Of a stretch of DNA of 64,000 nucleotides, positions 1 to 64,000 are shown one piece after another. Location: positions 5,736-69,735 of the forward strand of contig CALRIY020000004.1 in NCBI GenBank assembly GCA_943364975.1, read 5' to 3'. The notes under the pieces were generated by a model. The model saw only the letters and a list, made by a program, of their open reading frames with translations. It was not told the origin of the DNA and made no database searches. The DNA comes from Synechococcus sp. UW140 (GTDB lineage Bacteria > Bacteroidota > Ignavibacteria > UBA10030 > UBA8401). Made by a program: the position numbers and the translations under genes. Position 1 is the first letter of the stretch; each line of letters begins with the position of its first letter.

Positions 1-74
1 TCGAAGAAAAGCCAGGTGAGACTGGTGAGACGGATGAGCGAATCGCGGTAGACCACTGCCAGAACATTCCTCAT
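1..74 (-). CDS. ABC-2 type transporter permease, N-terminal fragment (gene continues beyond window start)
   Basis: ATG at 72-74 (minus) overlaps the stop of the upstream ATPase gene in an ATGA junction. Minus-strand translation MRNVLAVVYRDSLIRLTSLTWLFF resembles N-termini of ABC-2 permeases that follow DrrA-like ATPases. Confidence 0.5.
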   Translation of the reverse strand, partial: MRNVLAVVYRDSLIRLTSLTWLFF

Positions 75-1024
75 GCCGGTTTACCCGCTTTCTTCGCGTC
101 GATCAGCTGCACGAACACATCTTCAAGCGAGGCAGTGGAGATCTCGAAATGCTTCAGCGCGCCGGAGGACTGGGCGAGGGAGAGGATGTTCAGCGCCTCG
201 TCATGTTCGCGGACGGTGACGGTTGCTTCGTTGTTGACGAATTCCAGTTTCACCGGTGTAAATTTCTGGATCAGTTCCTGCAGTTCTTTTCCCATCTCGT
301 TGAACTTCAGCGAAAGATAGAACATCTGCAGTCCCATCTTCTTTACATCATCGGTCGTTCCGTTGGCGACGATCTTGCCGTGGTTGATGATTGCGATGGA
401 ATTGCACAATTCTTCCGCTTCCTCCAGCATATGTGTGGTCAGGACGATCGTCCGTCCCCGCTGCGCCTCCTCGCGGATCGCTCGGACCGTCGCCCGTTTA
501 TTGAAAGTATCCATCCCGGTGGTCGCTTCATCCAGAAAGACGATCGGCTTGTCCACCAGGAACATCTTCGCCACCTGCACCCGCCGTTTCACCCCTCCGC
601 TCAGGTCGATCGGTTTCTGATGGATCACATCGCGCAGGCCGAACAGCTCGGTCACGCGGTCCATCTTCTTTTCTATTTCCGCGGCGGTCATTCCATGGAA
701 GCGTCCGAATGTCAAAAAATTATGGCGGACCGTCAGGAATACTTCCACCGCATTCTCCTGCAGCACCACGCAGAGACTTTTCCGCACTTCGAGAGGCTGT
801 TTGGTCACATCGAATCCGTTGATCAGCACTGTTCCGGAGGTCGGCGGTATGAGCGTGGTCATGATCTTGATGGCGGTCGATTTTCCGGCGCCGTTCGGTC
901 CGAGCAGACCGAAGATCTGTCCCTTCTCCACATCGAATGTGATATCGTCCACGGCGCGGAGCGGGGCCTCCCCTTTGCGCGGGAATTCTTTGACAAGATT
1001 TTTTATGGAAATTGCGTTATTCAT
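71..1024 (-). CDS. ABC transporter ATP-binding protein (ABC-2/DrrA-like)
   Basis: Walker A GPNGAGKST, ABC signature LSGGVKRRV, Walker B IVFLDEATTGMD, H-loop TTHMLEE; 317 aa. Confidence 0.9.
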   Translation of the reverse strand: MNNAISIKNLVKEFPRKGEAPLRAVDDITFDVEKGQIFGLLGPNGAGKSTAIKIMTTLIPPTSGTVLINGFDVTKQPLEVRKSLCVVLQENAVEVFLTVRHNFLTFGRFHGMTAAEIEKKMDRVTELFGLRDVIHQKPIDLSGGVKRRVQVAKMFLVDKPIVFLDEATTGMDTFNKRATVRAIREEAQRGRTIVLTTHMLEEAEELCNSIAIINHGKIVANGTTDDVKKMGLQMFYLSLKFNEMGKELQELIQKFTPVKLEFVNNEATVTVREHDEALNILSLAQSSGALKHFEISTASLEDVFVQLIDAKKAGKPA

Positions 1025-1082
1025 GAACTAAAATTATGGAAGGTAAAAACATTATTCTCTATTGGGTCTTATACCCCGATAC

Positions 1083-1202
1083 TTGCCCGCCACAGGCGGG
1101 CTTTCGTCGTAATGTCATTCCCGTCCCAAAGGGATCCATTAGGGACATGTTCTTGGCGGGAATCTATTCAATGGATGCCCGATAGAAACATTCGGGCATG
1201 AC
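1083..1202. repeat. cluster of GC-rich stem-loop modules (REP-like hairpin forest)
   Basis: GCCCGCC-aca-GGCGGGC at 1085-1101, a degenerate GTCCCAAAGGGATCC..GGGAC module, and ATGCCCGA-N9-TCGGGCAT. Linker words GTCATTCC and GGCATGAC are shared with the clusters at 2.1, 18.8, 26.1 and 55.6 kb. Confidence 0.7.
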
Positions 1203-1367
1203 AAAGATAATCCATCCGCTTGCCGCGGGGTCATTCATTGGAAACAGTTCTAGATTGCTTCGTCCCGACAACGCTTAAGACATAGTCAGGACTCGCAATG
1301 ACTAATGTATTTAAAAAAACTGCGATGAATCTTTCACTAAGTATCGAGAAAGCAGTGCGTAAAAAAA

Positions 1368-1937
1368 TTACTGACCCTTTTGTTCGATCAGATCGACCAA
1401 TTGCTTGATGATGTGCGCCGTAGCGCCCCACACCGGTTCTTTCCACACATGATAGAAATAGACCTGGCGATGTTTTCCTTTCAACTCGCGAGTTTCGAGC
1501 GTGCGCAGTGAGGGATCGAAGAATTTTTCCAAAGGGATCATCAGTACTTCGGCCACTTCATCCGCGCTCGTTTTGATCTCGGAGAGACAATCGATGTAAC
1601 CCACCACCGGCGTAACGACGAATCCGCTCGGAATATGGATGTCATCGAGCGTTCCTAAAATATTTATCATCGAACGGGGAATGCCGATCTCTTCTTCCGC
1701 TTCACGGAGCGCCGTTGCTGTTTCTGATTCATCGTCTTCGTCCACCATTCCGCCGGGGAAAGAGATCTGCCCCTTGTGATGCTCCACGGTATCGGTCCGC
1801 TTCGTCAATAAAAGATGCAAATGATTTGCTTTATTGACAAGTGTTACCAGCACGCATGCTTTCCGTGCATTATCATCGGACATGGTTGTCCGATGATGCT
1901 GTGCCAGAATGGTTGCAATATGCTCGTGGGTGATCAA
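1368..1937 (-). CDS. Nudix hydrolase, CoA pyrophosphatase-like
   Basis: Nudix box GGMVDEDDESETATALREAEEEIGI, preceded by LLLTKRT...HKGQISFPGG (NuCoA-type motif); 189 aa. Confidence 0.8.
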   Translation of the reverse strand: MITHEHIATILAQHHRTTMSDDNARKACVLVTLVNKANHLHLLLTKRTDTVEHHKGQISFPGGMVDEDDESETATALREAEEEIGIPRSMINILGTLDDIHIPSGFVVTPVVGYIDCLSEIKTSADEVAEVLMIPLEKFFDPSLRTLETRELKGKHRQVYFYHVWKEPVWGATAHIIKQLVDLIEQKGQ

Positions 1938-2070
1938 CGTGAAAATGTTTGCAGTTCAATAATAAAAATCGTTGTTATCGCGGGGAGTGACACCGACCGT
2001 ATCACTCCGCTGCGGTCTTCAAGGACATCTTTAGTAGAAGTGGTCTCAAAAACGAAATAAATTTAAAAAT

Positions 2071-2160
2071 TGTCACACTGAGCGGAGACGAAGTGTGAAA
2101 ATTTCAGTGAATCATGCCTCGACGGAGTTTACCCCGATGAACATCGGGGCTCGGCATGAC
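2071..2160. repeat. stem-loop module cluster (REP-like)
   Basis: TCACACT-N12-AGTGTGA hairpin, then CATGCC...CCCCGATGaaCATCGGGG...GGCATGAC nested hairpin ending in the shared word GGCATGAC. Confidence 0.6.
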
Positions 2161-2194
2161 ATTAAGAAAATGTTTTTGAGACCGGTTCTAGTAT

Positions 2195-3430
2195 TTAGAA
2201 TCTGCTCGAATCTCTGCCGAAGATGAACGCTTTCATCCAGTCGAACACCACCAGCACTTTGTTCTTCCAGCTGACCAGTTTCGTCAGATATGCGGAGCGC
2301 CAGAATATCCATGTGGAGAAACCGCGTCCCTTCACCTGCGGCAGGTCCGCCAGCGCGCGGTTGCTGCCGATGTATGCGAGCATTCCGCGGTGATGATAGA
2401 TGAACGGTTCCACAGGACGGTTCTTCGCCAGCGCGTTCAGACATTTGGCAAGATAATATCCCTCCTGCTGCGCTACCTGTGATGTCGCCGGAAGAAGATT
2501 CCCTTCGATCGTTGCACAATCACCAAGTGAATAAATATGTGTGAATCCTTTCAGATGGAAGAATTCATCCGTCAGCAGCCGCGAACCGCGGTCCTTCTCG
2601 AACGGGAGCGATTTGACGAATTCCGTCTGCGTGTTGCCGGTGGACCAGACCATCATGCCGTACGGAACACGCGAGCCGTCCTTCAGCAGGATCTCGTTCG
2701 CTTCCACTTTTGCCACCTGGGACTGCAGGCGGACGGAGATCTTTTGACGCTGAAAAATTTTGATCGTATATTCGCTGAGAGCGGCATCGAACGTGTTGAG
2801 CAGTGCATCGCCTGCTTCGAACAATGTGATGTTCACATCCGCCACCACGTTCGGATACGAATCCGTCAGATCTTCGGTAAGAAAATCGTGCAGCTCCGCT
2901 GCGAATTCCACACCGGTCGGACCGCCCCCGACCACCACAAAGTGGAGCAGCCGTTTCCGTTCCTCGAACTGCAGGTTCGGCGTACTGGCCCGTTCAAAAT
3001 TCTCGATGATGCGTTGACGGATGGCCCGCGCATCGGTCAGTTCTTTCAGGAATAATCCGTACTGTTCCACACCTTCGATCCCGAAGGTGTTGCTGACGGC
3101 GCCGACGCCGATCACCAGCTGATCGAACCGCAGATCGAACTCATTCCCGTCCAGCGCATTCTTACAGTGCAGTGAATTGTTCTTCGTGTCGATGCCCGTA
3201 CAGTATGCGTGATAGTATGTGATGTTCTCTTTTGCGCTGCGGATCGGTTCGATGATGGAACGGAATTCGATCGTACCGACGGTGGTGCTCGGCAGCAGCG
3301 GAGTGAAGATGAAATGATTCCGCGGACTCACGACCACGACTTCATACCGGTGCGTATCGATCCCTTTGAGCAGGCTGAAGGAAGCGAATCCGCTCCCAAG
3401 AATGACTAATTTTTGACGTTGAGATTTCAT
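2195..3430 (-). CDS. ndh: type II NADH:quinone oxidoreductase (NDH-2), FAD-dependent pyridine nucleotide-disulfide oxidoreductase
   Basis: N-terminal dinucleotide fold KLVILGSGFASF and a second fold VVVGGGPTGVEFAAEL; 411 aa, typical NDH-2 length. Confidence 0.8.
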   Translation of the reverse strand: MKSQRQKLVILGSGFASFSLLKGIDTHRYEVVVVSPRNHFIFTPLLPSTTVGTIEFRSIIEPIRSAKENITYYHAYCTGIDTKNNSLHCKNALDGNEFDLRFDQLVIGVGAVSNTFGIEGVEQYGLFLKELTDARAIRQRIIENFERASTPNLQFEERKRLLHFVVVGGGPTGVEFAAELHDFLTEDLTDSYPNVVADVNITLFEAGDALLNTFDAALSEYTIKIFQRQKISVRLQSQVAKVEANEILLKDGSRVPYGMMVWSTGNTQTEFVKSLPFEKDRGSRLLTDEFFHLKGFTHIYSLGDCATIEGNLLPATSQVAQQEGYYLAKCLNALAKNRPVEPFIYHHRGMLAYIGSNRALADLPQVKGRGFSTWIFWRSAYLTKLVSWKNKVLVVFDWMKAFIFGRDSSRF

Positions 3431-3603
3431 AGAGGACTATTTAGATTAAGGATAAATCACTCTTAAAATACGGATTTTTTGCCGGAACTTCCCATTATAT
3501 CGTGCTTCGGGGCACACATTGTGTTAAACTATTCGCTATTTTACGCTGTCAAAGAGGCCTTGCACGAGTCACTGACAACAATCCATTATCAGGAGAATTC
3601 ATC

Positions 3604-3972
3604 ATGCTTACCCGCCGTTTGTTCATCGTTCTGATCATATCAACGATCCTCTCGCTCACCGTATTTGCACAGCCGCGCGGTGAAAACCGGGGCGATGCTC
3701 AAGTGAAAAAAATGCAGGAAAAGGTCGGATTGACAGATGAACAAGCCGCCAAGGTGAAAGCGATCATGCAGAAAGCGCGCGAAGAGGCGCGGAGTGCATT
3801 CGAGAACGGCGATGTGGACCGGGAAGCGATGCGCGAAATGATGATGAAGAGCCGGGAGAAGACCGATGCCGAGATCATCAAATTGCTGACGAAAGAACAG
3901 AAACCGAAATTCGAACAGTACAGAAAAGAACAACAGAAAGAGATGCAGGAAAGAATGAGAGAACGACAATGA
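3604..3972 (+). CDS. periplasmic Spy/CpxP-like LTXXQ-motif protein
   Basis: Internal ATG at 3604 is preceded by AGGAGAA. Signal peptide MLTRRLFIVLIISTILSLTVFAQ; two LTXXQ motifs (LTDEQ, LTKEQ) in a K/E-rich helical protein. Confidence 0.6.
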   Translation: MLTRRLFIVLIISTILSLTVFAQPRGENRGDAQVKKMQEKVGLTDEQAAKVKAIMQKAREEARSAFENGDVDREAMREMMMKSREKTDAEIIKLLTKEQKPKFEQYRKEQQKEMQERMRERQ

Positions 3973-4002
3973 TCTCATTCCATAACAATATCAGGAGCTA
4001 CC

Positions 4003-4884
4003 ATGAACACCATTAAACAATTCTTTTCCGCCGCACTCATTGCCGGATTGTTCTTCACCGGCTGCGATAAGAGTACCGATCCGGTGACCGAATCCGAAGC
4101 GATGTATGAAGACGCAGCGGAATCGATCGCGGCATCCGTCGGTGACGAGAGCGGCGGGGCCACTGAAAGCTTTGCCGATGTGATGATCGCCGGAGGAGGG
4201 GGAGCCATGGGTTCCGCCGCACCGGTGATGGATGGCGAGGACCAGGTGACCGCAGGAGTTCCCACGTACGATTCCACCACAGGATGGTGGTCCGTTTCGG
4301 TCAGCCGGACGATGGAGAATATGCGCGTAACGCGTTCCATCACCCGCGAGTACCGGTATCAGTATCAGAAGAACGGTACTCCTCAGAAACATTTCGTCAC
4401 TTCCGGCGATACGGCGACGACGTTGAAGTTCCGCATCGTCAGCGGTACGGGTGTGATGAAGAATCTACGTGTTTCGCACACACTTACTCAGCTGAAGGGC
4501 GCGTGGACATCATCCAATCTGAACAAGGATACGGTGACGATCACTCTGGACAGCAACTATGTCCGTTCCGCCACCGATACGATCAAGACGAATCTGATGC
4601 TTCGGACGCACACCGGAACATTGACGCTCACCAGCGTGAATGTAAAAGCTCCCCGCTACCGTCCGCTGATCGCCGGCGCATGGCGGGATAATTTCCACAA
4701 TGCCGTCAGCGGCACCATCAGCGGCAACTATACAGCAGCGATCACATTCCAGCGCGGAGATGCATACAAAGAACGCTCCATCAACCGTGACTTTACGGTG
4801 ACTATCGGCGGCGGCGAAGGTTCGCTGAACATCAACGGACGCAAATTCAAGGTCAATATGCGGGACGGTCAACCGAAACCGTAA
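4003..4884 (+). CDS. hypothetical lipoprotein
   Basis: Lipoprotein signal with lipobox LFFTGC; AGGAG upstream of the ATG; no recognisable catalytic motif. Confidence 0.6.
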   Translation: MNTIKQFFSAALIAGLFFTGCDKSTDPVTESEAMYEDAAESIAASVGDESGGATESFADVMIAGGGGAMGSAAPVMDGEDQVTAGVPTYDSTTGWWSVSVSRTMENMRVTRSITREYRYQYQKNGTPQKHFVTSGDTATTLKFRIVSGTGVMKNLRVSHTLTQLKGAWTSSNLNKDTVTITLDSNYVRSATDTIKTNLMLRTHTGTLTLTSVNVKAPRYRPLIAGAWRDNFHNAVSGTISGNYTAAITFQRGDAYKERSINRDFTVTIGGGEGSLNINGRKFKVNMRDGQPKP

Positions 4885-4948
4885 TTTCAGTTCCGTCAAT
4901 TCATGATAGGGTAAAGAAGCATTTCGGTTTACGGCTTAATGGTATAAA

Positions 4949-4987
4949 CACTTGCCAAGTCTTGAAGACTTGGCAAGTGTGATTTTT
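4949..4987 (+). terminator. intrinsic terminator hairpin (variant member of the GTCTTnAAGAC palindrome family)
   Basis: CACTTGCCAAGTCTTgAAGACTTGGCAAGTG (15-bp arms) followed by a TTTTT run, 65 nt after the stop at 4884. Confidence 0.75.
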
Positions 4988-4989
4988 AC

Positions 4990-5889
4990 ATGAAGAGTCT
5001 AACAAGGGCAAGCATTTCTGCTTGCCCTTTTCTATTTTACTGCATGATCCGATCAGCAGTAGTCATGTTCATCTTTATGGCGGTACACGCGCAGACGCTG
5101 CACGTGCCTTCCCGTCCGGTTTCAGCATTGACCGGAAGTCAGCTCTATGCGGAACTCGTTCCGCTGCCGCGGAGCGAGCGCGAGGATTTGCTCTTTAAAA
5201 TTATTACGCAGGGAAATATTCCGGATTTTTTGCGGCAGCTGCGGCCGATAACGGTAAAGAAACAGATCAACGGTACGGAATACACTCTGGAATACTTCGT
5301 CACACCCGATTATCTTTCCGTTGGACACGACACCGATCATGTTTTGATGCCGATGACGCCGATCCTCGCACAGAGAATCGCCGATCGTACGAACTGCATG
5401 CTGCCGACCGCAGTGATGGTCGATCAGATCTATGCCGCGGCCGCCGTGAAACTTCCCCCTCAGCCGATCCCGCCCGATGCGGAGATGGTGACGGTGCAGA
5501 GATTCTATCAGCACAATGATTCCGTGCAGACATTGCGGCGTCCGGCATTGATCCCGTTCACGCTCGGTTCCCTGGTCTCGGGGACGAAGAAGGATATTGT
5601 GATCGATCAGAGGATCTATTCCCAGCTGAAAAAGAATTGTCCGAAACCGGTGGTGATCTACGGATGGCATCGATTGAACGGAATTCCAATTCAGCCCGCC
5701 TACAACGGCCATGGTGAGACCTATGCCGATTACAGCCACGGTGTCAGGCTGGTACAGCGTATGGCGAAGATCAATGGAGCTGATATCTCGCTGACCGACA
5801 TCGTGCAGGACCCGGTCTATCATCAATTGATCAGCGATACGGTGTTGGTGAAGCCATACTACAACTATCAACATATCACTAAGGATTGA
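4990..5889 (+). CDS. hypothetical secreted protein
   Basis: 299-aa ORF with a hydrophobic N-terminus ending AVHAQ. An alternative start at 5044 (MIRSAVVMFIFMAVHAQ) gives a cleaner signal peptide. No family recognised. Confidence 0.55.
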   Translation: MKSLTRASISACPFLFYCMIRSAVVMFIFMAVHAQTLHVPSRPVSALTGSQLYAELVPLPRSEREDLLFKIITQGNIPDFLRQLRPITVKKQINGTEYTLEYFVTPDYLSVGHDTDHVLMPMTPILAQRIADRTNCMLPTAVMVDQIYAAAAVKLPPQPIPPDAEMVTVQRFYQHNDSVQTLRRPALIPFTLGSLVSGTKKDIVIDQRIYSQLKKNCPKPVVIYGWHRLNGIPIQPAYNGHGETYADYSHGVRLVQRMAKINGADISLTDIVQDPVYHQLISDTVLVKPYYNYQHITKD

Positions 5890-5893
5890 CCCG

Positions 5894-7429
5894 ATGAAGA
5901 ATATCTTTTTCCTGTCGCTGCTGATCGTAGCTGCTTGTACATCGCAGCCGCTTCCCAATTCGGTCAAAATGACGCCGACCGTCGATCTGGGATTGAAGAA
6001 TACGATGGTGTCCGTCCCGGCAAAATACAAAGGGAAGATCTCGGAGCAGCTTCCTTTGGCTGTTCCCGATGGATATACCGTCTCGGTGTTTCACACCGGC
6101 GGACTTTCCAAACCGAGATTCTTTGCGTGGAGTCCGGACAGCGTGCTGCATGTAGCGGATAAGAATGCCGGAACGATCATTGCAATGCCCGATCTGGATC
6201 ATGACGGCGTTGCGGACACGGCGCGTGTGGTTGCATCCGGATTCTCGAAATCGCACGACATGAAATTCTACAACGGCGCGCTCTATGTCGCCGAAGAGAC
6301 GAAGGTAACGAAGTGCACCGATCTGAACGGCGACGGTTTCTACGAAACAAAATCAACATTCATCACCATGGTCACCGGCGGACAGCAGGGAGGCGGAGGG
6401 CATGACACGCGCACGATCGTGTTCGATGCGGCAAAAAAGAAGATGTATCTCTCCATCGGTTCGCTCTGCAACACCTGCCGGGAGGAGAGCCGCGCGATCA
6501 TCGAGGAATGGAATGATGACGGGACCGGAAGGCGTGTCTATGCAACAGGATGCAGGAATGCCGTCGGAATGACGCTGCACAACGGTCGGTTGTGGGCGAA
6601 CAACAACGGCTTCGACTGGCAGGGTGACGATATCCCGCCGGAGTGGATCGACGTGGTGAAGGATGGCGGATTCTACGGCTATCCGTACGCGTATGCGCAC
6701 GGCGTGTGGGTGAATTTCAATGCCAACAGCAGTTATCAGGCACTGCTCCCGCTCACAACGGCGGATAGTGCGAAGGTCCGTTCGATGGTACAGCCGGCCG
6801 CACTGGTTCAGGCACACAGCGCACCGATGGCGATCGAATTCTCCAACAGTTCATTCCCCGTGAAATTCCGGAACGGCGCGTTCACCGCATACCGCGGTTC
6901 GTGGAACAGAACGTATGCGACGGGATTCAAGATCGTGTATCTTGACTTTGATAATGCGCAGGATACCACGGCAAATTATGCGGCGGATTTTGTCCGTGGA
7001 TTTCTCACCGATTCCGTCGGCAAGTCCGCCTGGGGAAGACCGGTCGGTGTGGAGACCGATGCGCGGGGGAATCTCTACATCAGTTCGGACGATCTCACCC
7101 GGTGCATCCTGATCGTCTCTCCGACGAAGACAACCAAGATAAAGAAAGCGGAATCCTCATCGCCGCTGCCGATCGGTCTGCTGCAGAACTATCCGATTCG
7201 GTTCAATCCAAGAACGAATATCTCGTTCACCGTACCGAAGGATGGTCCGGTAACAGTGAAGATCTTCGACAGTGCGGGACGCTCCATCGCAACAGTGGTG
7301 GATGATCATCTCGCATCCGGGCAGTACACCGTCGAATGGAATGCACAATCCCTCTCCAGCGGAATGTATTTCTATTCGCTGTCGACCGGGACCGAGATGC
7401 GGTACAATAAACTGATCGTGATGAAGTAA
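5894..7429 (+). CDS. PQQ-dependent sugar (glucose/sorbosone) dehydrogenase-like beta-propeller protein with T9SS C-terminal sorting domain
   Basis: GGGHDTRTIVFD...MYLSIGSLCNTCRE and DLDHDGVAD/DLNGDGFYE segments are typical of the soluble sorbosone/aldose dehydrogenase family. C-terminal LLQNYPIRFNPRTNISFTV...GMYFYSL is a T9SS tail. Confidence 0.7.
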   Translation: MKNIFFLSLLIVAACTSQPLPNSVKMTPTVDLGLKNTMVSVPAKYKGKISEQLPLAVPDGYTVSVFHTGGLSKPRFFAWSPDSVLHVADKNAGTIIAMPDLDHDGVADTARVVASGFSKSHDMKFYNGALYVAEETKVTKCTDLNGDGFYETKSTFITMVTGGQQGGGGHDTRTIVFDAAKKKMYLSIGSLCNTCREESRAIIEEWNDDGTGRRVYATGCRNAVGMTLHNGRLWANNNGFDWQGDDIPPEWIDVVKDGGFYGYPYAYAHGVWVNFNANSSYQALLPLTTADSAKVRSMVQPAALVQAHSAPMAIEFSNSSFPVKFRNGAFTAYRGSWNRTYATGFKIVYLDFDNAQDTTANYAADFVRGFLTDSVGKSAWGRPVGVETDARGNLYISSDDLTRCILIVSPTKTTKIKKAESSSPLPIGLLQNYPIRFNPRTNISFTVPKDGPVTVKIFDSAGRSIATVVDDHLASGQYTVEWNAQSLSSGMYFYSLSTGTEMRYNKLIVMK

Positions 7430-7465
7430 TGCTTCAGCTAAATTCTATTTCATTCCCAAGCATCT

Positions 7466-8848
7466 ATGAAAAAAATTTTTCTTCTCATTCCATTCTGCAG
7501 CGCCATTCTCTATTCGCAGATCATTCCGCAGTATGATCTTTCCGCCGTCGATCAGCTGATGAAGGATTCAGTGTCAGCTGTCTCCGGATTCGGCGGCGGG
7601 TATTCCCTTGTGATCTATAAGGACGGGAAGATCATATATGATAAGTCCTATGCTGCTCCGGGAAAGACCTATTCATCCGACAAGGTAGTGCCGATCGCCT
7701 CCGCATCGAAATGGCTTTCCGCAGGGGTGATCATGGCACTGGTCGATCAGGGGAAATTATCGCTGAATGATTCCGCCGGAAAGTTCATTCCGTACTTCAC
7801 CGGGTTCAAACCGCGGATGACGGTCCGCCAGCTCTTCTCCCACACCAGCGGCCTTGGCGGTGACGGCGAAAACGACACGATCCTCTCCAAGAAGAATATC
7901 ACCCTCGATTCGAGCGTGCAGGAGATCGCGCGAGTGCCGCTCTTCTTCCAGCCGGGGAACGGGATGTATTACGGCGGATTCGGGATGCAGGCGGCGGGAA
8001 GGATCGCGGAGATCGTCAGCGGCATCGATCTGCCGAGCGGACTGATCTTCGATACGCTCTTTGCACGCACCATTACCCGGCCGCTCGGAATGACGAAAAC
8101 AAATTATGACGGACTCGGTGCAACCGACAATCCGCGCCTCTCCGGAAGCATCCAATCCTCTGCATTGGAATATCTCCAGTATCTGAAGATGCTGCTGAAC
8201 CAGGGAGTGCTGGATGGAAAACAGATCCTTTCCGCGGCAGCGGTGAATGAGATGCTGAAAGATCAGACGAACAATGCGGTGATCTATTACAGTCCATATA
8301 TGTTCTACACCCATCTCGGAGTGAATGCGCAGACACGATACGGCATCGGAAATTGGCGAGAGGCGGTCGATTCGCTGGGGAACGCAGTGGAATCGTCATC
8401 GCAGGGGAGGTTCGGATTCAGTCCCTGGATCGACAGGAAAAGGAATCTGGCCGGCGTGCTCTCGGTGTTCAGCGAATTGGATGCGGTGATGCCGACCTAT
8501 CTTGAGATGAAGCGGAGGATCCGCGCCGCCATTGATTCAACCGGCATGACGATCGTCCGGAGCGAAGGTGCAGTGCCGTTCCGTTTCGAACTCCTGCAGA
8601 ATTATCCCAATCCGTTCAATCCATCGACGACGATTTCATTTTCGGTAGGCGAAGGGGAACCGCAGTTCATTACTTTGACGGTGTACGATCTGCTCGGGAA
8701 AACGATAGCATCTCCTGTGCGCGAGATCCTGAGTGCCGGAACATACCGTGTGAATTTCGATGCACAGCATCTTGCTGCGGGAACATATCTGTGTGTGCTC
8801 CGTTCCGGCGGAAATGTGCAGACAAAACGGATGGTGCTGCTCAAGTAG
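7466..8848 (+). CDS. beta-lactamase-family serine hydrolase with T9SS C-terminal sorting domain
   Basis: SxxK nucleophile motif IASASKW, signal peptide, and C-terminal LLQNYPNPFNPSTTISFSV...GTYLCVL T9SS tail. Confidence 0.75.
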   Translation: MKKIFLLIPFCSAILYSQIIPQYDLSAVDQLMKDSVSAVSGFGGGYSLVIYKDGKIIYDKSYAAPGKTYSSDKVVPIASASKWLSAGVIMALVDQGKLSLNDSAGKFIPYFTGFKPRMTVRQLFSHTSGLGGDGENDTILSKKNITLDSSVQEIARVPLFFQPGNGMYYGGFGMQAAGRIAEIVSGIDLPSGLIFDTLFARTITRPLGMTKTNYDGLGATDNPRLSGSIQSSALEYLQYLKMLLNQGVLDGKQILSAAAVNEMLKDQTNNAVIYYSPYMFYTHLGVNAQTRYGIGNWREAVDSLGNAVESSSQGRFGFSPWIDRKRNLAGVLSVFSELDAVMPTYLEMKRRIRAAIDSTGMTIVRSEGAVPFRFELLQNYPNPFNPSTTISFSVGEGEPQFITLTVYDLLGKTIASPVREILSAGTYRVNFDAQHLAAGTYLCVLRSGGNVQTKRMVLLK

Positions 8849-9269
8849 CGGATGCTGTGCGTTCTTCGCGGAGCAGCATGACAAATGCGATCATGAAGCA
8901 GGCGAGCGCTACGGAGATGCAGATGATCGGCGCGGAAAAGAAATAGATCACCGAGACGACGGTCCCGATCCCCAGTCCGATGATGTTTACGACGGCGACC
9001 TTCTTCAATTCCGACGGATTCCCCTTCAAGGCGCGCGCCAGCCAGAGATTCAGTTCCCCCGCCATCAAAAAGAAGAGAGCGTAGAACAGACTGAATCCGT
9101 TGAACAGATCCATCATCGTGATGTTGAGCGGCTGAAGTGTATAGGTGTTCATCAGATCGAGCATCTGCTTCTCCGTTTCGTTTCCGGGGGATATCCCGCC
9201 GAAATGTCCGATCAGATGAAGGAAGCAGGTGATGATCAATGCGATAGAACCGATCCTAAACCAAAGCAT
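8841..9269 (-). CDS. small integral membrane protein, unknown function
   Basis: 142 aa with four hydrophobic segments. It converges on the previous gene and overlaps its 3' end by 8 nt. Confidence 0.55.
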   Translation of the reverse strand: MLWFRIGSIALIITCFLHLIGHFGGISPGNETEKQMLDLMNTYTLQPLNITMMDLFNGFSLFYALFFLMAGELNLWLARALKGNPSELKKVAVVNIIGLGIGTVVSVIYFFSAPIICISVALACFMIAFVMLLREERTASAT

Positions 9270-9422
9270 AGTATTCCTCCTGAAATGCCGTTCAAAGTAT
9301 CAATTCCGCCTCCGTGAATCAATATCCATCCTCATTTCTTGACGATTGTCCATATTATTGTTGTGCATATACCCGATGCTGATTTTTCGTTGTATATTGC
9401 TCCATTCAAAAAAGGAGAATCC

Positions 9423-10853
9423 ATGAAACTGTTCGTGCTTTCGCTGTTGACCATCGTTTCGCTCGTGATCCCGCAGGAGAACGATGTATTGAAATACATC
9501 CAGTATGATACCGAAATCATTTCGCCGGCGGAATATAAAGTGCGCCGTGACTCGGTGATGAACATGATCGGACCGGATGCAGCGGCAGTCTTCTATTCCG
9601 CGCCGGAGCGGATGCGCAACGGTGATGTGGATTATCTTTACCGTCAAGGGGACAATTTCTATTATCTGACGGGATTTACGGAACCGAATTCGATGCTCAT
9701 CCTTTCCCCCAAAGGAATCCGGGTGAAAGTGAATGATTCCACAACGGTCACGGCGAAGGAGATCCTGTTCGTACAGTCCAAGAATCCTCTTGCCGAAGCG
9801 TGGACCGGCAGACGTTACGGGACCGAAGGAGGGATGAAACTGATCGGCGTGCAGCTGGCGGTGAACAACGATAAATTCAAGCAGGTGTTCCAGCAGACGT
9901 TGTTTTCGGGGATCAAATATCTGTACGTCCAGTCCATCACATCCGATGTTTCGGGGGGATTGAAAGAACTGCTGGCGCCGGTATCGTCGTATATCGACAA
10001 TACAAAACGGTTCAATTCCAAAGTGGAGCTCCGCGATCCGAATGCGATGGTGCATACGATGCGCATCATCAAATCCAAACAGGAGATCGAGATGCTGCGG
10101 AAAGCATCCGAGATCAGCGCGGTAGCGCATCAGCAGGCGATGGCTTCGGTGGAACCGGGTATGTATGAGTACGAAGTGCAGGCGCTGTATGAGTATGCGT
10201 TCCAGCGGCAGGGATCGGAGTTCTACGGATACCCCTGCATCAACGGAGCAGCGGAAAATTCTGTGATCCTGCATTACAATACCAACCGGAAAAAGATCAA
10301 CAACGGCGATATCGTCCTGTCGGACTGCGCTGCGGAATACCGCGGTTACTCCAGCGATGTCACACGTTCATATCCGGCGAACGGAAAGTTCACCAAGGAA
10401 CAGAGAGAGATCTATCAGATCGTCCTGAACTCACAGAAGGCGGCGATCGCAAAGATGAAGCCGGGCATATTATGGAGCGAGGTCTCAGCGGCGGCGGATT
10501 CGGTGATCGCCGAAGGATTGTTCGCACTCGGCATCATCAAACAGAAGGAAGGAATGGGATTCAAGAAATTCTATAATCACGGTCTCGGTCATCCGGTGGG
10601 ACTGAATGTGCATGATGTCGGCCAGTCCACCCTTGCAGCAGGGATGCTCTATACTGTGGAACCGGGGATCTATATTCCGGAAAAGAGCGAGGGAGTGGAT
10701 GCAAAGTATTTCAATATCGGGATCCGTATCGAAGATGTGATCCTCGTGACCGACACCGGGAACGAGAATCTCTCCATCGCTGCTCCGCGCGAGATCAATG
10801 AGATCGAGACGCTGATGAAGAAGAAAGGGATCGGTAATCAGCCGTTGAAATAA
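9423..10853 (+). CDS. pepP: Xaa-Pro aminopeptidase (peptidase M24B), secreted
   Basis: Internal ATG at 9423 after AAGGAGAA; signal peptide MKLFVLSLLTIVSLVIPQ. M24B metal-ligand context: DIVLSDCAAEYRGYSSDVTR, HGLGHPVGLNVHD, EPGIY, IRIED. Confidence 0.85.
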   Translation: MKLFVLSLLTIVSLVIPQENDVLKYIQYDTEIISPAEYKVRRDSVMNMIGPDAAAVFYSAPERMRNGDVDYLYRQGDNFYYLTGFTEPNSMLILSPKGIRVKVNDSTTVTAKEILFVQSKNPLAEAWTGRRYGTEGGMKLIGVQLAVNNDKFKQVFQQTLFSGIKYLYVQSITSDVSGGLKELLAPVSSYIDNTKRFNSKVELRDPNAMVHTMRIIKSKQEIEMLRKASEISAVAHQQAMASVEPGMYEYEVQALYEYAFQRQGSEFYGYPCINGAAENSVILHYNTNRKKINNGDIVLSDCAAEYRGYSSDVTRSYPANGKFTKEQREIYQIVLNSQKAAIAKMKPGILWSEVSAAADSVIAEGLFALGIIKQKEGMGFKKFYNHGLGHPVGLNVHDVGQSTLAAGMLYTVEPGIYIPEKSEGVDAKYFNIGIRIEDVILVTDTGNENLSIAAPREINEIETLMKKKGIGNQPLK

Positions 10854-10860
10854 TATATTT

Positions 10861-10916
10861 TGCCACAGATTGCACAGATGAAAACAATATTTCAATAATC
10901 TGTGTAATCTGTGGCA
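10861..10916. terminator. bidirectional terminator hairpin between convergent pepP and ada (GCCACA hairpin family)
   Basis: 19-nt arms TGCCACAGATTGCACAGAT (10861-10879) and ATCTGTGTAATCTGTGGCA (10898-10916), one mismatch, AT-rich loop. Confidence 0.65.
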
Positions 10917-10921
10917 TTGAC

Positions 10922-11962
10922 TTACGAATGCTCTTTCTCAAAATCCAGCAGCCACTTCTTCCTCCACAATCCTCCTCCGTAACCGGTCAAAGTTCCGTCG
11001 TTGCCGATCACTCTATGACATGGAATGACGATGGAGATCCTGTTGCAGCCGTTCGCGTTGGCAACGGCGCGGACCGCTTTCGCATTCTTCACCCGCTTCG
11101 CCTGTTCCTTATATGAGACAGTCTCGCCGTAGGGGATCGTGTGCAGCTGCTTCCACGCCTCATTCTGGAAATCCGTTCCGGGAGTAACGAGCGGAACCGA
11201 GAACTTCTTCCGTTTCCCGTCAAAATATTCCTTCAGCTCGATCTGCAGTTTCTCCAAATGTCTGTTCATACCGAACAGGATCTGTCCGTTCAGCCGTTTG
11301 CGGATGTCGCGTAATTCTCTTTCCAGCATTCTCCGGTCGGTGTATTCCAGCAGACAGATCCCATCGTCCGTCGCGCAGGCGAACATCGGTCCGAGCGGAG
11401 TGGTGAAGCGGGTGATAGTGATGATCGTTGTTGCTGCATGTGAGGAGGGAGCCGTTCCGATCAGCGAGCGGAATGCATCGCTGAATCCGCTCAATGATCC
11501 GTATCCGCTGTCGAATGCGGCCGAGGTGATGGTCTCGCCGCCGGAAAGTTTTTTGAACGCGCTGTTGATCCGCATCATCCGCTGATATCCCTGAAAAGTG
11601 ATGCCGTGATTTTTCTTGAACCACCGGCGGACGCGGTTCGGTTCGATGTTCATGGAGCGGAGATCGCCGTCCTTCAATTTTGCGAGCGGATCATCCGTGA
11701 TACGGGAAAGGATCTTTTTGATCTCCGCAGGTGCATCTCCGGGGACGGTCATCGGCGAACAGACCTTACAGGGACGGTAACCGTGAAGGATCGCATCCTT
11801 CTGCGTGGTAAAATATTCCACATTTTCCCGTTTCGGCTTCCGCGCGGTGCAGGTAGGACGGCAGAAAATTCCGGTCGTTTTGATGGCGGCGTAGAATGTC
11901 CCCTCGAAGGAACTGTCCTTTTTCAACAGGGCTTGATACATGGTGTTCGACGTCAGTCTCAT
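10922..11962 (-). CDS. ada: bifunctional Ada: AraC-type transcriptional activator / methylated-DNA-protein-cysteine methyltransferase
   Basis: N-terminal Ada zinc-binding region FCRPTCTARKPKRENVEYF, a central AraC HTH region, and the C-terminal MGMT active site IVIPCHRVIG; 346 aa. Confidence 0.85.
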   Translation of the reverse strand: MRLTSNTMYQALLKKDSSFEGTFYAAIKTTGIFCRPTCTARKPKRENVEYFTTQKDAILHGYRPCKVCSPMTVPGDAPAEIKKILSRITDDPLAKLKDGDLRSMNIEPNRVRRWFKKNHGITFQGYQRMMRINSAFKKLSGGETITSAAFDSGYGSLSGFSDAFRSLIGTAPSSHAATTIITITRFTTPLGPMFACATDDGICLLEYTDRRMLERELRDIRKRLNGQILFGMNRHLEKLQIELKEYFDGKRKKFSVPLVTPGTDFQNEAWKQLHTIPYGETVSYKEQAKRVKNAKAVRAVANANGCNRISIVIPCHRVIGNDGTLTGYGGGLWRKKWLLDFEKEHS

Positions 11963-12049
11963 GGTGTTTTTTTATGAACAATATAGCGCATCCGGCACCA
12001 CGGTGACAACCGAAAAATTGACAGGGAATTTTTCTTAGGAAAAATGATA

Positions 12050-12116
12050 GGATGCTGGATACAGGATGCAGGTTTCAGGATTGAGGATTCAAGATGCAAG
12101 TTTCAGGATGTTGGAT
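12050..12116. repeat. phased degenerate heptamer repeat (NNNGGAT)n
   Basis: GGAT (once AGAT) recurs at 12050, 12057, 12064, 12078, 12085, 12092, 12106 and 12113. All spacings are multiples of 7. Confidence 0.7.
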
Positions 12117-12329
12117 GAGAGCCGAGTTCTTTATTCAATAGCGGTGCGGACAGGACCGTCACCCTGAAACTCCCATCATAGAGATCGCGGGCTGGTCATT
12201 CAGGGTGACGGCTTGCAATTTGTTTGTAATAATAATGTTTTCTGCGAGATCAGTTCATTTTTGTGAGGATCAGTATCCCTACATATTAGTGATCATTCGT
12301 GTTATTCGTGGAGAGCTTTTGTTACTGCA

Positions 12330-13607
12330 TCACGCCAATTCAAGTTCTTCCACTTTCACGCACTCCAGCGCTTGTTCGATATCCGCGATCAGATCGTCGT
12401 AATGTTCCACGCCGACGGAAAGACGAATAAGCTGTCCGGTAATGTGCAGATCCAGTTTCTCCGCTTCGTCGATATCCACATGCGTCATCGTCGCGGGATG
12501 TTCGGCGAGACTCTCCGTGCTGCCGAGACTGACGGCAAGTTTGATCAGTTTCAGATTGTTCAGGAACATGAATGCTTCCTTCTCGCCGCCGACGATATCG
12601 AATGAGAGCATAGCGCCGGGCGAGAGGCATTGTTTTTTGAAGAGCTTGTACTGTACCGGATTTTTCTCGTCGAGAAAACCAAGATAATTCACCCGTTCGA
12701 TCTTCGGATGGTGCTGTAAGAATTCCGCCACATGCTTCGCGTTGCGCGCCTGCGATTCCATTCTCACTTTCAGTGTTTCCAGACTTCGCAACAGCAGCCA
12801 GCCGGTCCACGGTCCCGCCATGTTGCCGAGGAATGTCCGCAGTGTTTTGATCCGTTTGATGACGGCGGAAGAACCGAGCACCGCGCCGGCGATCACGTCG
12901 CTGTGTCCGCCGATGTATTTGGTGGCGGAGTAGAGGACGATATCGGCGCCGTGTTTCAGCGGATGCTGCCAGAGAGGACCGAAGTACGTATTGTCCACGG
13001 TCAGCAGGACCGTCTTTGCCTCGGTGGAATAATACTGTGCGATATCCTCGCAGCAGGCGATGTCGATCAGATCGTTGGTGGGATTCGCCGGAGTTTCAAT
13101 ATAGATCATCTTCAACGATTCGGCGTGTCCGCTTTGATTGACGATGTCGATGATCTTTTCGCGGGATTGTCCCGCCTTGAAGCGGATGATGTTGATGCCG
13201 AACTGTGTCAGTACATGCTGCAGAAAATGTTCCGTTCCTCCGTACAGCGGCGAGCTGTAGAGAATGGTATCGCCCGGTTTCAGGAATTCCAGCAGCACAG
13301 TGGAGATGGCGGACATGCCGCTCTCGAAGACGGCGCAGTCCTCCGCTTCATCCCAGAGCGTCAGACGGTTCTCCAGAATTTCGAGGTCGGGGTTATTGAT
13401 GCGGCTGTAAATGAGTCCCATCTTCTCATTCGGACGCTGATCCCGTTTTCCATATGCTACTTCGAAGAACGCTTTTCCCTCTTCGGCGGTCTTGAAGACA
13501 AAGGTGGATGTTTGAAAGATCGGACATTTGATCGCCCCTTCGGACCATTCGGGATTGTATCCGTAGGACATCATGAGGCTTTCGGGGTGGAGTGTTCTGT
13601 TATTCAC
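12330..13607 (-). CDS. Cys/Met-metabolism PLP-dependent enzyme (cystathionine gamma-synthase / methionine gamma-lyase family)
   Basis: PLP-lysine context YSATKYIGGHSDVIAG and family-typical IYSRINNPD and ESGMSAI segments; 425 aa. Confidence 0.8.
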   Translation of the reverse strand: MNNRTLHPESLMMSYGYNPEWSEGAIKCPIFQTSTFVFKTAEEGKAFFEVAYGKRDQRPNEKMGLIYSRINNPDLEILENRLTLWDEAEDCAVFESGMSAISTVLLEFLKPGDTILYSSPLYGGTEHFLQHVLTQFGINIIRFKAGQSREKIIDIVNQSGHAESLKMIYIETPANPTNDLIDIACCEDIAQYYSTEAKTVLLTVDNTYFGPLWQHPLKHGADIVLYSATKYIGGHSDVIAGAVLGSSAVIKRIKTLRTFLGNMAGPWTGWLLLRSLETLKVRMESQARNAKHVAEFLQHHPKIERVNYLGFLDEKNPVQYKLFKKQCLSPGAMLSFDIVGGEKEAFMFLNNLKLIKLAVSLGSTESLAEHPATMTHVDIDEAEKLDLHITGQLIRLSVGVEHYDDLIADIEQALECVKVEELELA

Positions 13608-14055
13608 GGCGGATTCCTTTTTAAAATGGACGATGCGTTCTGCAGAGAACTTCTCCGCAGAATGAACGGAAAGGGATCACGTCAGAAGTGAACGCGGGCG
13701 AAGGTGGTCTTGGGTTGAGGCATAGGAACCTCTCAATGGAGAATTGTTTTTTCGCCGCAGATGGCACAGTTAATGTCGATCAAAGAACATCGATCTGTGT
13801 CACCCAGGGTAATGATAGAACAAAAATACTTGTGAAAAGTCCGGTAAGCAATATGGAACTTGAGGGAAGAAATATTATATCGAAGGAAAGCAGAGTTCAT
13901 TGTCTGTAATTCCTTCAACTTCTCAAGCGAAACTTGGGAAGGTGAAGGTGAATACCGATCTGTGACGATCCGCCCGATTCCTGCCTGCCCTCCTGCAGTC
14001 TGCGACTCGAAGTGCAGGTAGAGCTTCAGTCAAACGTGTGCTATTGAGGGAATAC

Positions 14056-16395
14056 TCAATCCCAATCCTCATCATCGATCTCGCAGAGAACGGATTCAAG
14101 ATCATTGAACTTGATCCCTTCCGGTTTCAGAGGCAGGACGGGGAATTCGAATTCCGTTACCGGTCCTTTGATCAGGTAGCGAAGACGTGCGAAGCGTTTC
14201 TCTCCGAAATCGATGAGGAAAGGGACATACATCTGAAAATCGTCCGGAACATTTGTCTGTTTGACTGTACACTTTACTTTGAATTTTCCATTCTCCAGTT
14301 CTTCCAGTTTGTAGAGGATATTATACGTCGGCACCTCCGTATTATAGACCCATTGTTTGAAGAACCAATCCATCGGGATCTTGAAGTGTTTCTCGGTCAT
14401 TTTCCGGAAATCGTCCGTTGTGGCACTTCGTCCTTTATAGGTCTGATAAAAATCTTTCATCAGATTCTGAAAGATATCCTCTTTCATCGTCTTCAACTCA
14501 AGTCCCATATTACGAAGCATGTGAAGAACCCAAGCCCCTTTCCGGTAAATGATCAGATTGTAATCTCCCGCGGTCGTGCTGGAACTGGTGCGGTACCCGA
14601 GCCAGATCGGTCCGGCTTCCTGTCCGCTGCCGAAAAGATACTTTCTGTTCGTCAGAATCAGCTCTTTATATTCACGGATCTGGTCGAAGAATTTCTCGTT
14701 GTCCCGGATGACCATCTGCATGTACCAGAGGCCGGAGTACGTGGCGAATCCTTCGCTGATCCACTGGTCGTGATATGTGCTGAAATCGACGCCGGCCGCC
14801 CACCATTGATGCGCTACTTCGTGTGCGCGGAAGGTCTGCTGCGATCCGTCCGTTCCGGTGTTTTGAAATGTGATCCATGAAAGATGGACAAGTCCCGGAA
14901 ACGCCTCGCCGTGATTTCCGGGAATCTCGGCAGCATAGAATTGATCAACGGAAGAGGGGCCGTAGACATGTTGAAAAAACTTGATGCTGTTCTCGATATC
15001 ACCGGCAACCTGCTGATCCATATTTTTTCCGGACATCAATCCCCGGACTGCGAGATAATTTCTCACTTCTGCATCGTGTGCAGCAGAGACCAGGACGGTC
15101 ACCGGAGGAATACTGTCCGGCGTGACCGAATATTCCTTGAAGACGCCGATGATGAACGAGGCATTCCTTCCCGGAACGGCGAGTTTCCATTCGGAAATCG
15201 TGTTGTCTCCTTCCGTTGCAGAAGAGATCTTTTTTCCGATGCTCGCCAGCTGATACCGTGAGGGGAAAGTGAATCGAAGATCGAATGTGGCTTTATCAAG
15301 TCCCGTCACCGATCGAGGATACCATCCGATGGAAGATCGAAGAGAATACCACCCCTCATCTTTTTCGATCACCTCACCATGTGTGTGACAGGTGATCGTG
15401 TACGATTTTCCTTTTGAGAATCCGCCGCTGTCATACAGCCAAAAAATGCCCGATTCATTGTTCCGCACAAAATCGCACTTTCGTCCATCAGGCAGTGTGA
15501 TCGAATCGATGACGATCCTATGGTACAGACTCATCATGATCCATTTTCGTCCCTCATGTTCGGCGGTGAAGGAGATCTGTGCTCTGGTTGTCATCTGCAG
15601 ATCGGATGCGATCCGATTGTCGAGAGTGTACGCAGTGATGTCGATCTCCGGTTTCGGGTCATTGACAACAGTTGGTCCCCGGCTGTATTCATGCTGCCGA
15701 TGGAACTGCAGGATCGTTTCACGGGCACCTCCCGCGGAGAATGCGATCCTGGTGCTGTTGATCGTTCCAAATGATACTTCTTCTTCATCGAACGGATCGA
15801 TCTCAAAAAAATAGGCTTTGTCGCCGGACGAAGCGAATAAGGAATAGAACATTTCTGGAGAGTCGTTAAAAAGGAAAGGACGAAGGAGGTCATGATCGAT
15901 CTCATCATTTTCCTTGTATGTTACAACTTTCATTGATTGTTTGACCGCAGAGAGAACCTCAGATGACGGCGGCATGTCGGAAAAGACGCACCGCCGGGAA
16001 ATTTCCTGATATGTGGAATCGGTGAAAAGGAGATAGAGTGACTTGATCTCAAGCGGAAACAGTCCGTCTTCATAGAATCGTTCCAACTGCTTCTTCTCTA
16101 TTTCCGTCGAAGGCGTGATCGTCACAGTTCCTTTACCAAGAAATAACAATGCATGCACGGAATCGTTGATCTTCGGCAGCCGGTAGATCTTGCCGGTCAA
16201 CAGGGTAAAGATGGCGGCATCACGCCGAAGGGCCACATTCTCTATGGGAGAAACGCCGATTGGATCCGCTGACAATGGAAGGAATTGAGCAGATAAACGG
16301 TCGTATGACCGTCGTGCCGCAGATGGGACAGTCCGATCCTTTGCTTCTGAAAGAAATGAAATGAACAGGATGAGAAAAGAAAGGATGACTTTCAT
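14056..16395 (-). CDS. M1-family zinc aminopeptidase (aminopeptidase N-like), secreted
   Basis: HEXXH-18-E signature HEVAHQWW...WISEGFATY. The start at 16395 (MKVILSFLILFISFLSEA signal peptide) avoids overlap with the upstream gene. Confidence 0.85.
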   Translation of the reverse strand: MKVILSFLILFISFLSEAKDRTVPSAARRSYDRLSAQFLPLSADPIGVSPIENVALRRDAAIFTLLTGKIYRLPKINDSVHALLFLGKGTVTITPSTEIEKKQLERFYEDGLFPLEIKSLYLLFTDSTYQEISRRCVFSDMPPSSEVLSAVKQSMKVVTYKENDEIDHDLLRPFLFNDSPEMFYSLFASSGDKAYFFEIDPFDEEEVSFGTINSTRIAFSAGGARETILQFHRQHEYSRGPTVVNDPKPEIDITAYTLDNRIASDLQMTTRAQISFTAEHEGRKWIMMSLYHRIVIDSITLPDGRKCDFVRNNESGIFWLYDSGGFSKGKSYTITCHTHGEVIEKDEGWYSLRSSIGWYPRSVTGLDKATFDLRFTFPSRYQLASIGKKISSATEGDNTISEWKLAVPGRNASFIIGVFKEYSVTPDSIPPVTVLVSAAHDAEVRNYLAVRGLMSGKNMDQQVAGDIENSIKFFQHVYGPSSVDQFYAAEIPGNHGEAFPGLVHLSWITFQNTGTDGSQQTFRAHEVAHQWWAAGVDFSTYHDQWISEGFATYSGLWYMQMVIRDNEKFFDQIREYKELILTNRKYLFGSGQEAGPIWLGYRTSSSTTAGDYNLIIYRKGAWVLHMLRNMGLELKTMKEDIFQNLMKDFYQTYKGRSATTDDFRKMTEKHFKIPMDWFFKQWVYNTEVPTYNILYKLEELENGKFKVKCTVKQTNVPDDFQMYVPFLIDFGEKRFARLRYLIKGPVTEFEFPVLPLKPEGIKFNDLESVLCEIDDEDWD

Positions 16396-16420
16396 AGATG
16401 CTCCGGTATGTGCGCCGACG

Positions 16421-17716
16421 TTATTTGAGCCCGCTCGGCATGCGGGGAGAAGAGAGGAGCGCCTCAAAGACGCTCCACCGTTTCTTTTCGGAAGGGTCCT
16501 TTCCGCTCTGCTTTGTTACATATGAGCGGACCAGATCCTGACCGAGATTGTAATTGATCACGTAACTGCGGTATTTCACAATGAATTTGATGCGCTGTTC
16601 CGCGCGCGCCGAATCGAACATCGCGTACGTGGTCAGCCAGCGGAGAGCCTGATCTTTCGTGAACACGCCGTCCAGATAACCGCGCGCCGCTTCATTGCCG
16701 GCGTATGCCAATTTCCCGAAGAGGGATTGCACTTCGTAATACTGTTCGACACGCGCCGGGTCGAGTCCGGCCAGAGGAAAGAGGACTTCCTTTTCAAACC
16801 TGATCCGTTCGGTACGGGGAAGCACGACATCGATGCCGTAGTTGGCCGAACCTTCCGCGATGAGGGATTGAGGACTGAAAAGAGGATAGATGCAGAATTC
16901 CTGCCATCCTTTTTTGTTGAGCAGTTCTGTTTCAAGAAGAACGTTGTAGACATGATGACCCGGATATCCTTCATGTGCGGCGAGGTCCACCGCGCGGTCG
17001 ATGAAGATCGGCAGATCGGTGTTCACCTGGATGAGACTGTGTGAATTCCCTTTATACCAATTGTAACCGCTCCACGATTTGTCCGTGACATATTCCACCA
17101 CAAAACTCTCTCCCCGGGGGAGATCGATATATTTTTTTGTCCGCGCACGGCATTCGTTGATGGCCGCGGTGAAGACCGTATCTAATTTTTCTTTCGGAAT
17201 GACGAACTGATTCCTGAACTGCTGATACCGTTCCTGGACAGATCCGGAGCCGGCCGGCAGTTTCTTATCGAGCTCTTTCAGGATCCCCTGAAAATATTTT
17301 TCGGAAAATTTCGGCGGGACGGCATCATAGAGTCGTTTCGCCTCTTCGTCGAAGGAATACGCTGTCCCCATCAGCATGTTGATCTTCGCCGAAGCCGCCG
17401 CCAATTGTTTCTGCAGATAGGTCTTCCGCAGCGCCAGCTCGGAATTCTTTCTCGGAACCCGGACGCGCTTCAGGCGGGTGATGATGGCATCGGTGCGGTC
17501 GCGGAGCGCCGTCAGCTGCGGTTTGAGCTGTTTGGAAGCTTCCTGCCACTCTTTCGGTCCGTAATACGCATCCACATAATCCGGATCGTGCAGACCGATG
17601 TCCAGCACCAGCCGGACGTACTGTTCGGCGATATTATCAAGAGTGATCACCGGAACCTGTTTCCGTTGTGCAACGGAGAGCATGGTGATGATGGAAAGCA
17701 TGGCGAGTAGTTTCAT
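16421..17716 (-). CDS. DUF885-like putative metallopeptidase, secreted
   Basis: Signal peptide plus the HEGYPGHHVYN motif characteristic of DUF885 (HExxPGHH); 431 aa, shorter than typical family members. Confidence 0.65.
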   Translation of the reverse strand: MKLLAMLSIITMLSVAQRKQVPVITLDNIAEQYVRLVLDIGLHDPDYVDAYYGPKEWQEASKQLKPQLTALRDRTDAIITRLKRVRVPRKNSELALRKTYLQKQLAAASAKINMLMGTAYSFDEEAKRLYDAVPPKFSEKYFQGILKELDKKLPAGSGSVQERYQQFRNQFVIPKEKLDTVFTAAINECRARTKKYIDLPRGESFVVEYVTDKSWSGYNWYKGNSHSLIQVNTDLPIFIDRAVDLAAHEGYPGHHVYNVLLETELLNKKGWQEFCIYPLFSPQSLIAEGSANYGIDVVLPRTERIRFEKEVLFPLAGLDPARVEQYYEVQSLFGKLAYAGNEAARGYLDGVFTKDQALRWLTTYAMFDSARAEQRIKFIVKYRSYVINYNLGQDLVRSYVTKQSGKDPSEKKRWSVFEALLSSPRMPSGLK

Positions 17717-17822
17717 TTAATTCCTGCATGATGAGTTATGAATTTTCAGGATCATTACCGTGCGTATCACATCAACCCTGCTTTTCTGTTTTGGTTTTTA
17801 TTTCCGCCGGCAGTGTAAATAA

Positions 17823-17863
17823 TTCTCCATTCTCCATTCTTCATTCTCCATTCTTCATTCTCA
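17823..17863. repeat. heptamer tandem repeat (TTCTYCA)x6
   Basis: ttctcca ttctcca ttcttca ttctcca ttcttca ttctca; the last unit contains the stop codon of the SDR gene. The reverse complement is (A)TGRAGA, the same word as at 58469-58510. Confidence 0.85.
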
Positions 17864-18637
17864 ACTGCTCTTCCGGTGCACCATCGTCGGCGCGGATTGA
17901 TCGGTGGTCATCAGGACGATATTGTTCACGTTCACGTGAGCCGGACGGGTTGCCGCCCATACGATCGACTCGGCGATATCATCCGGCGTGAGGGGGGAGA
18001 GTCCTTCGTACACTTTCTTCGCCCGTTCGCTGTCTCCGCGGAAGCGGACAATACTGAACTCCGTCTCCACCAGTCCGGGATCGATGGAGGTGACGCGGAT
18101 CGGGGTCCCGAGCAGATCCATTTTCAATCCCTGGGAAAGTGCATTCACCGCAAATTTTGTTGCTGCGTACACATTTCCCTTCGGATAGGTCCAGTGACCG
18201 GCAACGGAGCCGATATTGATCACGTGTCCTGCGTTCCGCTCGATCATTCCCGGAAGAACAGCGCGGGTGATATAAAGGAGTCCCTTCACATTGGTATCGA
18301 TCATCTCATCCCAATCCTCGATCTTCGCTTCCTGGAGATTATCCAAACCGCGGGACAATCCGGCGTTGTTTACCAGGACGGAGATCGATCTCCATTCTTC
18401 GGGAAGTTCATTCAGTCTTTTTTCGACCGCTTTCTGATCACGGACATCCAAAACGAATGAATGGGTCTTCACCCCGTACGTAGACCCCAGTTCATTTGCA
18501 ATCGCGGTTATTTTTTCTTTGCGGCGCGCGCAGATCAGAATGTTCGCTCCGAGCTTTGCGAATTGTACGGCGGCAGCTTTGCCGATGCCTGATGATGCGC
18601 CGGTGATGAAGACTATTTTATTCTTTAGGTCGGTCAT
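17861..18637 (-). CDS. short-chain dehydrogenase/reductase (YdfG-like NADP-dependent)
   Basis: Cofactor motif ITGASSGIGKAAA, NNAG, catalytic YAATKFAV; 258 aa. Confidence 0.85.
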   Translation of the reverse strand: MTDLKNKIVFITGASSGIGKAAAVQFAKLGANILICARRKEKITAIANELGSTYGVKTHSFVLDVRDQKAVEKRLNELPEEWRSISVLVNNAGLSRGLDNLQEAKIEDWDEMIDTNVKGLLYITRAVLPGMIERNAGHVINIGSVAGHWTYPKGNVYAATKFAVNALSQGLKMDLLGTPIRVTSIDPGLVETEFSIVRFRGDSERAKKVYEGLSPLTPDDIAESIVWAATRPAHVNVNNIVLMTTDQSAPTMVHRKSS

Positions 18638-18730
18638 AATTTTATTGTTTAGTTATTCGATGGCAAAAAGAAACCCTTCTTTGTTTTTGTTAAAGATGTG
18701 ACAGCTTCATACTTGCCCAAAATGCATTCT

Positions 18731-18873
18731 CTTCTTTTCTTGTCGGGGCAAGAAAAGAAGCAAAAGAACCCCTTGCGAAATTTAACGCGCGCGATGAATC
18801 CCGTTCGCTCTTGCCCGCCTATGGCGGGCATCCCCGTTGATGGCGCTGCGCGCCATCAAAAGTCCCGTCATTC
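18731..18873. repeat. stem-loop module cluster (REP-like)
   Basis: CTTCTTTTCTTG-tcgggg-CAAGAAAAGAAG (18731-18760), GCCCGCC-tat-GGCGGGC (18813-18829), TTGATGGCGC-tgc-GCGCCATCAA (18837-18859), then the word GTCATTC. Confidence 0.7.
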
Positions 18874-19131
18874 ATCGCTTTCCCATTCGCTCAGTCCTCC
18901 TAAATTTCGCTCCCACCCACTTTCTAACACAGTACATTTCTATGAGAAGCCTTTTTTTGGATAACAAAAATATTCTATTAATTTCAGACGCTTTGACTTG
19001 TTCCGTTACCAATTGCCTTCAATTTTGGACACACAAAGTGACAGATTCTCCATCTGTTTTAGGTTCGATTATTTAACTGTGAAATCTGTGGCAATTAAAG
19101 TAAAAAATACCTGCGTGTGAGAATAAACTTA

Positions 19132-20211
19132 TCACAATTTATTCCGATATGCTAATCCAATCGGCGAATACCGCACGGAAATTCCGGCGATGAACTGGTT
19201 TCGGCTCCCCACCGCCGCAAAGAAGCCGGGTGAGAATCCCCACAGATCGACCACGCCTGGATACAGATTCAGGCGGAGCCGTTCATTGATCCTGTTGGAA
19301 GCCATTGCGGAAAACAGCAGCGAGTTATCGCGGTCATAATAGACTCCGGCCATCCATCCAAGTTCAACGGTCACCGTCCGTGCACCGTTCGTCACATCCA
19401 CCGTGCGGAGCTGTTTCTGCGTTGCGCCGACGGCAACGGTGATGCTCTCTTTGTTCTTCTGCAGGAAGGAGAGTCCGAACAATCCATTGTCCCCGAAATG
19501 ATAGAAGAGACTTGTCCCCGGCGCGAACGAAAGAGGGTAGCGCATCACATAGTACTGACCGTGATTCTCCAGCGTATTGAATTCCGGATTCCATGCCGGC
19601 TGACCGGACCAGGTGGTGGTGTTGAGCGTTGTGCTGAAGAATTCCGCAACGGCATCGGAGGAAAAGAGAAGCGCTCCGCCGAGATCGAACAGATAGATAT
19701 CCGCGATCGGATCGACATTCGGTCCGATGAAGATGTCGTTCTCCACTGCTTCGTTGATGATGTGGTACGCCGCAACGGTCAGTCCGGCAAAGAGTGATGG
19801 GAGCGGAACGTCATGATACGCGTACCACTCCATCATCATCCGTGTATCGACTCCGCCTCCTATCAAGTGGAGCGTGTAATTGGGGAACCACTGAGCCTTT
19901 TCCAGCGAGAGACTGGTGGGGAAGACCTCCTGCCCGATGAATCTGTTCCAGCCGAACTTGTCGATCTGAGTGAACGGATCGGCGAGATTCTTCCAGACAT
20001 TCCGTGCGCCGATGCCGAATTTGATGGTGGAGAGCTGACGGGAGTGCGTGGCGGACTGGAGGATGTCCAATCCTGAATTGATGATGAGCGAGCCGGGGTT
20101 GATGAGGGACTCGGAGCCGAAATTCTTTCCGTGATAGAAATACAATCTCTCCTGAGAACGGAGCGTTCCGGAAAGAAGCAGAAGCAAGAGAAGAAAATGG
20201 CGGAGGTTCAT
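19132..20211 (-). CDS. hypothetical secreted/outer-membrane protein
   Basis: Signal peptide MNLRHFLLLLLLLSGTLRSQ. Aromatic/Gly-rich sequence suggests a beta-rich envelope protein. No family recognised. Confidence 0.55.
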   Translation of the reverse strand: MNLRHFLLLLLLLSGTLRSQERLYFYHGKNFGSESLINPGSLIINSGLDILQSATHSRQLSTIKFGIGARNVWKNLADPFTQIDKFGWNRFIGQEVFPTSLSLEKAQWFPNYTLHLIGGGVDTRMMMEWYAYHDVPLPSLFAGLTVAAYHIINEAVENDIFIGPNVDPIADIYLFDLGGALLFSSDAVAEFFSTTLNTTTWSGQPAWNPEFNTLENHGQYYVMRYPLSFAPGTSLFYHFGDNGLFGLSFLQKNKESITVAVGATQKQLRTVDVTNGARTVTVELGWMAGVYYDRDNSLLFSAMASNRINERLRLNLYPGVVDLWGFSPGFFAAVGSRNQFIAGISVRYSPIGLAYRNKL

Positions 20212-20289
20212 CCGTTCCGAAATATTGGTGATGGTACCAAGATACGATTGAAACGGATGAATTGAAAACCGGAAGTGCGAAAAAAAATG

Positions 20290-20958
20290 TTACGGTTTGC
20301 CGGTCAGATCGAGCATGTGCGTCTCGGAGTTCTTCAGATACGGCTTGAACTGCGGGTCCTCGAGCGACGAGAGTTTCTTGACGATATCCGCCAGACGGTG
20401 GCCGTTGGCCATCATCGTCTCGATATCCTGTTTCAGTTCCCCTTCGCGCGGAGTGCCGATCTTCTTCTTCATCACCTGCAGGGTGAGCATGATGATGCCG
20501 AGAGGATTGTTGATCTCATGTCCGACGGTGATGGCGAGTTCAGTGACCGCTTTTTGATGCTGGAATTTGGAGAGTTCCTGCTGCAGTGCGGTGATGCGCA
20601 GACCGACGTTCACACGGGCGACCAGTTCCTTGTCGTTGAACGGTTTGGTCATAAAATCATCCGCTCCCTGTTCCATTCCTTCGATCTTATCTTCGGCGGA
20701 GTCGCGGGCGGTGAGCAGGATGAAGTATGCGTATTTCAGGTCGGGATGATTCTTGATATGACGGCAGAATTCCGTGCCGTCCATCTTCGGCATCATCCAG
20801 TCGGAGATGATCAAATGCGGCCGTTCTGCTTCGGCGACCTGGAGTCCATGTTCGCCATTCTCAGCAAGATGGACCTCATATCCAAGCGCCGTCAAGCGCT
20901 TTTGGAGGAAGGAGCGGATGTAGTTGTCGTCATCAACGACAAGGATCTTAATTGCCAT
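20290..20958 (-). CDS. response-regulator receiver domain fused to a HisKA-like (DHp) domain, without an ATPase domain
   Basis: REC motifs ILVVDDD, LIISDWMMPKMDG, LLTA, KPF. After a coiled linker there is an H-box ITVGHEINNPL. The protein ends at 222 aa with no N/G1/G2 boxes. Confidence 0.75.
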   Translation of the reverse strand: MAIKILVVDDDNYIRSFLQKRLTALGYEVHLAENGEHGLQVAEAERPHLIISDWMMPKMDGTEFCRHIKNHPDLKYAYFILLTARDSAEDKIEGMEQGADDFMTKPFNDKELVARVNVGLRITALQQELSKFQHQKAVTELAITVGHEINNPLGIIMLTLQVMKKKIGTPREGELKQDIETMMANGHRLADIVKKLSSLEDPQFKPYLKNSETHMLDLTGKP

Positions 20959-20964
20959 AAAAAA

Positions 20965-22635
20965 TCACTCTTGTGCGGGTAATACCGGCTGAACAAATAT
21001 AACTTTTTCCTTATCAAGCGCAACAGTGCCGGCCGGAGCCCCCTTCGGTTTATGGATGAACTTCCGTTCCGTCATCGCTACCGGCACATGCTTGGCATTC
21101 TTCATTTTGCTGTAATAGGCAGCAATGGAAGCAGCCTGTTCGACAGCTTTTTTCGTCGGCGTGCCGTGTCCGGTTCCGATCTTCAGCACGACATGCGAAC
21201 CGCTGGAACCGCGGGCATGGAACCAGAGATCATTCGGTTTTGCGAAGCGAAATGTCAGTAAGTCGTTGTTAACGCTGTTCTTACCGGCGTAGACCGTAAA
21301 ACCGCCCTCCACAGTGAAGATCTTGAACGGCGGCAGTTCTTCCTGTTCTTTTTCCGTCATATATCCGAGTTCTTTGACCATACCGCCGAATGAGTGTATG
21401 AAATTTTTCAGAGAGATACTGTCCGTAATATGGTTAGACTTTTCTAATAAATCATTGACCGATGTCAATCTTTCTTTCAGTTCCGTCAGACGCTGGCGTG
21501 ATTCTTCTTTGGCCGTCTTCGAGCGTTTTGCCTTTTCGAAATACCGTTCGGCGTTCTTCTGGGGAGTGAGCGTTTTTTCAAGCGGGACCGTGACCTGCTC
21601 ACCGTCCGAAAAAGGATTGGTCACCGTTGCAGAGGCATCTCCTTTCGAGAGCTCCGGAAGATGGGCCATGATCAGATTTCCGTACAGCTCGTACTGTTCC
21701 GCGCGGGCGGATTCCGCCAGTTCAGTCTCGACGCTGACGATCGTCCTCGCCGCTTTTTCCGATTCCTTCTTCAGCCACGCGGTGATCTCCTTCTTCTTCT
21801 GCTGGAAATTCTGTGACGAACGTTCGAAGCTGATGAATTTCTGGATCCCCGCGAACAGATCTGGGATCGATTCCATACGCAAGCGGGACAGATGCCGGAG
21901 CGGGATCAGTGAAAGACAAAAGGGATTCCGGTCGTCGAAATAGATGAGCGGTTCCGCTGCTTTGATCGCGAGTACTTCGCGGATGACCTCTTCGGCGGAC
22001 GCATAGACCGCCCGGGTCCGTTCGGACGATTCGGTCGCACGCTCTTTGATCTGGGATCGGAAGATCACTTCCTCCGCAAGGATGGAACCGAGTTTAGGGA
22101 GAGCACTCTTCAGGGAGCGGACCGGATCGCCGTTGCTCTGAAATTTTTCCGAGAACTGATCTAATGAGGGGAGACACTGTTCGATCCCGATTGTGCGGGG
22201 CTCTATCTGCAGCGGACAAACCTGCTGAAACTCCTCTTTCTTGTTCAGGAATGCATCCGTGATGACCCCATCGCCGCCGCAGAGAACAACATTGGCTTTG
22301 GATGCAAACATCTCGATACAGATCCATTGATCGCTCGATGTCTTGAGATAAATGACCCTGTCCGTTGCGCTGAGATAGACCGAATCGATATGTTTGTCGA
22401 TCAACTCGGGGAAAAGATCCACGGAGTTCGTCCTCGAACGGTTGTCACCGTTCTTTGCGAAGATGAAATTATCTCTGGCGTTGCAGGAGATCGTGATGGT
22501 GTGCGGTTCAGGTGAATACAGCAGAAGAGAGAGTGTATTCTTTTCCTGGGAATAGACTTGTGCTATTACAGTCGATTTGAAACGGTCATTCAGCAGCGCA
22601 GCAATATGATACAGCGTAAAATAATTTGATGTCAT
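20965..22635 (-). CDS. rqcH: NFACT-family RNA-binding protein (RqcH/FbpA-like ribosome quality control homolog)
   Basis: C-terminal NFACT-R/DUF814 motif FRFAKPNDLWFHARGSSGSHVVLK, a central coiled coil, and length typical of bacterial RqcH. Start uncertain: 22635 (MTSNYFTL) or 22695. Confidence 0.7.
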   Translation of the reverse strand: MTSNYFTLYHIAALLNDRFKSTVIAQVYSQEKNTLSLLLYSPEPHTITISCNARDNFIFAKNGDNRSRTNSVDLFPELIDKHIDSVYLSATDRVIYLKTSSDQWICIEMFASKANVVLCGGDGVITDAFLNKKEEFQQVCPLQIEPRTIGIEQCLPSLDQFSEKFQSNGDPVRSLKSALPKLGSILAEEVIFRSQIKERATESSERTRAVYASAEEVIREVLAIKAAEPLIYFDDRNPFCLSLIPLRHLSRLRMESIPDLFAGIQKFISFERSSQNFQQKKKEITAWLKKESEKAARTIVSVETELAESARAEQYELYGNLIMAHLPELSKGDASATVTNPFSDGEQVTVPLEKTLTPQKNAERYFEKAKRSKTAKEESRQRLTELKERLTSVNDLLEKSNHITDSISLKNFIHSFGGMVKELGYMTEKEQEELPPFKIFTVEGGFTVYAGKNSVNNDLLTFRFAKPNDLWFHARGSSGSHVVLKIGTGHGTPTKKAVEQAASIAAYYSKMKNAKHVPVAMTERKFIHKPKGAPAGTVALDKEKVIFVQPVLPAQE

Positions 22636-22808
22636 TCTATAAGATACGAAATTTAGGAGTTGCTTTACGAACAGAACCATATAATACTCTGCCACAAAAG
22701 CACAAAAACACTAAGTTTTCACAAAATTTAGTGTTCCTATTATTTACAGAATTTGTGTTTTAGTGTTTTTGTGGCTAAAAGAAATTTTTTTCACCGGAAG
22801 ATTTTCTA

Positions 22809-22837
22809 TTGACAAAAGGATAAAAAAAATATATCTT
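22809..22837 (+). promoter_or_regulatory. sigma-70-like promoter of the tetR gene
   Basis: TTGACA (22809-22814), 17-nt spacer, TATCTT (22832-22837), about 40 nt upstream of the ATG. Confidence 0.4.
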
Positions 22838-22846
22838 TGTTCAGAT

Positions 22847-22865
22847 ACTAAACAACGTTCATAAA
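22847..22865. promoter_or_regulatory. candidate TetR operator O1 (ACTAAACAnnGTTCAT)
   Basis: actaaacaacgttcataaa, with imperfect dyad TAAAC-N3-GTTCA. It is nearly identical to the site at 23507-23525. Confidence 0.45.
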
Positions 22866-22875
22866 TCAGAGAATC

Positions 22876-23487
22876 ATGGGCTCAGCCGAACGAAAAGAGA
22901 GAGAAAAGCACGAAATGCGGGAGTTGATCCTTGCCGCAGCCCGTAAGCTCTTTTTAAAAGAGGGATTCGAGCATGTGACCATCCGCCGCATTGCGGAGGA
23001 GATCGAGTATAGTCCGGCAACAGTCTATCTCTATTTCACGGATAAGGATGCCATCCTCTGTGCACTGCAGGAGGTCGGCTTCAGGGAATTATTCAAGCGT
23101 CAGCAGATGCTCACATCCATCAAACATCCGGCCGAGAAGCTGCGCGCATGCGGCAGGATCTATATGGATTTTGCTATGGAAAATCAGGAACTCTATGACC
23201 TGATGTTCATCATGCGTGCACCGATGAAAGCGTTTGAGTCGCCGTCCGATTGGAATATGGGGAAGGATACATACGAAGTCCTTCAGACGATCATCAAGGA
23301 TTGTATCGATCAGGGATACTTAAAAGCGGAAAGTCCTCAGATCGCATGTTTCTCGTTATGGGCGCTGATGCACGGCGTCGTTTCCATTTTTATCCGGGAC
23401 CGAGCACCAATGATTCCGAAAGAACAACAAGAACATGTCATCAACGGGATCCTCGATTTTACTATGAGTGAGCTTTTGGATAAGTAG
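22876..23487 (+). CDS. TetR/AcrR family transcriptional regulator
   Basis: N-terminal HTH LILAAARKLFLKEGFEHVTIRRIAEEIEYSPATVYLYF; 203 aa. Confidence 0.85.
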   Translation: MGSAERKEREKHEMRELILAAARKLFLKEGFEHVTIRRIAEEIEYSPATVYLYFTDKDAILCALQEVGFRELFKRQQMLTSIKHPAEKLRACGRIYMDFAMENQELYDLMFIMRAPMKAFESPSDWNMGKDTYEVLQTIIKDCIDQGYLKAESPQIACFSLWALMHGVVSIFIRDRAPMIPKEQQEHVINGILDFTMSELLDK

Positions 23488-23506
23488 AGCATTTTTTTTG
23501 CCCGCT

Positions 23507-23525
23507 CACTAAACACTGTTCATTA
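23507..23525. promoter_or_regulatory. candidate TetR operator O2 upstream of the TonB-dependent receptor
   Basis: cactaaacactgttcatta repeats the O1 core ACTAAACAnnGTTCAT, about 63 nt before the receptor ATG. Confidence 0.45.
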
Positions 23526-23587
23526 TAAATACGATTATCATTTCAACACTGCATTCATTAACCATTCAAACAACTTAAAGGAGAATC

Positions 23588-26017
23588 ATGAAAAAAAGAA
23601 CATCACACCGCCACACGATCCTGACGGCAGTCTTCTTTTTTATTTTCGCAACACTCAGTACTGCAGCGCGTGTGAGTGATCCGTCCATCGGAGCAGAAAC
23701 AACAACAAAAGGAAATATTTCCGGGGTGGTGATCGACAAAGAAAGCAAGCAGCCGATCCCGAATGTGAGTGTACAGATCATCGGCACACAGACAGGTACA
23801 TCGACGGACATCGACGGTACATTCATCATCAAAAATGTGGAAGAGGATATTTATAAACTTCAGTACAGCTCCATCGGCTATATGAGGCATATCGAAACGA
23901 ATGTCCGGGTCGTACGGAACAAAACAACGATGGTGAAAGAGATCGAACTGAACGAACAGATCGTAAGCGGTGAAACGGTTGAAGTGACCGCCTCAGTCTT
24001 TTCGTCGGACAATGTTTCGCCGGTAACGAACTATCACTATTCAATGGAGGAGATACGGCGTTCACCCGGTGCAACCGGTGATATTTTCCGAGCGATCGAA
24101 ACTCTTCCGGGGGTGGCGAGCAGCGGCGGTGAGTTCTCCGCATTCTCCGTCCGCGGGGGGAGTCCAAGGGATAATATCGTTGTCGTTGATAATATTCCGT
24201 TCGACAAGGTATCGCACTTCGACGGCGGCACGGAGGAACAGGAGGCGCAGGGGGGACGGTTCAGCATCTTCACTCCCGGTGTGATCGACGAGGCGAATTT
24301 TCAGGCGGGAGGATTCTCGGCACGCTACGGCGGAAAGAATGCATCCTTCGTCGATTTGAAGATCAAAGAGGGGAACAGAGAATCTGCCACGATGAACGGA
24401 ACGTACGATGTGCTGGGATGGGAGTTCAATTACGACGGTCCGTCGTATCTTCAGGGCAAGACATCACTTCTGTTCTCCGCACGTCACCAGAATTTCAGGA
24501 CCATACTTGATATGACGGGACAGAAGGATCTCGGATATCCGAGCTTCACCGATGTTCTGCTGAAGACCACGACCGAGCTCGATTCCCGGAATAAGATCTC
24601 CATTCTCGGCATCTATTCGCCGGAATTCTTCGAGCGGACGATCGATAATGTGTACGAGATCGATGATCAGAAGTACGATAACCAGCTTGCCAGATCATCC
24701 GATACAAAATCTCTCTTGGGACTGAATTGGCGAACACTCACAGGGACATCAAGCGTGCTGGAGAACGCCGTGTATTACCGCGGCAATACGGCGGATTTCC
24801 GCCGGAGCAATTCATATGTCTATCCCTACAACGGCATTGTTCCGAAAAAGGAGGATGCTCACGTCCGGGATGATTATTATAAATACACCAGTGACGAGGA
24901 TGAGATCGGTATCCGCTCTCAATTCACCTATACGCCGACATCCGTCTCATCGATCGCGGTGGGAATTCAGGCAAATAACACAGCATTTTCATACAGTGCA
25001 AAACAAATAATGGCAGAAACACTTTTTGTCTATGACCGGAATGACTTCCGTCCGAACCCGGCGGAGAAGTTCATCATTCTCGATCCTGCCTTCATCAACA
25101 GTACACTCAGCACATCCAAATCGACCGGCGCCGCGTTCGCGGAGTACACCTATTCCCCGAATGAAGTGCTGAAGTTCATCCCAAGCGTGCGGTATGAATA
25201 CAATGGATTCAATGAAAAGAGCTATATATCTCCCAGGTTCAGCGCGAGTTACTTCATCAGTGACAAAACAAAGCTCAGTGCCGCAACCGGAGTCTATTAT
25301 CAGCCGGTGGAACTTCGGACGATCTCGCTGGATGTGAGGAATGCAAAGCTCAAGAACGAACGGTCCATTCATTATATCGTCGGTGTCACAACATATCTGA
25401 CGGATGATGTGAAATTCACGGCGGAGTTCTATCACAAGGACCTGAACGATCTGATCGTTAAAACGGACCGGACGACAGATCTGAGGAAGAATTCCGGCAC
25501 CGGTCAGGCGCGCGGCATCGATTTCGGTCTGGTGAAGAAGTTCACGGACAAGTGGTACGGGCAGATGAATTATTCATATTCCTCCAGCCGCCGGGACAAT
25601 CACGACGGACTGCCGGAATACAATTCCGATTTCGATCAGCCGCATATCTTCAACGTCCTCTTCGGGTATGAGTTGAACAGTGAATGGTCCTTCTCCACCA
25701 AATGGAAATTCGCGACCGGCCGTCCGAAAGATTCGTATGTGCTCAATGCGAATGTGTTCAACGATCCGGGGATGATGCGCTATTCCAAAGAGATCACCGG
25801 CAACAACACGGAACGCCTTCCGGATTTCCATACATGGAACGTCCGCGCGGATTACCGCAAGCAGCTCGGCGATGTTGCCATCGTGGCGTTCCTCGACATT
25901 CTGAATCTCTATAACAGACTGAATGTGAATGAGGAGCGGTTCATCGAAACGACCGGCACGATCGATCCGAAAGGATTCCAGATTCTGCCGTCATTCGGGT
26001 TGAAGTTGGAGTTTTAA
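23588..26017 (+). CDS. TonB-dependent receptor with N-terminal carboxypeptidase-regulatory-like domain
   Basis: Signal peptide; CarbopepD_reg-like GNISGVVIDKESKQPIPNVSVQI...DGTFII; plug region with IEEIRRSPGATGDIFRAIETLPGV; terminal aromatic ...GLKLEF. Confidence 0.85.
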   Translation: MKKRTSHRHTILTAVFFFIFATLSTAARVSDPSIGAETTTKGNISGVVIDKESKQPIPNVSVQIIGTQTGTSTDIDGTFIIKNVEEDIYKLQYSSIGYMRHIETNVRVVRNKTTMVKEIELNEQIVSGETVEVTASVFSSDNVSPVTNYHYSMEEIRRSPGATGDIFRAIETLPGVASSGGEFSAFSVRGGSPRDNIVVVDNIPFDKVSHFDGGTEEQEAQGGRFSIFTPGVIDEANFQAGGFSARYGGKNASFVDLKIKEGNRESATMNGTYDVLGWEFNYDGPSYLQGKTSLLFSARHQNFRTILDMTGQKDLGYPSFTDVLLKTTTELDSRNKISILGIYSPEFFERTIDNVYEIDDQKYDNQLARSSDTKSLLGLNWRTLTGTSSVLENAVYYRGNTADFRRSNSYVYPYNGIVPKKEDAHVRDDYYKYTSDEDEIGIRSQFTYTPTSVSSIAVGIQANNTAFSYSAKQIMAETLFVYDRNDFRPNPAEKFIILDPAFINSTLSTSKSTGAAFAEYTYSPNEVLKFIPSVRYEYNGFNEKSYISPRFSASYFISDKTKLSAATGVYYQPVELRTISLDVRNAKLKNERSIHYIVGVTTYLTDDVKFTAEFYHKDLNDLIVKTDRTTDLRKNSGTGQARGIDFGLVKKFTDKWYGQMNYSYSSSRRDNHDGLPEYNSDFDQPHIFNVLFGYELNSEWSFSTKWKFATGRPKDSYVLNANVFNDPGMMRYSKEITGNNTERLPDFHTWNVRADYRKQLGDVAIVAFLDILNLYNRLNVNEERFIETTGTIDPKGFQILPSFGLKLEF

Positions 26018-26039
26018 TTTTTTGCGGGTCTAATTCCCC

Positions 26040-26221
26040 GCCGCTTGTCCGAAGGACTCCTTCGGAGCGGCGTCATTCCGGCGAAAGCCGGAATCCAGGA
26101 TCTGGATGCCAGCGTACGCTGGCATGACAAGATACCTCGCGGCTTGCCCGCCTGAGGCGGGCTTGCCGCGAGGACATTCATTTTTACCGTGCCAAGCACT
26201 TTCAAAGTGCGTGGCACGCCT
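26040..26221. repeat. largest stem-loop module cluster (REP-like hairpin forest)
   Basis: Five consecutive unrelated hairpins: CGCCGC[TCCGAAGGactCCTTCGGA]GCGGCG, ATTCCGGCgaaaGCCGGAAT, ATGCCAGCGtacGCTGGCAT, CCTCGCGGCtt[GCCCGCCtgaGGCGGGC]ttGCCGCGAGG, CGTGCCA..TGGCACG. They are joined by the words GTCATTCC and GGCATGAC. Confidence 0.8.
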
Positions 26222-26243
26222 TCAATAACTAATGGAGCAATCA

Positions 26244-27182
26244 ATGAATAATCAATTACACGTCATCTTCGGCACCGGTCCTCTCGGAATTTCAGTAATG
26301 AAAGAACTTATCGCACGCGGGAAAAGTGTCCGGATGGTGAACCGTTCGGGAAAAGCCGATGTTCCCAATGGCGTTGAAGTAGTGAAAGCGGATCTCTTGA
26401 AGGGGCAGGGAGTTGATGAAGCGGCAGCCGGCGCATCGGTGATCTACCAGTGTTCCAATCCGCCGTATGACAAATGGCCCGAACAATTTCCGTCGCTGCA
26501 GAGGAGTGTTCTGAACGCTGCAATGAGGGTGAATGCAACAGTGGTGATCGGAGAGAATCTGTACATGTACGGCGATACGCAGGGCGCCCCCTTGACCGAG
26601 GATCTGCCGTATCTCGCGAAGACTCGAAAAGGAACAGTGCGTGCAAAGATGGCGCTCGATGCATTGCAGATGCATCGCGACGGTAAAGTGCAGGTGGTGA
26701 TCGGCCGGGCATCCGATTATTTCGGACCGGGTGTTCTCGCATCGGCGATGGGAGAGAGGGTATTTATTCCCGCTCTGAAAGGGAGGGCAGCGTCACTGCT
26801 GGGGAACATCGATCTTCCGCACACATTTTCGTATATCGGCGACGTGGGGAAAGCGCTCGTGATCCTCGGCGAACATGATGATGCATTCGGGCAAGCCTGG
26901 CATCTTCCGAGTCCGCCGGCACTATCGCAGCGAGCGATGGTCGAGATGGTCTTCTCGCAGCTCGGGAAAGAACCGAAAACACAGTCTGCCGGCAGATGGA
27001 TGATGACGTTCGCCGGTCTGTTCGTCCCCGCAGCGAAGGAGATCGTTGAGATGATGTACGAATTTGAGAAACCGTTCGTGATGGATTCAACTAAATTTAC
27101 ACAGCGGTTCGGAATGCATCCTACAAACTCGGATGAAGCTCTCCGGAATACGATCGAATGGTATCGACATCACATGGAATGA
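26244..27182 (+). CDS. NAD(P)-dependent epimerase/dehydratase-family (atypical SDR) protein
   Basis: N-terminal Rossmann motif VIFGTGPLG. Start at 26244 has GGAG 8 nt upstream; alternative start at 26232. Confidence 0.7.
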   Translation: MNNQLHVIFGTGPLGISVMKELIARGKSVRMVNRSGKADVPNGVEVVKADLLKGQGVDEAAAGASVIYQCSNPPYDKWPEQFPSLQRSVLNAAMRVNATVVIGENLYMYGDTQGAPLTEDLPYLAKTRKGTVRAKMALDALQMHRDGKVQVVIGRASDYFGPGVLASAMGERVFIPALKGRAASLLGNIDLPHTFSYIGDVGKALVILGEHDDAFGQAWHLPSPPALSQRAMVEMVFSQLGKEPKTQSAGRWMMTFAGLFVPAAKEIVEMMYEFEKPFVMDSTKFTQRFGMHPTNSDEALRNTIEWYRHHME

Positions 27183-27291
27183 AACAATGAATCCTTATAT
27201 TCCGATGGACAGACGTTCAATCTGAACAACTGTAACTAACATTGTATATCCATCGTAAATAGGTTCTTTTCAAATCATCAGTAAATTATTT

Positions 27292-29832
27292 ATGAAACAA
27301 GTCTCAATACTCTTCTTCATTCTCCTTTCATCTTCACTGCTGTCACAGGAAAAACCTCTTCACGGTTCCATTCAGGGTCAATTGATCGACGGAACAACGA
27401 ATCAGCCTCTCGTCGGCGTGAACGTACTCGTTGTTGAGCGTACAACGCTCGGAGCGGTCTCGGATGCCGGAGGGAATTTTTCTATTCCATCCATTCCGGT
27501 CGGCGAATACAGTCTGCGTGCGTCACTCATAGGATACCAGCAGGCCATATTGACGAATGTCGTTGTCTCCACCGGACGAAGTACAAAAGTAAAACTGCGG
27601 ATGAATGAGGATGCTGTTCAGGTCGGTACGGTGGAAGTGCGGGCGGATTATTTCTCCACCGAAGGGACGATCGCTCCTGTTTCTACAATAGGATTGAACG
27701 GCGCCGAAGTGAAGCGCTCCCCAGGCTCTGCGCAGGATATGCAGCGCATCGTACAGAATCTGCCGAGCGTGGCGAACAGCAACGACCAGAACAACGAACT
27801 GATCGTCCGCGGCGGCTCACCGGATGAGAATCTAACGGTGATGGACAATATCGAGATCCCTACCACCAATCATTATCCGAACCAATTCAATTCGGGGGGA
27901 CCGATCAACATGGTGAATGTCGATCTGATCGAGGATATCCGGTTCTCCACCGGAGGATTTCCGGCGCAGTACGGCGACAAACTCTCTTCGGTGATGGATA
28001 TCTCGCTCCGTGAAGGGGATAAGGAGCGGACGATCGCGGGGAGCGGACTGGCGCATTTTGCGGGAGCGGGAGGGGTGCTGGAAGGGGGATTCGATAACGG
28101 GAAGGGGACTTGGATCTTTTCCGGACGGCAAAGTTTTTTAGAAACGCTGGACCAGATCGTCGGCATTACGGCGCTGGGGATCACGGCGATCCCGAAGTAT
28201 TATGATCTGCAGACGAAGATCACGTATGAACTATCGCCGACGCAGAAACTGATCCTGAACGGGATCTACGGCGATGATAAGATCATCATCAACGGTACGC
28301 CGGACGAACTGAATGAACAGAAAAAGAATGTGCATGATTCCACCGGCGTGGAGAATGTGGATGTGGTGACCAGACAATTTGCCGCCGGTCTCACACTGAG
28401 GACACTGTTCGGTACGGAAGGATATTTGCTCTTCACACTCTACGCGCTCGGGAACAATTATGATGTGTTCGTAACGGAAGAATTCACCGACCGCATCTAT
28501 GACGGCACGGGAAAGGTCCTCTCATTCAAAAAGATCATCAGCAATCCTGTCTTTACCAACAAAGCGCAGGAGCGTCTGCTCGGAGCAAAGTACGATCTTC
28601 TCTATCATCTGGATCCGAACAACGAACTGATGATCGGCGGTCAGATGCTGACAACGGTGAAGTTCGCGAACGATGTGGCATTCAATTCCGACACGCTCCG
28701 TTTCGATCTGAACCGGGACGGCATCTTCGAGATACCGCAGTCCACCTTCACGAACGGCCGGGTGAAACGGGACCTGAAATTCGGCGAGGAATATAAATTC
28801 GGAGGATATCTCAGCGACCGGATCACACTGTCGGAACAATTGACGGCGACGGTCGGCGTGCGGTACGATTACTTCACGTATTCGAAAAAAGGGAATGTGA
28901 GTCCGCGGTTCAATCTCTCGTACGAACTGCTGCCGATGACGACCAAACTGAACGCCGCATACGGCGAGTATTATCAGACGCAGTCCTTCCCGATGTACGG
29001 CGACAATACCGGCAGCGACAAGAACCGTTCCCTGAAGAATTCCCATTCGCGCCATGCGGTGATCGGTGTGGAGCACATTCTGGATGAAGGATTGAAAGCG
29101 ACGCTGGAAGTGTATTACAAGACGTATGACGATCTGCCATTCACCGAAGAGTTCATCCGGTCCGCGGATATCACATTCCGGTCCGACAAAAAAGAGAGTG
29201 TCGGCAAGCGGACCTCCCGCGGAATAGAATTGTTCATCCAGCAGAAGCAGGTGGAGGATCTTTACGGGACGATATCGCTCTCCTATTCCAAAACGATGAC
29301 GGATGATCCCCGTCTGAACCTGCCCGGATTCGCACTGGTGAATCAGGGGGAATATCCGGCGGATTATGATTTCCCGTTCTTGGTGACGCTGGTCGGGGGA
29401 AAAGTAGTGCATGATGTCCGCGCATCGCTGGACGAAATGCCGTTCTATATCAAGTATCCTTCCTACATTCTGCCGCTATCGGACGATATGGAGTTCAGCG
29501 TGCGGTTCCGGTATTCCTCCGGCAGACCGTACACGAAGAGGGAATATACCTCATCCATTCAGCGGCGCGAAGGGGGGATCACCTGGTCCAAAGGATACTG
29601 GTTCGAATCGAATACGGTGAACGGAGAGCGGTATCCCGATTACCACCGGCTGGACGTACAATGGCTGAGCCGATGGCACAATGAGGGATATAATGTGGTG
29701 ATGGTGGTGGCGCTGCAGAATGCCTATAATAGAGCGAATGTTGCCGGCTACCAATATCTCAGCGACGGAACGAAGAATACGATCTATCAGTTCTCGTTCT
29801 TTCCCGTCATCGGAGCGAGCGTGGAGTTTTAA
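27292..29832 (+). CDS. TonB-dependent receptor with N-terminal carboxypeptidase-regulatory-like domain
   Basis: Signal peptide; GSIQGQLIDGTTNQPLVGVNVLV...GNFSI; plug GAEVKRSPGSAQDMQRIVQNLPSV; C-terminal ...VIGASVEF. Confidence 0.85.
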   Translation: MKQVSILFFILLSSSLLSQEKPLHGSIQGQLIDGTTNQPLVGVNVLVVERTTLGAVSDAGGNFSIPSIPVGEYSLRASLIGYQQAILTNVVVSTGRSTKVKLRMNEDAVQVGTVEVRADYFSTEGTIAPVSTIGLNGAEVKRSPGSAQDMQRIVQNLPSVANSNDQNNELIVRGGSPDENLTVMDNIEIPTTNHYPNQFNSGGPINMVNVDLIEDIRFSTGGFPAQYGDKLSSVMDISLREGDKERTIAGSGLAHFAGAGGVLEGGFDNGKGTWIFSGRQSFLETLDQIVGITALGITAIPKYYDLQTKITYELSPTQKLILNGIYGDDKIIINGTPDELNEQKKNVHDSTGVENVDVVTRQFAAGLTLRTLFGTEGYLLFTLYALGNNYDVFVTEEFTDRIYDGTGKVLSFKKIISNPVFTNKAQERLLGAKYDLLYHLDPNNELMIGGQMLTTVKFANDVAFNSDTLRFDLNRDGIFEIPQSTFTNGRVKRDLKFGEEYKFGGYLSDRITLSEQLTATVGVRYDYFTYSKKGNVSPRFNLSYELLPMTTKLNAAYGEYYQTQSFPMYGDNTGSDKNRSLKNSHSRHAVIGVEHILDEGLKATLEVYYKTYDDLPFTEEFIRSADITFRSDKKESVGKRTSRGIELFIQQKQVEDLYGTISLSYSKTMTDDPRLNLPGFALVNQGEYPADYDFPFLVTLVGGKVVHDVRASLDEMPFYIKYPSYILPLSDDMEFSVRFRYSSGRPYTKREYTSSIQRREGGITWSKGYWFESNTVNGERYPDYHRLDVQWLSRWHNEGYNVVMVVALQNAYNRANVAGYQYLSDGTKNTIYQFSFFPVIGASVEF

Positions 29833-30342
29833 GAACCTTGCAAAAGTTTCGAAGCATTTTGCGTTTAACCTTCGCATGGTTTCATATATAGCCTCTTTTA
29901 TCTCATTCCCAAGCTCTGCTTGGGAATGTTTGCTTTGTGTAACTCCGTTTCTCTTGGTGCTATACGATCAAACTAATGTGTGAAGCAGAGCTTCAAAAGA
30001 GTAAGTTCCCAAACAGAGTTTGGGAACAAGATATACAATGTGGTGATGGTGGTGGCGCTGCAGAATGTCTATAATAGAGCGAATGTTGCCGGGTACCAAT
30101 ATGTGAGCGACGGGACGAAGAACACGATCTATCAATTCTCGTTCTTTCCGGTGATCGGGGCGAGCGTGGAGTTTTAAAAACTTTGGGAAGGTTTTATATA
30201 TAGTTTCATTTATCTCGTTCCCAAACTCTGCTTGGGAACGTTTGCTTTGTGAAACTCCGTTTCTATCGGCGCTATACGATCAATCTAATGTGTGAAGCAG
30301 AGCTTCAAATGAGTAAGTTCCCAAACAGAGTTTTGGAACAAG
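29688..30342. repeat. tandem duplication (about 343 + 312 bp) of the receptor gene 3' end plus a ~130-bp hairpin-ended element
   Basis: Copy 1 spans 29688-30030 and copy 2 spans 30031-30342. Each holds the last ~47 codons of the receptor gene, a short spacer, and an element bounded by TTCCCAAnCTCTGCTTGGGAA and GTTCCCAAACAGAGTTTGGGAAC hairpins. Confidence 0.9.
30034..30177 (+). pseudogene. detached duplicate of the TonB-dependent receptor C-terminus (last 47 codons)
   Basis: YNVVMVVALQNVYNRANVAGYQYVSDGTKNTIYQFSFFPVIGASVEF* matches the end of 27292..29832. About 10 nt differ over the last 47 codons (7 synonymous and 2 nonsynonymous codon changes). No receptor body lies upstream. Confidence 0.8.
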
Positions 30343-30372
30343 TAGGACCTTCGCTAGGCTCCAGGGAACGAA

Positions 30373-30409
30373 GAACACCTTCCAGGTCTTAAAGACCTGG
30401 AAGGTGTTC
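30373..30409. terminator. bidirectional terminator hairpin (GTCTTnAAGAC palindrome family)
   Basis: GAACACCTTCCAGGTCTTaAAGACCTGGAAGGTGTTC, between the convergent receptor locus and the DUF3078 gene. Confidence 0.75.
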
Positions 30410-30431
30410 TTGTTTATAAGAGAACACTCTT

Positions 30432-31280
30432 TTATAGAAATGTGTAGGAGAGTCCGAGCGCGAGTCCTTCTTTGATCTGCGTTTTTGCCGTCACGCTGCG
30501 GTCGTTGATCAGCTGCACGTTGAAGACAACGGAGATGTATTTGTTCAGCTTGGAGGAGATCGTATTGTCGCTGCGGACGACAACGACATCGATATTGTTG
30601 AACGGAGCGAACATTTCCAGTTTTGCGGTGAAGAGCGTATTCTCCTCGATCTTGATCTCCACATCGGTCACCGATTCCAATCCTCCTTCGACCTTTGAAT
30701 CTTCGATCTGCGGAGTGGTCTTTGCGTCGTCGGCGTATCCGTATTTGTTGCCGTCGAACACTTCCCGCAGAGCAGCACCGAGGCGGGTCTTGAGCTGGGC
30801 GAACGGCTGATAACCGACGCCGACCGCCTGCGTCAGGTACATCGGATCGAGCGCGGAAGAGATCTTCGCTTTCGTGTTCGTCGCATCGTCGTATTTGAAT
30901 CCGTCGTCGAACTGCGATTTGAATGTAGCGGATGCATACGGATTGACATGCGTGCCGAGTTTGTAGGTGAGCACGCTTTCCAGTTCGATCTTGTCATCGG
31001 TCTTACGCAGTCCTTTTGAACCGAGGCGTGTCTGTCCGTACGCGAACTTATAGGAATTGCTCCAGTTCGTCGAGGTCAGATCCTGCACCGATTTCCCGTC
31101 GATACTCAATGTATAGGCAAGAGCATTTTCGCCCCCCTGAGCCCAATCCGTGTAAGAAACCTGCGTGATGGTCAATCCGGCAACCAGAGTATGTTTCCAG
31201 TCCAAGGGGACGGCTGCCGAATCGGTCTGTGCTGAAAGGAAGAGAGGGAAAAGGAGAAGGAAAGGGACGAGTGCTTTCAT
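30432..31280 (-). CDS. DUF3078-family outer-membrane beta-barrel protein
   Basis: Start at 31280 gives signal peptide MKALVPFLLLFPLFLSAQ. Family-typical VSYTDWAQGGENAL segment; alternating beta-strand pattern; C-terminal YTFL. Confidence 0.65.
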   Translation of the reverse strand: MKALVPFLLLFPLFLSAQTDSAAVPLDWKHTLVAGLTITQVSYTDWAQGGENALAYTLSIDGKSVQDLTSTNWSNSYKFAYGQTRLGSKGLRKTDDKIELESVLTYKLGTHVNPYASATFKSQFDDGFKYDDATNTKAKISSALDPMYLTQAVGVGYQPFAQLKTRLGAALREVFDGNKYGYADDAKTTPQIEDSKVEGGLESVTDVEIKIEENTLFTAKLEMFAPFNNIDVVVVRSDNTISSKLNKYISVVFNVQLINDRSVTAKTQIKEGLALGLSYTFL

Positions 31281-31425
31281 AGTGGTCCTGTAGACGATAA
31301 GTGGAATGATGGTGGAGTGTCGAAGTGGTTCCGGGGAAATATAATCCAAGAGAACGGAAAAATCATTTTTAAAATAAAAAATCCCGGCACTGAGTACCGG
31401 GATCCGTCCGACAGTAATAGCGTTG

Positions 31426-31626
31426 TTACGCTTTGGAGACTTTTGCCGCCTGCAGGCCCTTTGGTCCTTTTTCCACTTCGAATTGGACCTTATCGCCCTG
31501 ATTCAGCGTCTTGTAACCGTCGCCAACAACCGATTTGTAGTGTACGAATACATCCTCGCCGTTCTCACGGGAGATGAATCCGTACCCTTTTGCGTTGTTG
31601 AACCATTTCACGGTACCTGTTTCCAT
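31426..31626 (-). CDS. cspA: cold-shock protein (CspA family)
   Basis: [15 protein letters not shown] (RNP1) and DVFVHY (RNP2); 66 aa; a long upstream untranslated region as usual for csp genes. Confidence 0.95.
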
Positions 31627-31992
31627 AGGGTGCTCCTCTATGTTGTTTCAAAAAAACCTCACGGATGGACTCTCGGTGAGGGTACCACCGGCATGGTGCC
31701 ACTTTATTGCATTCCGGTCACGGCCGGAATTTTGTGTTTGCCGATCCTCTGTTGTTCAGTAAGATTCTTCTGAGCATCAGGAGCGCATAACAACCCAGCA
31801 GTTCGAATGCAGGGGCATTTCAAGTGCATCAACGGTGTTACTGTTTATTGACCGTCTGCGGATGACGATTATTGTTATCACCGTGCAGGCAAGTCAAAAA
31901 TAGATTGTTTAGAAATTAGACGCAAGTGATATTTTTCCCGTGTGACGGAGAAAACAGCCGAAACCATAATGATTCCGGCTGTTTTCACGGCG

Positions 31993-32391
<399 letters not shown>

Positions 32392-32433
32392 CTACAGAAC
32401 CATTCAATAAAAATCAATCTCGGAACAGACCCA

Positions 32434-33717
32434 TTATTTCTTGAAGTCGGGATATGCTTCCATACCATGTTCTCCGATATCCAATCCTTCATATTCTTCT
32501 TTTTCCGACACGCGTACTCCGAGCGTCAATTTGATCACATACCATACCGCATACGAGACGATAAATGTGAATGCGCCAACGGCAACAATACCGGTCAGCT
32601 GTGACATGAGCAGGGAGGTTCCACCCCCGAAAAAGAGACCGTTCCCGGTCGTGTTCGGTACAAACTGATCCTGAGCGAAGAGTCCGACACAGATGGTGCC
32701 GAAGACGCCGTTCGCGAGATGGACCGCCAGCGCGCCGACGGGATCGTCCAGTTTCAGTTTATCGAAAGCGATGACAGCAAAGACGACGATGACTCCGGCG
32801 ATTCCGCCGATGATCAGCGAACTTTCCACACTGATGAATGCGCAGGGAGCGGTGACGGCAACGAGTCCTGCTAACAGGCCGTTGATGGTCATGCTCAGGT
32901 CCGGTTTGCCGAGCAGCAGCCATGCAACAAGAGTGGAAGTGAGCACGCCGGCGATTCCCGCGCTGTTCGTGGTGATGATGATGCGGGAGATCGCACCGGG
33001 ATCGGCCGCCATGGTGCTTCCGGGATTGAATCCGAACCAGCCGAGCCAGAGAACAAGCGCACCGGTGACGGCTGAAGTCATATTATGACCGGGGATCGGG
33101 TTTACCTTGCCATCTTTGAATTTTCCGATACGGGGTCCGAGCACCATCACGCCGGCAAGTGCAGCCCAGCCGCCGACAGAATGGACAACGGTCGATCCGG
33201 CAAAATCCCAGAATCCCATCGCTGCCAGCCATCCGCCTCCCCAGATCCAGTGACCGGTGATGGGATACATCACTGCAACGAGCACGAACGAGAAGATGAT
33301 GAAAGAGAGATACTTGATCCGTTCCGCAACGGCGCCGGAGACGATGGTGGCTGCTGTTCCTGCAAAGACAAGCTGGAAGAAAAATTTTGCAAGAAGCGGG
33401 ACAGTTGCCCAGCTCATGGAGGAATACACGCCGCTGTATGCGTCACCGGTGGCGGGACTGTTATCCGCACCGCCGATGGCATACAATCCTTCAAGACCGA
33501 TGAAGCCGTTGCCGTTCCCGAACATCAGTCCCCAGCCGATCGCCCAGAAGGCGAGGGAAGAGATCGCAAAGACGATGAAGTTCTTCGAAAGGATATTGAC
33601 AGTGTTCTTTGAACGGGCGAATCCTGATTCCACCAGGGCGAATCCGAGATTCATAAAGAATACCAGCATACCGGTGATGAGCACCCATAAGGTGTCTACG
33701 ATTACTTTTGTTTCCAT
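32434..33717 (-). CDS. amtB: ammonium transporter (Amt family)
   Basis: 11-12 hydrophobic helices with Amt signature segments FALVESGFARSKN, AGSTVVHSVGGWAAL, VHLANGVFGT. Confidence 0.9.
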   Translation of the reverse strand: METKVIVDTLWVLITGMLVFFMNLGFALVESGFARSKNTVNILSKNFIVFAISSLAFWAIGWGLMFGNGNGFIGLEGLYAIGGADNSPATGDAYSGVYSSMSWATVPLLAKFFFQLVFAGTAATIVSGAVAERIKYLSFIIFSFVLVAVMYPITGHWIWGGGWLAAMGFWDFAGSTVVHSVGGWAALAGVMVLGPRIGKFKDGKVNPIPGHNMTSAVTGALVLWLGWFGFNPGSTMAADPGAISRIIITTNSAGIAGVLTSTLVAWLLLGKPDLSMTINGLLAGLVAVTAPCAFISVESSLIIGGIAGVIVVFAVIAFDKLKLDDPVGALAVHLANGVFGTICVGLFAQDQFVPNTTGNGLFFGGGTSLLMSQLTGIVAVGAFTFIVSYAVWYVIKLTLGVRVSEKEEYEGLDIGEHGMEAYPDFKK

Positions 33718-33764
33718 GGATGATGACTCCTATTGATTAATGATGTTCAGAGAATAGTTCAAGA

Positions 33765-34823
33765 TCAAAACGTGAAGATCGCACCGATGAGGGCAGTCAA
33801 CTGAGATTTTGCATCCGCCGGTTTTTTGCTGTCGAAATAGGTGACATCGGACATATCGTTTCGGATCTCACCGCGGAGGATCAGATCGCCGGCCGGTTTG
33901 TATTCGTAGGTTGCGGTGACTTCGGACAGTTTTCCGCCGCCGCTGCCGGTGGGGGAAGTGTTTGACGCATCGTTGTACATTTCGAACCGGAGAGCAGCTG
34001 CAGATTTTTCATCCAGCACATACTTTGCATACACAGCGCCCCCTTTCCACGTTGCGAGTCCTGCCGCAAGCCGTTCCTCGCCGTAGTCGGCGTTCACGGC
34101 GAGCGCAAGTGCTTCGGTGAGCTGGTGGGTGATGATCAGATCGAAGACGTTCCGTTTGCCGTAGATCGGTGCAACCGCTTCCGTGCCGCTGAGTGCATTA
34201 ATGATGATGCTGGTTGACGGTGCAAGGGCGTAGTTCAATGTCACGCCGAGCGTCTTATAATTGTTGTTATCGGTAACGAGATTCCATCCGTTCAGCACAT
34301 GCAGCGTCGCAGTGAGATTGCTCAGCACAGGATAACTGAACCGGGCGCCTGTATGATAGAACGGAATGGCCCAGCCGAAGAGGATGGAGCGTGAATAGTT
34401 CCAGTTATCTTTGGATTCGATCACTTCGAATCCCATATGGGTGACGAACTGACCGACATCCACGGTCAATCCCGCACCGACAGGAACGACCGCGGTGAGA
34501 TATGCCTGCTGAACGAGACCGGTCAGCGAGAGTCCGGTCACTTTGCCGGCACCGAGATCCACCCGGAAACCGACCGATTCCGATTTCTTTTGGAAGGAGA
34601 TCTCAGCCAGAGCCAGGTTGAATTCATTGTCCGCCGGATCGAAAACACGGATCTTATTTGAACCGGTAACCGGGCCGGCAATGTTCTTAATATAGTATGC
34701 ATCAACAAAACCGCTGTACGTAAAAGCCGAGGATGGCGCAGCTTCCTGAGCGAGCAGCAGGGAAGGTCTGATCAGGAACGACATCAGAGCAAAAAGGATG
34801 AACGAACGCAGTGAATACTTCAT
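33765..34823 (-). CDS. outer-membrane porin (beta-barrel) heading the amtB-glnK operon
   Basis: Start at 34823 after GGAGG. Signal peptide MKYSLRSFILFALMSFLIRPSLLLAQ; alternating amphipathic strands; C-terminal ...GAIFTF. Confidence 0.7.
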   Translation of the reverse strand: MKYSLRSFILFALMSFLIRPSLLLAQEAAPSSAFTYSGFVDAYYIKNIAGPVTGSNKIRVFDPADNEFNLALAEISFQKKSESVGFRVDLGAGKVTGLSLTGLVQQAYLTAVVPVGAGLTVDVGQFVTHMGFEVIESKDNWNYSRSILFGWAIPFYHTGARFSYPVLSNLTATLHVLNGWNLVTDNNNYKTLGVTLNYALAPSTSIIINALSGTEAVAPIYGKRNVFDLIITHQLTEALALAVNADYGEERLAAGLATWKGGAVYAKYVLDEKSAAALRFEMYNDASNTSPTGSGGGKLSEVTATYEYKPAGDLILRGEIRNDMSDVTYFDSKKPADAKSQLTALIGAIFTF

Positions 34824-35180
34824 ACGGGAACCTCCAATAGTGAATACGAGCAGTGAAATGGAAAAAAGTCTACTGTTCACTTCATCAACGCCACGGGGGT
34901 TCTTTTGTAAAGAATTGCCTGTCCGAGCAGAGAACACAGGGCGCGGGTGTGCCGCGTGTTCCAATGAGAATGGTGCAGCAATGCCGATAAACATTAAATA
35001 ATTAAAGTATTTCTTATATATACCTAATTAATTAAGTTTATTTACTTAATAAGATAAAATAATAAAGTTCACTGTCAAGAGGGGAACGCCAAAAATCTTT
35101 GAAAAATTTGATGCGTTGCTTTTTGACGCCGGATGCACTACCTTTTTGAAATTTCGATCCAACGATAAAGGAGTCTGCGT

Positions 35181-36701
35181 ATGTTATTGCACCATCGGTT
35201 CATCGACACGGCTAAGAAGATGGGGGATAAGATGTATATCGTCGACCGGACAACGAACCGGCGAGTCCCGTATTCGAAAGCCTTGATCGCAACGTTGATC
35301 CTCTCCGAGAAGATGGAGAAGTATGACAAAGGCTTCATCGGCATCATGGTCCCCACCTCGGCCGGCTGCATCCTCGCATCGCTCGGTGCGCTGATGAGCG
35401 GACGCGTACCGGTGATGATCAACTATTCCACCATGGCGGCGCAGAACTGCGAGTTCGCCCAGAAGAAACTCGCCTTTAAGACGATCATCACCTCCAAAGC
35501 GCTGGTGGAGAAGATCCAATGTCCCATTGTGCCGGGCATGGTCTTCCTCGAGGATATCATGGCGAGCATCTCGGTGCTGGATAAACTCCACGCTGCGCTC
35601 CGTTCCAAACTTCCGGCTGCGATGCTGAAGAAGACCGTCGCGCAAGGGACCGACGATGACAATCTGGTGATCCTCTTTACCAGCGGCAGCGAAAAGGAAC
35701 CGAAGGCAGTGCAGCTCTCCCACAAGAATATTGCTGCCAATCTGGAAAGTCTTGAAAAGGTGCTGGAGTTCAGCGGGAAGGACGTGATGCTCGGCAATCT
35801 TCCGATGTTCCATTCGTTCGGACAGACGGCCCATCTCTGGCTCCCCATCTGGTGCGGAATGACGGTGGTGACCTACGCCAATCCTCTCGATTTCAAGGGT
35901 GTGAACGATGTTGTCCGAGAAGAGAAAGTGACCATCTTTGCCGGCACGCCGAGTTTCTTCTTCGGTTATCTCAGCAAATCCAATCCGGGTGATTATGAAT
36001 CATGCCGCATCATCCTGTCCGGTGCGGATAAGTGTCCCGACGCGCTGCGCAAAGCCTTCATCGAAAAGCACAACAAGGTCATCCTCGAAGCATACGGCTG
36101 CACGGAGACCGCTCCCGGTCTTGCATTGAACACGCCGACGCATAACCGTCCGGGCAGTGTGGGACGAATGCTTCCCGGTGTCTCTCTCCGGATCGAGAAC
36201 CATGAGACCGGCGAGCTGTGCGGGGTCCGCGAGACAGGGAAGATCCTGGTAAAGGGGGACAATGTGATGAAAGGATATTTCGATGATTTCGAGAACACCT
36301 CCCTGGCATTCCGTCACGGCTGGTACGATACCGGCGATATGGGCTGGCAGGATGAGGACGGATATGTCTGGCATGTGGGCCGGCTGAAACGGTTCGTGAA
36401 GATCGGCGGAGAGATGATCTCCCTGATCAAAGTGGAGGATGTGCTGGAAAAACTTCTTCCTCCCGAGACGAAGGTCTGCGTGGTCGAGATCCCGGACCAG
36501 ACAAAAGGGGCGAAGATCGTTGCGGCCATCACTCACCCAATCGACGAGAAGGAAACGCTGAAGAAGATGTCCGAACATCTTCCGAATATCGCTCTGCCGA
36601 AGCAGTTCGTCGTCATTCCCGATCTGCCTCAGATGGGGAGCGGGAAGATCGACTTCCGTTCGACCACGAATATGGTGAGGGATATCGTCTCGAAATCGTA
36701 A
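35181..36701 (+). CDS. AMP-forming acyl-CoA/acyl-ACP synthetase (adenylate-forming enzyme)
   Basis: AMP-binding core motifs LFTSGSEKEPKAV, YGCTETAP, GWYDTGDMG, GRLKRFVKIGGEMIS, and the C-terminal catalytic Lys in SGKIDF. AAGGAG RBS. Confidence 0.8.
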   Translation: MLLHHRFIDTAKKMGDKMYIVDRTTNRRVPYSKALIATLILSEKMEKYDKGFIGIMVPTSAGCILASLGALMSGRVPVMINYSTMAAQNCEFAQKKLAFKTIITSKALVEKIQCPIVPGMVFLEDIMASISVLDKLHAALRSKLPAAMLKKTVAQGTDDDNLVILFTSGSEKEPKAVQLSHKNIAANLESLEKVLEFSGKDVMLGNLPMFHSFGQTAHLWLPIWCGMTVVTYANPLDFKGVNDVVREEKVTIFAGTPSFFFGYLSKSNPGDYESCRIILSGADKCPDALRKAFIEKHNKVILEAYGCTETAPGLALNTPTHNRPGSVGRMLPGVSLRIENHETGELCGVRETGKILVKGDNVMKGYFDDFENTSLAFRHGWYDTGDMGWQDEDGYVWHVGRLKRFVKIGGEMISLIKVEDVLEKLLPPETKVCVVEIPDQTKGAKIVAAITHPIDEKETLKKMSEHLPNIALPKQFVVIPDLPQMGSGKIDFRSTTNMVRDIVSKS

Positions 36702-36725
36702 GAATTTCCTGAACGTTCAGAGAAT

Positions 36726-36755
36726 AAAAAACCGCCTGGGACCAGGCGGTTTTTT
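36726..36755. terminator. bidirectional intrinsic terminator
   Basis: AAAAAACCGCCTGG-ga-CCAGGCGGTTTTTT between convergent genes; it marks the left edge of the low-GC island. Confidence 0.85.
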
Positions 36756-36771
36756 ATTCATTACGGAAATG

Positions 36772-39700
36772 CTATTTCATTAAGGCCATTTTGATCGTCT
36801 TGGTGAAGTTCCCTGCCGTCATTCGCACAACATACAATCCGCTTGCAAAATGTGTGGCATTCCAGGCCACTGAATAACTTCCCGCGGACCGCTCTTCATT
36901 CACCAATGTTGTAATTTCCCTTCCCAGCATATCAAAAACCTTAATAGAAACAAACCCGTCCATAGGTAGATCGAATGCAACTGTGGTGGACGGGTTGAAT
37001 GGGTTGGGGTAATTCTGTGAAAGATAATATTTTACAGGCACTGAATTTATATCAACTTCAATGGTTTGAGAATATTTAAATATCCCATCATGATCAATTT
37101 GTTTTAATCGATAAAATAATTTTCCACGGAGTGAATTATTATCTAAAAAATCATAGTGTGTTGGTAAAAAAGTAGTTCCACTACCCTTGATAAATCCGAT
37201 ACTACTCCACTCAGAGTTGATTATACGTTTCTCAACTTCAAAACCATAGTTATTCGTTTCAGTTTCTGTTTTCCAAAATAACGAAACAGTATTATTCATT
37301 TTAATTGCTTTGAACGAAGTCAATTCTACAGGAAGAGGTGCGTCGGTCGTGTCTATTTCTATATCATCGATCCAGACTTCTGAATCAATAATACCATTTG
37401 GCATTATTTCATATTTTAAACGCCGGATTGAGTTTTGATATGGAGCAAGATTTATCGAGTCTTGAATATAGTCAGTAGTTGTATTGTTTAAGTAGTAACC
37501 ATATTTTACTTGAATGAAATTTCCAGCCACATCAGTTAGAAATATTCCGAGACTATCTGTATTTGGAGGCGCTCCTGATGAGGGGGTATTAATTTTATAT
37601 TTGAATTTTATTTTTTTTGCATTTTGAGGAATGTAAAATCGATTGTGCACTCGATATTTGTTTGACCAGTCTAATTCAAGCTTTCCATTTGAAACACTTC
37701 CATTTCCTTCACCCCCATGAAGTGACCATCCAGCTAATGAGCCATCCCCAGAACTTAGACCAATATCTTGTAGATTGAAATTGCCATTAAAAAACAGGGC
37801 ATCAGCAAGATTATCATCAATTGACCCATTATCGTTCTGCGGATTGTTTGTATTCTGTAAATCGTCTGTGGCATAATAAGAAAACAGATTTGAAAATGTG
37901 CGGACATTAGTTCTAATTATATCGGAAGAATATCCTTTTTCATAACCACCATCTAAAATCCATTTAAAGAATCCAAGGGAGGTTCGACCATTTGAGTACC
38001 ACTCGTTATGTTGTTGTAAAGTGTCAATCGTGCCAAAATAGAAGTTGATTATCCTGCTATGTGGTGATGGATTACATAAATTAAAATCCATGAATTCATT
38101 AAGATTTAAATCTAACCCATAAGGATAATCTAATAGATGCTCCAATTGTCTCCCTCTAGGATTCGCATTAATCAAGAATTCTTCACATTGATCAGCCGCC
38201 CTCTGTTGATAATAATTATCAGCATAAAGCACATTACTCCAAATTTGAACTGCAGGGTCATGAAAGTATTCATCAAGTTGAATGCCAGGGTCACCAAAAT
38301 CATGATTGTCCAAAAAAGTTGAATAATTTACAGTAACATTATATATACCAAGTCTCTGAGCTAGTTCACTTCCAACGGATGCACCACGACTGTGGCCAAT
38401 AATGTGGATAGGTAAACTAAAAGAAGGCTCAATCAAATTTATAAAAATGGGATCAATAACATTGTCACCCATAGGTGCAATAATGGCACAGAACAAAGCT
38501 TCTGCAGCGGCCTCTGCTTGTCCTGCTTGTCCATCATTCGATGCCTTTGCCCAATTGTGAACAATTACCTTTTCACCATACGTGTTATTTGAAATGGCAC
38601 TTTGATATTCAAGAGCGCCTGATGCTGGATTGTATAACCAAACCGAACCGCCACCGTAAACATTTAGTATCGAACCGATAAAATTGAAACCTGAATTCCA
38701 ATAATCAGTTACTGGATTATAAGTATCACTATTTCCTTCAACAACAAAGCCGTGAATGAGAATTGTGACCCCTGTTTTAACAGTACTAAAACTTTTTACG
38801 TAAGTGTCTCCCTCAATACCATCCAAATTACCGTCTAATTTGTTTCCTGCCAAATCTTTTACGTTTCCAAGAACTTTGAAGGTATATGTTTTGAAGTTTC
38901 GTAAACCTTCCGATGGTGTAAAAACATATGTGTTTTGTCCTAAATCAGTAAATGATGAAAAAGCCAACTCAATGCCATCGTAATTAATACTTACATTATC
39001 AGCCAGTGTTGACGAATTGATTGGCTCGTTAAAGGTGACAATAAATTGAGTGTTTAATTTCAATTTCAAATTACCATTCATTTGAAGTGTATCAGTTGGT
39101 TTGACGCTGACTACGTATGGAGGAGTACCATCCAAAGTTGTAACGGACATTGTGTTTGAATAATTGCTGAACGCGCTGGTTTTATATGCCATTACACGAT
39201 AATAGTATGTAGTGTTTTGGGAAAGTCCCGATACATCATCGTATGAAATATTTTCTACATCTTTGTAATTATACGAAGAAAGAATATTTTCAAAACTTTC
39301 ATCTGTGGCGACATCTAATCGGTAACCCGTTGCTCCATTAACAGTATTCCAATGAGCACGAAAACCGGTTGACGAAATATTGGATGCTGAAGTCGCCACA
39401 GGTGTTAACGGACCCATTCTTAATGAAAACTTATAATATCGATCCCCCGTTTCATTTCCGGCAATCGAGTAAACAATGATATATGTTCCGTTCGTTACCG
39501 TAATCTTTTCCAGTTCATTTTGCCCCGGGGAAATGTTCGTATGCTGATGTATCAATTCTAATGAACCACACTGTCCTGATAAAACGGACAGATTTATCGT
39601 GGTATTCGGCTGAAATGCATTATCTGTATTAATATTCAATGTCCCATTTTCTAACACAGTTAATGAATTGTAATCATCAAGATCGATAAGCTTTCTTAAG

Positions 39701-40902
39701 TAGGTTGTATATACAATTCCAACATCAACTGGTGTTGCACTGGCACACGAGTTATTATCATCGAAGGATGTCTCTGTTGTTATCGTGTTTGAATTACTAC
39801 TGGTTCCCCCACTATTGCTAGCTCTGATTCGGTAATAATATAATGTCATGGGAGCTAAACCCGTGATATCCTCGCTCAAAGTATTGCCTACGTCCTTATT
39901 GGAATACCCCGAAACGAATGATGAAAAATTGTCTTCAGTTGAAACATCAATAAAATATTTAAATGCACCAGTCGAAGAGTTCCAATTGGCGGTAATAGAT
40001 GTAGAAAGAATATTGGTTGCACTTATTGCCGCTGGATTTGATGGAATCGTATAAACATTCATCGTATTTGAATTACTGCTTTCTCCTGCATCATTGTAAG
40101 AACGAACCCGATAAAAATATTCAATACCAGCATTAAGACCGGGAACAGGGTATGAAGTGACATTACCAACATTAAGTCCATTGAATCCTGAAAGAAACGT
40201 TGAAAAATCAGATGCAGATGAAACGTCCAGTTTATAACCTGATGCGTTTGTTGCAGTATTCCAATTAGCGACAAAAGAGGATTGAGTTATACTGCTTGCG
40301 GAAGTTGTCACTGGAATACCCGGGGGACCTTGATTAACTCTGACTAAATAACGATAGGCATACTTACCGGTGCAATCGGTATAAGCATCAGAAGCAGGAT
40401 TATAGACCCATCCTTGAGTCCAACTCTGCTGATTGGAGGCTGCTGTTCGAACAAATATTTCATAGGTGGTGTATGCCTTTGGCTTAATGTTCAATTGGAT
40501 CAAAATATTTTCGCCATTTAACCAATTATTATTGTCCTGAAATTCAGCCATAACATAATCATAGTAACCATCCGGACCACCGCCAGATTGTGATCCAAAG
40601 TATTCGGTGTAACTATGATCTGAATCCATGCTATTTACAGATATATAATCTTTGTCACTTTCCGAAGTAAACTGCTTAATGCTAATTGACAAATTGTTGT
40701 ATAATGCAGGAGACATATTCCCATCATTTCGAACCGCAACCCTAAAAACAAAAACTTCCCCAGCACCAACATTTAACGTCACATCTTTAATGGTCCCCGG
40801 GGTTACATTGTTTCCGTCAACTCGGACATGTACAAATTGAGGGTTTGGTTGACCATTTAATATTCCAAGAAAAAAGAGGACCGGAATGAATACTTTTTGC
40901 AT
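36772..40902 (-). CDS. 1376-aa secreted multidomain protein: 3 FN3-like repeats, Ig-like domain, alpha/beta-hydrolase (lipase-like) domain, T9SS C-terminal sorting domain
   Basis: Signal peptide. Three repeats of the pattern SASxIxxxxFxAxWNxxxxAxGYxLDV...YYYRV. SbsA-Ig-like VVSVKPTD...FIVTFNEPI. Hydrolase motifs ILIHGF and nucleophile elbow IIGHSRGAS. C-terminal LSQNYPNPFNPSTTVAF...GLYVVRM. Confidence 0.8.
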   Translation of the reverse strand: MQKVFIPVLFFLGILNGQPNPQFVHVRVDGNNVTPGTIKDVTLNVGAGEVFVFRVAVRNDGNMSPALYNNLSISIKQFTSESDKDYISVNSMDSDHSYTEYFGSQSGGGPDGYYDYVMAEFQDNNNWLNGENILIQLNIKPKAYTTYEIFVRTAASNQQSWTQGWVYNPASDAYTDCTGKYAYRYLVRVNQGPPGIPVTTSASSITQSSFVANWNTATNASGYKLDVSSASDFSTFLSGFNGLNVGNVTSYPVPGLNAGIEYFYRVRSYNDAGESSNSNTMNVYTIPSNPAAISATNILSTSITANWNSSTGAFKYFIDVSTEDNFSSFVSGYSNKDVGNTLSEDITGLAPMTLYYYRIRASNSGGTSSNSNTITTETSFDDNNSCASATPVDVGIVYTTYLRKLIDLDDYNSLTVLENGTLNINTDNAFQPNTTINLSVLSGQCGSLELIHQHTNISPGQNELEKITVTNGTYIIVYSIAGNETGDRYYKFSLRMGPLTPVATSASNISSTGFRAHWNTVNGATGYRLDVATDESFENILSSYNYKDVENISYDDVSGLSQNTTYYYRVMAYKTSAFSNYSNTMSVTTLDGTPPYVVSVKPTDTLQMNGNLKLKLNTQFIVTFNEPINSSTLADNVSINYDGIELAFSSFTDLGQNTYVFTPSEGLRNFKTYTFKVLGNVKDLAGNKLDGNLDGIEGDTYVKSFSTVKTGVTILIHGFVVEGNSDTYNPVTDYWNSGFNFIGSILNVYGGGSVWLYNPASGALEYQSAISNNTYGEKVIVHNWAKASNDGQAGQAEAAAEALFCAIIAPMGDNVIDPIFINLIEPSFSLPIHIIGHSRGASVGSELAQRLGIYNVTVNYSTFLDNHDFGDPGIQLDEYFHDPAVQIWSNVLYADNYYQQRAADQCEEFLINANPRGRQLEHLLDYPYGLDLNLNEFMDFNLCNPSPHSRIINFYFGTIDTLQQHNEWYSNGRTSLGFFKWILDGGYEKGYSSDIIRTNVRTFSNLFSYYATDDLQNTNNPQNDNGSIDDNLADALFFNGNFNLQDIGLSSGDGSLAGWSLHGGEGNGSVSNGKLELDWSNKYRVHNRFYIPQNAKKIKFKYKINTPSSGAPPNTDSLGIFLTDVAGNFIQVKYGYYLNNTTTDYIQDSINLAPYQNSIRRLKYEIMPNGIIDSEVWIDDIEIDTTDAPLPVELTSFKAIKMNNTVSLFWKTETETNNYGFEVEKRIINSEWSSIGFIKGSGTTFLPTHYDFLDNNSLRGKLFYRLKQIDHDGIFKYSQTIEVDINSVPVKYYLSQNYPNPFNPSTTVAFDLPMDGFVSIKVFDMLGREITTLVNEERSAGSYSVAWNATHFASGLYVVRMTAGNFTKTIKMALMK

Positions 40903-41006
40903 AATTATCCCACCATTGAGTAATGAGTGTTCCCGTAAATAATTTTTACGTCACACTGGGATATCAACGCAATCAGTAGTTCTTGCCGAAAACAGGAGAG
41001 GAAATT

Positions 41007-42407
41007 TCAGGGAAGTACTATCGAGACAGGAGTGCGATGCCACCGTTTCCCATCCCAATATTCAACGTGATTTTTAAGGTTTGCAAGGTATGCTGAATCG
41101 ATTGTGCTGTTAAGGTAACCCATTTTCTTTAGCGAATCATGAATTTGGTAGGTTCCATCCGAAGATTTCACCGTAGTGACTTCCATTGACCGGTTAAATG
41201 TAAAGTCAAAGTCCCAACTAAGTGTGTCGCTACCGCTCTTGGACGTGATGATGAATCCCTTGTTGGAATCATTACCACGGTGGGCACCCGTCCTAACATT
41301 GTTGAAACATTTGTCGATATCGGACAACGGATACCGTATATAATACAGTTCTGCAGTTGAAACGGTTTTTCCACTGCCACGTGTATTTGAAGATTCCGAT
41401 TTTTCTTTAATTCTAAGAGGATCTAGGACGATCGTCACTGAATAATTCTTCGAACTGTTTTCGTCGAACTCCAGAATGTCGCACGTCCCATTAAGAATCA
41501 ATACCTGCTTTCCGCTTTCAAGGGTATCGATGAAGAGTGAACTGATATTTCCAAAATGTGAATACTCTCCTACAACATTACCCAGATTGTCTAAAAATGA
41601 AATGATAGAAGGTGAACGCCCATTTGAGGCGGATAAAGCGATGATATTTTCTTTATGATTTATGGAAAATAATTCGAGGGATCGGGGGACAAAATTCTCA
41701 TTATAGGTTCTGCCGCGGAAAATAAAATGGTTTTCAGGAATAAAACTAAATCTCTCCGTGCCATCAGAATTATATGCATACATTTTTTTTTGACTGGGAA
41801 GTCTTTTATCAGCTAAAGTGGCAGTAATAAGCAGTTCTTTTTCCCCATCCAGATCCACATCATTCAGTATGACCTTCTTTTCGTATCCCTGTTCCGGTCC
41901 AAATACTGAATTTATATTTTCAACAGCTAAGGCCCAGAGCTTTTCATTCTTTTTGTTCCGCACCTCTATCAGACTATTCTTTGTATCTATTCTTAGATAA
42001 TCAGGTGAGGCATCTATCCTTGAGGGCATCAGAGTGAATATAAACAACGTGAATAACCCCAGAACGGTGAGCGTTGATCCTCCAGCTGCAATCGGATGTT
42101 TCTTTACAGTGTAAGCAAGTTTCCCCCAAAAACTCAGCGGCAACTCTTCAAACACCTGAAGATCGTTTACAGGTAGAGAGGAGATGCGTTGTTCAACGGA
42201 GATTACCGAGTTCAGTCCTATCGAAGAATCTGACCGGACATTTTCCAATCGTCGATACAGCGCCGCGTAAAATATTCGAATTCGTTGTTCCGTTTCTCGG
42301 CATCCGTGGCACTCGGCAAGGTGTTTCTCAATCGATTTGGCAGATGCGCCGATGCTTTGTGGATCGTTGACGAATCTTTCCAAGATATGTTCTTCAATGT
42401 GTTTCAT
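41007..42407 (-). CDS. zinc-finger (HxxxCxxC) anti-sigma-factor-like membrane protein with large extracytoplasmic domain
   Basis: N-terminal HLAECHGC ZAS motif at residues ~30-37; one TM helix AAGGSTLTVLGLFTLFIFTLM; ~330-aa C-terminal domain with a DVDLDGEKELLI FG-GAP-like segment. Confidence 0.65.
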   Translation of the reverse strand: MKHIEEHILERFVNDPQSIGASAKSIEKHLAECHGCRETEQRIRIFYAALYRRLENVRSDSSIGLNSVISVEQRISSLPVNDLQVFEELPLSFWGKLAYTVKKHPIAAGGSTLTVLGLFTLFIFTLMPSRIDASPDYLRIDTKNSLIEVRNKKNEKLWALAVENINSVFGPEQGYEKKVILNDVDLDGEKELLITATLADKRLPSQKKMYAYNSDGTERFSFIPENHFIFRGRTYNENFVPRSLELFSINHKENIIALSASNGRSPSIISFLDNLGNVVGEYSHFGNISSLFIDTLESGKQVLILNGTCDILEFDENSSKNYSVTIVLDPLRIKEKSESSNTRGSGKTVSTAELYYIRYPLSDIDKCFNNVRTGAHRGNDSNKGFIITSKSGSDTLSWDFDFTFNRSMEVTTVKSSDGTYQIHDSLKKMGYLNSTIDSAYLANLKNHVEYWDGKRWHRTPVSIVLP

Positions 42408-42448
42408 TACTCAATAAATACTCTATTCAATTTTCTCAGACTGCCGAA

Positions 42449-43471
42449 TTAACTTCGGACCTTTTTTATTACTTCATCGCAGGAAAGTTTAAACAAATAC
42501 TCAAGTCGTGATTTATGTCCACTGCGATACGCTTCTTCCGTCAATTCAGGCTCCATATGTTTCATCAAATGAAATAGTGACTGTCCGTTTGGAGAACCAT
42601 CAATCATCATTTGACAAATCTTTTGGTCGATAACTTCAAAATAGTGTTGATAGGTGTTCTCAAAGGTCTTTCCCTTTTTGACATACTTTGTATGGAATTG
42701 GTGCTTCACTCCGACAACAGTATTGTGAATCAATTCAATGAGTTCAGTGCTGTTTTGGGTTGATTCTTCAACAGAAGATAGCTTGACGATCGATTTTCTC
42801 GAATAAATCGATCGAATCACTAGCGCAACCTGCATAATGTTAACGGATCTATTGTGTTCGTTTTGATTTCGGAGTTCGAGTGCCAAAGATCCGATGATCT
42901 CCATAATATTCTCATTGCCACTCATTATCGTGATGAGAAGCGACTCCAACGATTGTTCGTCAAATGGTGGCAGGTTTTCTTTCAGATCACATTGTGTGGG
43001 CGCGAGATATTGTTCGCCGAATCGCTCCAGATAGATGAAATTACCGAGAGAGTGGACCGCCAATTTGATATTTCGCAATATGCGAGAAAGCATTGGATCG
43101 CTTTCACGATATAGTCGAGCAATGCCGTCATTTACTTTGGTGAAGACCAATCGTCGAAAATGCGAAAGGATATCTGCATCCGAAAGATCACTAAGCCGAT
43201 ATGCAGAAAAATAGGCGGTCAATGCAATCAATTTTTTCTCGTCATCCCTCCTAAAGAGATCGGCAATACAGTCATATGCCGCATCATTACTTGAAAGATA
43301 AAAATAATCGCGATTGATAGAGCCAGTTGCAGCTTTGATGTCAAATATGGTTGCGGCAATTGAGTGAGCGAGCAACACAACGTCGTTCAATTGTTGCGGT
43401 GAATAATCCTGACGCAATAATGCTTCAAGATTTTCCCGTAATCGTTCGATGAGGTAATGATGGTCTCGCAT
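42449..43471 (-). CDS. hypothetical 340-aa helical protein occupying the sigma-factor position of the island operon
   Basis: Clean 340-aa ORF, 41 nt upstream of the anti-sigma-like gene. Only a weak resemblance to sigma-70 region 2 (DAAYDCIADLFRR ... HFRRLVFTKVNDGIARLYRE). No family recognised. Confidence 0.6.
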   Translation of the reverse strand: MRDHHYLIERLRENLEALLRQDYSPQQLNDVVLLAHSIAATIFDIKAATGSINRDYFYLSSNDAAYDCIADLFRRDDEKKLIALTAYFSAYRLSDLSDADILSHFRRLVFTKVNDGIARLYRESDPMLSRILRNIKLAVHSLGNFIYLERFGEQYLAPTQCDLKENLPPFDEQSLESLLITIMSGNENIMEIIGSLALELRNQNEHNRSVNIMQVALVIRSIYSRKSIVKLSSVEESTQNSTELIELIHNTVVGVKHQFHTKYVKKGKTFENTYQHYFEVIDQKICQMMIDGSPNGQSLFHLMKHMEPELTEEAYRSGHKSRLEYLFKLSCDEVIKKVRS

Positions 43472-43602
43472 AGATTTCGACTAAAAATCTTTAGAAATCA
43501 GCAAAATATCAATACGGTAGTTCTACAAAGACCGAAAAATATATTCTTTGACTTCCTTTTGCAACAATTACTATCTTTGATTATTAAAAAACAAGGACTA
43601 TC

Positions 43603-45717
43603 ATGAAAAATATTTATCTCATATTATTGTTCGTAATCTCTCTCCGTGCCGACGAAGGAATGTATCCTCTCTCCGAGATCCACAAACTGAATCTGAAAGC
43701 AAAAGGATTCAAGGTCACCGCAAAGGAGATCTATAATCCCAAAGGGATCAGTCTGGTGGATGCCAGCGTGAATGTGGGGGGATGCAGCGCTTCGTTCGTC
43801 TCCGCCGAAGGACTGATCATCACCAATCATCACTGCGTGTTCGGTGCGGTGCAGCAGGCAAGCACGGTGCAGAGCGATTATGTGACGAACGGATTCATTG
43901 CGCGGTCCCGCGAGCAGGAGATCCCGGCAAAAGGATTGACCGCGAGGATCATCGATTCGTACCGCGATGTCTCTGCGGACGTGCTGGCCGGCATTAGCGA
44001 CACGACCGATCCGGTGGAGAGGACCAGGATCATTGAACGGAATTCAAAAGCGCTCGTCGCGGCAGCAGAGAAACAACAAAGCGGCGTAACGGCGAACGTG
44101 GCGGAGATGTTCGCAGGAAAGACCTATGTCCTATTTATTAACAAGACGATCAAGGATATCCGTCTGGTCTACGTTCCGCCCCGTTCAGTGGGAGAATTCG
44201 GCGGCGAGAATGATAACTGGGTCTGGCCAAGGCACACGGGGGATTTCTCCTTCATCCGTGCGTATGTCGGACCGGACGGGAATCCGGCGGAGTATTCCGC
44301 TTCCAACAAACCGTTCACGCCGAAGAATCATTTCGTCGTCAATCCGAACGGGGTGGATGAGAATGATCTCGTCTTCATCCTCGGATATCCCGGCAGAACA
44401 TTCCGTCATCAGACCTCGTACTATCTCGAATATGAACGGGACGTGCGTCTGCCGTTCGTGCAGAAACGGAACGCCTGGATGATCGCTCAAATGGAAGCTG
44501 CGGGAAAGAACGATCCCGCAGTGGCGCTGGCGCTCACCGCACGGATCAAATCGCTGGCGAATGTGGAGAAGAACTTCCGCGGAAAACTGAAGGGCTTTGC
44601 CAATCTTCCCGTCATCAGCAACAAACAGAAAGAAGAGGAAGCATTGATGCAGTACATCAATGCCGATCCGGCGCGGGCGGCGAAGTACAGCGACGTCCTG
44701 CCCGGGATCAAAGCGGTCTATCAGGAACTGCGCAGCGACGCGCAGCGCGCGAATGTGCTCACCAATATCATCGGCAGCTCCACGCTTCTCTCCGCCGGCA
44801 ACACGCTGATGAAGCTTGCGGAAGAACGGAAGAAGCCGGATGCGGAACGTCAGTCCGCCTATATGGAGAAGAATCTCAGCGCGCTCAAGATCAATCTGCT
44901 CGCATCGCTCCGCAGTCTGAACGTCGGCATCGACAAACTGTTCCTCTCCGAGATCCTCAACGATGCGGCACAGCTTCCTGCAGAACAGAAGATCGTCTCG
45001 GCCTCTTTCCTCGGCGACACACGCCGGTTCGTCGACACACTGTTTGCCAAGAGCAGATTGGCCGATGCTGCGTTCATTGAACAGGCATTCACGATGACCC
45101 CGGAGGAGCTGCAACAAGCAAATGATCCGCTGATCGAATTTGCACGGGTGCTGACGCCGGAGATCGAAGCGCAGAATGTGCTCAACAGAAAACGGACCGG
45201 AGAACTGAACCGTCTTTCCGGAAAACTGGTGAATGTGAAACAGGAATGGAAGAAGACCGAGTTCATCCCCGATGCGAATTCCACGCTGCGGATGACCTTC
45301 GGACGGATCCGCGGATATCAGCCTGCCGATGCGACATATTATTCACCGATCACCACGCTGAGCGGAGTGATCCAGAAAACTTCGGACGATCCGGATTACA
45401 ACACGCCGCAAAGGATCCGCGAACTTGCTGCCAAGAAGGACCATGGACGGTACAAACATAAAAAGCTGAACGATGTACCGGTGGCCATTCTCTATGATAT
45501 GGATACGACCGGCGGGAACAGCGGAAGTCCTGTATTGAACGCCAAAGGTGAACTGATCGGCGTCAATTTCGACCGAACGTTCGAAGCGACCATCAACGAT
45601 TATGCGTGGGATGAGAGCTACAGCCGATCCATTGCGGTGGATATCCGTTACGTGTTATGGAATGTTGAAAAGGTTGGAGAGGCGGGATTTTTGTTGAAGG
45701 AGATGGGGGTTAAATAA
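43603..45717 (+). CDS. S46-family dipeptidyl-peptidase (DPP7/DPP11-like)
   Basis: EGMYPLSEI after the signal peptide, catalytic His context GGCSASFVSAEGLIITNHHC, and catalytic Ser context TTGGNSGSPVLN; 704 aa. Confidence 0.85.
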   Translation: MKNIYLILLFVISLRADEGMYPLSEIHKLNLKAKGFKVTAKEIYNPKGISLVDASVNVGGCSASFVSAEGLIITNHHCVFGAVQQASTVQSDYVTNGFIARSREQEIPAKGLTARIIDSYRDVSADVLAGISDTTDPVERTRIIERNSKALVAAAEKQQSGVTANVAEMFAGKTYVLFINKTIKDIRLVYVPPRSVGEFGGENDNWVWPRHTGDFSFIRAYVGPDGNPAEYSASNKPFTPKNHFVVNPNGVDENDLVFILGYPGRTFRHQTSYYLEYERDVRLPFVQKRNAWMIAQMEAAGKNDPAVALALTARIKSLANVEKNFRGKLKGFANLPVISNKQKEEEALMQYINADPARAAKYSDVLPGIKAVYQELRSDAQRANVLTNIIGSSTLLSAGNTLMKLAEERKKPDAERQSAYMEKNLSALKINLLASLRSLNVGIDKLFLSEILNDAAQLPAEQKIVSASFLGDTRRFVDTLFAKSRLADAAFIEQAFTMTPEELQQANDPLIEFARVLTPEIEAQNVLNRKRTGELNRLSGKLVNVKQEWKKTEFIPDANSTLRMTFGRIRGYQPADATYYSPITTLSGVIQKTSDDPDYNTPQRIRELAAKKDHGRYKHKKLNDVPVAILYDMDTTGGNSGSPVLNAKGELIGVNFDRTFEATINDYAWDESYSRSIAVDIRYVLWNVEKVGEAGFLLKEMGVK

Positions 45718-45732
45718 AAGATTAAGGCAATT

Positions 45733-45812
45733 GAAAGATTGAAAGAATGAAAGATTACAAGATTACAAGATTACAAGATTACATGATTGCAAGATTACAT
45801 GATTGCATGAAT
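45733..45812. repeat. phased octamer repeat (NNNNGATT)x10
   Basis: gaaagatt gaaagaat gaaagatt acaagatt acaagatt acaagatt acatgatt gcaagatt acatgatt gcatgaat. Confidence 0.85.
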
Positions 45813-45848
45813 TTTTGGATCGGATAACAACTTATGATTCAAAGGAAT

Positions 45849-45878
45849 GGCCGAATGAAATTTCGGCCTTCTCTTTTT
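45849..45878 (+). terminator. intrinsic terminator of the S46 peptidase gene
   Basis: GGCCGAAAT-gaa-ATTTCGGCC followed by TTCTCTTTTT. Confidence 0.7.
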
Positions 45879-46026
45879 AAATACTCTTTAATATTCTCTA
45901 ACGTAAAAAAGCTCTTCTTTTCGTGAAATTCTCCTCTCCCGGCGGGTAATAATAGGGGTAAAACATTGATATTCAAGCACTTGTTGGGTATATTCCTACA
46001 CTGAATAGGAAAATTGAACCATCAAC

Positions 46027-47109
46027 ATGACCATCGGCGCAGATAAAGATTCCCAGAAAAAGATGATCGGCGAACTGCTGAAAGCAGCGGACCGCCACAT
46101 CAAATCCGCGGAATGGACCAAAGCACTTGACGAAGTGGGGAAAGCTCTCGCGATCGAGCCGAACAATATGTACGCGATGGCCTACAAGGACAGGATCAAT
46201 GTTTCTCTCGCCGAAGAGAAGAAAAAAGCGGAAGAAGAAAAAGTAAAGAAACTCGCCGAAGAGAAAAAGCCGGCTGAGAAAGTTCCCGAACCTCCCAAAG
46301 AAGAACCGAAAGCCGAACCGGTGAAACCGGCCGAAGCACCCAAAGCGGAAGAAAAAAAACCGGAAGCAGTCAAACAGGCGCCGGCACCCGCTCCGCCGCC
46401 GCCCGCAGCACCCGCAGCGGCGAAGGATGATTCCTCGGCTCGGGTAGAATCACTCCGTCAGGAATTCGCAGCGACACAAGCGAAGCTTCAGCGGGAAGTC
46501 GCACAGCTGACCATGCAGGTGAAGGAAGCGCAGGCACTGAAGGATGCGACCGAAAAGAATCTGAATGCACAGATCATCTCGCTGACGAAAGAACTGACTG
46601 ATGCGAAGAAACAATCCGGTTCCTCCGATCCGAAAGAGCTCGATGCACTGAAGAAAGAGATCGATACCCTCAAAGAAAAACATGCCAAGGAGACCGAAAG
46701 TGCGAAGGAGATGGCGCGGGCGGAGATGCTGACGCAGGTCGCCGTTCTGCAGAAGGAGCTCGAGGCGCTGAAGAAAACATCGGACAGTGCTTCCCTCCGC
46801 AAACAGGGTGAATCGATCCTGATGACCATGTTCCATAAAGCATGGCAGGACGGTTCGATCTCGGACGAAGAGCGTGCTCTGCTGCTTCTGCTGAAAGGTG
46901 CCATCGAAATGACCGAAGCAAAATTCGGGGAGATGGAAGCGGGAGCAAAGAATGAAGCGTATTTGAACGCTCTCCGGAATGTCTGGTCGGACGGCGTCGT
47001 CACTCCGGAAGAATCCGATTTCCTCACGTCGCTTCGCGATAAGCTCGGCATTCCGGCGGACGAACATTTCAAACTGGAAGGTCAGATCAGAAAAGAACTG
47101 AAAAAATAG
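46027..47109 (+). CDS. coiled-coil protein with K/E/P-rich linker and two C-terminal TerB-like repeats
   Basis: TPR-like N-terminus, low-complexity (KAEE/PAPAPP) segment, long heptad-like region, then two DGxxxxEE repeats (DGSISDEERALLLLL, DGVVTPEESDFLTSL). Confidence 0.55.
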   Translation: MTIGADKDSQKKMIGELLKAADRHIKSAEWTKALDEVGKALAIEPNNMYAMAYKDRINVSLAEEKKKAEEEKVKKLAEEKKPAEKVPEPPKEEPKAEPVKPAEAPKAEEKKPEAVKQAPAPAPPPPAAPAAAKDDSSARVESLRQEFAATQAKLQREVAQLTMQVKEAQALKDATEKNLNAQIISLTKELTDAKKQSGSSDPKELDALKKEIDTLKEKHAKETESAKEMARAEMLTQVAVLQKELEALKKTSDSASLRKQGESILMTMFHKAWQDGSISDEERALLLLLKGAIEMTEAKFGEMEAGAKNEAYLNALRNVWSDGVVTPEESDFLTSLRDKLGIPADEHFKLEGQIRKELKK

Positions 47110-47133
47110 ATCCCGTTACCGGTCATTATCATC

Positions 47134-47171
47134 AGCCATCAGGTCGTCAAAAAGATCCGATGGCTTTTTTA
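47134..47171 (+). terminator. probable intrinsic terminator
   Basis: AGCCATC-N18-GATGGCT followed by TTTTTT, 25 nt after the stop at 47109. Confidence 0.5.
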
Positions 47172-47245
47172 TTGCCGTCATCCTTTCGCAGAGAATATTG
47201 CTGCGGTGATGGAGAACGGGATGACTTCCCGTTCTACGTTCTGTG

Positions 47246-47938
47246 TCATTGCGTGTGGGATCTTTGGGGGCGCCGGGTCAGAAGTTTGTCCGTGAAAATA
47301 TCGCAGAGCCTGTTCTCCGAATCCAGGTGATAGCGGTACGTTTTCCAGCGGACCTTGCGAACGGAATATTGCTGACGCACGCGGCGGTAAAAATCGAAAT
47401 CCTCGCCGAAGGGAATGGGAGAGAATCCGCGCACTGATGCGAGGACCGCTCTGCGGAAGAAGAATGTTCCGCCGATGTGGCATCGGTCGAGATGGATCTT
47501 CTTGGTCGGATCGGTCATATCGACGACATACTGCTTCCGTTTAGGACCGATCAGCGTCATTCCGCCGTGAATCAGATCCACGCCGGGATGTCCGGTCATG
47601 AATCGGACCCGGTGTTCCAGATGTCTCGGCGTCAATTCATCATCCGAATCAACGAAACAGATGAATGTTCCCCGCGCCCGCCGCAGTCCGGCGTTTCTGG
47701 CAGCAGCAAGCCCTTGATTTGTTTGGAAATGATACCGAATTCTTTTATCCTTTTGCCGGAAACCGCGCATCACCTGCCGGGTACGGTCCGAACTGCCGTC
47801 ATCGATCACGATCAATTCCCATCGGGAATATGATTGAGCCAGAACGGAGCGGACCGCAAAAGGCAATAGTTTTTCCCTATTGAAGGTGCAGAGAATAATT
47901 GAAACCAACGGCCGTTTTTCCGACATTCTGTTGTCCAT
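47246..47938 (-). CDS. family 2 glycosyltransferase
   Basis: VSIILCTFNREKLLPFAVRSVLAQSY..ELIVIDDGSSDRT and a DxD-type FVDSDDE motif. Confidence 0.85.
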   Translation of the reverse strand: MDNRMSEKRPLVSIILCTFNREKLLPFAVRSVLAQSYSRWELIVIDDGSSDRTRQVMRGFRQKDKRIRYHFQTNQGLAAARNAGLRRARGTFICFVDSDDELTPRHLEHRVRFMTGHPGVDLIHGGMTLIGPKRKQYVVDMTDPTKKIHLDRCHIGGTFFFRRAVLASVRGFSPIPFGEDFDFYRRVRQQYSVRKVRWKTYRYHLDSENRLCDIFTDKLLTRRPQRSHTQ

Positions 47939-48077
47939 AAAATAAAGTACTAATAATTCATCAATTCACCAGCACTTCTCCACAAGTGGTTTTTAACGTA
48001 TCGGTCCGGAGCAGTAAGCGTATTAACGAACAATAATACAATCGAATCCGTTCACTGTTCACAGGATCCTTCACTGT

Positions 48078-50465
48078 ATGATAAAAAATCTCCTCCTGCT
48101 GTTCCTGCTGATCATCACCGCCGCTGATGCTCAGGTGCATACGCTGTCCGGACTTGTGCTGGACAGCGAGACGCTGCAGCCGCTTCCGTCTGCGACGCTC
48201 CGGATCATCGGCGGCACAAAAGGGACGGTCACGAACAGCGCCGGACAGTTCCGGCTTTCCCTCCAATCGCAGCGTTACGAAGTGGCAGTGAGTTATCTGG
48301 GATATCAAAGCGACACGGTCAGCGTGGAAATGTCGTCCGATCAGTTCCGCGCAGTCCGGCTTCTGCCGAACGCGATCGAATTGTCCGGAGTGACGGTGAC
48401 GGATGAGGATCCGGCGTACGAGATCATCCGTCGTGCGGTGGAGAGCAAGAAAAAATGGATGGCGCAGCTGCGGACATTCGAGGGAAAGGCGTTCACGCGG
48501 ACGCAGATACGGACCGACAGTTCCATTGCGGCGATCACCGAATCGTATTCCACGCTGTATTGGACGAGGGATGACTCCATCCGTGAAGTGATCACGCAGC
48601 AGAAGCAGACGGGAAATATTCCGGCGGGAATGTTCGCTTCACGTGCAGGGGAAGTGGTGAACTTCAATGACGACAGGATAAAGATGGGAGGGTTCGTGTT
48701 CATCGGTCCAACCGCGCCGAACGCTTTCGATTATTACGATTACCGTCTGCTCTCCACGCGCAAGATGGATGATTTTGAGGTCTATACTATCCGGATCGAA
48801 CCGCGATCAAAGATCACTCCGCTGTTCAAAGGGACGATCTCCATCGCCGAACGTTCGTATGCGGTGATGGAAGTGGATGTGATGCCGAACGAAGCGTTCA
48901 ATCAGCCCTTCGTGAATGTCCGCCATTCCCGCTACCGTCAATCCTTCCGTCTGTTCGAGAATAAGTTCTGGCTCATGTCCGGTTTCCGGTTCGACGGTCT
49001 CTTCAAGATCAGCATTGCGGGGATCGCTCTTCCGTCGTTCGGCATCGAACGGGATCTGGTGATCTATGAGTATGCGGTGAATCCGCAATTCGCCGACACC
49101 ATCAAGCAGCTGAAGAAACTGACGGTCGATTCCTCGGCGACCCTCTTCGATTCCACCTTCTGGTCGGCGAATGCCATCCTGCCGCTGACGCAGGAACAGG
49201 ACAGCGCGTACAGAACACTGGACAGCACGCAGTCGCTGGCGAAAAAATTTGCACCGACCGGTCCGGGGCTGGCACTGTTGGGTTTTGTGGCCGGCGGTAT
49301 CGGGATGGCGGAGGTGTGGTTCACGCGTGTGGAGGGATTGCATTTGGGTGTGAATCCGTCCTTCCGGGATGTGGTAAAAGGTCTTGATGTGCGTGCCTCG
49401 CTCGGGTACGGTTTTGCGGATCGGCAGTGGAAGTATGGAGCCGGAGCGACCTATTCTTTCGGCGGCGACAGTACCGCTCGTTCCGGAATAGGATTTGCGA
49501 ACATCATCCTCCCGACCCGGCCGTATTCCATTTCACTGGATGTGTATGACAAACATAAATTCTTTCCGGAGCCGCTGCTGCCGGGTCTGCTGCTGAATTC
49601 CCTCTCCGCTCTCTTTGAAAAAGAGGATGTACACGATTACTACCGGGTGATCGGAGGAAGTTCCACATTGACGGCCGCACCGAACAGACATGTTTCCGGC
49701 ACGGTGACGGTGCTGAGCGAACGGCATCTCTCCGTGTACCAGAACACCAATTATTCGATCATCAACCGACACAAACAATATCCCTTTCAGCCGGCGATCG
49801 CCGAGGGACGCATGAACAGTCTCACCGTCTCAGCAACATATTCCACGGCGCAGATCTTCAGTTTCGAAAAAGAGGCGCTGAGCATCACCGCAAAAGCGGA
49901 ACACTCCTCCGCACTGATCGGAAGCGATTTCGAATTCACGAAGCTCTCCGGAAAACTCCGCGGAAAGTTCGCGACGATGCTGAAAGAGGAGACGGTCTTT
50001 CCGCCGACGTTCGGTTTTCAGATCTCGGCATCGGTCACTCCGGGACATCTTCCGCCGCAGCGCTACAGCGAACTCTATTCCCGCTTCGAGACGTTCGCGG
50101 GATACGGGTCATTGAAAGGATTGAAACGGCGTCAGTTCTACGGGGACAGTTATTTGTCGTTCACCGCCGACCATAATTTCCGCAAAATGCTGTTTGCACC
50201 GCTGGGAATCCAATGGCTGATGGAGTCGAATCTGGAGCTGATCCTGGAAGGGAATGCTGCGCGCAGCTGGCTCTCGGGACGGGAACTGAGGAGTCCGCTC
50301 TTCCCGGTCCGCGATTCCGGCGGCTGGTATTATGAGGCGAGTATCGGTCTTTCGAATGTGCTGGACCTGTTCAGGATCGATCTGACACGGCGGCTGACCG
50401 CACCGACCGATTGGGTCGTTTCTTTGACAATTTCCGATTTTCTTGCAGGACTATTCGCCCTGTAA
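48078..50465 (+). CDS. DUF5686 plus carboxypeptidase-regulatory-like domain outer-membrane protein
   Basis: Signal peptide; LSGLVLDSETLQPLPSATLRIIGGTKGTVTNSAGQFRL; the EDPAYEIIRRAVESKKKW segment is typical of DUF5686; 795 aa. Confidence 0.7.
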   Translation: MIKNLLLLFLLIITAADAQVHTLSGLVLDSETLQPLPSATLRIIGGTKGTVTNSAGQFRLSLQSQRYEVAVSYLGYQSDTVSVEMSSDQFRAVRLLPNAIELSGVTVTDEDPAYEIIRRAVESKKKWMAQLRTFEGKAFTRTQIRTDSSIAAITESYSTLYWTRDDSIREVITQQKQTGNIPAGMFASRAGEVVNFNDDRIKMGGFVFIGPTAPNAFDYYDYRLLSTRKMDDFEVYTIRIEPRSKITPLFKGTISIAERSYAVMEVDVMPNEAFNQPFVNVRHSRYRQSFRLFENKFWLMSGFRFDGLFKISIAGIALPSFGIERDLVIYEYAVNPQFADTIKQLKKLTVDSSATLFDSTFWSANAILPLTQEQDSAYRTLDSTQSLAKKFAPTGPGLALLGFVAGGIGMAEVWFTRVEGLHLGVNPSFRDVVKGLDVRASLGYGFADRQWKYGAGATYSFGGDSTARSGIGFANIILPTRPYSISLDVYDKHKFFPEPLLPGLLLNSLSALFEKEDVHDYYRVIGGSSTLTAAPNRHVSGTVTVLSERHLSVYQNTNYSIINRHKQYPFQPAIAEGRMNSLTVSATYSTAQIFSFEKEALSITAKAEHSSALIGSDFEFTKLSGKLRGKFATMLKEETVFPPTFGFQISASVTPGHLPPQRYSELYSRFETFAGYGSLKGLKRRQFYGDSYLSFTADHNFRKMLFAPLGIQWLMESNLELILEGNAARSWLSGRELRSPLFPVRDSGGWYYEASIGLSNVLDLFRIDLTRRLTAPTDWVVSLTISDFLAGLFAL

Positions 50466-50618
50466 AATCTTCGATGAACATTTGTTAATCTTTTGTTATC
50501 AAAAGTTCCTTGGATGAGTTTTCATTTTGTCGTATTTTTGTATCGTTAGATGTTTCTCTACAATGACGTGCAATGACGTGAAAAAGGAGATGTTGAAATA
50601 GAAAAGGTATTTTTACAG

Positions 50619-50975
50619 TTGGAAGAAGAGTTGGCGCAAGCGTTGACCAGGAAAGACCCCGAACCGCTCCACAGAATTCTCGACGAACACTACATCCACA
50701 CCAATTCCATCGGCCGTATCTGCACCAAAGAACAGACGATCGAGAAATTCCATCATACGCTGGAGGAATTATCGTTCTATTCCGTCACGAACGGCGATAT
50801 GCGCGTGCATGTCTACGATCATGCGGCCGTCGTCACCGGAACCCAGGTACAGCACGCTACCAAGCAGGATCAATTATTGTTCCTGAAGGTCCGCTTCACA
50901 TCCATGTATGCGATGAAGGACGGGAATTGGAAATTGGTGGCAGGCCATAAGGCCAAGACCGAAGGAACGTTGTGA
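50619..50975 (+). CDS. SnoaL-like/DUF4440 (NTF2-fold) protein
   Basis: About 118 aa with the L..AL...D...L..ILDE.Y pattern. Only a TTG start is available at 50619. The frame stays open and family-like back to 50577 without a canonical start (see findings). Confidence 0.55.
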   Translation: MEEELAQALTRKDPEPLHRILDEHYIHTNSIGRICTKEQTIEKFHHTLEELSFYSVTNGDMRVHVYDHAAVVTGTQVQHATKQDQLLFLKVRFTSMYAMKDGNWKLVAGHKAKTEGTL

Positions 50976-51030
50976 CAACCGCATCGTTCTCCGCCCGCTG
51001 ATTCTTTTACACCACGCTCCGATCCATTGT

Positions 51031-51756
51031 TCACACGAACTGCGTGATGATCCGCTGCGCCTCATGGATCTTTCCGTCCGGTATCGGAATATATACGTCT
51101 TTGGTCTGTCGGCCGTATCTCCCCCGAACAGTATAGGTGATGAAGATGCACGGCCAGCCGGTGAGTTCATCATTCTTGATCTCTGCAGAAACAAATCCCG
51201 CACCATACGAACTCCAGTCAATGAACATTCCGTTCACATACACACATGAAGCAGAAAGATATGCTTCGTGCGGAGGTGTGAGCGCCTTTCTGTGAAAATC
51301 CTTCGCCATGGCAAAACCGAGAAGATATGCGAACAATGCCAGTCCGGCCCCTACGGCAATCCCCGCCGGCAGTCCCGCTGAACCGTCTTTGAACAGGCCG
51401 ACGAACGGTCCGGCGATGAGGATCACTCCCGCAGTGATATTCGCATTGGTCATTTGCCGTTGATATTCCGAAACAATGAACTGCCGGAAGACCGAGCCGG
51501 GATATTCCCAGCGGGCTAATAGTCCCTCCCCCTGAACAAGAGCGCGGATCTTCACTGCTGCTTTTTTTCCTGTCAGAAAAAAAACAACGATGAGAACGCT
51601 GACCATAAGAGCAAATAGTCCGAAGATGAACCCGGGGAACTGCAGACCGACCATCCATACTGCAAGCGATGCGATATTCAATACAACGGCGAATATGAAC
51701 ATGGTGCGGATGAGCGATTTGTACGGATTGAGATCGTTAATGACAGACGACGGCAT
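51031..51756 (-). CDS. hypothetical integral membrane protein
   Basis: 241 aa with four hydrophobic helices and a soluble C-terminal segment. No family recognised. Confidence 0.5.
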   Translation of the reverse strand: MPSSVINDLNPYKSLIRTMFIFAVVLNIASLAVWMVGLQFPGFIFGLFALMVSVLIVVFFLTGKKAAVKIRALVQGEGLLARWEYPGSVFRQFIVSEYQRQMTNANITAGVILIAGPFVGLFKDGSAGLPAGIAVGAGLALFAYLLGFAMAKDFHRKALTPPHEAYLSASCVYVNGMFIDWSSYGAGFVSAEIKNDELTGWPCIFITYTVRGRYGRQTKDVYIPIPDGKIHEAQRIITQFV

Positions 51757-51811
51757 TGTTCCCCGCAGTGATATGATGGGAGAATGATAGGAAATTTATT
51801 TTGAAGTTCCT

Positions 51812-52720
51812 TTAGGAGTGACTGGTCAGGACCCTGCGGGGTGCGGTGCGGCATTCGGCACTGCAGGATTGTTCTGTTGTATCCTGACAGGATTCGCAGG
51901 AAAAATACTGATAATGGCAGTCCAGATTGGCGCAATTGATGTACCGGACGGTCGTTGTTCCGCAATGTTTGCAGACGGAGACCGGAGAATAATCCTCCGT
52001 GTGATTGATCGGGACCGAGATGCGCTGATCGAACACATAACAGAGTCCGTCCCACAATCTGCCTTTTACCGACTCATCCTTGCCGTAGGTGACAATCCCT
52101 CCGTCCAGCTGTGCCACATTATTGAAACCTTCGCTCAGCATGAACGCAGTCAGTTTTTCACACCGCACTCCGCCGGTGCAGTAGGTGAGGATCGTCCTGT
52201 CCTTCTTGTCGCCGAGATTCTCGCGGATCCACTGCGGGAAATCGCGGAATGACCGAACGGAAGGACGGATCGCATTCCGGAAATGTCCGAGATCATATTC
52301 ATAATCGGTCCGTCCGTCCAGGATCACCACATCATCCTTCTGCATGGTCTCGTACCATTCCTGCGGAGACAGATAGCGGCCGGTCTGTTTCAGCGGACTG
52401 CCGTTCTCTCCGACGCGGAACGTAACCAGTTCATCTTTCACGCGGACGAACAGTTTGTCGAACACATGACCGTCGGTTTCGTCCGTCTTAAAGATGATAT
52501 CGGCGAACCGGGGATCCATCGTGAGCGTATCGATATAACATTGGGTCTGATCGACGGTGCCGGAGACCGTTCCGTTGATCCCTTCGGGAGAGATGAGGAT
52601 ACGTCCGCGCAGTCCCAGCTGCCAGCAGAGGTGAAGATGATGCTGAGCAAAGAGGGCATACCCGTGGATCGGGACGAACTTATAATAGAGCAGTACGCGG
52701 TATGCATGTGCTGTATTCAC
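51812..52720 (-). CDS. trhO: rhodanese-domain protein UPF0176/TrhO (tRNA uridine(34) hydroxylase)
   Basis: N-terminal LYYKFVPI...GRILISPEGINGTVSG, rhodanese active-site loop YCTGGVRCEK, C-terminal Cys-rich tail. Confidence 0.8.
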   Translation of the reverse strand: MNTAHAYRVLLYYKFVPIHGYALFAQHHLHLCWQLGLRGRILISPEGINGTVSGTVDQTQCYIDTLTMDPRFADIIFKTDETDGHVFDKLFVRVKDELVTFRVGENGSPLKQTGRYLSPQEWYETMQKDDVVILDGRTDYEYDLGHFRNAIRPSVRSFRDFPQWIRENLGDKKDRTILTYCTGGVRCEKLTAFMLSEGFNNVAQLDGGIVTYGKDESVKGRLWDGLCYVFDQRISVPINHTEDYSPVSVCKHCGTTTVRYINCANLDCHYQYFSCESCQDTTEQSCSAECRTAPRRVLTSHS

Positions 52721-52763
52721 GGAGAAAGATACGGAAAAATCCTGAAATTTCTGAAGGGAGAAT

Positions 52764-53069
52764 TCAGAGGGAGTGTTGTTTCACATGTTCTACGATGATC
52801 ATCGCATCACCGACGGGATCAGCGGAAGGAGAGGAAAAATTTGTATCGAGCCGTGTAGCGAGGCGGTTCGCAGCGGCGCGGACCAGGACCGGAAGAGCGA
52901 CATCGTGCTCCGCCCGATGTAGGTGCTGAAGAAAATCCGATGAGTGACTGCCGTAATGATGTTCCAGCGCAATGCCGGCGATGCGGCGGGCGGAGGTGCG
53001 TGTGCGTCCCGGATTCTGATCAGGGAGGATACGGCTAAATTCAGTTTCGATCTGTATCAGCCAATTCAT
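52764..53069 (-). CDS. hypothetical 101-aa protein translationally coupled to DUF2851
   Basis: The ATG at 53067-53069 overlaps the DUF2851 stop (ATGA). The longer track ORF (to 53123) would overlap DUF2851 by 58 nt. No family recognised. Confidence 0.5.
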   Translation of the reverse strand: MNWLIQIETEFSRILPDQNPGRTRTSARRIAGIALEHHYGSHSSDFLQHLHRAEHDVALPVLVRAAANRLATRLDTNFSSPSADPVGDAMIIVEHVKQHSL

Positions 53070-54562
53070 TCGAGTTCGAGTTCCCTTCCGACGGCGCATT
53101 CTGCGCACCGGATCGAAGTGCAATACCGCTTATGAAGCTGGATCAATCCCTGCTGCTGGTATGCATGAGACATCGTGATCTTTTGTTTCAGCAGCTGAAG
53201 TTCCATCCTTTTGACAACGGAATTCTCCTCCAATAACGGCAGATCTACGGCAAGATTCAAGCAGTGATCGAAAAGTTCTTCATTTCCGAAGATCTTCGCA
53301 TATAATGCGGTGAACGGGACCGCCGTATTGACGAGAATATCCAATGTTCGCGGGCGTCCGATCACTGCGTGCTTTTGAAAGACCCCCTCCGCAAATGAGT
53401 AATGATAACTCCAAAACGGATGCTCTCCGGCGTCGAACAATGAGGACAGCTGAGCGGTCTTGGAGACGGAGGAGGAGAACCGTCCGCCGACGATCGTGAT
53501 GATCGACCGGAAGAGGGATTGGGAAACGATGCGGAAGAGGAAGAGAGCGGCCGCAGCGATCCGGATGGTCGGGAAGTTCGCCGGACGTGTGGGAGAGAAA
53601 TTCCACACATCCTCACTGAGCGGTGCGAGAGGAAGTGTGCGCGGCAGTTCTTTCCACGCAGCGAGCAGGGAGTGAACGTACACCTTGGAATCCTGATCGG
53701 TGATCTCCTCCAGCGGCGGGAGCAATCCGGACACTTTGAAGAGGAGCGCCTCCAGATGTACCGGTGTCAACGGAGTACGGTCCGATGCTCCGTCGGGTGC
53801 AGCGGAGAGATCTTTGACGACCGGAACGGAGACGATCTCCGCCAACCGCATCATCGGTTCGCGGTTGTTCGAATATCCGAGCGCGTCCATGATCTGTTCA
53901 AAGAGGAGCTGTTCCCAGGGAAGTACCTGCCGAAAAAGGTCATTGTCAAGAGTACCGTCCGGCAGCGGGATCTCGTCGATCAAGTCCGGGTATGGAGGAT
54001 GCGGTTCACGGATAGAGCGCTGCTGAGCGACGATGATGTCGCAGAGTCTGGTATGGAACAGGAGGATCTTTTCCTGAAGCCGCTCCCGGTACATCCGCTT
54101 CATTGTTTCATCCAGCAGCTCCGGTGCGACCGGACCATTGATGGAGGTACAGGGGATCTCGCCGCGGCGCGATGCATGTTCCTCGCGCGCAAGCTGATCG
54201 CTGATCCGTTCCACGGAGGTGCGGAGGAACGGCTCCAGAATAATGGTCGGGATGATCCTGCCGCTGTGTGCATGGGTTTGAAGAGGCGAACCGAAGAGGA
54301 CAACGTGGAGGATGACGGAATTATACCGGGGATCGGTATGGTGATCGTGATGCAGCCAGTCTCCGGCGGTCCGGTGGAACTCCACATCGCCGGTGAAGAT
54401 CACGCCGCCGATCTCGATGCGTGCATCGCGAAAATCCGGTCCGCTTTTGCGCGAGAGGTTGCCCTGGCGGGAAATGCGAACGGCCCGTCCATCCGTTGTG
54501 ACGAGCCGTTCAGTGTCAAATAATTGTCTGGACCAGATATGTCGGAGGAGATCTTCGTGCAT
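53066..54562 (-). CDS. DUF2851 family protein
   Basis: N-terminal LLRHIWSRQLF...GPDFRDARIEIGGVIFTGDVEFHRTAGDWLHHDHHTDPRYNSVILHVV matches the DUF2851 signature; 498 aa. Confidence 0.75.
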   Translation of the reverse strand: MHEDLLRHIWSRQLFDTERLVTTDGRAVRISRQGNLSRKSGPDFRDARIEIGGVIFTGDVEFHRTAGDWLHHDHHTDPRYNSVILHVVLFGSPLQTHAHSGRIIPTIILEPFLRTSVERISDQLAREEHASRRGEIPCTSINGPVAPELLDETMKRMYRERLQEKILLFHTRLCDIIVAQQRSIREPHPPYPDLIDEIPLPDGTLDNDLFRQVLPWEQLLFEQIMDALGYSNNREPMMRLAEIVSVPVVKDLSAAPDGASDRTPLTPVHLEALLFKVSGLLPPLEEITDQDSKVYVHSLLAAWKELPRTLPLAPLSEDVWNFSPTRPANFPTIRIAAAALFLFRIVSQSLFRSIITIVGGRFSSSVSKTAQLSSLFDAGEHPFWSYHYSFAEGVFQKHAVIGRPRTLDILVNTAVPFTALYAKIFGNEELFDHCLNLAVDLPLLEENSVVKRMELQLLKQKITMSHAYQQQGLIQLHKRYCTSIRCAECAVGRELELE

Positions 54563-54602
54563 AATGTTCTTTTCACGGAGACACAGAGAACACGGAGAAG
54601 AA

Positions 54603-55427
54603 CTACGGAAAATACTTATTTCTAAAAAAATTGATCTCGTTATTCAGTTTCAGTGCTTCGCTCCGTGCGGGTCCGGCGAAATCCTTTCCGGAGGATGCGT
54701 AGATAATGCTCCGGCTCGCGTTGATGAGCACGCCGAAACCATCCTTCGTGCATCCGTAGCGGATCACTTCCTCCACGGAGCCTCCTTGAGCGCCGACACC
54801 GGGGACGAGGAACGGGATCTCCGGAGCGAGCGAACGGACGGCGCGGATGTCGGTCGATTTTGTCGCGCCGACCACGAAACCGAGATTCTTCCGTTCATTC
54901 CACTGCTGCGATGCGGTCACCACGTGTTCAAAGAGCCGTTTCTTCCCGATCTTTTGATATTGAAAATCGAACGCGCCGGCGTTGGATGTAAGCGCCAGCA
55001 GGAAGACCCCTTTGTCCTTTTGTTCAAGGAAGGGCTGGACGGAATCCTTTCCCATATACGGAGCGACGGTGATGGAGTCGAAATCCATATAGGTCAAGAT
55101 CGCTTTTGCATACTGTGCGGATGTGTTCCCGATATCCCCGCGCTTTGCATCGGCGATGGTCAGAATGGACGAGGGGATGAACGCACGCGTCTTCTCAATG
55201 ATGGTCCAGCCCTCTTTCCCGAGCGATTCGTAGAAAGCAAAATTGATCTTGTATGCGCAGGCGATATCCTTTGTGGCGTTGATGATCTGCTTGTTGAATT
55301 CGAGGATGCCGTTCTTTTTTCCCCGGAGATGCATCGGCAGTTTTGCGGGATCGGTGTCGAGTCCGACGCATAAAAAGGAATTTGCTTTTTTCTGGATGGA
55401 ATGGAGGCGCGAGGTGAAGGTCATCAT
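54603..55427 (-). CDS. pyrF: orotidine 5'-phosphate decarboxylase (type 2)
   Basis: Start at 55427 (MMTFTS). Motifs LCVGLDTDP, ADAKRGDIGNT, LVPGVGAQGG. Confidence 0.85.
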   Translation of the reverse strand: MMTFTSRLHSIQKKANSFLCVGLDTDPAKLPMHLRGKKNGILEFNKQIINATKDIACAYKINFAFYESLGKEGWTIIEKTRAFIPSSILTIADAKRGDIGNTSAQYAKAILTYMDFDSITVAPYMGKDSVQPFLEQKDKGVFLLALTSNAGAFDFQYQKIGKKRLFEHVVTASQQWNERKNLGFVVGATKSTDIRAVRSLAPEIPFLVPGVGAQGGSVEEVIRYGCTKDGFGVLINASRSIIYASSGKDFAGPARSEALKLNNEINFFRNKYFP

Positions 55428-55570
55428 AAATGAATCTCTTGATGAAAAATTTGTGATGGAATGAGATGCTGGATACTGGTTACAGGATCGGTACAAGGTA
55501 ATAATAAAAATGGCTCCGGGGGAGCCATTTTTGTTGAAAAAGTATTGCATAAACAGGCGACTGTTTTATA

Positions 55571-55622
55571 GATGCCCGCTAAAAACACGTCCCAAAGGGA
55601 TCCCTTTGGGACGGGCATGACG
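55571..55622. repeat. nested stem-loop module (REP-like)
   Basis: ATGCCC..[GTCCCAAAGGGatcCCTTTGGGAC]GGGCATGAC, with an 11-bp perfect inner stem. The same module occurs in degenerate form at 1123-1146. Confidence 0.75.
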
Positions 55623-55652
55623 ATCGAATTTTATGCAGTGCTTATCCTTGTT

Positions 55653-57698
55653 CTACATTAAATAATCCTTCAGCCAGTCGAAGATGGTGTTGTGCCACAT
55701 TTCGGAGTTCTGCGGTTTCAGCACCCAGTGTCCCTCATCCGGGAAGTAGAGGAGTTTGGAAGGGATCCCTTTCCGCTGGAGCGTGGTGAAGAGGGAAAAT
55801 CCTTCGCCGACCGGAACACGGTAATCCAGTTCGCCGTGGATGATGAGTGTGGGGGTCTTGAAATTCTGCGCATATTTATGCGGGGAGAATTTATCGTAGT
55901 CCGGAGTTTCCCACGGAATGCCGTGCTCCCATTCGTCGAACCAGGTCTCTTCCGTGACGCCGTACATGGAATGGAAATTATAGACGCCGTCGTGACAGAT
56001 GAGTGTCTTGAATTTATCGGTGTGACCGTTCAGCCAGTTCATCATGTAGCCGCCGTAGCTTGCACCCGCTGCCGCCATCCTGTTCACATCCACGTACGGC
56101 TGTTTCTCCATGTATGCCACGCCGTTCATCACATCGGTAAAGACCTTTCCTCCCCAATCGCGGGAGATCTCGTCGGTGAACTGCTGTCCGAATCCTGTTG
56201 ACCCGCGGGGATTCGGAAGAGCGACGACATATCCCTGCGCGGCCCAGAGCTGCTGATTCCAGCGGTAGGACCATCCGTTGCCGAACGCTCCCTGCGGTCC
56301 GCCGTGCACCCAGTAGACGAGCGGATATTTCTTCGTGCCGTCGAAGAACGGCGGCTTCACGATCCACATCTGCACCTTCGTTCCGTTCGCTCCTTCGAAC
56401 CAGACATATTCCGGATCGTTCATTTCGACATGGGAGAAGAGCTGATCGTTCACGCGGGTGAGCGCTTTGGCGTTCGCGCCGCCGATCCCGGAGGACCAGA
56501 TCTCGACAGGACGGGACATTGTCTGATGTGCGAAGATGAGCATCTTTCCGTCCGGAGAAATGTTCACATCGGAATTATTCGCGTTGTCGAACACTTTCTT
56601 CACGGTTCCATCCAGGGTAATGGACCAGAGCGGAACATTCGCCTTCTCTTCGGCGGATGTATACAGCGTCTTGTTATCCTTTCCCCAGACGAATGCATCG
56701 ACATTGGTATCGAATGTGGACGAAATGCTTTTTGTTGTTCCGGCTGTGCGGTCATACAGCATCAGCTGCCAGCGGTCGGCCTCAAAACCGGGACGCGCCT
56801 GCGCACGGTACGCGATATATTTTCCGTTCGGTGAGTATTGCGGATAGACATCGGCGGCGGGATTCGTCGTGATCTGTTTTCTCTCTCCGGTGGCAAGATT
56901 CACCGTGAGGATGTCATGATTGGTGCTCCATGATTCCTCGCGGACGGGAATAGGAGTCGCTGTGTAGGCGATCTCTTTTCCATCCGGCGAAAAACTGAAA
57001 TCGTCCCCGGTGGAGAAGGTGGACGAGGTCGGGACGGCATCACGGTCACCGGGAGTGACGTTGCGAGGGTTCGTTCCGTCCGCATTCATTACGAAGATGT
57101 GCTGACGTTTATCATCGACCCAGCTGTTCCAATGGCGATAGAGAAGCTTGGTGATGACGCGTGCATTCATCTTGCTGTTGTCGCGTCCTTCCTGTTTCTG
57201 TTTGTTCAGCGCGTCGGCTTCGGCGTACGGTTTCTCGGAGAACTCGGGGAAGACTGCGGAAACGAAACCGAGCTGTTTCCCGTCCGGGGACCAGATGGCG
57301 CCGCTTGCTTCGCTGAAGATGGAGGTCACTTGTTTCGTTTCACCCGTGGCGACATTGATGGTGAAGATCTGCAGCGAGCCGTTCCGGTTGGATTCGAAGG
57401 CGATCAGTTTTCCGTCCGGCGACCAGCGGGGATGACGGTCCGCTTTCGGAGAATTGGTGAGCTGTTTCGCTTCGCCGCCGCCGGCAGGGACGAGCCAGAT
57501 ATCGGTGTTGGTGCGATTGGCGGCTTTATCCACCACACCGACAACGTATGCAACGGTTTTACCGTCGGGCGAGAGCTGCGGATCACTCACACGTTTGATG
57601 TTGAACATATCCTCGAGCTGCAGCGGGCGTTTGGTCTGCGCCTGCAGAGAGAAGACCGCCGTTAAGAACAGAACGATCAATACAATACTGCGTTTCAT
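55653..57698 (-). CDS. S9-family prolyl oligopeptidase/dipeptidyl aminopeptidase with N-terminal beta-propeller
   Basis: Start at 57698 gives signal peptide MKRSIVLIVLFLTAVFSLQAQ. Repeated SPDGK propeller blades; nucleophile elbow GASYGGYM; distal GELDYRVP and DEGH. Confidence 0.85.
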   Translation of the reverse strand: MKRSIVLIVLFLTAVFSLQAQTKRPLQLEDMFNIKRVSDPQLSPDGKTVAYVVGVVDKAANRTNTDIWLVPAGGGEAKQLTNSPKADRHPRWSPDGKLIAFESNRNGSLQIFTINVATGETKQVTSIFSEASGAIWSPDGKQLGFVSAVFPEFSEKPYAEADALNKQKQEGRDNSKMNARVITKLLYRHWNSWVDDKRQHIFVMNADGTNPRNVTPGDRDAVPTSSTFSTGDDFSFSPDGKEIAYTATPIPVREESWSTNHDILTVNLATGERKQITTNPAADVYPQYSPNGKYIAYRAQARPGFEADRWQLMLYDRTAGTTKSISSTFDTNVDAFVWGKDNKTLYTSAEEKANVPLWSITLDGTVKKVFDNANNSDVNISPDGKMLIFAHQTMSRPVEIWSSGIGGANAKALTRVNDQLFSHVEMNDPEYVWFEGANGTKVQMWIVKPPFFDGTKKYPLVYWVHGGPQGAFGNGWSYRWNQQLWAAQGYVVALPNPRGSTGFGQQFTDEISRDWGGKVFTDVMNGVAYMEKQPYVDVNRMAAAGASYGGYMMNWLNGHTDKFKTLICHDGVYNFHSMYGVTEETWFDEWEHGIPWETPDYDKFSPHKYAQNFKTPTLIIHGELDYRVPVGEGFSLFTTLQRKGIPSKLLYFPDEGHWVLKPQNSEMWHNTIFDWLKDYLM

Positions 57699-57826
57699 AC
57701 ATTCCTCAATGAGATGGGAAAATAATTGTGAAGTAAAGTAGCGGAAAAATGGGTGAGAGGCAAAAACAAAAACGGGGGTATACTTTTCGGTCTTTACGAT
57801 CTTCAACCAAACCAGTGAAGAGCTTC

Positions 57827-57897
57827 GCCACAAAGGTGTAGAACTGTTTAGTGAGCATTATTTCTTACACAAATTTGTGCTTAGGTGCCTTTGTGGC
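57827..57897. repeat. GCCACA-family hairpin downstream of dcd
   Basis: GCCACAAAGG (57827-57836) pairs with CCTTTGTGGC (57888-57897). The interior contains the 12-bp palindrome CACAAATTTGTG. Confidence 0.6.
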
Positions 57898-57907
57898 AAT
57901 TGACGAA

Positions 57908-58447
57908 CTATTTTTTAAAATTTTTCCACATCATCGATTCCACCGGTTTGATCGTCCTGCCGTTATACTTTGCATTCTTCTTTTTATTATAGAGCACTTC
58001 CACTTCGCCGTCCACAGTGAAATAGATCAACTGTCCGATCGGCATCCCTGCATACACTTTTACCGGCTGGCGGACGGAGATCTCGAGGGTCCATGTATTG
58101 CAGAATCCGATATCTCCTTTTCCCGCCGTGGCGTGGATATCGATGCCGAGTCTGCCGATGGAGCTTTTTCCTTCCAGGAAGGGGACATGCGCATGCGACT
58201 CGGTGTATTCTTCGGTGACGCCGAGATATAGTTTGCTTGGAACGAGGATCAATCCATCAGAAGGGATCTCGAAATGTCGAACCTTGTTGTGGACCTTCGC
58301 ATCGAGGATCTCATCCTCGTACATCGCAAGGTATTTTCCAAGATGCACATCATAGCTGTTCGAGCCGAGAAATTTCCGGTCGAACGGAGTGATCACAATG
58401 GTCCCTTTATGCATTTCATCGAGGATCTTTTTGTCGGAGAGGATCAT
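57908..58447 (-). CDS. dcd: dCTP deaminase
   Basis: MILSDKKILDEM...ITPFD...GSNSYDVHLG and the catalytic region EGKSSIGRLGI; 179 aa. Confidence 0.85.
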   Translation of the reverse strand: MILSDKKILDEMHKGTIVITPFDRKFLGSNSYDVHLGKYLAMYEDEILDAKVHNKVRHFEIPSDGLILVPSKLYLGVTEEYTESHAHVPFLEGKSSIGRLGIDIHATAGKGDIGFCNTWTLEISVRQPVKVYAGMPIGQLIYFTVDGEVEVLYNKKKNAKYNGRTIKPVESMMWKNFKK

Positions 58448-58468
58448 AAGAGCAATGAATAATTAATA

Positions 58469-58510
58469 ATGGAGAATGTAGAATGTAGAATGAAGAATGT
58501 AAATGTGGAG
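58469..58510. repeat. heptamer tandem repeat (ATGNAGA)x6
   Basis: atggaga atgtaga atgtaga atgaaga atgtaaa tgtggag, located 22-63 nt upstream of the dcd start. Confidence 0.8.
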
Positions 58511-58735
58511 GAAATATACGAAAAACGGGATGAGAATAAATTGAAAAACAAAAACATCAATATCCTCAATGAATATCATATTTATTTGTATCCCCGTGGG
58601 CATTTCCTACACGGTTCACGGTCTTTTAAGCATGACCGAAGCGGAATAAATAATCCTCCACAAAAAAACTGCAGATACATTTCCTATAGACAAAAACAAA
58701 TCGGACAACGTGCTCTGTTGTGTGATTTAGATTCC

Positions 58736-58764
58736 TTGACTACCCGTGAAAAAAGGGATACTTT
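58736..58764 (+). promoter_or_regulatory. sigma-70-like promoter of T9SS paralog 1
   Basis: TTGACT (58736-58741), 17-nt spacer, TACTTT (58759-58764). The same architecture and flanks (cTTGACTAC...AAAAAAGGnATA) occur at 60734-60762. Confidence 0.45.
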
Positions 58765-58776
58765 TTAACAGATAAA

Positions 58777-58855
58777 ATGAGCAGTCGAATTATCCTGACT
58801 CTCTCTAACATCCCTCCCGGGACCTCCCCATCCCCCGAGTCTTGTTAGCTCTCAG
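58777..58855 (+). promoter_or_regulatory. conserved leader element, copy A (candidate 5' UTR RNA or operator)
   Basis: Blocks ATGAGCAGTC (58777-86), GACTCTCTCTAACATCCC (58797-814) and TGTTAGCTCTCAG (58843-55) are identical to copy B. The sequence between the blocks is unrelated. Confidence 0.55.
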
Positions 58856-58949
58856 AAACGTGTTCGCCTTATCGACACCTCTGACGCTGATAAGCAATCA
58901 TGTGTCGAAGCAGCGGATCCTCATCACACATATTCCCCCAGGAGGGACA

Positions 58950-60485
58950 ATGAAATATTTCTATCTCTTTTTTCTCCTCACCACATTCCTTGCGGCACAG
59001 ATCACTGTTGTTTCCACCGTGCCGGCCAACAACGCGAAGAATATTCCGCTGACAACGACACTCAGCGTAACATTCAGCGAAGCGCTGGATACGGTGGCGA
59101 TGGAGAACAACAACAACGGTGATTCACAATTCTCCAATGTCGACAGTGTCTTGTTCCATTGGTACAGTGCCGATGCAAAGACGATGTATGCCAAAGTGGT
59201 GTTGAAAGCCGGCGAACCGTATTTTATTGCTTTTATGTATGTGAAAGCAAAATCGGGTGCAATTCTTACCACTCCTTTTGTCACCTATTTTACAACAGGA
59301 GCGGACTTCCCGCCGTACTCTGTGAGCGGAACAGTCTCTTCGGGATCATCGGGAGTATTGCCGGAAGGTTCCGTCGTTGGACTAGCATCGAAGAATGTCA
59401 TGGAAGAAGAGGGAGGAGGGGGACCCCCGCCGTTTGTTGGCTGGACCAATGTGAACAGCAACGGTACATTCACTGTTCCGTATTTGAAGAACGGTACATA
59501 CTGGCCGATCGCTGTTAAGGATGCCGATCATGATGGATCCATCAAACCGGAAGGTGGAGCTGATGCGTTCGCCTTCGGCGATTCGATCATCATTAAGGAC
59601 GGATCGTTCACCAATCTGAATTTGACCTTTATCAAAATGTCGCCGACGATGCTGCATGAAGTGATCGCTGATGCCGAAACGCTTGCCATGAAGAATCTCC
59701 CGGTGGACCGTGTGCTGAGAAGGGTCTCCGGGTATGATGTGGATACACTCGGCCGCTGCAGCGGATGGGAATTCATCTACTCCATCAACGGGAATACGCA
59801 GGGGAAAGGGGTCCGTGTCGGCAATTTCGACAACAAAGTGTACGACATTGACTATAATTATTTCAACTGGATCCAAATGATGAAACCGATCACCGGTCTG
59901 AAGTCCGCAGCGACCAGCGCAACGGTCATTGCAAGCGCGGATAATGCAGGAGGAAAATTATTCCGCAAACTTCCCGTGCCCCCCGGGGCGGAAATGCGTG
60001 TGGAACTGTCGATGAATGATGCCACCAGAGGGTGGTTCGGAGGCGGTCCCGGCGGATATGACACCAACAAGATCTATTGGAATGTCGCCTACGTTCATAA
60101 TGTTCAGGTGACGAACGATTCTTCGAATTGGATCGACGGCGTCTTCTATCTCTGCGACTTGAGCACGGGAGCGGTGATCGCTTCCCGGACGATGGGTGTC
60201 GGTACGGAAGGAGTCCTCCCGTCGGAATACTCTCTGATGCAGAATTTCCCGAATCCCTTCAATCCTGCCACGAGTATCCGTTTCGTGCTGCCGGTCTCCG
60301 GCCGGACGACGCTGAAGGTGTACGATCTGCTCGGACGCGAAGTGGCGGAACTGGTGAACGAGAGAATGGAAGCAGGCGAATATACCGTTCCGTTCAATGC
60401 GCAGAAGCTGACGAGCGGTGTCTATTTCTATCAGCTCAGGAGCGGTACGTATGTTGAGACGAAAAGGATGATGCTGGTGAAATAA
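58950..60485 (+). CDS. secreted protein with Ig-like (SbsA-type) N-terminal module and T9SS C-terminal sorting domain, paralog 1
   Basis: ATG at 58950 after GGAGGG; signal peptide MKYFYLFFLLTTFLAAQ; ITVVSTVPANNAKNIPLTTTLSVTFSEALD; C-terminal LMQNFPNPFNPATSIRF...GVYFYQL. Confidence 0.8.
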   Translation: MKYFYLFFLLTTFLAAQITVVSTVPANNAKNIPLTTTLSVTFSEALDTVAMENNNNGDSQFSNVDSVLFHWYSADAKTMYAKVVLKAGEPYFIAFMYVKAKSGAILTTPFVTYFTTGADFPPYSVSGTVSSGSSGVLPEGSVVGLASKNVMEEEGGGGPPPFVGWTNVNSNGTFTVPYLKNGTYWPIAVKDADHDGSIKPEGGADAFAFGDSIIIKDGSFTNLNLTFIKMSPTMLHEVIADAETLAMKNLPVDRVLRRVSGYDVDTLGRCSGWEFIYSINGNTQGKGVRVGNFDNKVYDIDYNYFNWIQMMKPITGLKSAATSATVIASADNAGGKLFRKLPVPPGAEMRVELSMNDATRGWFGGGPGGYDTNKIYWNVAYVHNVQVTNDSSNWIDGVFYLCDLSTGAVIASRTMGVGTEGVLPSEYSLMQNFPNPFNPATSIRFVLPVSGRTTLKVYDLLGREVAELVNERMEAGEYTVPFNAQKLTSGVYFYQLRSGTYVETKRMMLVK

Positions 60486-60529
60486 AAACATTCACCACAG
60501 AGGGCACGGAGAACACGGAGAATTTTGTA

Positions 60530-60574
60530 GGGGCGGACTTCCCGCCACAAAAACAGCGGGTAAACAGTCCGCCC
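60530..60574. repeat. inverted-repeat-bounded segment, orientation 1
   Basis: GGGGCGGAC ... GTCCGCCC enclosing ttcccgccacaaaaacagcgggtaaaca. This interior is the reverse complement (about 80% identity) of the interior at 63182-63211. Confidence 0.7.
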
Positions 60575-60584
60575 ATTGTAAAAA

Positions 60585-60624
60585 AAAACACCTTCCAGGT
60601 CTTCAAGACCTGGAAGGTGTTTTT
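60585..60624 (+). terminator. intrinsic terminator hairpin (GTCTTnAAGAC palindrome family)
   Basis: AAAACACCTTCCAGGTCTTcAAGACCTGGAAGGTGTTTT. Confidence 0.8.
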
Positions 60625-60733
60625 GCGTTTCAGGTAACCGTACGAAGGTTTCAAAAGATGTGCAAAATAAACTTCGTAAGGTTACGGACGTATTGCTAAC
60701 GGACAAATCAGTCCGCTGTGTGACGAATGACGC

Positions 60734-60762
60734 TTGACTACTCTGCAAAAAAGGAATAATTT
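60734..60762 (+). promoter_or_regulatory. sigma-70-like promoter of T9SS paralog 2
   Basis: TTGACT (60734-60739), 17-nt spacer, TAATTT (60757-60762). Confidence 0.45.
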
Positions 60763-60777
60763 AAAAATAGAAAAATT

Positions 60778-60855
60778 ATGAGCAGTCCCCTCAGCGGGAC
60801 TCTCTCTAACATCCCACGCGATCTTCGTTCTTCCACGGGCTGTGTTAGCTCTCAG
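60778..60855 (+). promoter_or_regulatory. conserved leader element, copy B
   Basis: Blocks ATGAGCAGTC (60778-87), GACTCTCTCTAACATCCC (60798-815) and TGTTAGCTCTCAG (60843-55). The first hairpin is extended to AGTCCC/GGGACT. Confidence 0.55.
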
Positions 60856-60959
60856 GTTGGTGTTTGTTATCTCGGCACGACTGAAAGTTCACTATCGCTT
60901 CTGCGCCGGTCATAACATACCAGTACTCCCACTTCACAATCATCCCTTGAGGGGGCTCT

Positions 60960-63128
60960 ATGAAAAAACTATTCCCATTATTCCTGTTGATGATCTGCAC
61001 AGGAATGCTCTTCGCTCAGTTCTCGGTCGTCTCCGTCCAGCCGGCGAACAATGCGGTGAACGTTCCTCTGCAGACAACGATCAGCATCACATTCAGTGAA
61101 CCGATCGATACCAACGCCATGAACGATGGCGGCGACGACTCCTGGTACACCAATATCGACAGCATGGTATCGTACGGATATAGTGCGGACCAAAAGACGG
61201 CATGGAGTACCCATGTGCTAAAACCGAACACGGCGTACTTCTTCGCGTTCTCGTTTGTCAAAGCAAAATCCGGCGCCGTCATTACAACGCCGCATGTCTA
61301 TTATTTCACCACCGGCGCAGCCTTCCCGGCGTATTCGGTCAGCGGAACGATCTCCGCGGGAACAATCGGCATCGATCCTGCCGGTTCGGTGGTGGCATTG
61401 TCTACCGTGAATTTTATGGAACAGGAGACCGACGGTCCGCCGCCGTTCGGGGGCTGGGCAAATGTGAATCCGAACGGGACGTACACCATTCCGTATGTGC
61501 CGAACGGAAAATACTGGCCGCTGGTGGCAAAAGATGTGAATGGAGACGGCAGACTTAATCCGGGACAGAGCGGTGATGTTGTTGTGATGGGGGATTCCAT
61601 CATCGTGAACAATGCATCGCTGACGAATGTGAATATGTCCTTCTTCTCCATTCTCTCCGTAGTACCGGCGAACGAAGCCATGAATGTTCCGCTGAATACC
61701 ACGATCAGTATTACGTTCAGCGAACCGATCGACGAAGAAGCGATGCAGAACAGCCAGGATAATTGGTTCACCAGTGTTGACAGTGTTGTGTCCAGCGGGA
61801 TCAGCGATAACGGAAGGACGATTTGGAGCACGGTGGTGCTGAAACCGAATACGGCCTATTTTATCGCATTCATGTATGTCCGTTCGAAGAACGGATCGGT
61901 GCTGACAAAGCCGCAAATGTTCTACTTCACAACCGGACCGGCATTTCCGACAACATCGGTGAGCGGCACAGTCTTATCCGGCTCCACCGGTGTTCCTCCC
62001 GGAGGGGCTATTGTGGGATTGGCGAAGATCGACTTTCTCAATCAGAAGACCGATGGTCCTCCGCCGTTCGGAGGGTGGGGTCAGGTGAATGCCAACGGTA
62101 CGTTCACAATTCCGTACGTGGCGAACGGAACATACTGGCCGCTGGCGGCAAAAGATGTCAACGGCGACGGTGAATTGGATCCGGACAACGGCGTGGATGT
62201 GATGGCATTCGGCGATTCGATCGTCGTCAATAATGCTTCCGTTACGGGAGTGAATATGACATTCCTCTCGCTTAAACCAAATCTCTTCAGTGATGTGATC
62301 CATACCGCCGACAGTATGGCCGCGGCGCGTTTGCCGGCAGACCGTTCGCTTCGGCGGATCAATGCCTGGGAAGTGGATACGCTTGGAAGGGGACGTTCCT
62401 GGGAATTCGCGTACAGCGTCAATGGGAACACGATGGGAAAGATCATCCGGATCGGCACGATGGACAGACAAGTGGACGATATGGATCCGAATTATTTCCA
62501 ATGGGTCAGCCAGATGAAACCGGTGATCGGGTACGGAACGGCAGCATCCAGTGCAACAGTGATCGCGAATGTTGAAGCGGCCGGCGGTAAGGCGGTACGG
62601 CTGCAGCAGATCCCTTCGCAATGGGAGTTCCGGATCGAACTGACGATGTCCGATCAGAAGAACGGATGGTTCGGCGGACCATTCCCGCCGGATTATGATA
62701 CATCGAAGATCTATTGGGCGGTGGCGTATGCCTATAACCATCACATCTCGAACGAACAAAATGAGTGGATGGGAGGGAAATTATTCCTCTGCGATCTGGC
62801 GACCGGTGCGGTGTTAAAAACAAAACAGATCGTCACGGGTGTGAAAGACCATCCGGATGTTCCGACAGAGTGTACGCTCTCGCAGAATTATCCGAATCCG
62901 TTTAATCCCGTCACAAGCATCACCTTTGCGATCCCAACAGCGAACAACACTTCAATAAAAGTGTACGATATGCTGGGTCAGGAGATCGCCGTGCTGGTGA
63001 ACGAGAAGAAAGATGCCGGAACATATACGGTGCCGTTCTCTGCAGCACATCTGCCGAGCGGAGTGTATTTCTACCGGCTGCAGTCGGGAAGTTATACTCA
63101 GACCAAAAAGATGATGCTTCTCAAGTAA
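60960..63128 (+). CDS. secreted protein with duplicated Ig-like/beta-sandwich N-terminal module and T9SS C-terminal sorting domain, paralog 2
   Basis: Signal peptide MKKLFPLFLLMICTGMLFAQ. Module 1 is ~61017-61643 and module 2 ~61644-62270 (both start FSxxSVxPANxAxNVPLxTTISITFSEPID). The remainder is collinear with paralog 1. C-terminal LSQNYPNPFNPVTSITF...GVYFYRL. Confidence 0.85.
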   Translation: MKKLFPLFLLMICTGMLFAQFSVVSVQPANNAVNVPLQTTISITFSEPIDTNAMNDGGDDSWYTNIDSMVSYGYSADQKTAWSTHVLKPNTAYFFAFSFVKAKSGAVITTPHVYYFTTGAAFPAYSVSGTISAGTIGIDPAGSVVALSTVNFMEQETDGPPPFGGWANVNPNGTYTIPYVPNGKYWPLVAKDVNGDGRLNPGQSGDVVVMGDSIIVNNASLTNVNMSFFSILSVVPANEAMNVPLNTTISITFSEPIDEEAMQNSQDNWFTSVDSVVSSGISDNGRTIWSTVVLKPNTAYFIAFMYVRSKNGSVLTKPQMFYFTTGPAFPTTSVSGTVLSGSTGVPPGGAIVGLAKIDFLNQKTDGPPPFGGWGQVNANGTFTIPYVANGTYWPLAAKDVNGDGELDPDNGVDVMAFGDSIVVNNASVTGVNMTFLSLKPNLFSDVIHTADSMAAARLPADRSLRRINAWEVDTLGRGRSWEFAYSVNGNTMGKIIRIGTMDRQVDDMDPNYFQWVSQMKPVIGYGTAASSATVIANVEAAGGKAVRLQQIPSQWEFRIELTMSDQKNGWFGGPFPPDYDTSKIYWAVAYAYNHHISNEQNEWMGGKLFLCDLATGAVLKTKQIVTGVKDHPDVPTECTLSQNYPNPFNPVTSITFAIPTANNTSIKVYDMLGQEIAVLVNEKKDAGTYTVPFSAAHLPSGVYFYRLQSGSYTQTKKMMLLK

Positions 63129-63172
63129 AAACATTCACCACGGAGGGCACGGAGAACACGGAGAATTTTGGA

Positions 63173-63219
63173 GGGGCGGACAGGTTTACCCGATGTGATT
63201 TTTGGCGGATGGTCCGCCC
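63173..63219. repeat. inverted-repeat-bounded segment, orientation 2
   Basis: GGGGCGGAC ... GTCCGCCC enclosing aggtttacccgatgtgatttttggcggatg, flipped relative to 60539-60566. Confidence 0.7.
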
Positions 63220-63232
63220 TCTGTATTTTTTT

Positions 63233-63269
63233 AAACACCTTCCAGGTCTTGAAGACCTGGAAGGTGTTT
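63233..63269 (+). terminator. intrinsic terminator hairpin (GTCTTnAAGAC palindrome family)
   Basis: AAACACCTTCCAGGTCTTgAAGACCTGGAAGGTGTTT followed by TGCGTTT. Confidence 0.8.
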
Positions 63270-63336
63270 TGCGTTTCCGGAAACCTTGAGAAGGTTAATC
63301 GCAAATTTTTCGAAACCTTCGCAAGGTTTTATTTAA

Positions 63337-63935
63337 CCACAGGCTTCCTTAGATGGACCACACCTTTTGTTAATGCGCAGGAGGTGTAGTCCATCGTTTA
63401 CATTTTATTATCCGTGGTAATCCTTTCTTTCCGTGTTTTCCGTGTGCCATCTTGCGCATCGACAGAATGCCTGCCATCCTGCGTATCGACAGCTCGCTTC
63501 CTCAGATGGACCACACCTTTTGTGGTTCGACTCGCTTCGGAAAAAACTAGGAGCTCGCTCACCATGACTTATGTGAAAAATATTGTTTATACGCAGGAGG
63601 TGTAGTCCATCGTTTACATTTTATTATCCGTGGTAATTCTTTCTTTCCGTGTTTTCCCCCGCCCTTCGGCGGGGCAGGCGTGTGCCATCTTGCGCATCGA
63701 CAGCAAGCTCCCTCAGATGGACCACACATTTTGTGGTTCGACTCGCTTCGGAAAAAGCCAGGAGCTCGCTCACCATGACTTATGTGAAAAATATTGTTTA
63801 TGCGCAGGAGGTGTAGTCCATCGTTTACATTTTATTATCCGTGGTAATCCTTTCTTTCCGTGTAATCCCCGCCTGCCGGCGGGCAGGCGTGTGCCATCCT
63901 GCGCATCGTAGCGCAGGAGGTGTAGTCCATCATTT
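63337..63935. repeat. tandem array of ~210-217-bp composite repeat units (about 3.5 copies, may continue beyond the window)
   Basis: The unit landmark GCGCAGGAGGTGTAGTCCATC recurs at 63375, 63592, 63802 and 63911. CTCAGATGGACCACAC recurs at ~63344, 63500 and 63710. Copies differ by a GC hairpin insertion (CCCCGCCcttcGGCGGGG) and an internal ~75-bp deletion in the first copy. Confidence 0.85.
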
Positions 63936-64000
63936 CCCATCTCAACTAGCTCTGTAATTGTATCCTAAGATAATAGAAGGTCAGGATCAACGTGGCGATC

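Follow-up and report, generated by a model that had tools for sequence, protein, structure and literature searches.

We found that positions 36757-43602 of the window (the whole 64-kb stretch of DNA that was analysed) form a strong compositional outlier, which carries three co-directional minus-strand genes in the order A, B, C, separated by gaps of 41 and 104 nt. Across related genomes only the A-B pair is conserved in this cassette, and the cargo gene, here C, varies from genome to genome. Tentatively, with a probability of roughly 0.45, we read the island as a recombinationally replaced cassette of an A-B signalling module and its cargo, in which B would tether or control A and A would regulate the cargo. 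The open reading frames were exactly as given by the sequence-only reading (43471-42449, 340 aa; 42407-41007, 466 aa; 40902-36772, 1376 aa), as were the two gaps. The features are as follows.

42449..43471, minus strand: gene A, 340 aa, predicted cytoplasmic and almost all-helical; from a large family without annotation, encoded upstream of B as its obligate partner
41007..42407, minus strand: gene B, 466 aa, predicted single-pass membrane protein with a zinc anti-sigma-like domain, a TM helix, an FG-GAP/beta-propeller-type ectodomain and a DUF2510-like C-terminus
42228..42407, minus strand: cytoplasmic anti-sigma-like domain of B, residues 1-60, ChrR/RsiW-type HxxxCxxC
42036..42092, minus strand: predicted TM helix of B, residues 106-124, IAAGGSTLTVLGLFTLFIF, with the Kyte-Doolittle peak (1.91) at residue 106
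41010..42023, minus strand: predicted ectodomain of B, residues 129-466, FG-GAP/beta-propeller type, the hypervariable part of the A-B pair
36772..40902, minus strand: gene C, 1376 aa, predicted secreted multidomain T9SS cargo (Pfam fn3, Big_5, Por_Secre_tail)
37678..38790, minus strand: residues 705-1075, the core of C, a putative alpha/beta serine hydrolase with HG oxyanion motif (717-718) and GHSRG elbow (836-840)
36787..37011, minus strand: type A C-terminal sorting domain (CTD) of C, residues 1298-1372, with NYPNPFNP from residue 1297
36722..36759, no strand: predicted bidirectional intrinsic terminator, a perfect 18-nt inverted repeat with A and T runs on either side
43472..43602, no strand: 131-nt AT-rich spacer (GC 0.29-0.33) between the divergent genes for A and the S46 peptidase

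Base composition and borders of the island

In 1-kb windows the GC content fell from 0.50-0.53 to 0.34-0.42 over positions 37001-43000 and then returned to 0.56. The 33 other genes of the window, which served as reference, had a GC of 0.527 ± 0.020 (minimum 0.478) and a GC3 of 0.643 ± 0.037. The corresponding values were 0.407 and 0.411 for A, 0.415 and 0.411 for B, and 0.370 and 0.295 for C, the gene with the lowest GC in the island. The island genes thus lie 5.5-7.7 SD (GC) and 6-9 SD (GC3) below these reference values, a drop of 10-16 and 23-35 points, respectively. The composition-normalised tetranucleotide signature of the island correlated with that of the remaining window at 0.681, as compared to 0.958 ± 0.012 for 87 other 6.8-kb windows (z ≈ -23). 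Compositional change-points were located at approximately 36748 and 43743 and correspond to gene borders. The sharp low-GC island had been proposed from hand counts of 14/60 G+C at 37021-37080 and 36/60 at 35401-35460; both counts were exact on recount, and the proposal was borne out by GC, GC3 and the tetranucleotide signature.

The bidirectional terminator that had been noticed at the left edge of the island was confirmed by its perfect repeat and by strong predicted folding on both strands (dG -30.3 and -29.6 kcal/mol; z -7.7 and -6.8). It is common to the cassette on the minus strand and the convergent AMP-binding gene on the plus strand, and it is also the left compositional breakpoint. 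No terminator-like fold was found in the A-B and B-C gaps (z -0.06 and -0.41), and the only strong terminator follows C. Judged from these elements the gene arrangement appears operon-like. The cassette promoter presumably lies within 43472..43602, near the right compositional breakpoint. Minus-strand promoter-like matches at 43609-43580 and 43652-43623 were weak, and such matches were not more frequent than in shuffled sequence.

Searches detected no tRNA genes in the 64-kb window, no direct repeats bracketing the island and no integrase/recombinase-type domain in A, B or C (Pfam, NCBIfam), in agreement with the earlier statement that integrase, transposase, tRNA and flanking direct repeats are absent. 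Of the marks of a classical mobile genomic island, the region has the atypical composition and oligonucleotide signature with sharp borders, but no integrase, tRNA site or repeats were found, and the slot already holds an A-B cassette in relatives.

Synteny and turnover of the cassette slot

Two related MAGs, L006 and L007, have the same gene order as the window, namely AmtB, BBP2, AMP-binding, cargo, B, A, S46, next gene and GT2. Flanking proteins of the window were 60-90% identical to those of the two MAGs, A was 54-56% and B 39-45% identical, and no orthologue of C was found in either. Between L006 and L007, A was 77%, the cytoplasmic domain of B 69% and the B ectodomain 40% identical, and the cargoes differed; four of the six flanking genes were 86-98% and the other two 78-87% identical. 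The divergence of the B ectodomain and cargo between these MAGs indicates that the slot turns over. Since the slot between the S46 peptidase and AMP-binding genes is common to the two MAGs, the low GC most likely reflects recombinational replacement, not a mobile element, and an exchange of alleles or cassettes through recombination within a conserved locus would also account for the missing integrase, tRNA and repeat. We infer that recombinational replacement at a hypervariable locus is the most likely route of import. The sequence-only reading had left the mode of acquisition open; the lack of mobile-element marks stands, while the synteny with two MAGs points to replacement and makes the question less open. 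The host slot would then be a conserved yet hypervariable locus in an Ignavibacteriales-type genome, and the donor may have been an unsampled, lower-GC relative also using T9SS.

Alternatively, the low GC could have arisen without import, through vertical inheritance with locus-specific evolution (diversifying selection, or relaxed constraint on genes that are seldom expressed). In line with this, A-B is syntenic with L006 and L007, the divergence of A relative to the flanks is approximately twofold in both the window-L006 and the L006-L007 comparison, and B is AT-shifted also in L006 and L007 (GC 0.41-0.42, flanks 0.46-0.52). As A and B outpace their flanks even between close relatives, the low identity of A and B is not independent proof of import. 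The GC offset of the A-B pair from its surroundings is also slightly negative in the family, with a mean of -0.017 ± 0.021 at 40 other loci. However, the offset in the window is approximately -0.10, which is about 4 SD off the family mean (family minimum -0.079), and the GC and GC3 drop, the breakpoints at gene borders and the tetranucleotide z of -23 go far past the family offset. Moreover, A is not AT-shifted in L006 and L007, where its GC (0.47 and 0.46) falls inside the flank range, and C has no orthologue in these syntenic relatives. We therefore regard vertical inheritance as very unlikely, and recombinational replacement as the preferred explanation for the composition.

The A-B pair

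The N-terminus of B has the features of a zinc anti-sigma-type domain, as had been suggested from its HLAECHGC (residues 29-36, nt 42300-42323). The putative zinc ligands are H3 and H29-x3-C33-x2-C36. HxxxCxxC was found in 61/61 B homologues with H29, C33 and C36 invariant; H3, the candidate fourth ligand in helix 1, was conserved in at least 90%, and H7 of the stretch M-x-H-I-[DE]-E-H is frequent as well. H3 and H29 are 26 residues apart; the corresponding ligands of ChrR are H6 and H31. With zf-HC2 (PF13490) the window copy scored 14.5 bits (E=0.04), below the 22.2-bit cutoff, and 20 of 41 family members matched at E<=0.1 (best E=2.7e-5). The best PDB matches of the family profile of this domain, RsiW (E=0.0032) and RslA (E=0.18), have the motif aligned, and together with the invariant Hx3Cx2C they support the assignment. 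A KKH directly before the TM helix fits the positive-inside rule and predicts that the N-terminus is in, and the helix position (~103-129) was kept in 47/47 full-length homologues. For the ectodomain, 27 of the 41 family members had an FG-GAP_3 match (best 1.5e-8) and 12 a Beta-prop_CGLA match, the window copy had no match at E<=0.1, and the family profile matched the YesW PL11 propeller in the PDB (E=2.9e-6).

Gene A had been described as an orphan with no recognisable family, which did not hold. The family comprises at least 1339 clusters at 50% identity, nearly all from Ignavibacteria/Kryptoniota and of a uniform length of ~340 aa. The nearest homologue was ~55% identical, and 144 homologues of ~340 aa each had no Pfam annotation. 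The protein has no TM segment and a pI of 6.2. AF2 models gave a pLDDT of 87.7 for full-length A and 86.6 (pTM 0.75) for residues 1-165. Conservation was highest in the acidic helix 61-73 with invariant D63, D67 and F73, in helix 98-124, in helix 126-142 (R133 and N134 invariant) and in a beta-hairpin at 145-158 (R150-F151-G152).

B was located directly downstream of A on the same strand in 61/61 assessable loci, starting 0-1411 nt after A. In total 70 loci were fetched; in the nine without B the sequence ends no more than 770 nt past A, and these were left out of the 61. The neighbourhoods of these 61 loci are otherwise unrelated. There are two paralogous A-B clades, and some MAGs hold both, each A with its own B. 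Such strict adjacency in two clades is, at the level of gene order, the pattern expected of cognate partners. Co-occurrence of A with the anti-sigma-like protein is the main one of the tests that had been named by which the proposal could be refuted, and it withstood this test in all 61 assessable loci. A mirror-tree analysis against A gave r 0.85 for the cytoplasmic domain of B and r 0.86 for the ectodomain, and does not pick out the cytoplasmic domain as the co-evolving partner of A.

No relationship of A to sigma-70 factors could be detected. Pfam, NCBIfam and profile searches of A gave no recognised DNA-binding or sigma domain; the Sigma70_r2, r3 and r4 models matched 0/48 family members at E<=1, and NCBIfam gave no match. 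With hhalign, the whole protein, its N-half and its C-half gave a probability of at most 0.4% against ECF, E. coli RpoS/FliA/RpoH/RpoD and combined profiles, whereas the positive control with the same thin profiles, ECF against group 1-3 sigmas, gave 97.5% (E=6e-12). Foldseek found no significant structural neighbour (lowest E 0.69 with full-length A and 2.0 with its N-domain). The sequence-only reading had seen in the three genes a sigma / anti-sigma / target layout. The arrangement does mimic it, but as A gave no significant result in any of the sigma-70 tests run, the 'sigma slot' is analogous in position alone.

A could still be an extremely divergent, sigma-like RNAP specificity factor of a new class, with B as a true anti-sigma in a real sigma/anti-sigma/target operon. 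In 61/61 loci it has the place and orientation that an ECF sigma would have, ahead of a class I ZAS-type domain, and in two independent libraries the top Foldseek matches of the full model are enriched in sigma factors, aligned over ~340 columns, none of them significant: sigmaS/sigmaA at ranks 3, 4, 6, 7, 24 and 50 in the PDB, and phage sigma factors, FliA-like proteins and gp55 at ranks 1, 4, 5 and 45 in BFVD. The acidic helix with D63 and D67 is by eye reminiscent of sigma region 2.1/2.2. A precedent is gp226 of the phage AR9 nvRNAP, a functional specificity subunit in which sigma2- and sigma4-like elements were seen in the experimental structure (PMC9209446), showing that sigma-like function is possible without detectable sigma-70 sequence similarity. 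Unlike A, however, gp226 is viral and not under anti-sigma control, and its experimentally observed elements have no counterpart demonstrable in the A model. The Foldseek sigma matches had E 0.3-5 and TM 0.2-0.35, and the confident N-domain model (pTM 0.75) gave zero sigma matches, with TM at most 0.25. Together with the negative Sigma70 and hhalign results, this leaves a divergent sigma rather unlikely.

B might instead be the anti-sigma of an unlinked ECF sigma, with A as an accessory protein (adaptor, anti-anti-sigma-like antagonist or stabiliser) and not the sequestered output. In Bacteroidetes ~6% of ECFs adjoin a class I anti-sigma domain, and unlinked pairs are thought to be common (PMC7406223). 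The Ignavibacteria loci do encode ordinary ECF sigmas, and A has no DNA-binding signature. However, none of the six ECF genes within the 70 loci was adjacent to and co-directional with A-B, each paralogous B would need a separate unlinked sigma, and the strict oriented adjacency of A and B in two paralogous clades points to cognate partners. We consider it unlikely, and favour A as the cognate partner of B.

Gene C and the proposed control of the cargo

The predicted parts of C are, in order, a signal peptide, two fn3 domains, a PPC-like region, fn3/Big_5, the serine-hydrolase core, a lectin-like region and the type A CTD. The N-terminus, MQKVFIPVLFFLGILNG, is by inspection a typical Sec signal peptide. 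The CTD matched TIGR04183 (E=3e-11, 43.1 bits, cutoff 23) and PF18962 (39.6 bits, cutoff 27), and NYPNPFNP was also found in three other window genes, so that the earlier view of C as a T9SS cargo with a tail common to native genes proved correct. No full-length homologue of C was found, and all matches were limited to the fn3 part. For the core, approximately 20 homologues were detected, all without Pfam annotation and one distant match named alpha/beta hydrolase by UniRef; the core itself had no Pfam match at E<=10 and no PDB sequence match at E<=1. In an alignment of 24 sequences of the core, the nucleophile elbow GHSRG (nt 38383-38397), the HG motif and additional D/H positions show no variation, and the invariant GHSRG and HG support the proposed hydrolase as a serine-hydrolase-like core.

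T9SS cargo is enriched after B. In 17/43 loci the ORF that follows B on the same strand encodes a T9SS CTD, with diverse cargo types, and 31 T9SS CTD matches were located downstream of B as compared to 2 upstream of A. This is only ~40% of loci for a cargo directly after B, and genes for T9SS cargo are frequent in the surroundings too, the window having four further ones. That A, B and C are functionally unrelated neighbours, their operon resemblance coincidental, would agree with the cargo gene not being conserved; this is hardly credible, as it is contradicted for A-B by the adjacency in 61/61 loci amid unrelated neighbourhoods, and the 31 against 2 CTD matches speak against it for the cargo.

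The A-B pair resembles SigW-RsiW of B. subtilis, SigL-RslA of M. tuberculosis and SigE-ChrR of R. sphaeroides in the H...Hx3Cx2C signature of B, and ChrR and RslA also in an N-terminal 'L..Y.LG' helix. As in transmembrane ECF/ZAS pairs, B has one TM helix ~105 residues in, followed by a predicted extracytoplasmic sensor domain, its partner gene directly precedes it in the same orientation and at a short distance, and paralogous pairs occur in one genome. Unlike in these pairs, the partner is about twice the size of an ECF sigma (340 aa) and gives no significant match in the sigma-70 tests (Pfam, profile-profile, Foldseek), the conservation of B covers helices 1-3 only, and no ECF sigma is linked to A-B. 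In cellulolytic clostridia a genome encodes several paralogous SigI-RsgI pairs, whose ectodomains vary and which are associated with secreted multidomain enzyme genes. RsgI has an RsgI_N domain in place of zf-HC2, SigI can be recognised as a member of the sigma-70 family, and T9SS is not the secretion route. A-B is similar in having paralogous pairs of a regulator and membrane anti-regulator type, variable ectodomains and secreted multidomain neighbours; it differs in its zf-HC2-type B, in an A with no recognisable sigma-70 features and in its T9SS cargo, and its link to the cargo is positional only. Transmembrane signalling by RsgI is treated in PMC10328401. PorA, a T9SS-CTD protein of P. gingivalis, provides input to PorXY-SigP signalling (PMC7712824), where, as proposed for A-B, a T9SS-CTD protein is coupled to cytoplasmic transcription via an inner-membrane sensor. 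PorXY-SigP, however, is a two-component system with a canonical ECF sigma, has no zf-HC2 protein and no A homologue, and regulates T9SS machinery genes, not a neighbouring cargo.

By analogy with ECF sigma / anti-sigma pairs, B, with its class I zinc anti-sigma-type cytoplasmic domain and predicted FG-GAP/beta-propeller-type sensor ectodomain, may hold A, a soluble helical protein of a new family and its likely cognate cytoplasmic partner, inactive at the membrane. A signal at the B ectodomain, which may have to do with the cognate T9SS cargo or the substrate of that cargo, would release A, and freed A would change transcription of the cassette, the variable T9SS cargo gene included. Binding of A to B, an action of A on transcription and the cargo as its target are what we infer from these parallels. 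The conserved A-B pair hints at an undescribed signalling module.

Composition and borders of the low-GC island

The low-GC segment of the window (about 36757-43602) carries three genes, named A, B and C, which end at a bidirectional terminator and are flanked by an S46 peptidase gene and an AMP-binding gene.

43471-42449, minus strand: A, a 340-aa protein
42407-41007, minus strand: B, a 466-aa membrane protein
40902-36772, minus strand: C, a 1376-aa secreted cargo of type IX secretion (T9SS)
36722-36759: terminator, a perfect 18-nt inverted repeat with A/T runs on either side

The sequence-only reading had taken this segment for a compositional outlier, and GC, GC3 and tetranucleotide usage all confirmed it. 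In 1-kb windows the GC content was about 0.50-0.53 before the island, 0.34-0.42 at 37-43 kb and 0.56 beyond it. The GC of A, B and C was 0.407, 0.415 and 0.370 and their GC3 0.411, 0.411 and 0.295, as compared to 0.527±0.020 (minimum 0.478) and 0.643±0.037, respectively, for the other 33 genes of the window. Base-composition-normalised tetranucleotide usage of the island correlated with that of the rest of the window at 0.681, and the corresponding value for 87 other 6.8-kb windows was 0.958±0.012, which places the island at a z of about -23. Compositional change-points at about 36748 and 43743 coincided with gene borders. The hand counts behind the earlier description (14/60 and 36/60 G+C), its three open reading frames with gaps of 41 and 104 nt, and the motifs HLAECHGC in B and NYPNPFNP in C proved exact. 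Its statement that tRNA genes and flanking direct repeats are absent was upheld, with no tRNA gene in the 64-kb window and no repeat pair bracketing the island. Searches of the island for defence systems (PADLOC), phage proteins (PHROGs) and Rfam families gave zero matches, and these readings of it were rejected. Milder GC dips (0.45) at 22001-24000 and 58001-59000 did not come near that of the island in depth, and the genes there all had a GC of at least 0.478.

The A-B gene pair

Seventy loci with relatives of A were fetched from species-representative genomes, labelled as MAGs of Ignavibacteria, Ignavibacteriales, Bacteroidota, Kryptoniota and Melioribacter. In 61/70 loci A was followed co-directionally by a B homologue, which began 0-1411 nt further downstream, and in the remaining nine the sequence stopped at most 770 nt past A. 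Since B lies next to A in 61 loci, A-B is a conserved two-gene unit; the surroundings were otherwise unrelated between loci. The suspicion that A and B belong together was thus sustained by their co-occurrence elsewhere; of the suspected gene trio, the A-B pair was conserved in other genomes and the third gene was not, except in its class. Two paralogous A-B clades were found, with A identities to the window of 31-55% vs 21-27%. Both clades occurred within single MAGs, each A paired with its own B (locus pairs L010/L058, L012/L066 and L014/L068), as expected for insulated signalling pairs. No locus had an ECF sigma gene adjoining and co-directional with the pair. A mirror-tree comparison did not discriminate between the cytoplasmic domain (r 0.85) and the ectodomain (r 0.86) of B, and a specific co-variation of A with the cytoplasmic domain was not supported.

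A had first been described as an orphan. This does not hold, as homology search gave 144 homologues, almost without exception about 340 aa long, and an exhaustive HMMER search gave 1339 clusters at 50% identity (E ≤ 1e-3), or 602 at E ≤ 1e-30. None of the 144 homologues had a Pfam domain, the public records annotate them as hypothetical, and no domain fusions were found in the longer family members examined. AF2 models of A were confident, with a pLDDT of 87.7 for the full protein and, for residues 1-165, a pLDDT of 86.6 and a pTM of 0.75.

One explanation for A is that it is a cryptic sigma factor. Sigma-like factors can evade every sequence-based detection, as the phage AR9 protein gp226 illustrates (PMC9209446). 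None of 48 A-family members matched any Sigma70 model at E ≤ 1, and a PDB sequence search with the family profile gave no match. In hhalign comparisons of whole A, its N-half and its C-half with ECF sigmas from the same loci and with E. coli RpoS, FliA, RpoH and RpoD, the probability was at most 0.4%; the same thin profiles, when ECF was compared with group 1-3 sigmas as positive control, gave 97.5% (E=6e-12). Foldseek returned nothing significant (full protein, best E 0.69; N-domain, best E 2.0), and there were zero sigma factors among the N-domain matches. With the full-length model, sigma factors were enriched among the top non-significant matches in the PDB and the viral BFVD, with about 340 columns aligned; this could reflect either the bias of long helical proteins or a genuine resemblance of the modelled C-terminal half. 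A is thus not a recognisable sigma factor in any test run (Pfam, profile-profile, Foldseek). Assignment of A to the ECF/sigma-70 proteins through a likeness of residues 61-125 to sigma regions 2.1-2.4 failed at the sequence and profile level, and a domain-level Foldseek search gave no support either. For a possible winged helix of the OmpR/PhoB type, which helix 126-142 and the hairpin 145-158 would form, the Foldseek matches were weak (E 4.6-7.2).

A conserved promoter motif upstream of A was sought as an autoregulatory signal. No family-wide motif was found, and the idea was rejected, the shared features being a common TATATTG-type, housekeeping-like box, present at many loci and not clearly in the window, and one element of a single sub-clade. 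This element, AGAGCGTCCTTT, was conserved only where B starts with VKHIDEHTLELLVLGD, in otherwise unrelated flanks, 50-90 nt 5' of the A start (L036:7888, L040:7926, L041:5581, L042:1320 and L046:3035) and some 20-25 nt past a box resembling TATAAT/ATATT. The element, which the island of the window lacks, may belong to a 5'-UTR or act as an operator.

The B family has the N-terminal consensus M-x-H-I-[DE]-E-H-T-L-E-L-Y-x-L ... I-E-x-H-L-x-x-C-x-G-C-R. The HxxxCxxC motif was present in 61/61 B homologues, with H29, C33 and C36 invariant and H3 kept in at least 90%, and a single hydrophobic helix at residues ~105-125 was found in all 47 full-length homologues. Pfam zf-HC2 matched 20/41 family members; B of the window scored 14.5 bits, below the 22.2-bit threshold. 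With a profile of the first 100 residues of B, the best PDB matches were the structures of two zinc anti-sigma factors, RsiW at E=0.0032 and RslA of M. tuberculosis at E=0.18, with the motif aligned in both. FG-GAP_3 matched the ectodomain in 27/41 members, and the PL11 propeller YesW was a PDB match for it (E=2.9e-6), so that the ectodomain is predicted to be of the FG-GAP/beta-propeller type. By its zinc motif, transmembrane helix and matches to RsiW/RslA and propellers, B resembles a transmembrane class I zinc anti-sigma factor carrying a propeller sensor. The last ~40 residues of B (window 41010-41130) have a conserved Y-W-D-G-x-x-W motif, and DUF2510, a short domain of unknown function, matched this region in 20/41 members. 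An 813-aa B homologue (L050:4574-7015) matched the B ectodomain of the window twice (4574-5962 and 5996-6970), and its sensor domain appears to be tandemly duplicated.

Cargo genes and origin of the cassette

In C, a signal peptide, fn3 and Big_5 domains and a T9SS sorting domain of type A were recognised. There were no full-length relatives, and identification of a donor through them failed, as every match was confined to the fn3 repeats. The core (residues 705-1290) is a member of a small family without Pfam annotation, and had no match among curated family models and solved structures. Its invariant GHSRG, an HG motif and additional D and H columns make a serine hydrolase a reasonable suggestion at the motif level. 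Two of the best homologues of the core (window 37033-38790), P0390 and P0397, came from MAGs labelled as archaea (Hodarchaeales and Pacearchaeota), which could mean that it was transferred between domains of life or that contigs were mis-binned.

The next same-strand open reading frame past B had a T9SS sorting domain in 17/43 loci with enough sequence, and sorting-domain matches numbered 31 downstream of B vs 2 upstream of A. The cargo types included BNR/sortilin, FG-GAP and Vgb-lyase-type propellers, laminin-G and unknowns. This enrichment should be read with caution, because T9SS genes are frequent locally and the background is accordingly higher. The window has four more plus-strand genes with type A sorting domains (7154-7426, 8498-8845, 60183-60482 and 62742-63125), and the N[YF]PNPFNP motif occurs in three of the four. 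In another locus, L004, several toxin-antitoxin-type genes (HEPN/nucleotidyltransferase, PIN and DUF433/DUF5615) directly 3' of A-B are followed by a small T9SS-tail gene (12901-15244 and 17579-18174), and the surroundings have the appearance of a variable or accessory stretch.

Two contigs from related MAGs, L006 and L007, were collinear with the window, in the order AmtB, BBP2, AMP-binding enzyme, [cargo, B, A], S46 peptidase, 360-aa gene and GT2.

Table. Amino-acid identity (%) of collinear genes, as window-L006; window-L007; L006-L007
AmtB: 90; 89; 98
BBP2: 68; 71; 87
AMP-binding enzyme: 82; 82; 97
B: 39; 45; 48
A: 54; 56; 77
S46 peptidase: 70; 71; 86
360-aa gene: 70; 69; 90
GT2: 60; 64; 78

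Between L006 (9266-10687) and L007 (9103-10521) the cytoplasmic domain of B was 69% and the ectodomain 40% identical, which points either to recombination with breakpoints within B or to a sensor under strong diversifying selection. The cargo genes of these two contigs also differed from each other, and from both observations we view the cassette as a fixed slot with turnover, in which ectodomain and cargo change fastest. On the same contig as L006, a GT87-like glycosyltransferase gene of 462 aa (L001:8576-9964) lies between the S46 peptidase gene and A, as more evidence of the plasticity of the slot.

The low GC could be intrinsic to the locus and not imported. The GC offset of A-B from its surroundings was -0.017±0.021 (minimum -0.079) in 40 other loci and about -0.10 in the window, and A of L006 and L007 showed no AT shift. 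The best reading, we infer, is that the whole A-B-cargo cassette was replaced in the lineage of the window by recombination via the conserved flanks, from a lower-GC relative likewise using T9SS. Such a replacement would account for the sharp borders and the missing integrase, tRNA and repeats; it is tempered by the donor being unsampled and by A and B evolving fast regardless. The compositional island is real, yet of an ordinary kind, a probable cassette replacement at a variable locus.

Proposed mechanism and significance

Position, orientation, short gaps without terminator-like folds and strict linkage make A the probable cognate cytoplasmic partner of B. Linkage, domain signatures and negative sigma tests are what was observed; the mechanism of the A-B-C module is proposed. 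In the most economical model, which copies the logic of ECF systems, A would be tethered at the membrane by the zinc anti-sigma-type domain of B, a signal reaching the propeller ectodomain would release A, and released A would alter how the cassette is expressed, cargo gene included. Since ectodomain and cargo vary jointly between close relatives, the signal may have to do with the cargo or its substrate. A T9SS sorting-domain protein feeding a sigma pathway has a precedent in PorA with PorXY-SigP (PMC7712824). It is also plausible that B acts on an ECF sigma encoded elsewhere and that the role of A is accessory, as a class I anti-sigma domain is linked to only ~6% of the ECFs of Bacteroidetes (PMC7406223).

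We group A-B with membrane-tethered regulator modules of the sigma / anti-sigma type. The pair is the interesting part of the island: a large unannotated zinc anti-sigma-type sensor family with an obligate partner that none of the tests detects as a sigma. Class I anti-sigma domains have been defined and catalogued through their ECF sigma partners, and a literature search gave no paper on the A-B pair or on such a domain with a non-sigma partner. We give a probability of roughly one in four to the reading that A founds a new class of anti-sigma-controlled transcription factors, which would couple an outward-facing propeller sensor to the expression of interchangeable T9SS proteins at a recombination hot spot. 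The class could take two forms, a sigma-like RNA polymerase specificity subunit without sigma-70 signature or a wholly new kind of effector that a class I anti-sigma domain has captured, and, with at least 1339 sequence clusters, would be common throughout Ignavibacteria and Kryptoniota.

At present the annotation reads hypothetical for the A family, for the B family and for the hydrolase core of C, and even a descriptive account of them offers material for three new family definitions. If our reading of A-B holds, either anti-sigma domains reach past sigma-70 proteins or a sigma-like family invisible at the sequence level exists. For the Ignavibacteria, abundant and little-studied members of the FCB group, it would give a first handle on the regulation of individual T9SS cargoes, and would mean that regulator-plus-cargo cassettes are exchanged between lineages at a fixed chromosomal slot.

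Follow-up and report, generated by a model that had tools for sequence, protein, structure and literature searches.

Two neighbouring paralogous genes for T9SS-secreted proteins, located in a 64,000-nt stretch of DNA from the Synechococcus sp. UW140 record (the window), are each preceded by a structured RNA leader, which we recovered in 24 distinct instances: the two window copies and 22 others in Bacteroidota/Ignavibacteria-type MAGs and metagenomes. The leader lies behind a conserved promoter-like site, its sense strand pairs with covariation, its 3' part holds two competing conserved folds, and its instances precede members of two gene families. This leader RNA has not been described previously and is most likely a cis-regulatory leader family of narrow distribution, either orphan riboswitch-like or bound by a protein. 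We consider it fairly probable that it acts in cis on the gene that follows, with its core (the base of hairpin H1, the P3a helix and a CUCUC tail) being read by an effector that biases the passage from the H3/P4 fold to the P5/P6 fold and thereby sets translation or the survival of the transcript.

Conserved blocks in the leaders of two paralogous genes

The two window genes (copies A and B) each encode a protein with an N-terminal Big_5 Ig-like domain and a C-terminal T9SS sorting domain. A preliminary description had reported promoter boxes and three blocks identical between the copies, separated by unrelated sequence. All of these are found at the coordinates given there, and the segments between the blocks, 10 nt each and then 28 nt in copy A versus 27 nt in copy B, are indeed unrelated. 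The principal features, with the blocks as read from the sequence, are:

58736-58764, + strand: copy A promoter-like site (TTGACT 58736-58741, 17-nt spacer, TACTTT 58759-58764)
60734-60762, + strand: copy B promoter-like site (TTGACT 60734-60739, 17-nt spacer, TAATTT 60757-60762)
58777-58786 (copy A) and 60778-60787 (copy B), + strand: block 1, ATGAGCAGTC
58797-58814 (copy A) and 60798-60815 (copy B), + strand: block 2, GACTCTCTCTAACATCCC
58843-58855 (copy A) and 60843-60855 (copy B), + strand: block 3, TGTTAGCTCTCAG
58940-58946, + strand: copy A Shine-Dalgarno sequence (SD) AGGAGGG, with start codon 58950-58952; gene 58950-60485, 511-aa Big_5 + T9SS sorting-domain protein
60949-60955, + strand: copy B SD GAGGGGG, with start codon 60960-60962; gene 60960-63128, 722-aa paralog

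The 18-mer block 2 has only these two sites in the window even when three mismatches are allowed, against 0.05 expected by chance, and none of 100 shuffles reproduced the two matches. Because the encoded paralogs (P0019 vs P0001) are just ~49% identical, the 41 perfectly identical nucleotides of the two leaders represent a degree of block identity far beyond drift. Each window gene is a transcription unit of its own, and both units close with the same terminator hairpin (60586-60623 and 63233-63270, 97% identity).

Phyletic distribution and associated genes

A scan with the exact pattern, using one genome per species, produced nine further instances, spread over eight MAGs that carry a Bacteroidota or Ignavibacteriae label, and a slightly looser pattern applied to JGI metagenomes gave eight, seven of them new; both scans required the core blocks, so that the apparent invariance of the blocks is inflated, and six of the 24 instances are unbiased. 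A motif-independent set was obtained by fetching homologues via the protein alone and searching them with a covariance model derived from the first 21 sequences. All six homologues fetched in this manner at 44% identity or more (L013, L020, L021, L031, L032 and L033) possess the element; none of the five at 42% identity or less (L010, L012, L016, L017 and L019, the last with an upstream region of only 165 nt) matches the covariance model R1. The upstream regions of the more distant motif-less homologues are likewise long. The search of other genomes that had been proposed in the preliminary description thus added 22 instances, and it was complemented by a covariance model and tests of pairing covariation. 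A candidate third copy in the window at 45837-45928 (25.8 bits with the R1 covariance model) was rejected, as it consists of the terminator hairpin of the preceding peptidase gene and two short words.

A promoter-like site is present ahead of all 24 instances. It has the form TTGAC[AT]-N17-TAnnTT in 23 of them, and TTGGAG-N16-TATAGT in L032, and its distance to the GAGNAG motif at the start of the conserved region is 14-25 nt in the 21 instances measured. Judging from these conserved boxes, the conserved element should begin within roughly 5-18 nt of the 5' end of the mRNA. The sharing of the blocks by 24 instances behind a conserved promoter-like site, along with the folding of the region as RNA (see below), upholds the earlier contention that a nucleic-acid element in the 5' UTR is under selection.

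In terms of gene context, 22 of the 24 instances precede orthologues of the Big_5 + T9SS-sorting-domain protein, including both paralog types. The remaining two (L004 and L026) precede a HEAT_2 gene encoding 187-188 aa with no signal peptide. The genomes with a HEAT-gene leader also hold a T9SS-gene leader (L004 with L008, and L026 with L025), and in L013, L020 and L021 the orthologous HEAT gene adjoins the T9SS gene, immediately downstream of it; no HEAT gene was found in the 64-kb window. As the same leader also precedes the HEAT_2 gene, it is likely to be a regulatory module in its own right, with a regulon of two families.

The 5' domain: hairpins H1 and P3

The blocks and the variable segments between them are predicted to fold into two hairpins followed by an invariant pyrimidine tail, which map to the window copies as follows:

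58779-58803, + strand: copy A hairpin H1 (GAG, bulged C, AGUCG, loop, UGACU, CUC), containing the AGTC/GACT stem of the preliminary description (P2)
60780-60804, + strand: copy B hairpin H1 (GAG, bulged C, AGUCCC, loop CUCAGC, GGGACU, CUC)
58805-58848, + strand: copy A hairpin P3, with P3a formed by CUAACA 58805-58810 and UGUUAG 58843-58848
58814-58816 with 58837-58839, + strand: copy A P3b (CUC with GAG), separated from P3a by a 3x3 pyrimidine internal loop
58819-58821 with 58832-58834, + strand: copy A P3c (GGG with CCC), separated from P3b by a CC/CC loop
60806-60848, + strand: copy B hairpin P3, with CUAACA 60806-60811 and UGUUAG 60843-60848
58849-58855, + strand: copy A invariant tail CUCUC(AG), the 5' strand of H3 and alternatively a partner of GAG 58779-58781 (P1) or a possible third strand on H1

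The RNAalifold consensus pairs GAG with the CUC directly after P2, yielding the single hairpin H1 with the form GAG-N-AGY…RCU-CUC. Its tip has a stem of 2 to 7 bp and variable, unrelated loops. Covariation in this tip is evident at pair 15:29, where 11 sequences have U-A and 9 have C-G; AGUCU/AGACU variants are also seen, and G.U pairs occur in P2 of L004 and W_A. Within P3 the spacing between the half-sites CTAACA and TGTTAG ranges from 25 to 39 nt across the instances and the tip is variable. P3b is mostly CUC:GAG, with CAC:GUG in L005 and L009, and P3c is GAG:CUC, GGG:CCC or CGG:CCG, with pair 51:71 alternating between A-U and G-C.

On an alignment made from sequence only (A4), 90.6% of the cells of the 5' domain are paired versus 31-46% when the partners are slid by 1-3 columns, and there are nine compensatory pairs. 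On the 24-sequence model alignment (A7) the corresponding values are 91.4% versus 31-47%, with compensatory change at eight pairs in 29 cells, though many of these sequences are from related MAGs and the independent substitution events are fewer than such cell counts suggest. The covariation score was reached by none of 500 shuffles on either alignment. The homologues were inspected for a lack of structure-preserving variation, and compensatory changes are present instead. Accordingly, the two pairings previously proposed for this region, namely the AGTC/GACT stem and the inside of the CTAACA/TGTTAG hairpin, both covary (91% paired vs 31-47% slid; 8-9 compensatory pairs).

The most conserved helices, the base of H1 and P3a, display zero covariation; the case for their pairing consists of their complementarity and two wobble changes. 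In L031, an unbiased instance, P3a has CUGGCA opposite UGUUAG, by which two A-U pairs become G.U; in L032, also unbiased, the first pair changes from C-G to a U.U mismatch. The G.U-only changes in P2 (L004 and W_A) and in P3a (L031) fit RNA, not DNA. The CUCUC tail after P3 is invariant in all 24 sequences. A three-way junction closed by a GAGC:GCUC helix and a tandem arrangement of hairpins receive equal scores because all the nucleotides concerned are invariant, with GAG and both CUC words never varying. Hence, of the three-way-junction fold put forward in the preliminary description, the folding as RNA and the covarying stems hold up, while the GAGC/GCTC closing helix is not demonstrated, as GAG can pair equally well with the CUC after P2.

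The 3' domain: two mutually exclusive folds

The remaining ~100 nt of each leader had been regarded as drifted. To the contrary, this region holds conserved and covarying helices:

58860-58919, + strand: copy A 3' domain, with X = GUGUUCGC (58860-58867), Y = UCGACAC (58872-58878), X' = GUGUCGA (58902-58908) and Y' = GCGGAUC (58913-58919)
58886-58895, + strand: copy A 3' strand of H3, GCUGAUAAGC
60849-60920, + strand: copy B tail CUCUC (60849-60853) and 3' domain
60848-60855 with 60881-60888, + strand: copy B H3, GCUCUCAG with CUGAAAGU
60862-60870 with 60912-60920, + strand: copy B P5, GUUUGUUAU with AUAACAUAC
60873-60878 with 60903-60908, + strand: copy B P6, CGGCAC with GCGCCG

The segment GCUCUCAG, directly after P3, complements a conserved CUGA-N-GAGY motif ~25-35 nt downstream to give helix H3, which encloses a small hairpin, P4 (GUGUU…RRCAC). 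In a 'long' group of 16 leaders the 5' strand of P4 also complements a segment ~45 nt further downstream to give P5 (e.g. GUUUGUUAU:AUAACAAAC, GUUUGCUG:CAGCAAAC, GUUCGUUC:GAACGAAC and GUUUGUCGG:CCGACAAAC), and the 3' strand of P4 complements the GUGUYGA block to give P6. In leaders outside this group H3/P4 is a strong hairpin. The 3' domain of copy A can accordingly adopt two foldings, either H3 with the local X:Y hairpin (P4), or the nested X:Y' (P5) and Y:X' (P6) helices. As P4 and P5 share one strand, the H3/P4 and P5/P6 folds are mutually exclusive.

Both folds were assessed on a MAFFT alignment of the 16 long leaders (A8, sequence only). For H3/P4, 88.3% of the cells are paired versus 34-46% when slid, and the changes are mostly one-sided, from U-A to U-G, with few compensatory ones. 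For P5/P6 the values are 74.7% versus 32-46%, with 33 compensatory cells against 13 expected, and a model-based alignment gave similar figures. Throughout the 3' domain many pairs are kept as G.U. We also used an alignment-free test, in which the best duplex energy between the two segments of the same leader is compared with that between segments from different sequences in 5000 permutations; the observed mean was reached in 3 of these for P5 and in 218 for P6.

Predicted folding of the nascent chain, comprising the first 47 nt after P3, gives the H3/P4 fold in 12 of the 16 sequences (mean -10.6 kcal/mol). The complete 3' domain is predicted to adopt the P5/P6 fold in all 16 (mean -21.3 kcal/mol), leaving the CUCUC tail unpaired. 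These folding predictions suggest an ordered refolding, in which the tail would be held in H3 at first and released later, resembling the anatomy of an expression platform.

Links to expression of the downstream gene

The predicted anti-SD pairing of the two genes is the strongest among the 26 genes of the window (-10.8 kcal/mol for copy A and -10.6 kcal/mol for the other). In minimum-energy folds the SD is usually paired with some pyrimidine tract of the leader, and the leaders are C-rich and G-poor, with a median C/G of 1.41 versus a window mean of 0.98. A conserved SD-sequestering or RNA-thermometer-type element was considered and rejected: the pairing is an effect of composition with no conserved partner segment, as the duplex of the SD with its own leader (-12.20 kcal/mol) equals that across sequences (-12.22 kcal/mol), with 2566 of 5000 permutations reaching the observed value and a mean z against shuffles of -0.3. 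The position of the anti-SD partner varies between leaders, and the window copies alone stand out against shuffles (z of -3.4 and -2.5), each with a different partner segment. Likewise, neither H3/P4 nor P5/P6 shows conserved pairing to the SD beyond base composition. A transcription attenuator with an intrinsic terminator was also rejected, since neither window leader contains a GC-rich hairpin followed by a U tract, and no terminator-like site was detected on the + strand in 58736-58949 or 60734-60959.

A search of the whole window with Rfam 15 at gathering thresholds returned no matches. When E-values up to 10 were admitted for 58600-61000 no match to the leader was obtained, the weak hits lying on the terminator (60538-60771) or inside coding sequences; literature searches also found no description of this leader motif. 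In keeping with riboswitch-type elements, a structured sense-strand domain with an invariant core and covarying stems lies between the promoter-like site and the start codon. The associated genes, which code for Big_5 + Por_Secre_tail and HEAT_2 proteins, carry no enzyme or transporter signature of the kind that would indicate a ligand.

The downstream proteins

In an AlphaFold model (pLDDT 85) paralog A appears as a series of beta-sandwich domains, and its best PDB matches in Foldseek searches are the S-layer proteins SbsC, Sap and EA1, with low TM-scores. The HEAT protein shows generic HEAT-repeat matches only and is mildly acidic (pI 5.5-6.7). Searches of Pfam, NCBIfam, PDB sequences and Foldseek for the function of these proteins gave nothing beyond the Ig-like/S-layer-like and generic HEAT matches. 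A CopC-like copper-binding role, raised by one weak Pfam hit and a JGI name, was discarded because the match is to the generic Ig-like N-terminus and the mature protein lacks an N-terminal His.

A model for the leader and its alternatives

We propose a structured 5' untranslated leader of ~170-220 nt, with the blocks as its invariant core, which would be co-transcribed with its gene and act in cis. The mRNA is expected to start a few nucleotides (5-18) upstream of GAGNAG. As the transcript emerges, H1 would form first, its stem of five purine/pyrimidine pairs, GAG(N)AG:CUCUC, being topped by a variable tip. Next would come P3, a long hairpin that CUAACA:UGUUAG closes, whose inner stems covary and whose internal loops contain pyrimidines only. 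The CUCUC tail after P3 would initially pair with the downstream CUGA-N-GAG to form H3, enclosing P4; once the rest of the leader has been made, the more stable nested P5/P6 helices could displace H3/P4 and free the tail. Small molecules, ions, pH and RNA-binding proteins are all candidates for the effector that would recognise the invariant core and bias this refolding. The outcome may set the downstream yield, either through ribosome access to the strong SD or through premature termination or decay within the C-rich, G-poor leader. The predicted regulon would comprise one or two T9SS-secreted multi-Ig (S-layer-like) surface proteins and the cytoplasmic HEAT-repeat protein.

One competitor to such a switch is a constitutive leader, which would have no effector and would stabilise the mRNA or boost translation by means of a 5'-proximal hairpin protecting an abundant surface-protein mRNA and a strong SD. 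The genes do look built for high expression: their promoter is near consensus, no other gene of the window has as strong an SD, and the stretch leading up to the SD is poor in G. The paralog A model has its best, if low-scoring, matches among S-layer proteins (SbsC, Sap and EA1), H1 lies within ~5-18 nt of the inferred 5' end, and distant homologues without the motif also have long upstream regions. This alternative stays alive because the regulon fits an abundant surface protein with a special mRNA leader. However, a protective hairpin needs no set sequence, yet ~30 nt are invariant across proteins that are 44-50% identical; protection does not call for two mutually exclusive conserved folds; and the same leader is retained ahead of a small cytoplasmic HEAT-repeat gene. 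Given these ~30 invariant nucleotides, the two competing folds and the presence of the leader before an unrelated cytoplasmic gene, we favor specific recognition of the core over mere protection, and regard the purely stabilising role as rather unlikely.

The other alternatives fare worse. The blocks occupy positions from about +10 to about +85, a common location for repressor binding, CTAACA/TGTTAG is an inverted repeat, and the region ahead of the -35 hexamer has conserved DNA elements of its own, all of which might recall an operator just downstream of the promoter, bound as double-stranded DNA by a transcription factor repressing both genes. Against this, the distance between the half-sites varies from 25 to 39 nt while the interior covaries as a hairpin, pairing in L031 is kept via G.U only, which is a mismatch in terms of DNA symmetry, P5/P6 covary with many G.U pairs, and CTCTC flanks the repeat on either side in direct rather than inverted orientation. 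The operator that the preliminary description had offered as an option is, in light of the variable spacing, covarying interior and G.U-only pairing, very unlikely. A regulatory role for translation of a short upstream ORF or leader peptide is suggested by the ATG with which block 1 starts in both window copies and by the residues MSS…TLSNIP common to the two, and it appears extremely improbable: an ATG ORF in the window frame runs across the blocks in 4 of the 24 leaders, a count that vindicates the doubts voiced earlier about this ORF, and none exists in any frame in 17. Moreover, the base before GAG is U in just about a third of the sequences, no SD precedes the ATG, and the third block falls in different frames in the two copies. 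Finally, the tandem neighbouring paralogs also share terminator hairpins at 97% identity, as might be expected if the blocks were functionless leftover similarity from a recent duplication or gene conversion. The chance of this is practically nil, being already refuted by the comparative data: the paralogs are ~49% identical and the blocks recur in 22 other sequences, before both paralog types and an unrelated gene.

Relationship to known leader RNAs

The leader resembles the orphan riboswitch and leader motifs of the Rfam kind in being a conserved sense-strand 5' UTR element with an invariant core, covarying stems of variable length and competing downstream helices, which recurs ahead of a small set of genes in one lineage. 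It differs from them in that its closing helices are invariant, it has no match in Rfam 15 and its genes are not of the transport or metabolic type.

Long structured 5' UTRs are also known from the surface-protein genes slpA of Lactobacillus, slpA of Thermus (with autogenous control) and ompA of E. coli, where a 5' hairpin is reported to stabilise the mRNA. Similarities to these include the length of the leader, the strong promoter-like site and SD, the 5'-proximal hairpin, the S-layer-like model of the protein and a product that is probably abundant. We know of no sequence conservation in such leaders over a comparable range of protein divergence, nor of any that are common to an unrelated cytoplasmic gene.

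With ribosomal-protein leaders and the targets of RbpB, one of the RRM-type RNA-binding proteins of Bacteroidota, our leader shares invariant single-stranded pyrimidine words, namely CUCUCU and CUCUC, and the two-fold symmetric stem of P3 (CUC-CC-GAG on both strands) would suit a sequence-specific or dimeric RNA-binding protein. Unlike in protein-bound autoregulatory leaders, RNA binding is not suggested for the co-regulated HEAT protein, given its mildly acidic nature (pI 5.5-6.7). RbpB is a global binder of single-stranded RNA, with no CU-specific motif reported for it (PMC11697453). As far as the account in PMC13370968 extends, Bacteroides are without Hfq and CsrA, and most have RRM-1 RNA-binding proteins.

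Through this element a secreted surface protein is linked to a conserved HEAT-repeat protein. Its ~30-nt invariant core, its two competing folds and a regulon made up of two gene families also offer a handle that mutation can test. To our knowledge, hardly anything has been explored of how Ignavibacteria and related Bacteroidota exert post-transcriptional control, or of how the expression of T9SS cargo and of proteins resembling surface layers is set. Should the leader sense a ligand or pH, a new class of sensing RNA would be added, and should it only stabilise the mRNA it would be a useful expression part for these organisms.

A possible triple helix on H1

The invariant blocks can also be read as a five-layer pyrimidine-motif triple helix, in which GAG(N)AG would form Watson-Crick pairs with the first CUCUC and Hoogsteen pairs with the second. 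We regard this as something of a long shot. The sequence rule for such a triplex, which is a sequence requirement only, holds in all 24 instances, where GAG(N)AG and the two CUCUC words never vary and follow one another in the order needed, and the second CUCUC leaves the neighbouring helix parallel to the purines, the polarity needed for C+.G-C and U.A-U triples. Triples of these two kinds would then alternate, stacked on P3 with its five pyrimidine-pyrimidine mismatches, and the third strand would have a competitor in the purine strand CUGA-N-GAG further downstream. The triplex, if formed, would explain the invariance of the 'helical' nucleotides.

Major-groove pyrimidine-motif triplexes are known from the SAM-II riboswitch, the telomerase pseudoknot and ENE elements, consisting mostly of U.A-U triples inside pseudoknots. 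The likeness, as far as the sequence rule goes, lies in the homopurine G-A-G-(bulge)-A-G, its Watson-Crick CUCUC and a second CUCUC. In contrast to those structures, three of the five triples here would need a protonated C, and the setting would be two stacked hairpins and a tail. If true, the triplex might amount to a proton (pH)- or ion-sensing switch for a regulon of cell-surface proteins, a principle that we do not know from bacterial mRNA leaders.

An additional conserved element upstream of the promoter

Apart from the leader, a conserved element is seen in the promoter region of both window copies:

58702-58726, + strand: copy A element, an imperfect palindrome CGGA-N8-TCTG (58702-58717) and a GTGTGAT box (58720-58726), 9 nt before the -35 hexamer
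directly upstream of the -35 hexamer at 60734: copy B counterpart, CGGA-N8-TCCG and GTGTGAC, as seen in the upstream alignment

The palindrome and GTGTGA box are kept in the T9SS-gene copies of one clade and are absent from the HEAT-gene copies. They probably represent the site of a DNA-level regulator distinct from the RNA element.

Probable DNA element ahead of the promoter-like sites of the leaders

Copies A and B are the two structured leaders that precede the T9SS paralog genes of the window, in which the following features were noted:

58702-58726, palindrome and GTGTGAY box of copy A
directly upstream of the -35 hexamer at 60734, palindrome and GTGTGAY box of copy B
60586-60623 and 63233-63270, strong terminator hairpin AAACACCTTCCAGGTCTTSAAGACCTGGAAGGTGTTTT, one 3' of each paralog
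63343-63940, tandem repeat with a unit of ~211-216 nt, running up to the window end
45757-45810 and 58476-58510, short tandem repeats of the gattacaa type and the gaatgtagaatg type, in two intergenic regions

The leaders found ahead of genes combining Big_5 and a T9SS sorting domain share, within one clade, a CGGA-N8-TCCG palindrome upstream of the -35 hexamer, its place being taken in a second clade by an AAGA-N8-TCTT-like palindrome. The GTGTGAY box follows 3' of the palindrome, 9 nt ahead of TTGAC. This pattern was observed in both window copies and in sequences L002, L005, L007, L009, L028 and L033 from other genomes or metagenomes, whereas the leaders ahead of HEAT_2 genes lack the element upstream of their -35 hexamer. 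The palindrome and box probably constitute a separate transcription-factor binding site.

Symmetry of hairpin P3

In all instances P3, the long hairpin closed by CUAACA:UGUUAG (58811-58842 and 60812-60842 in the window), is a two-fold symmetric stem in which each strand reads CUC-CC-GAG 5' to 3', and all five non-Watson-Crick positions oppose pyrimidine to pyrimidine. Such an arrangement might accommodate a dimeric protein, or base pairs mediated by protonation or by a metal.

Genomic context and repeats

L013, L020, L021, L033 and the window (55653-58447) share their synteny upstream of the leader, with a gene for an S9/Tricorn-like peptidase and dcd (dCTP deaminase) in the opposite orientation; downstream neighbours often include TonB-dependent receptor and GlcNAc 2-epimerase-like T9SS genes. 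Shine-Dalgarno complementarity is weak or absent at most of the 26 gene starts in the window, with AGGAG at a few, and no other gene comes close to the two paralogs in the strength of its site. Their terminator hairpins are almost the same (97% identity), and ~220 nt spanning the 3' end of each paralog and adjoining downstream sequence are 75% identical between the two.

The leader covariance model also gave a weak match (25.8 bits) at 45837-45928, which was rejected as a leader instance because the region is a terminator hairpin, GGCCGAAAU…AUUUCGGCC, with a U-rich tail, 3' of an S46-type peptidase gene; the UCUCUAAC and AGCUCU that come after the hairpin are coincidental. The tandem repeat at the window end comprises at least three copies with 94-96% identity, and several short spurious ORFs read through it.
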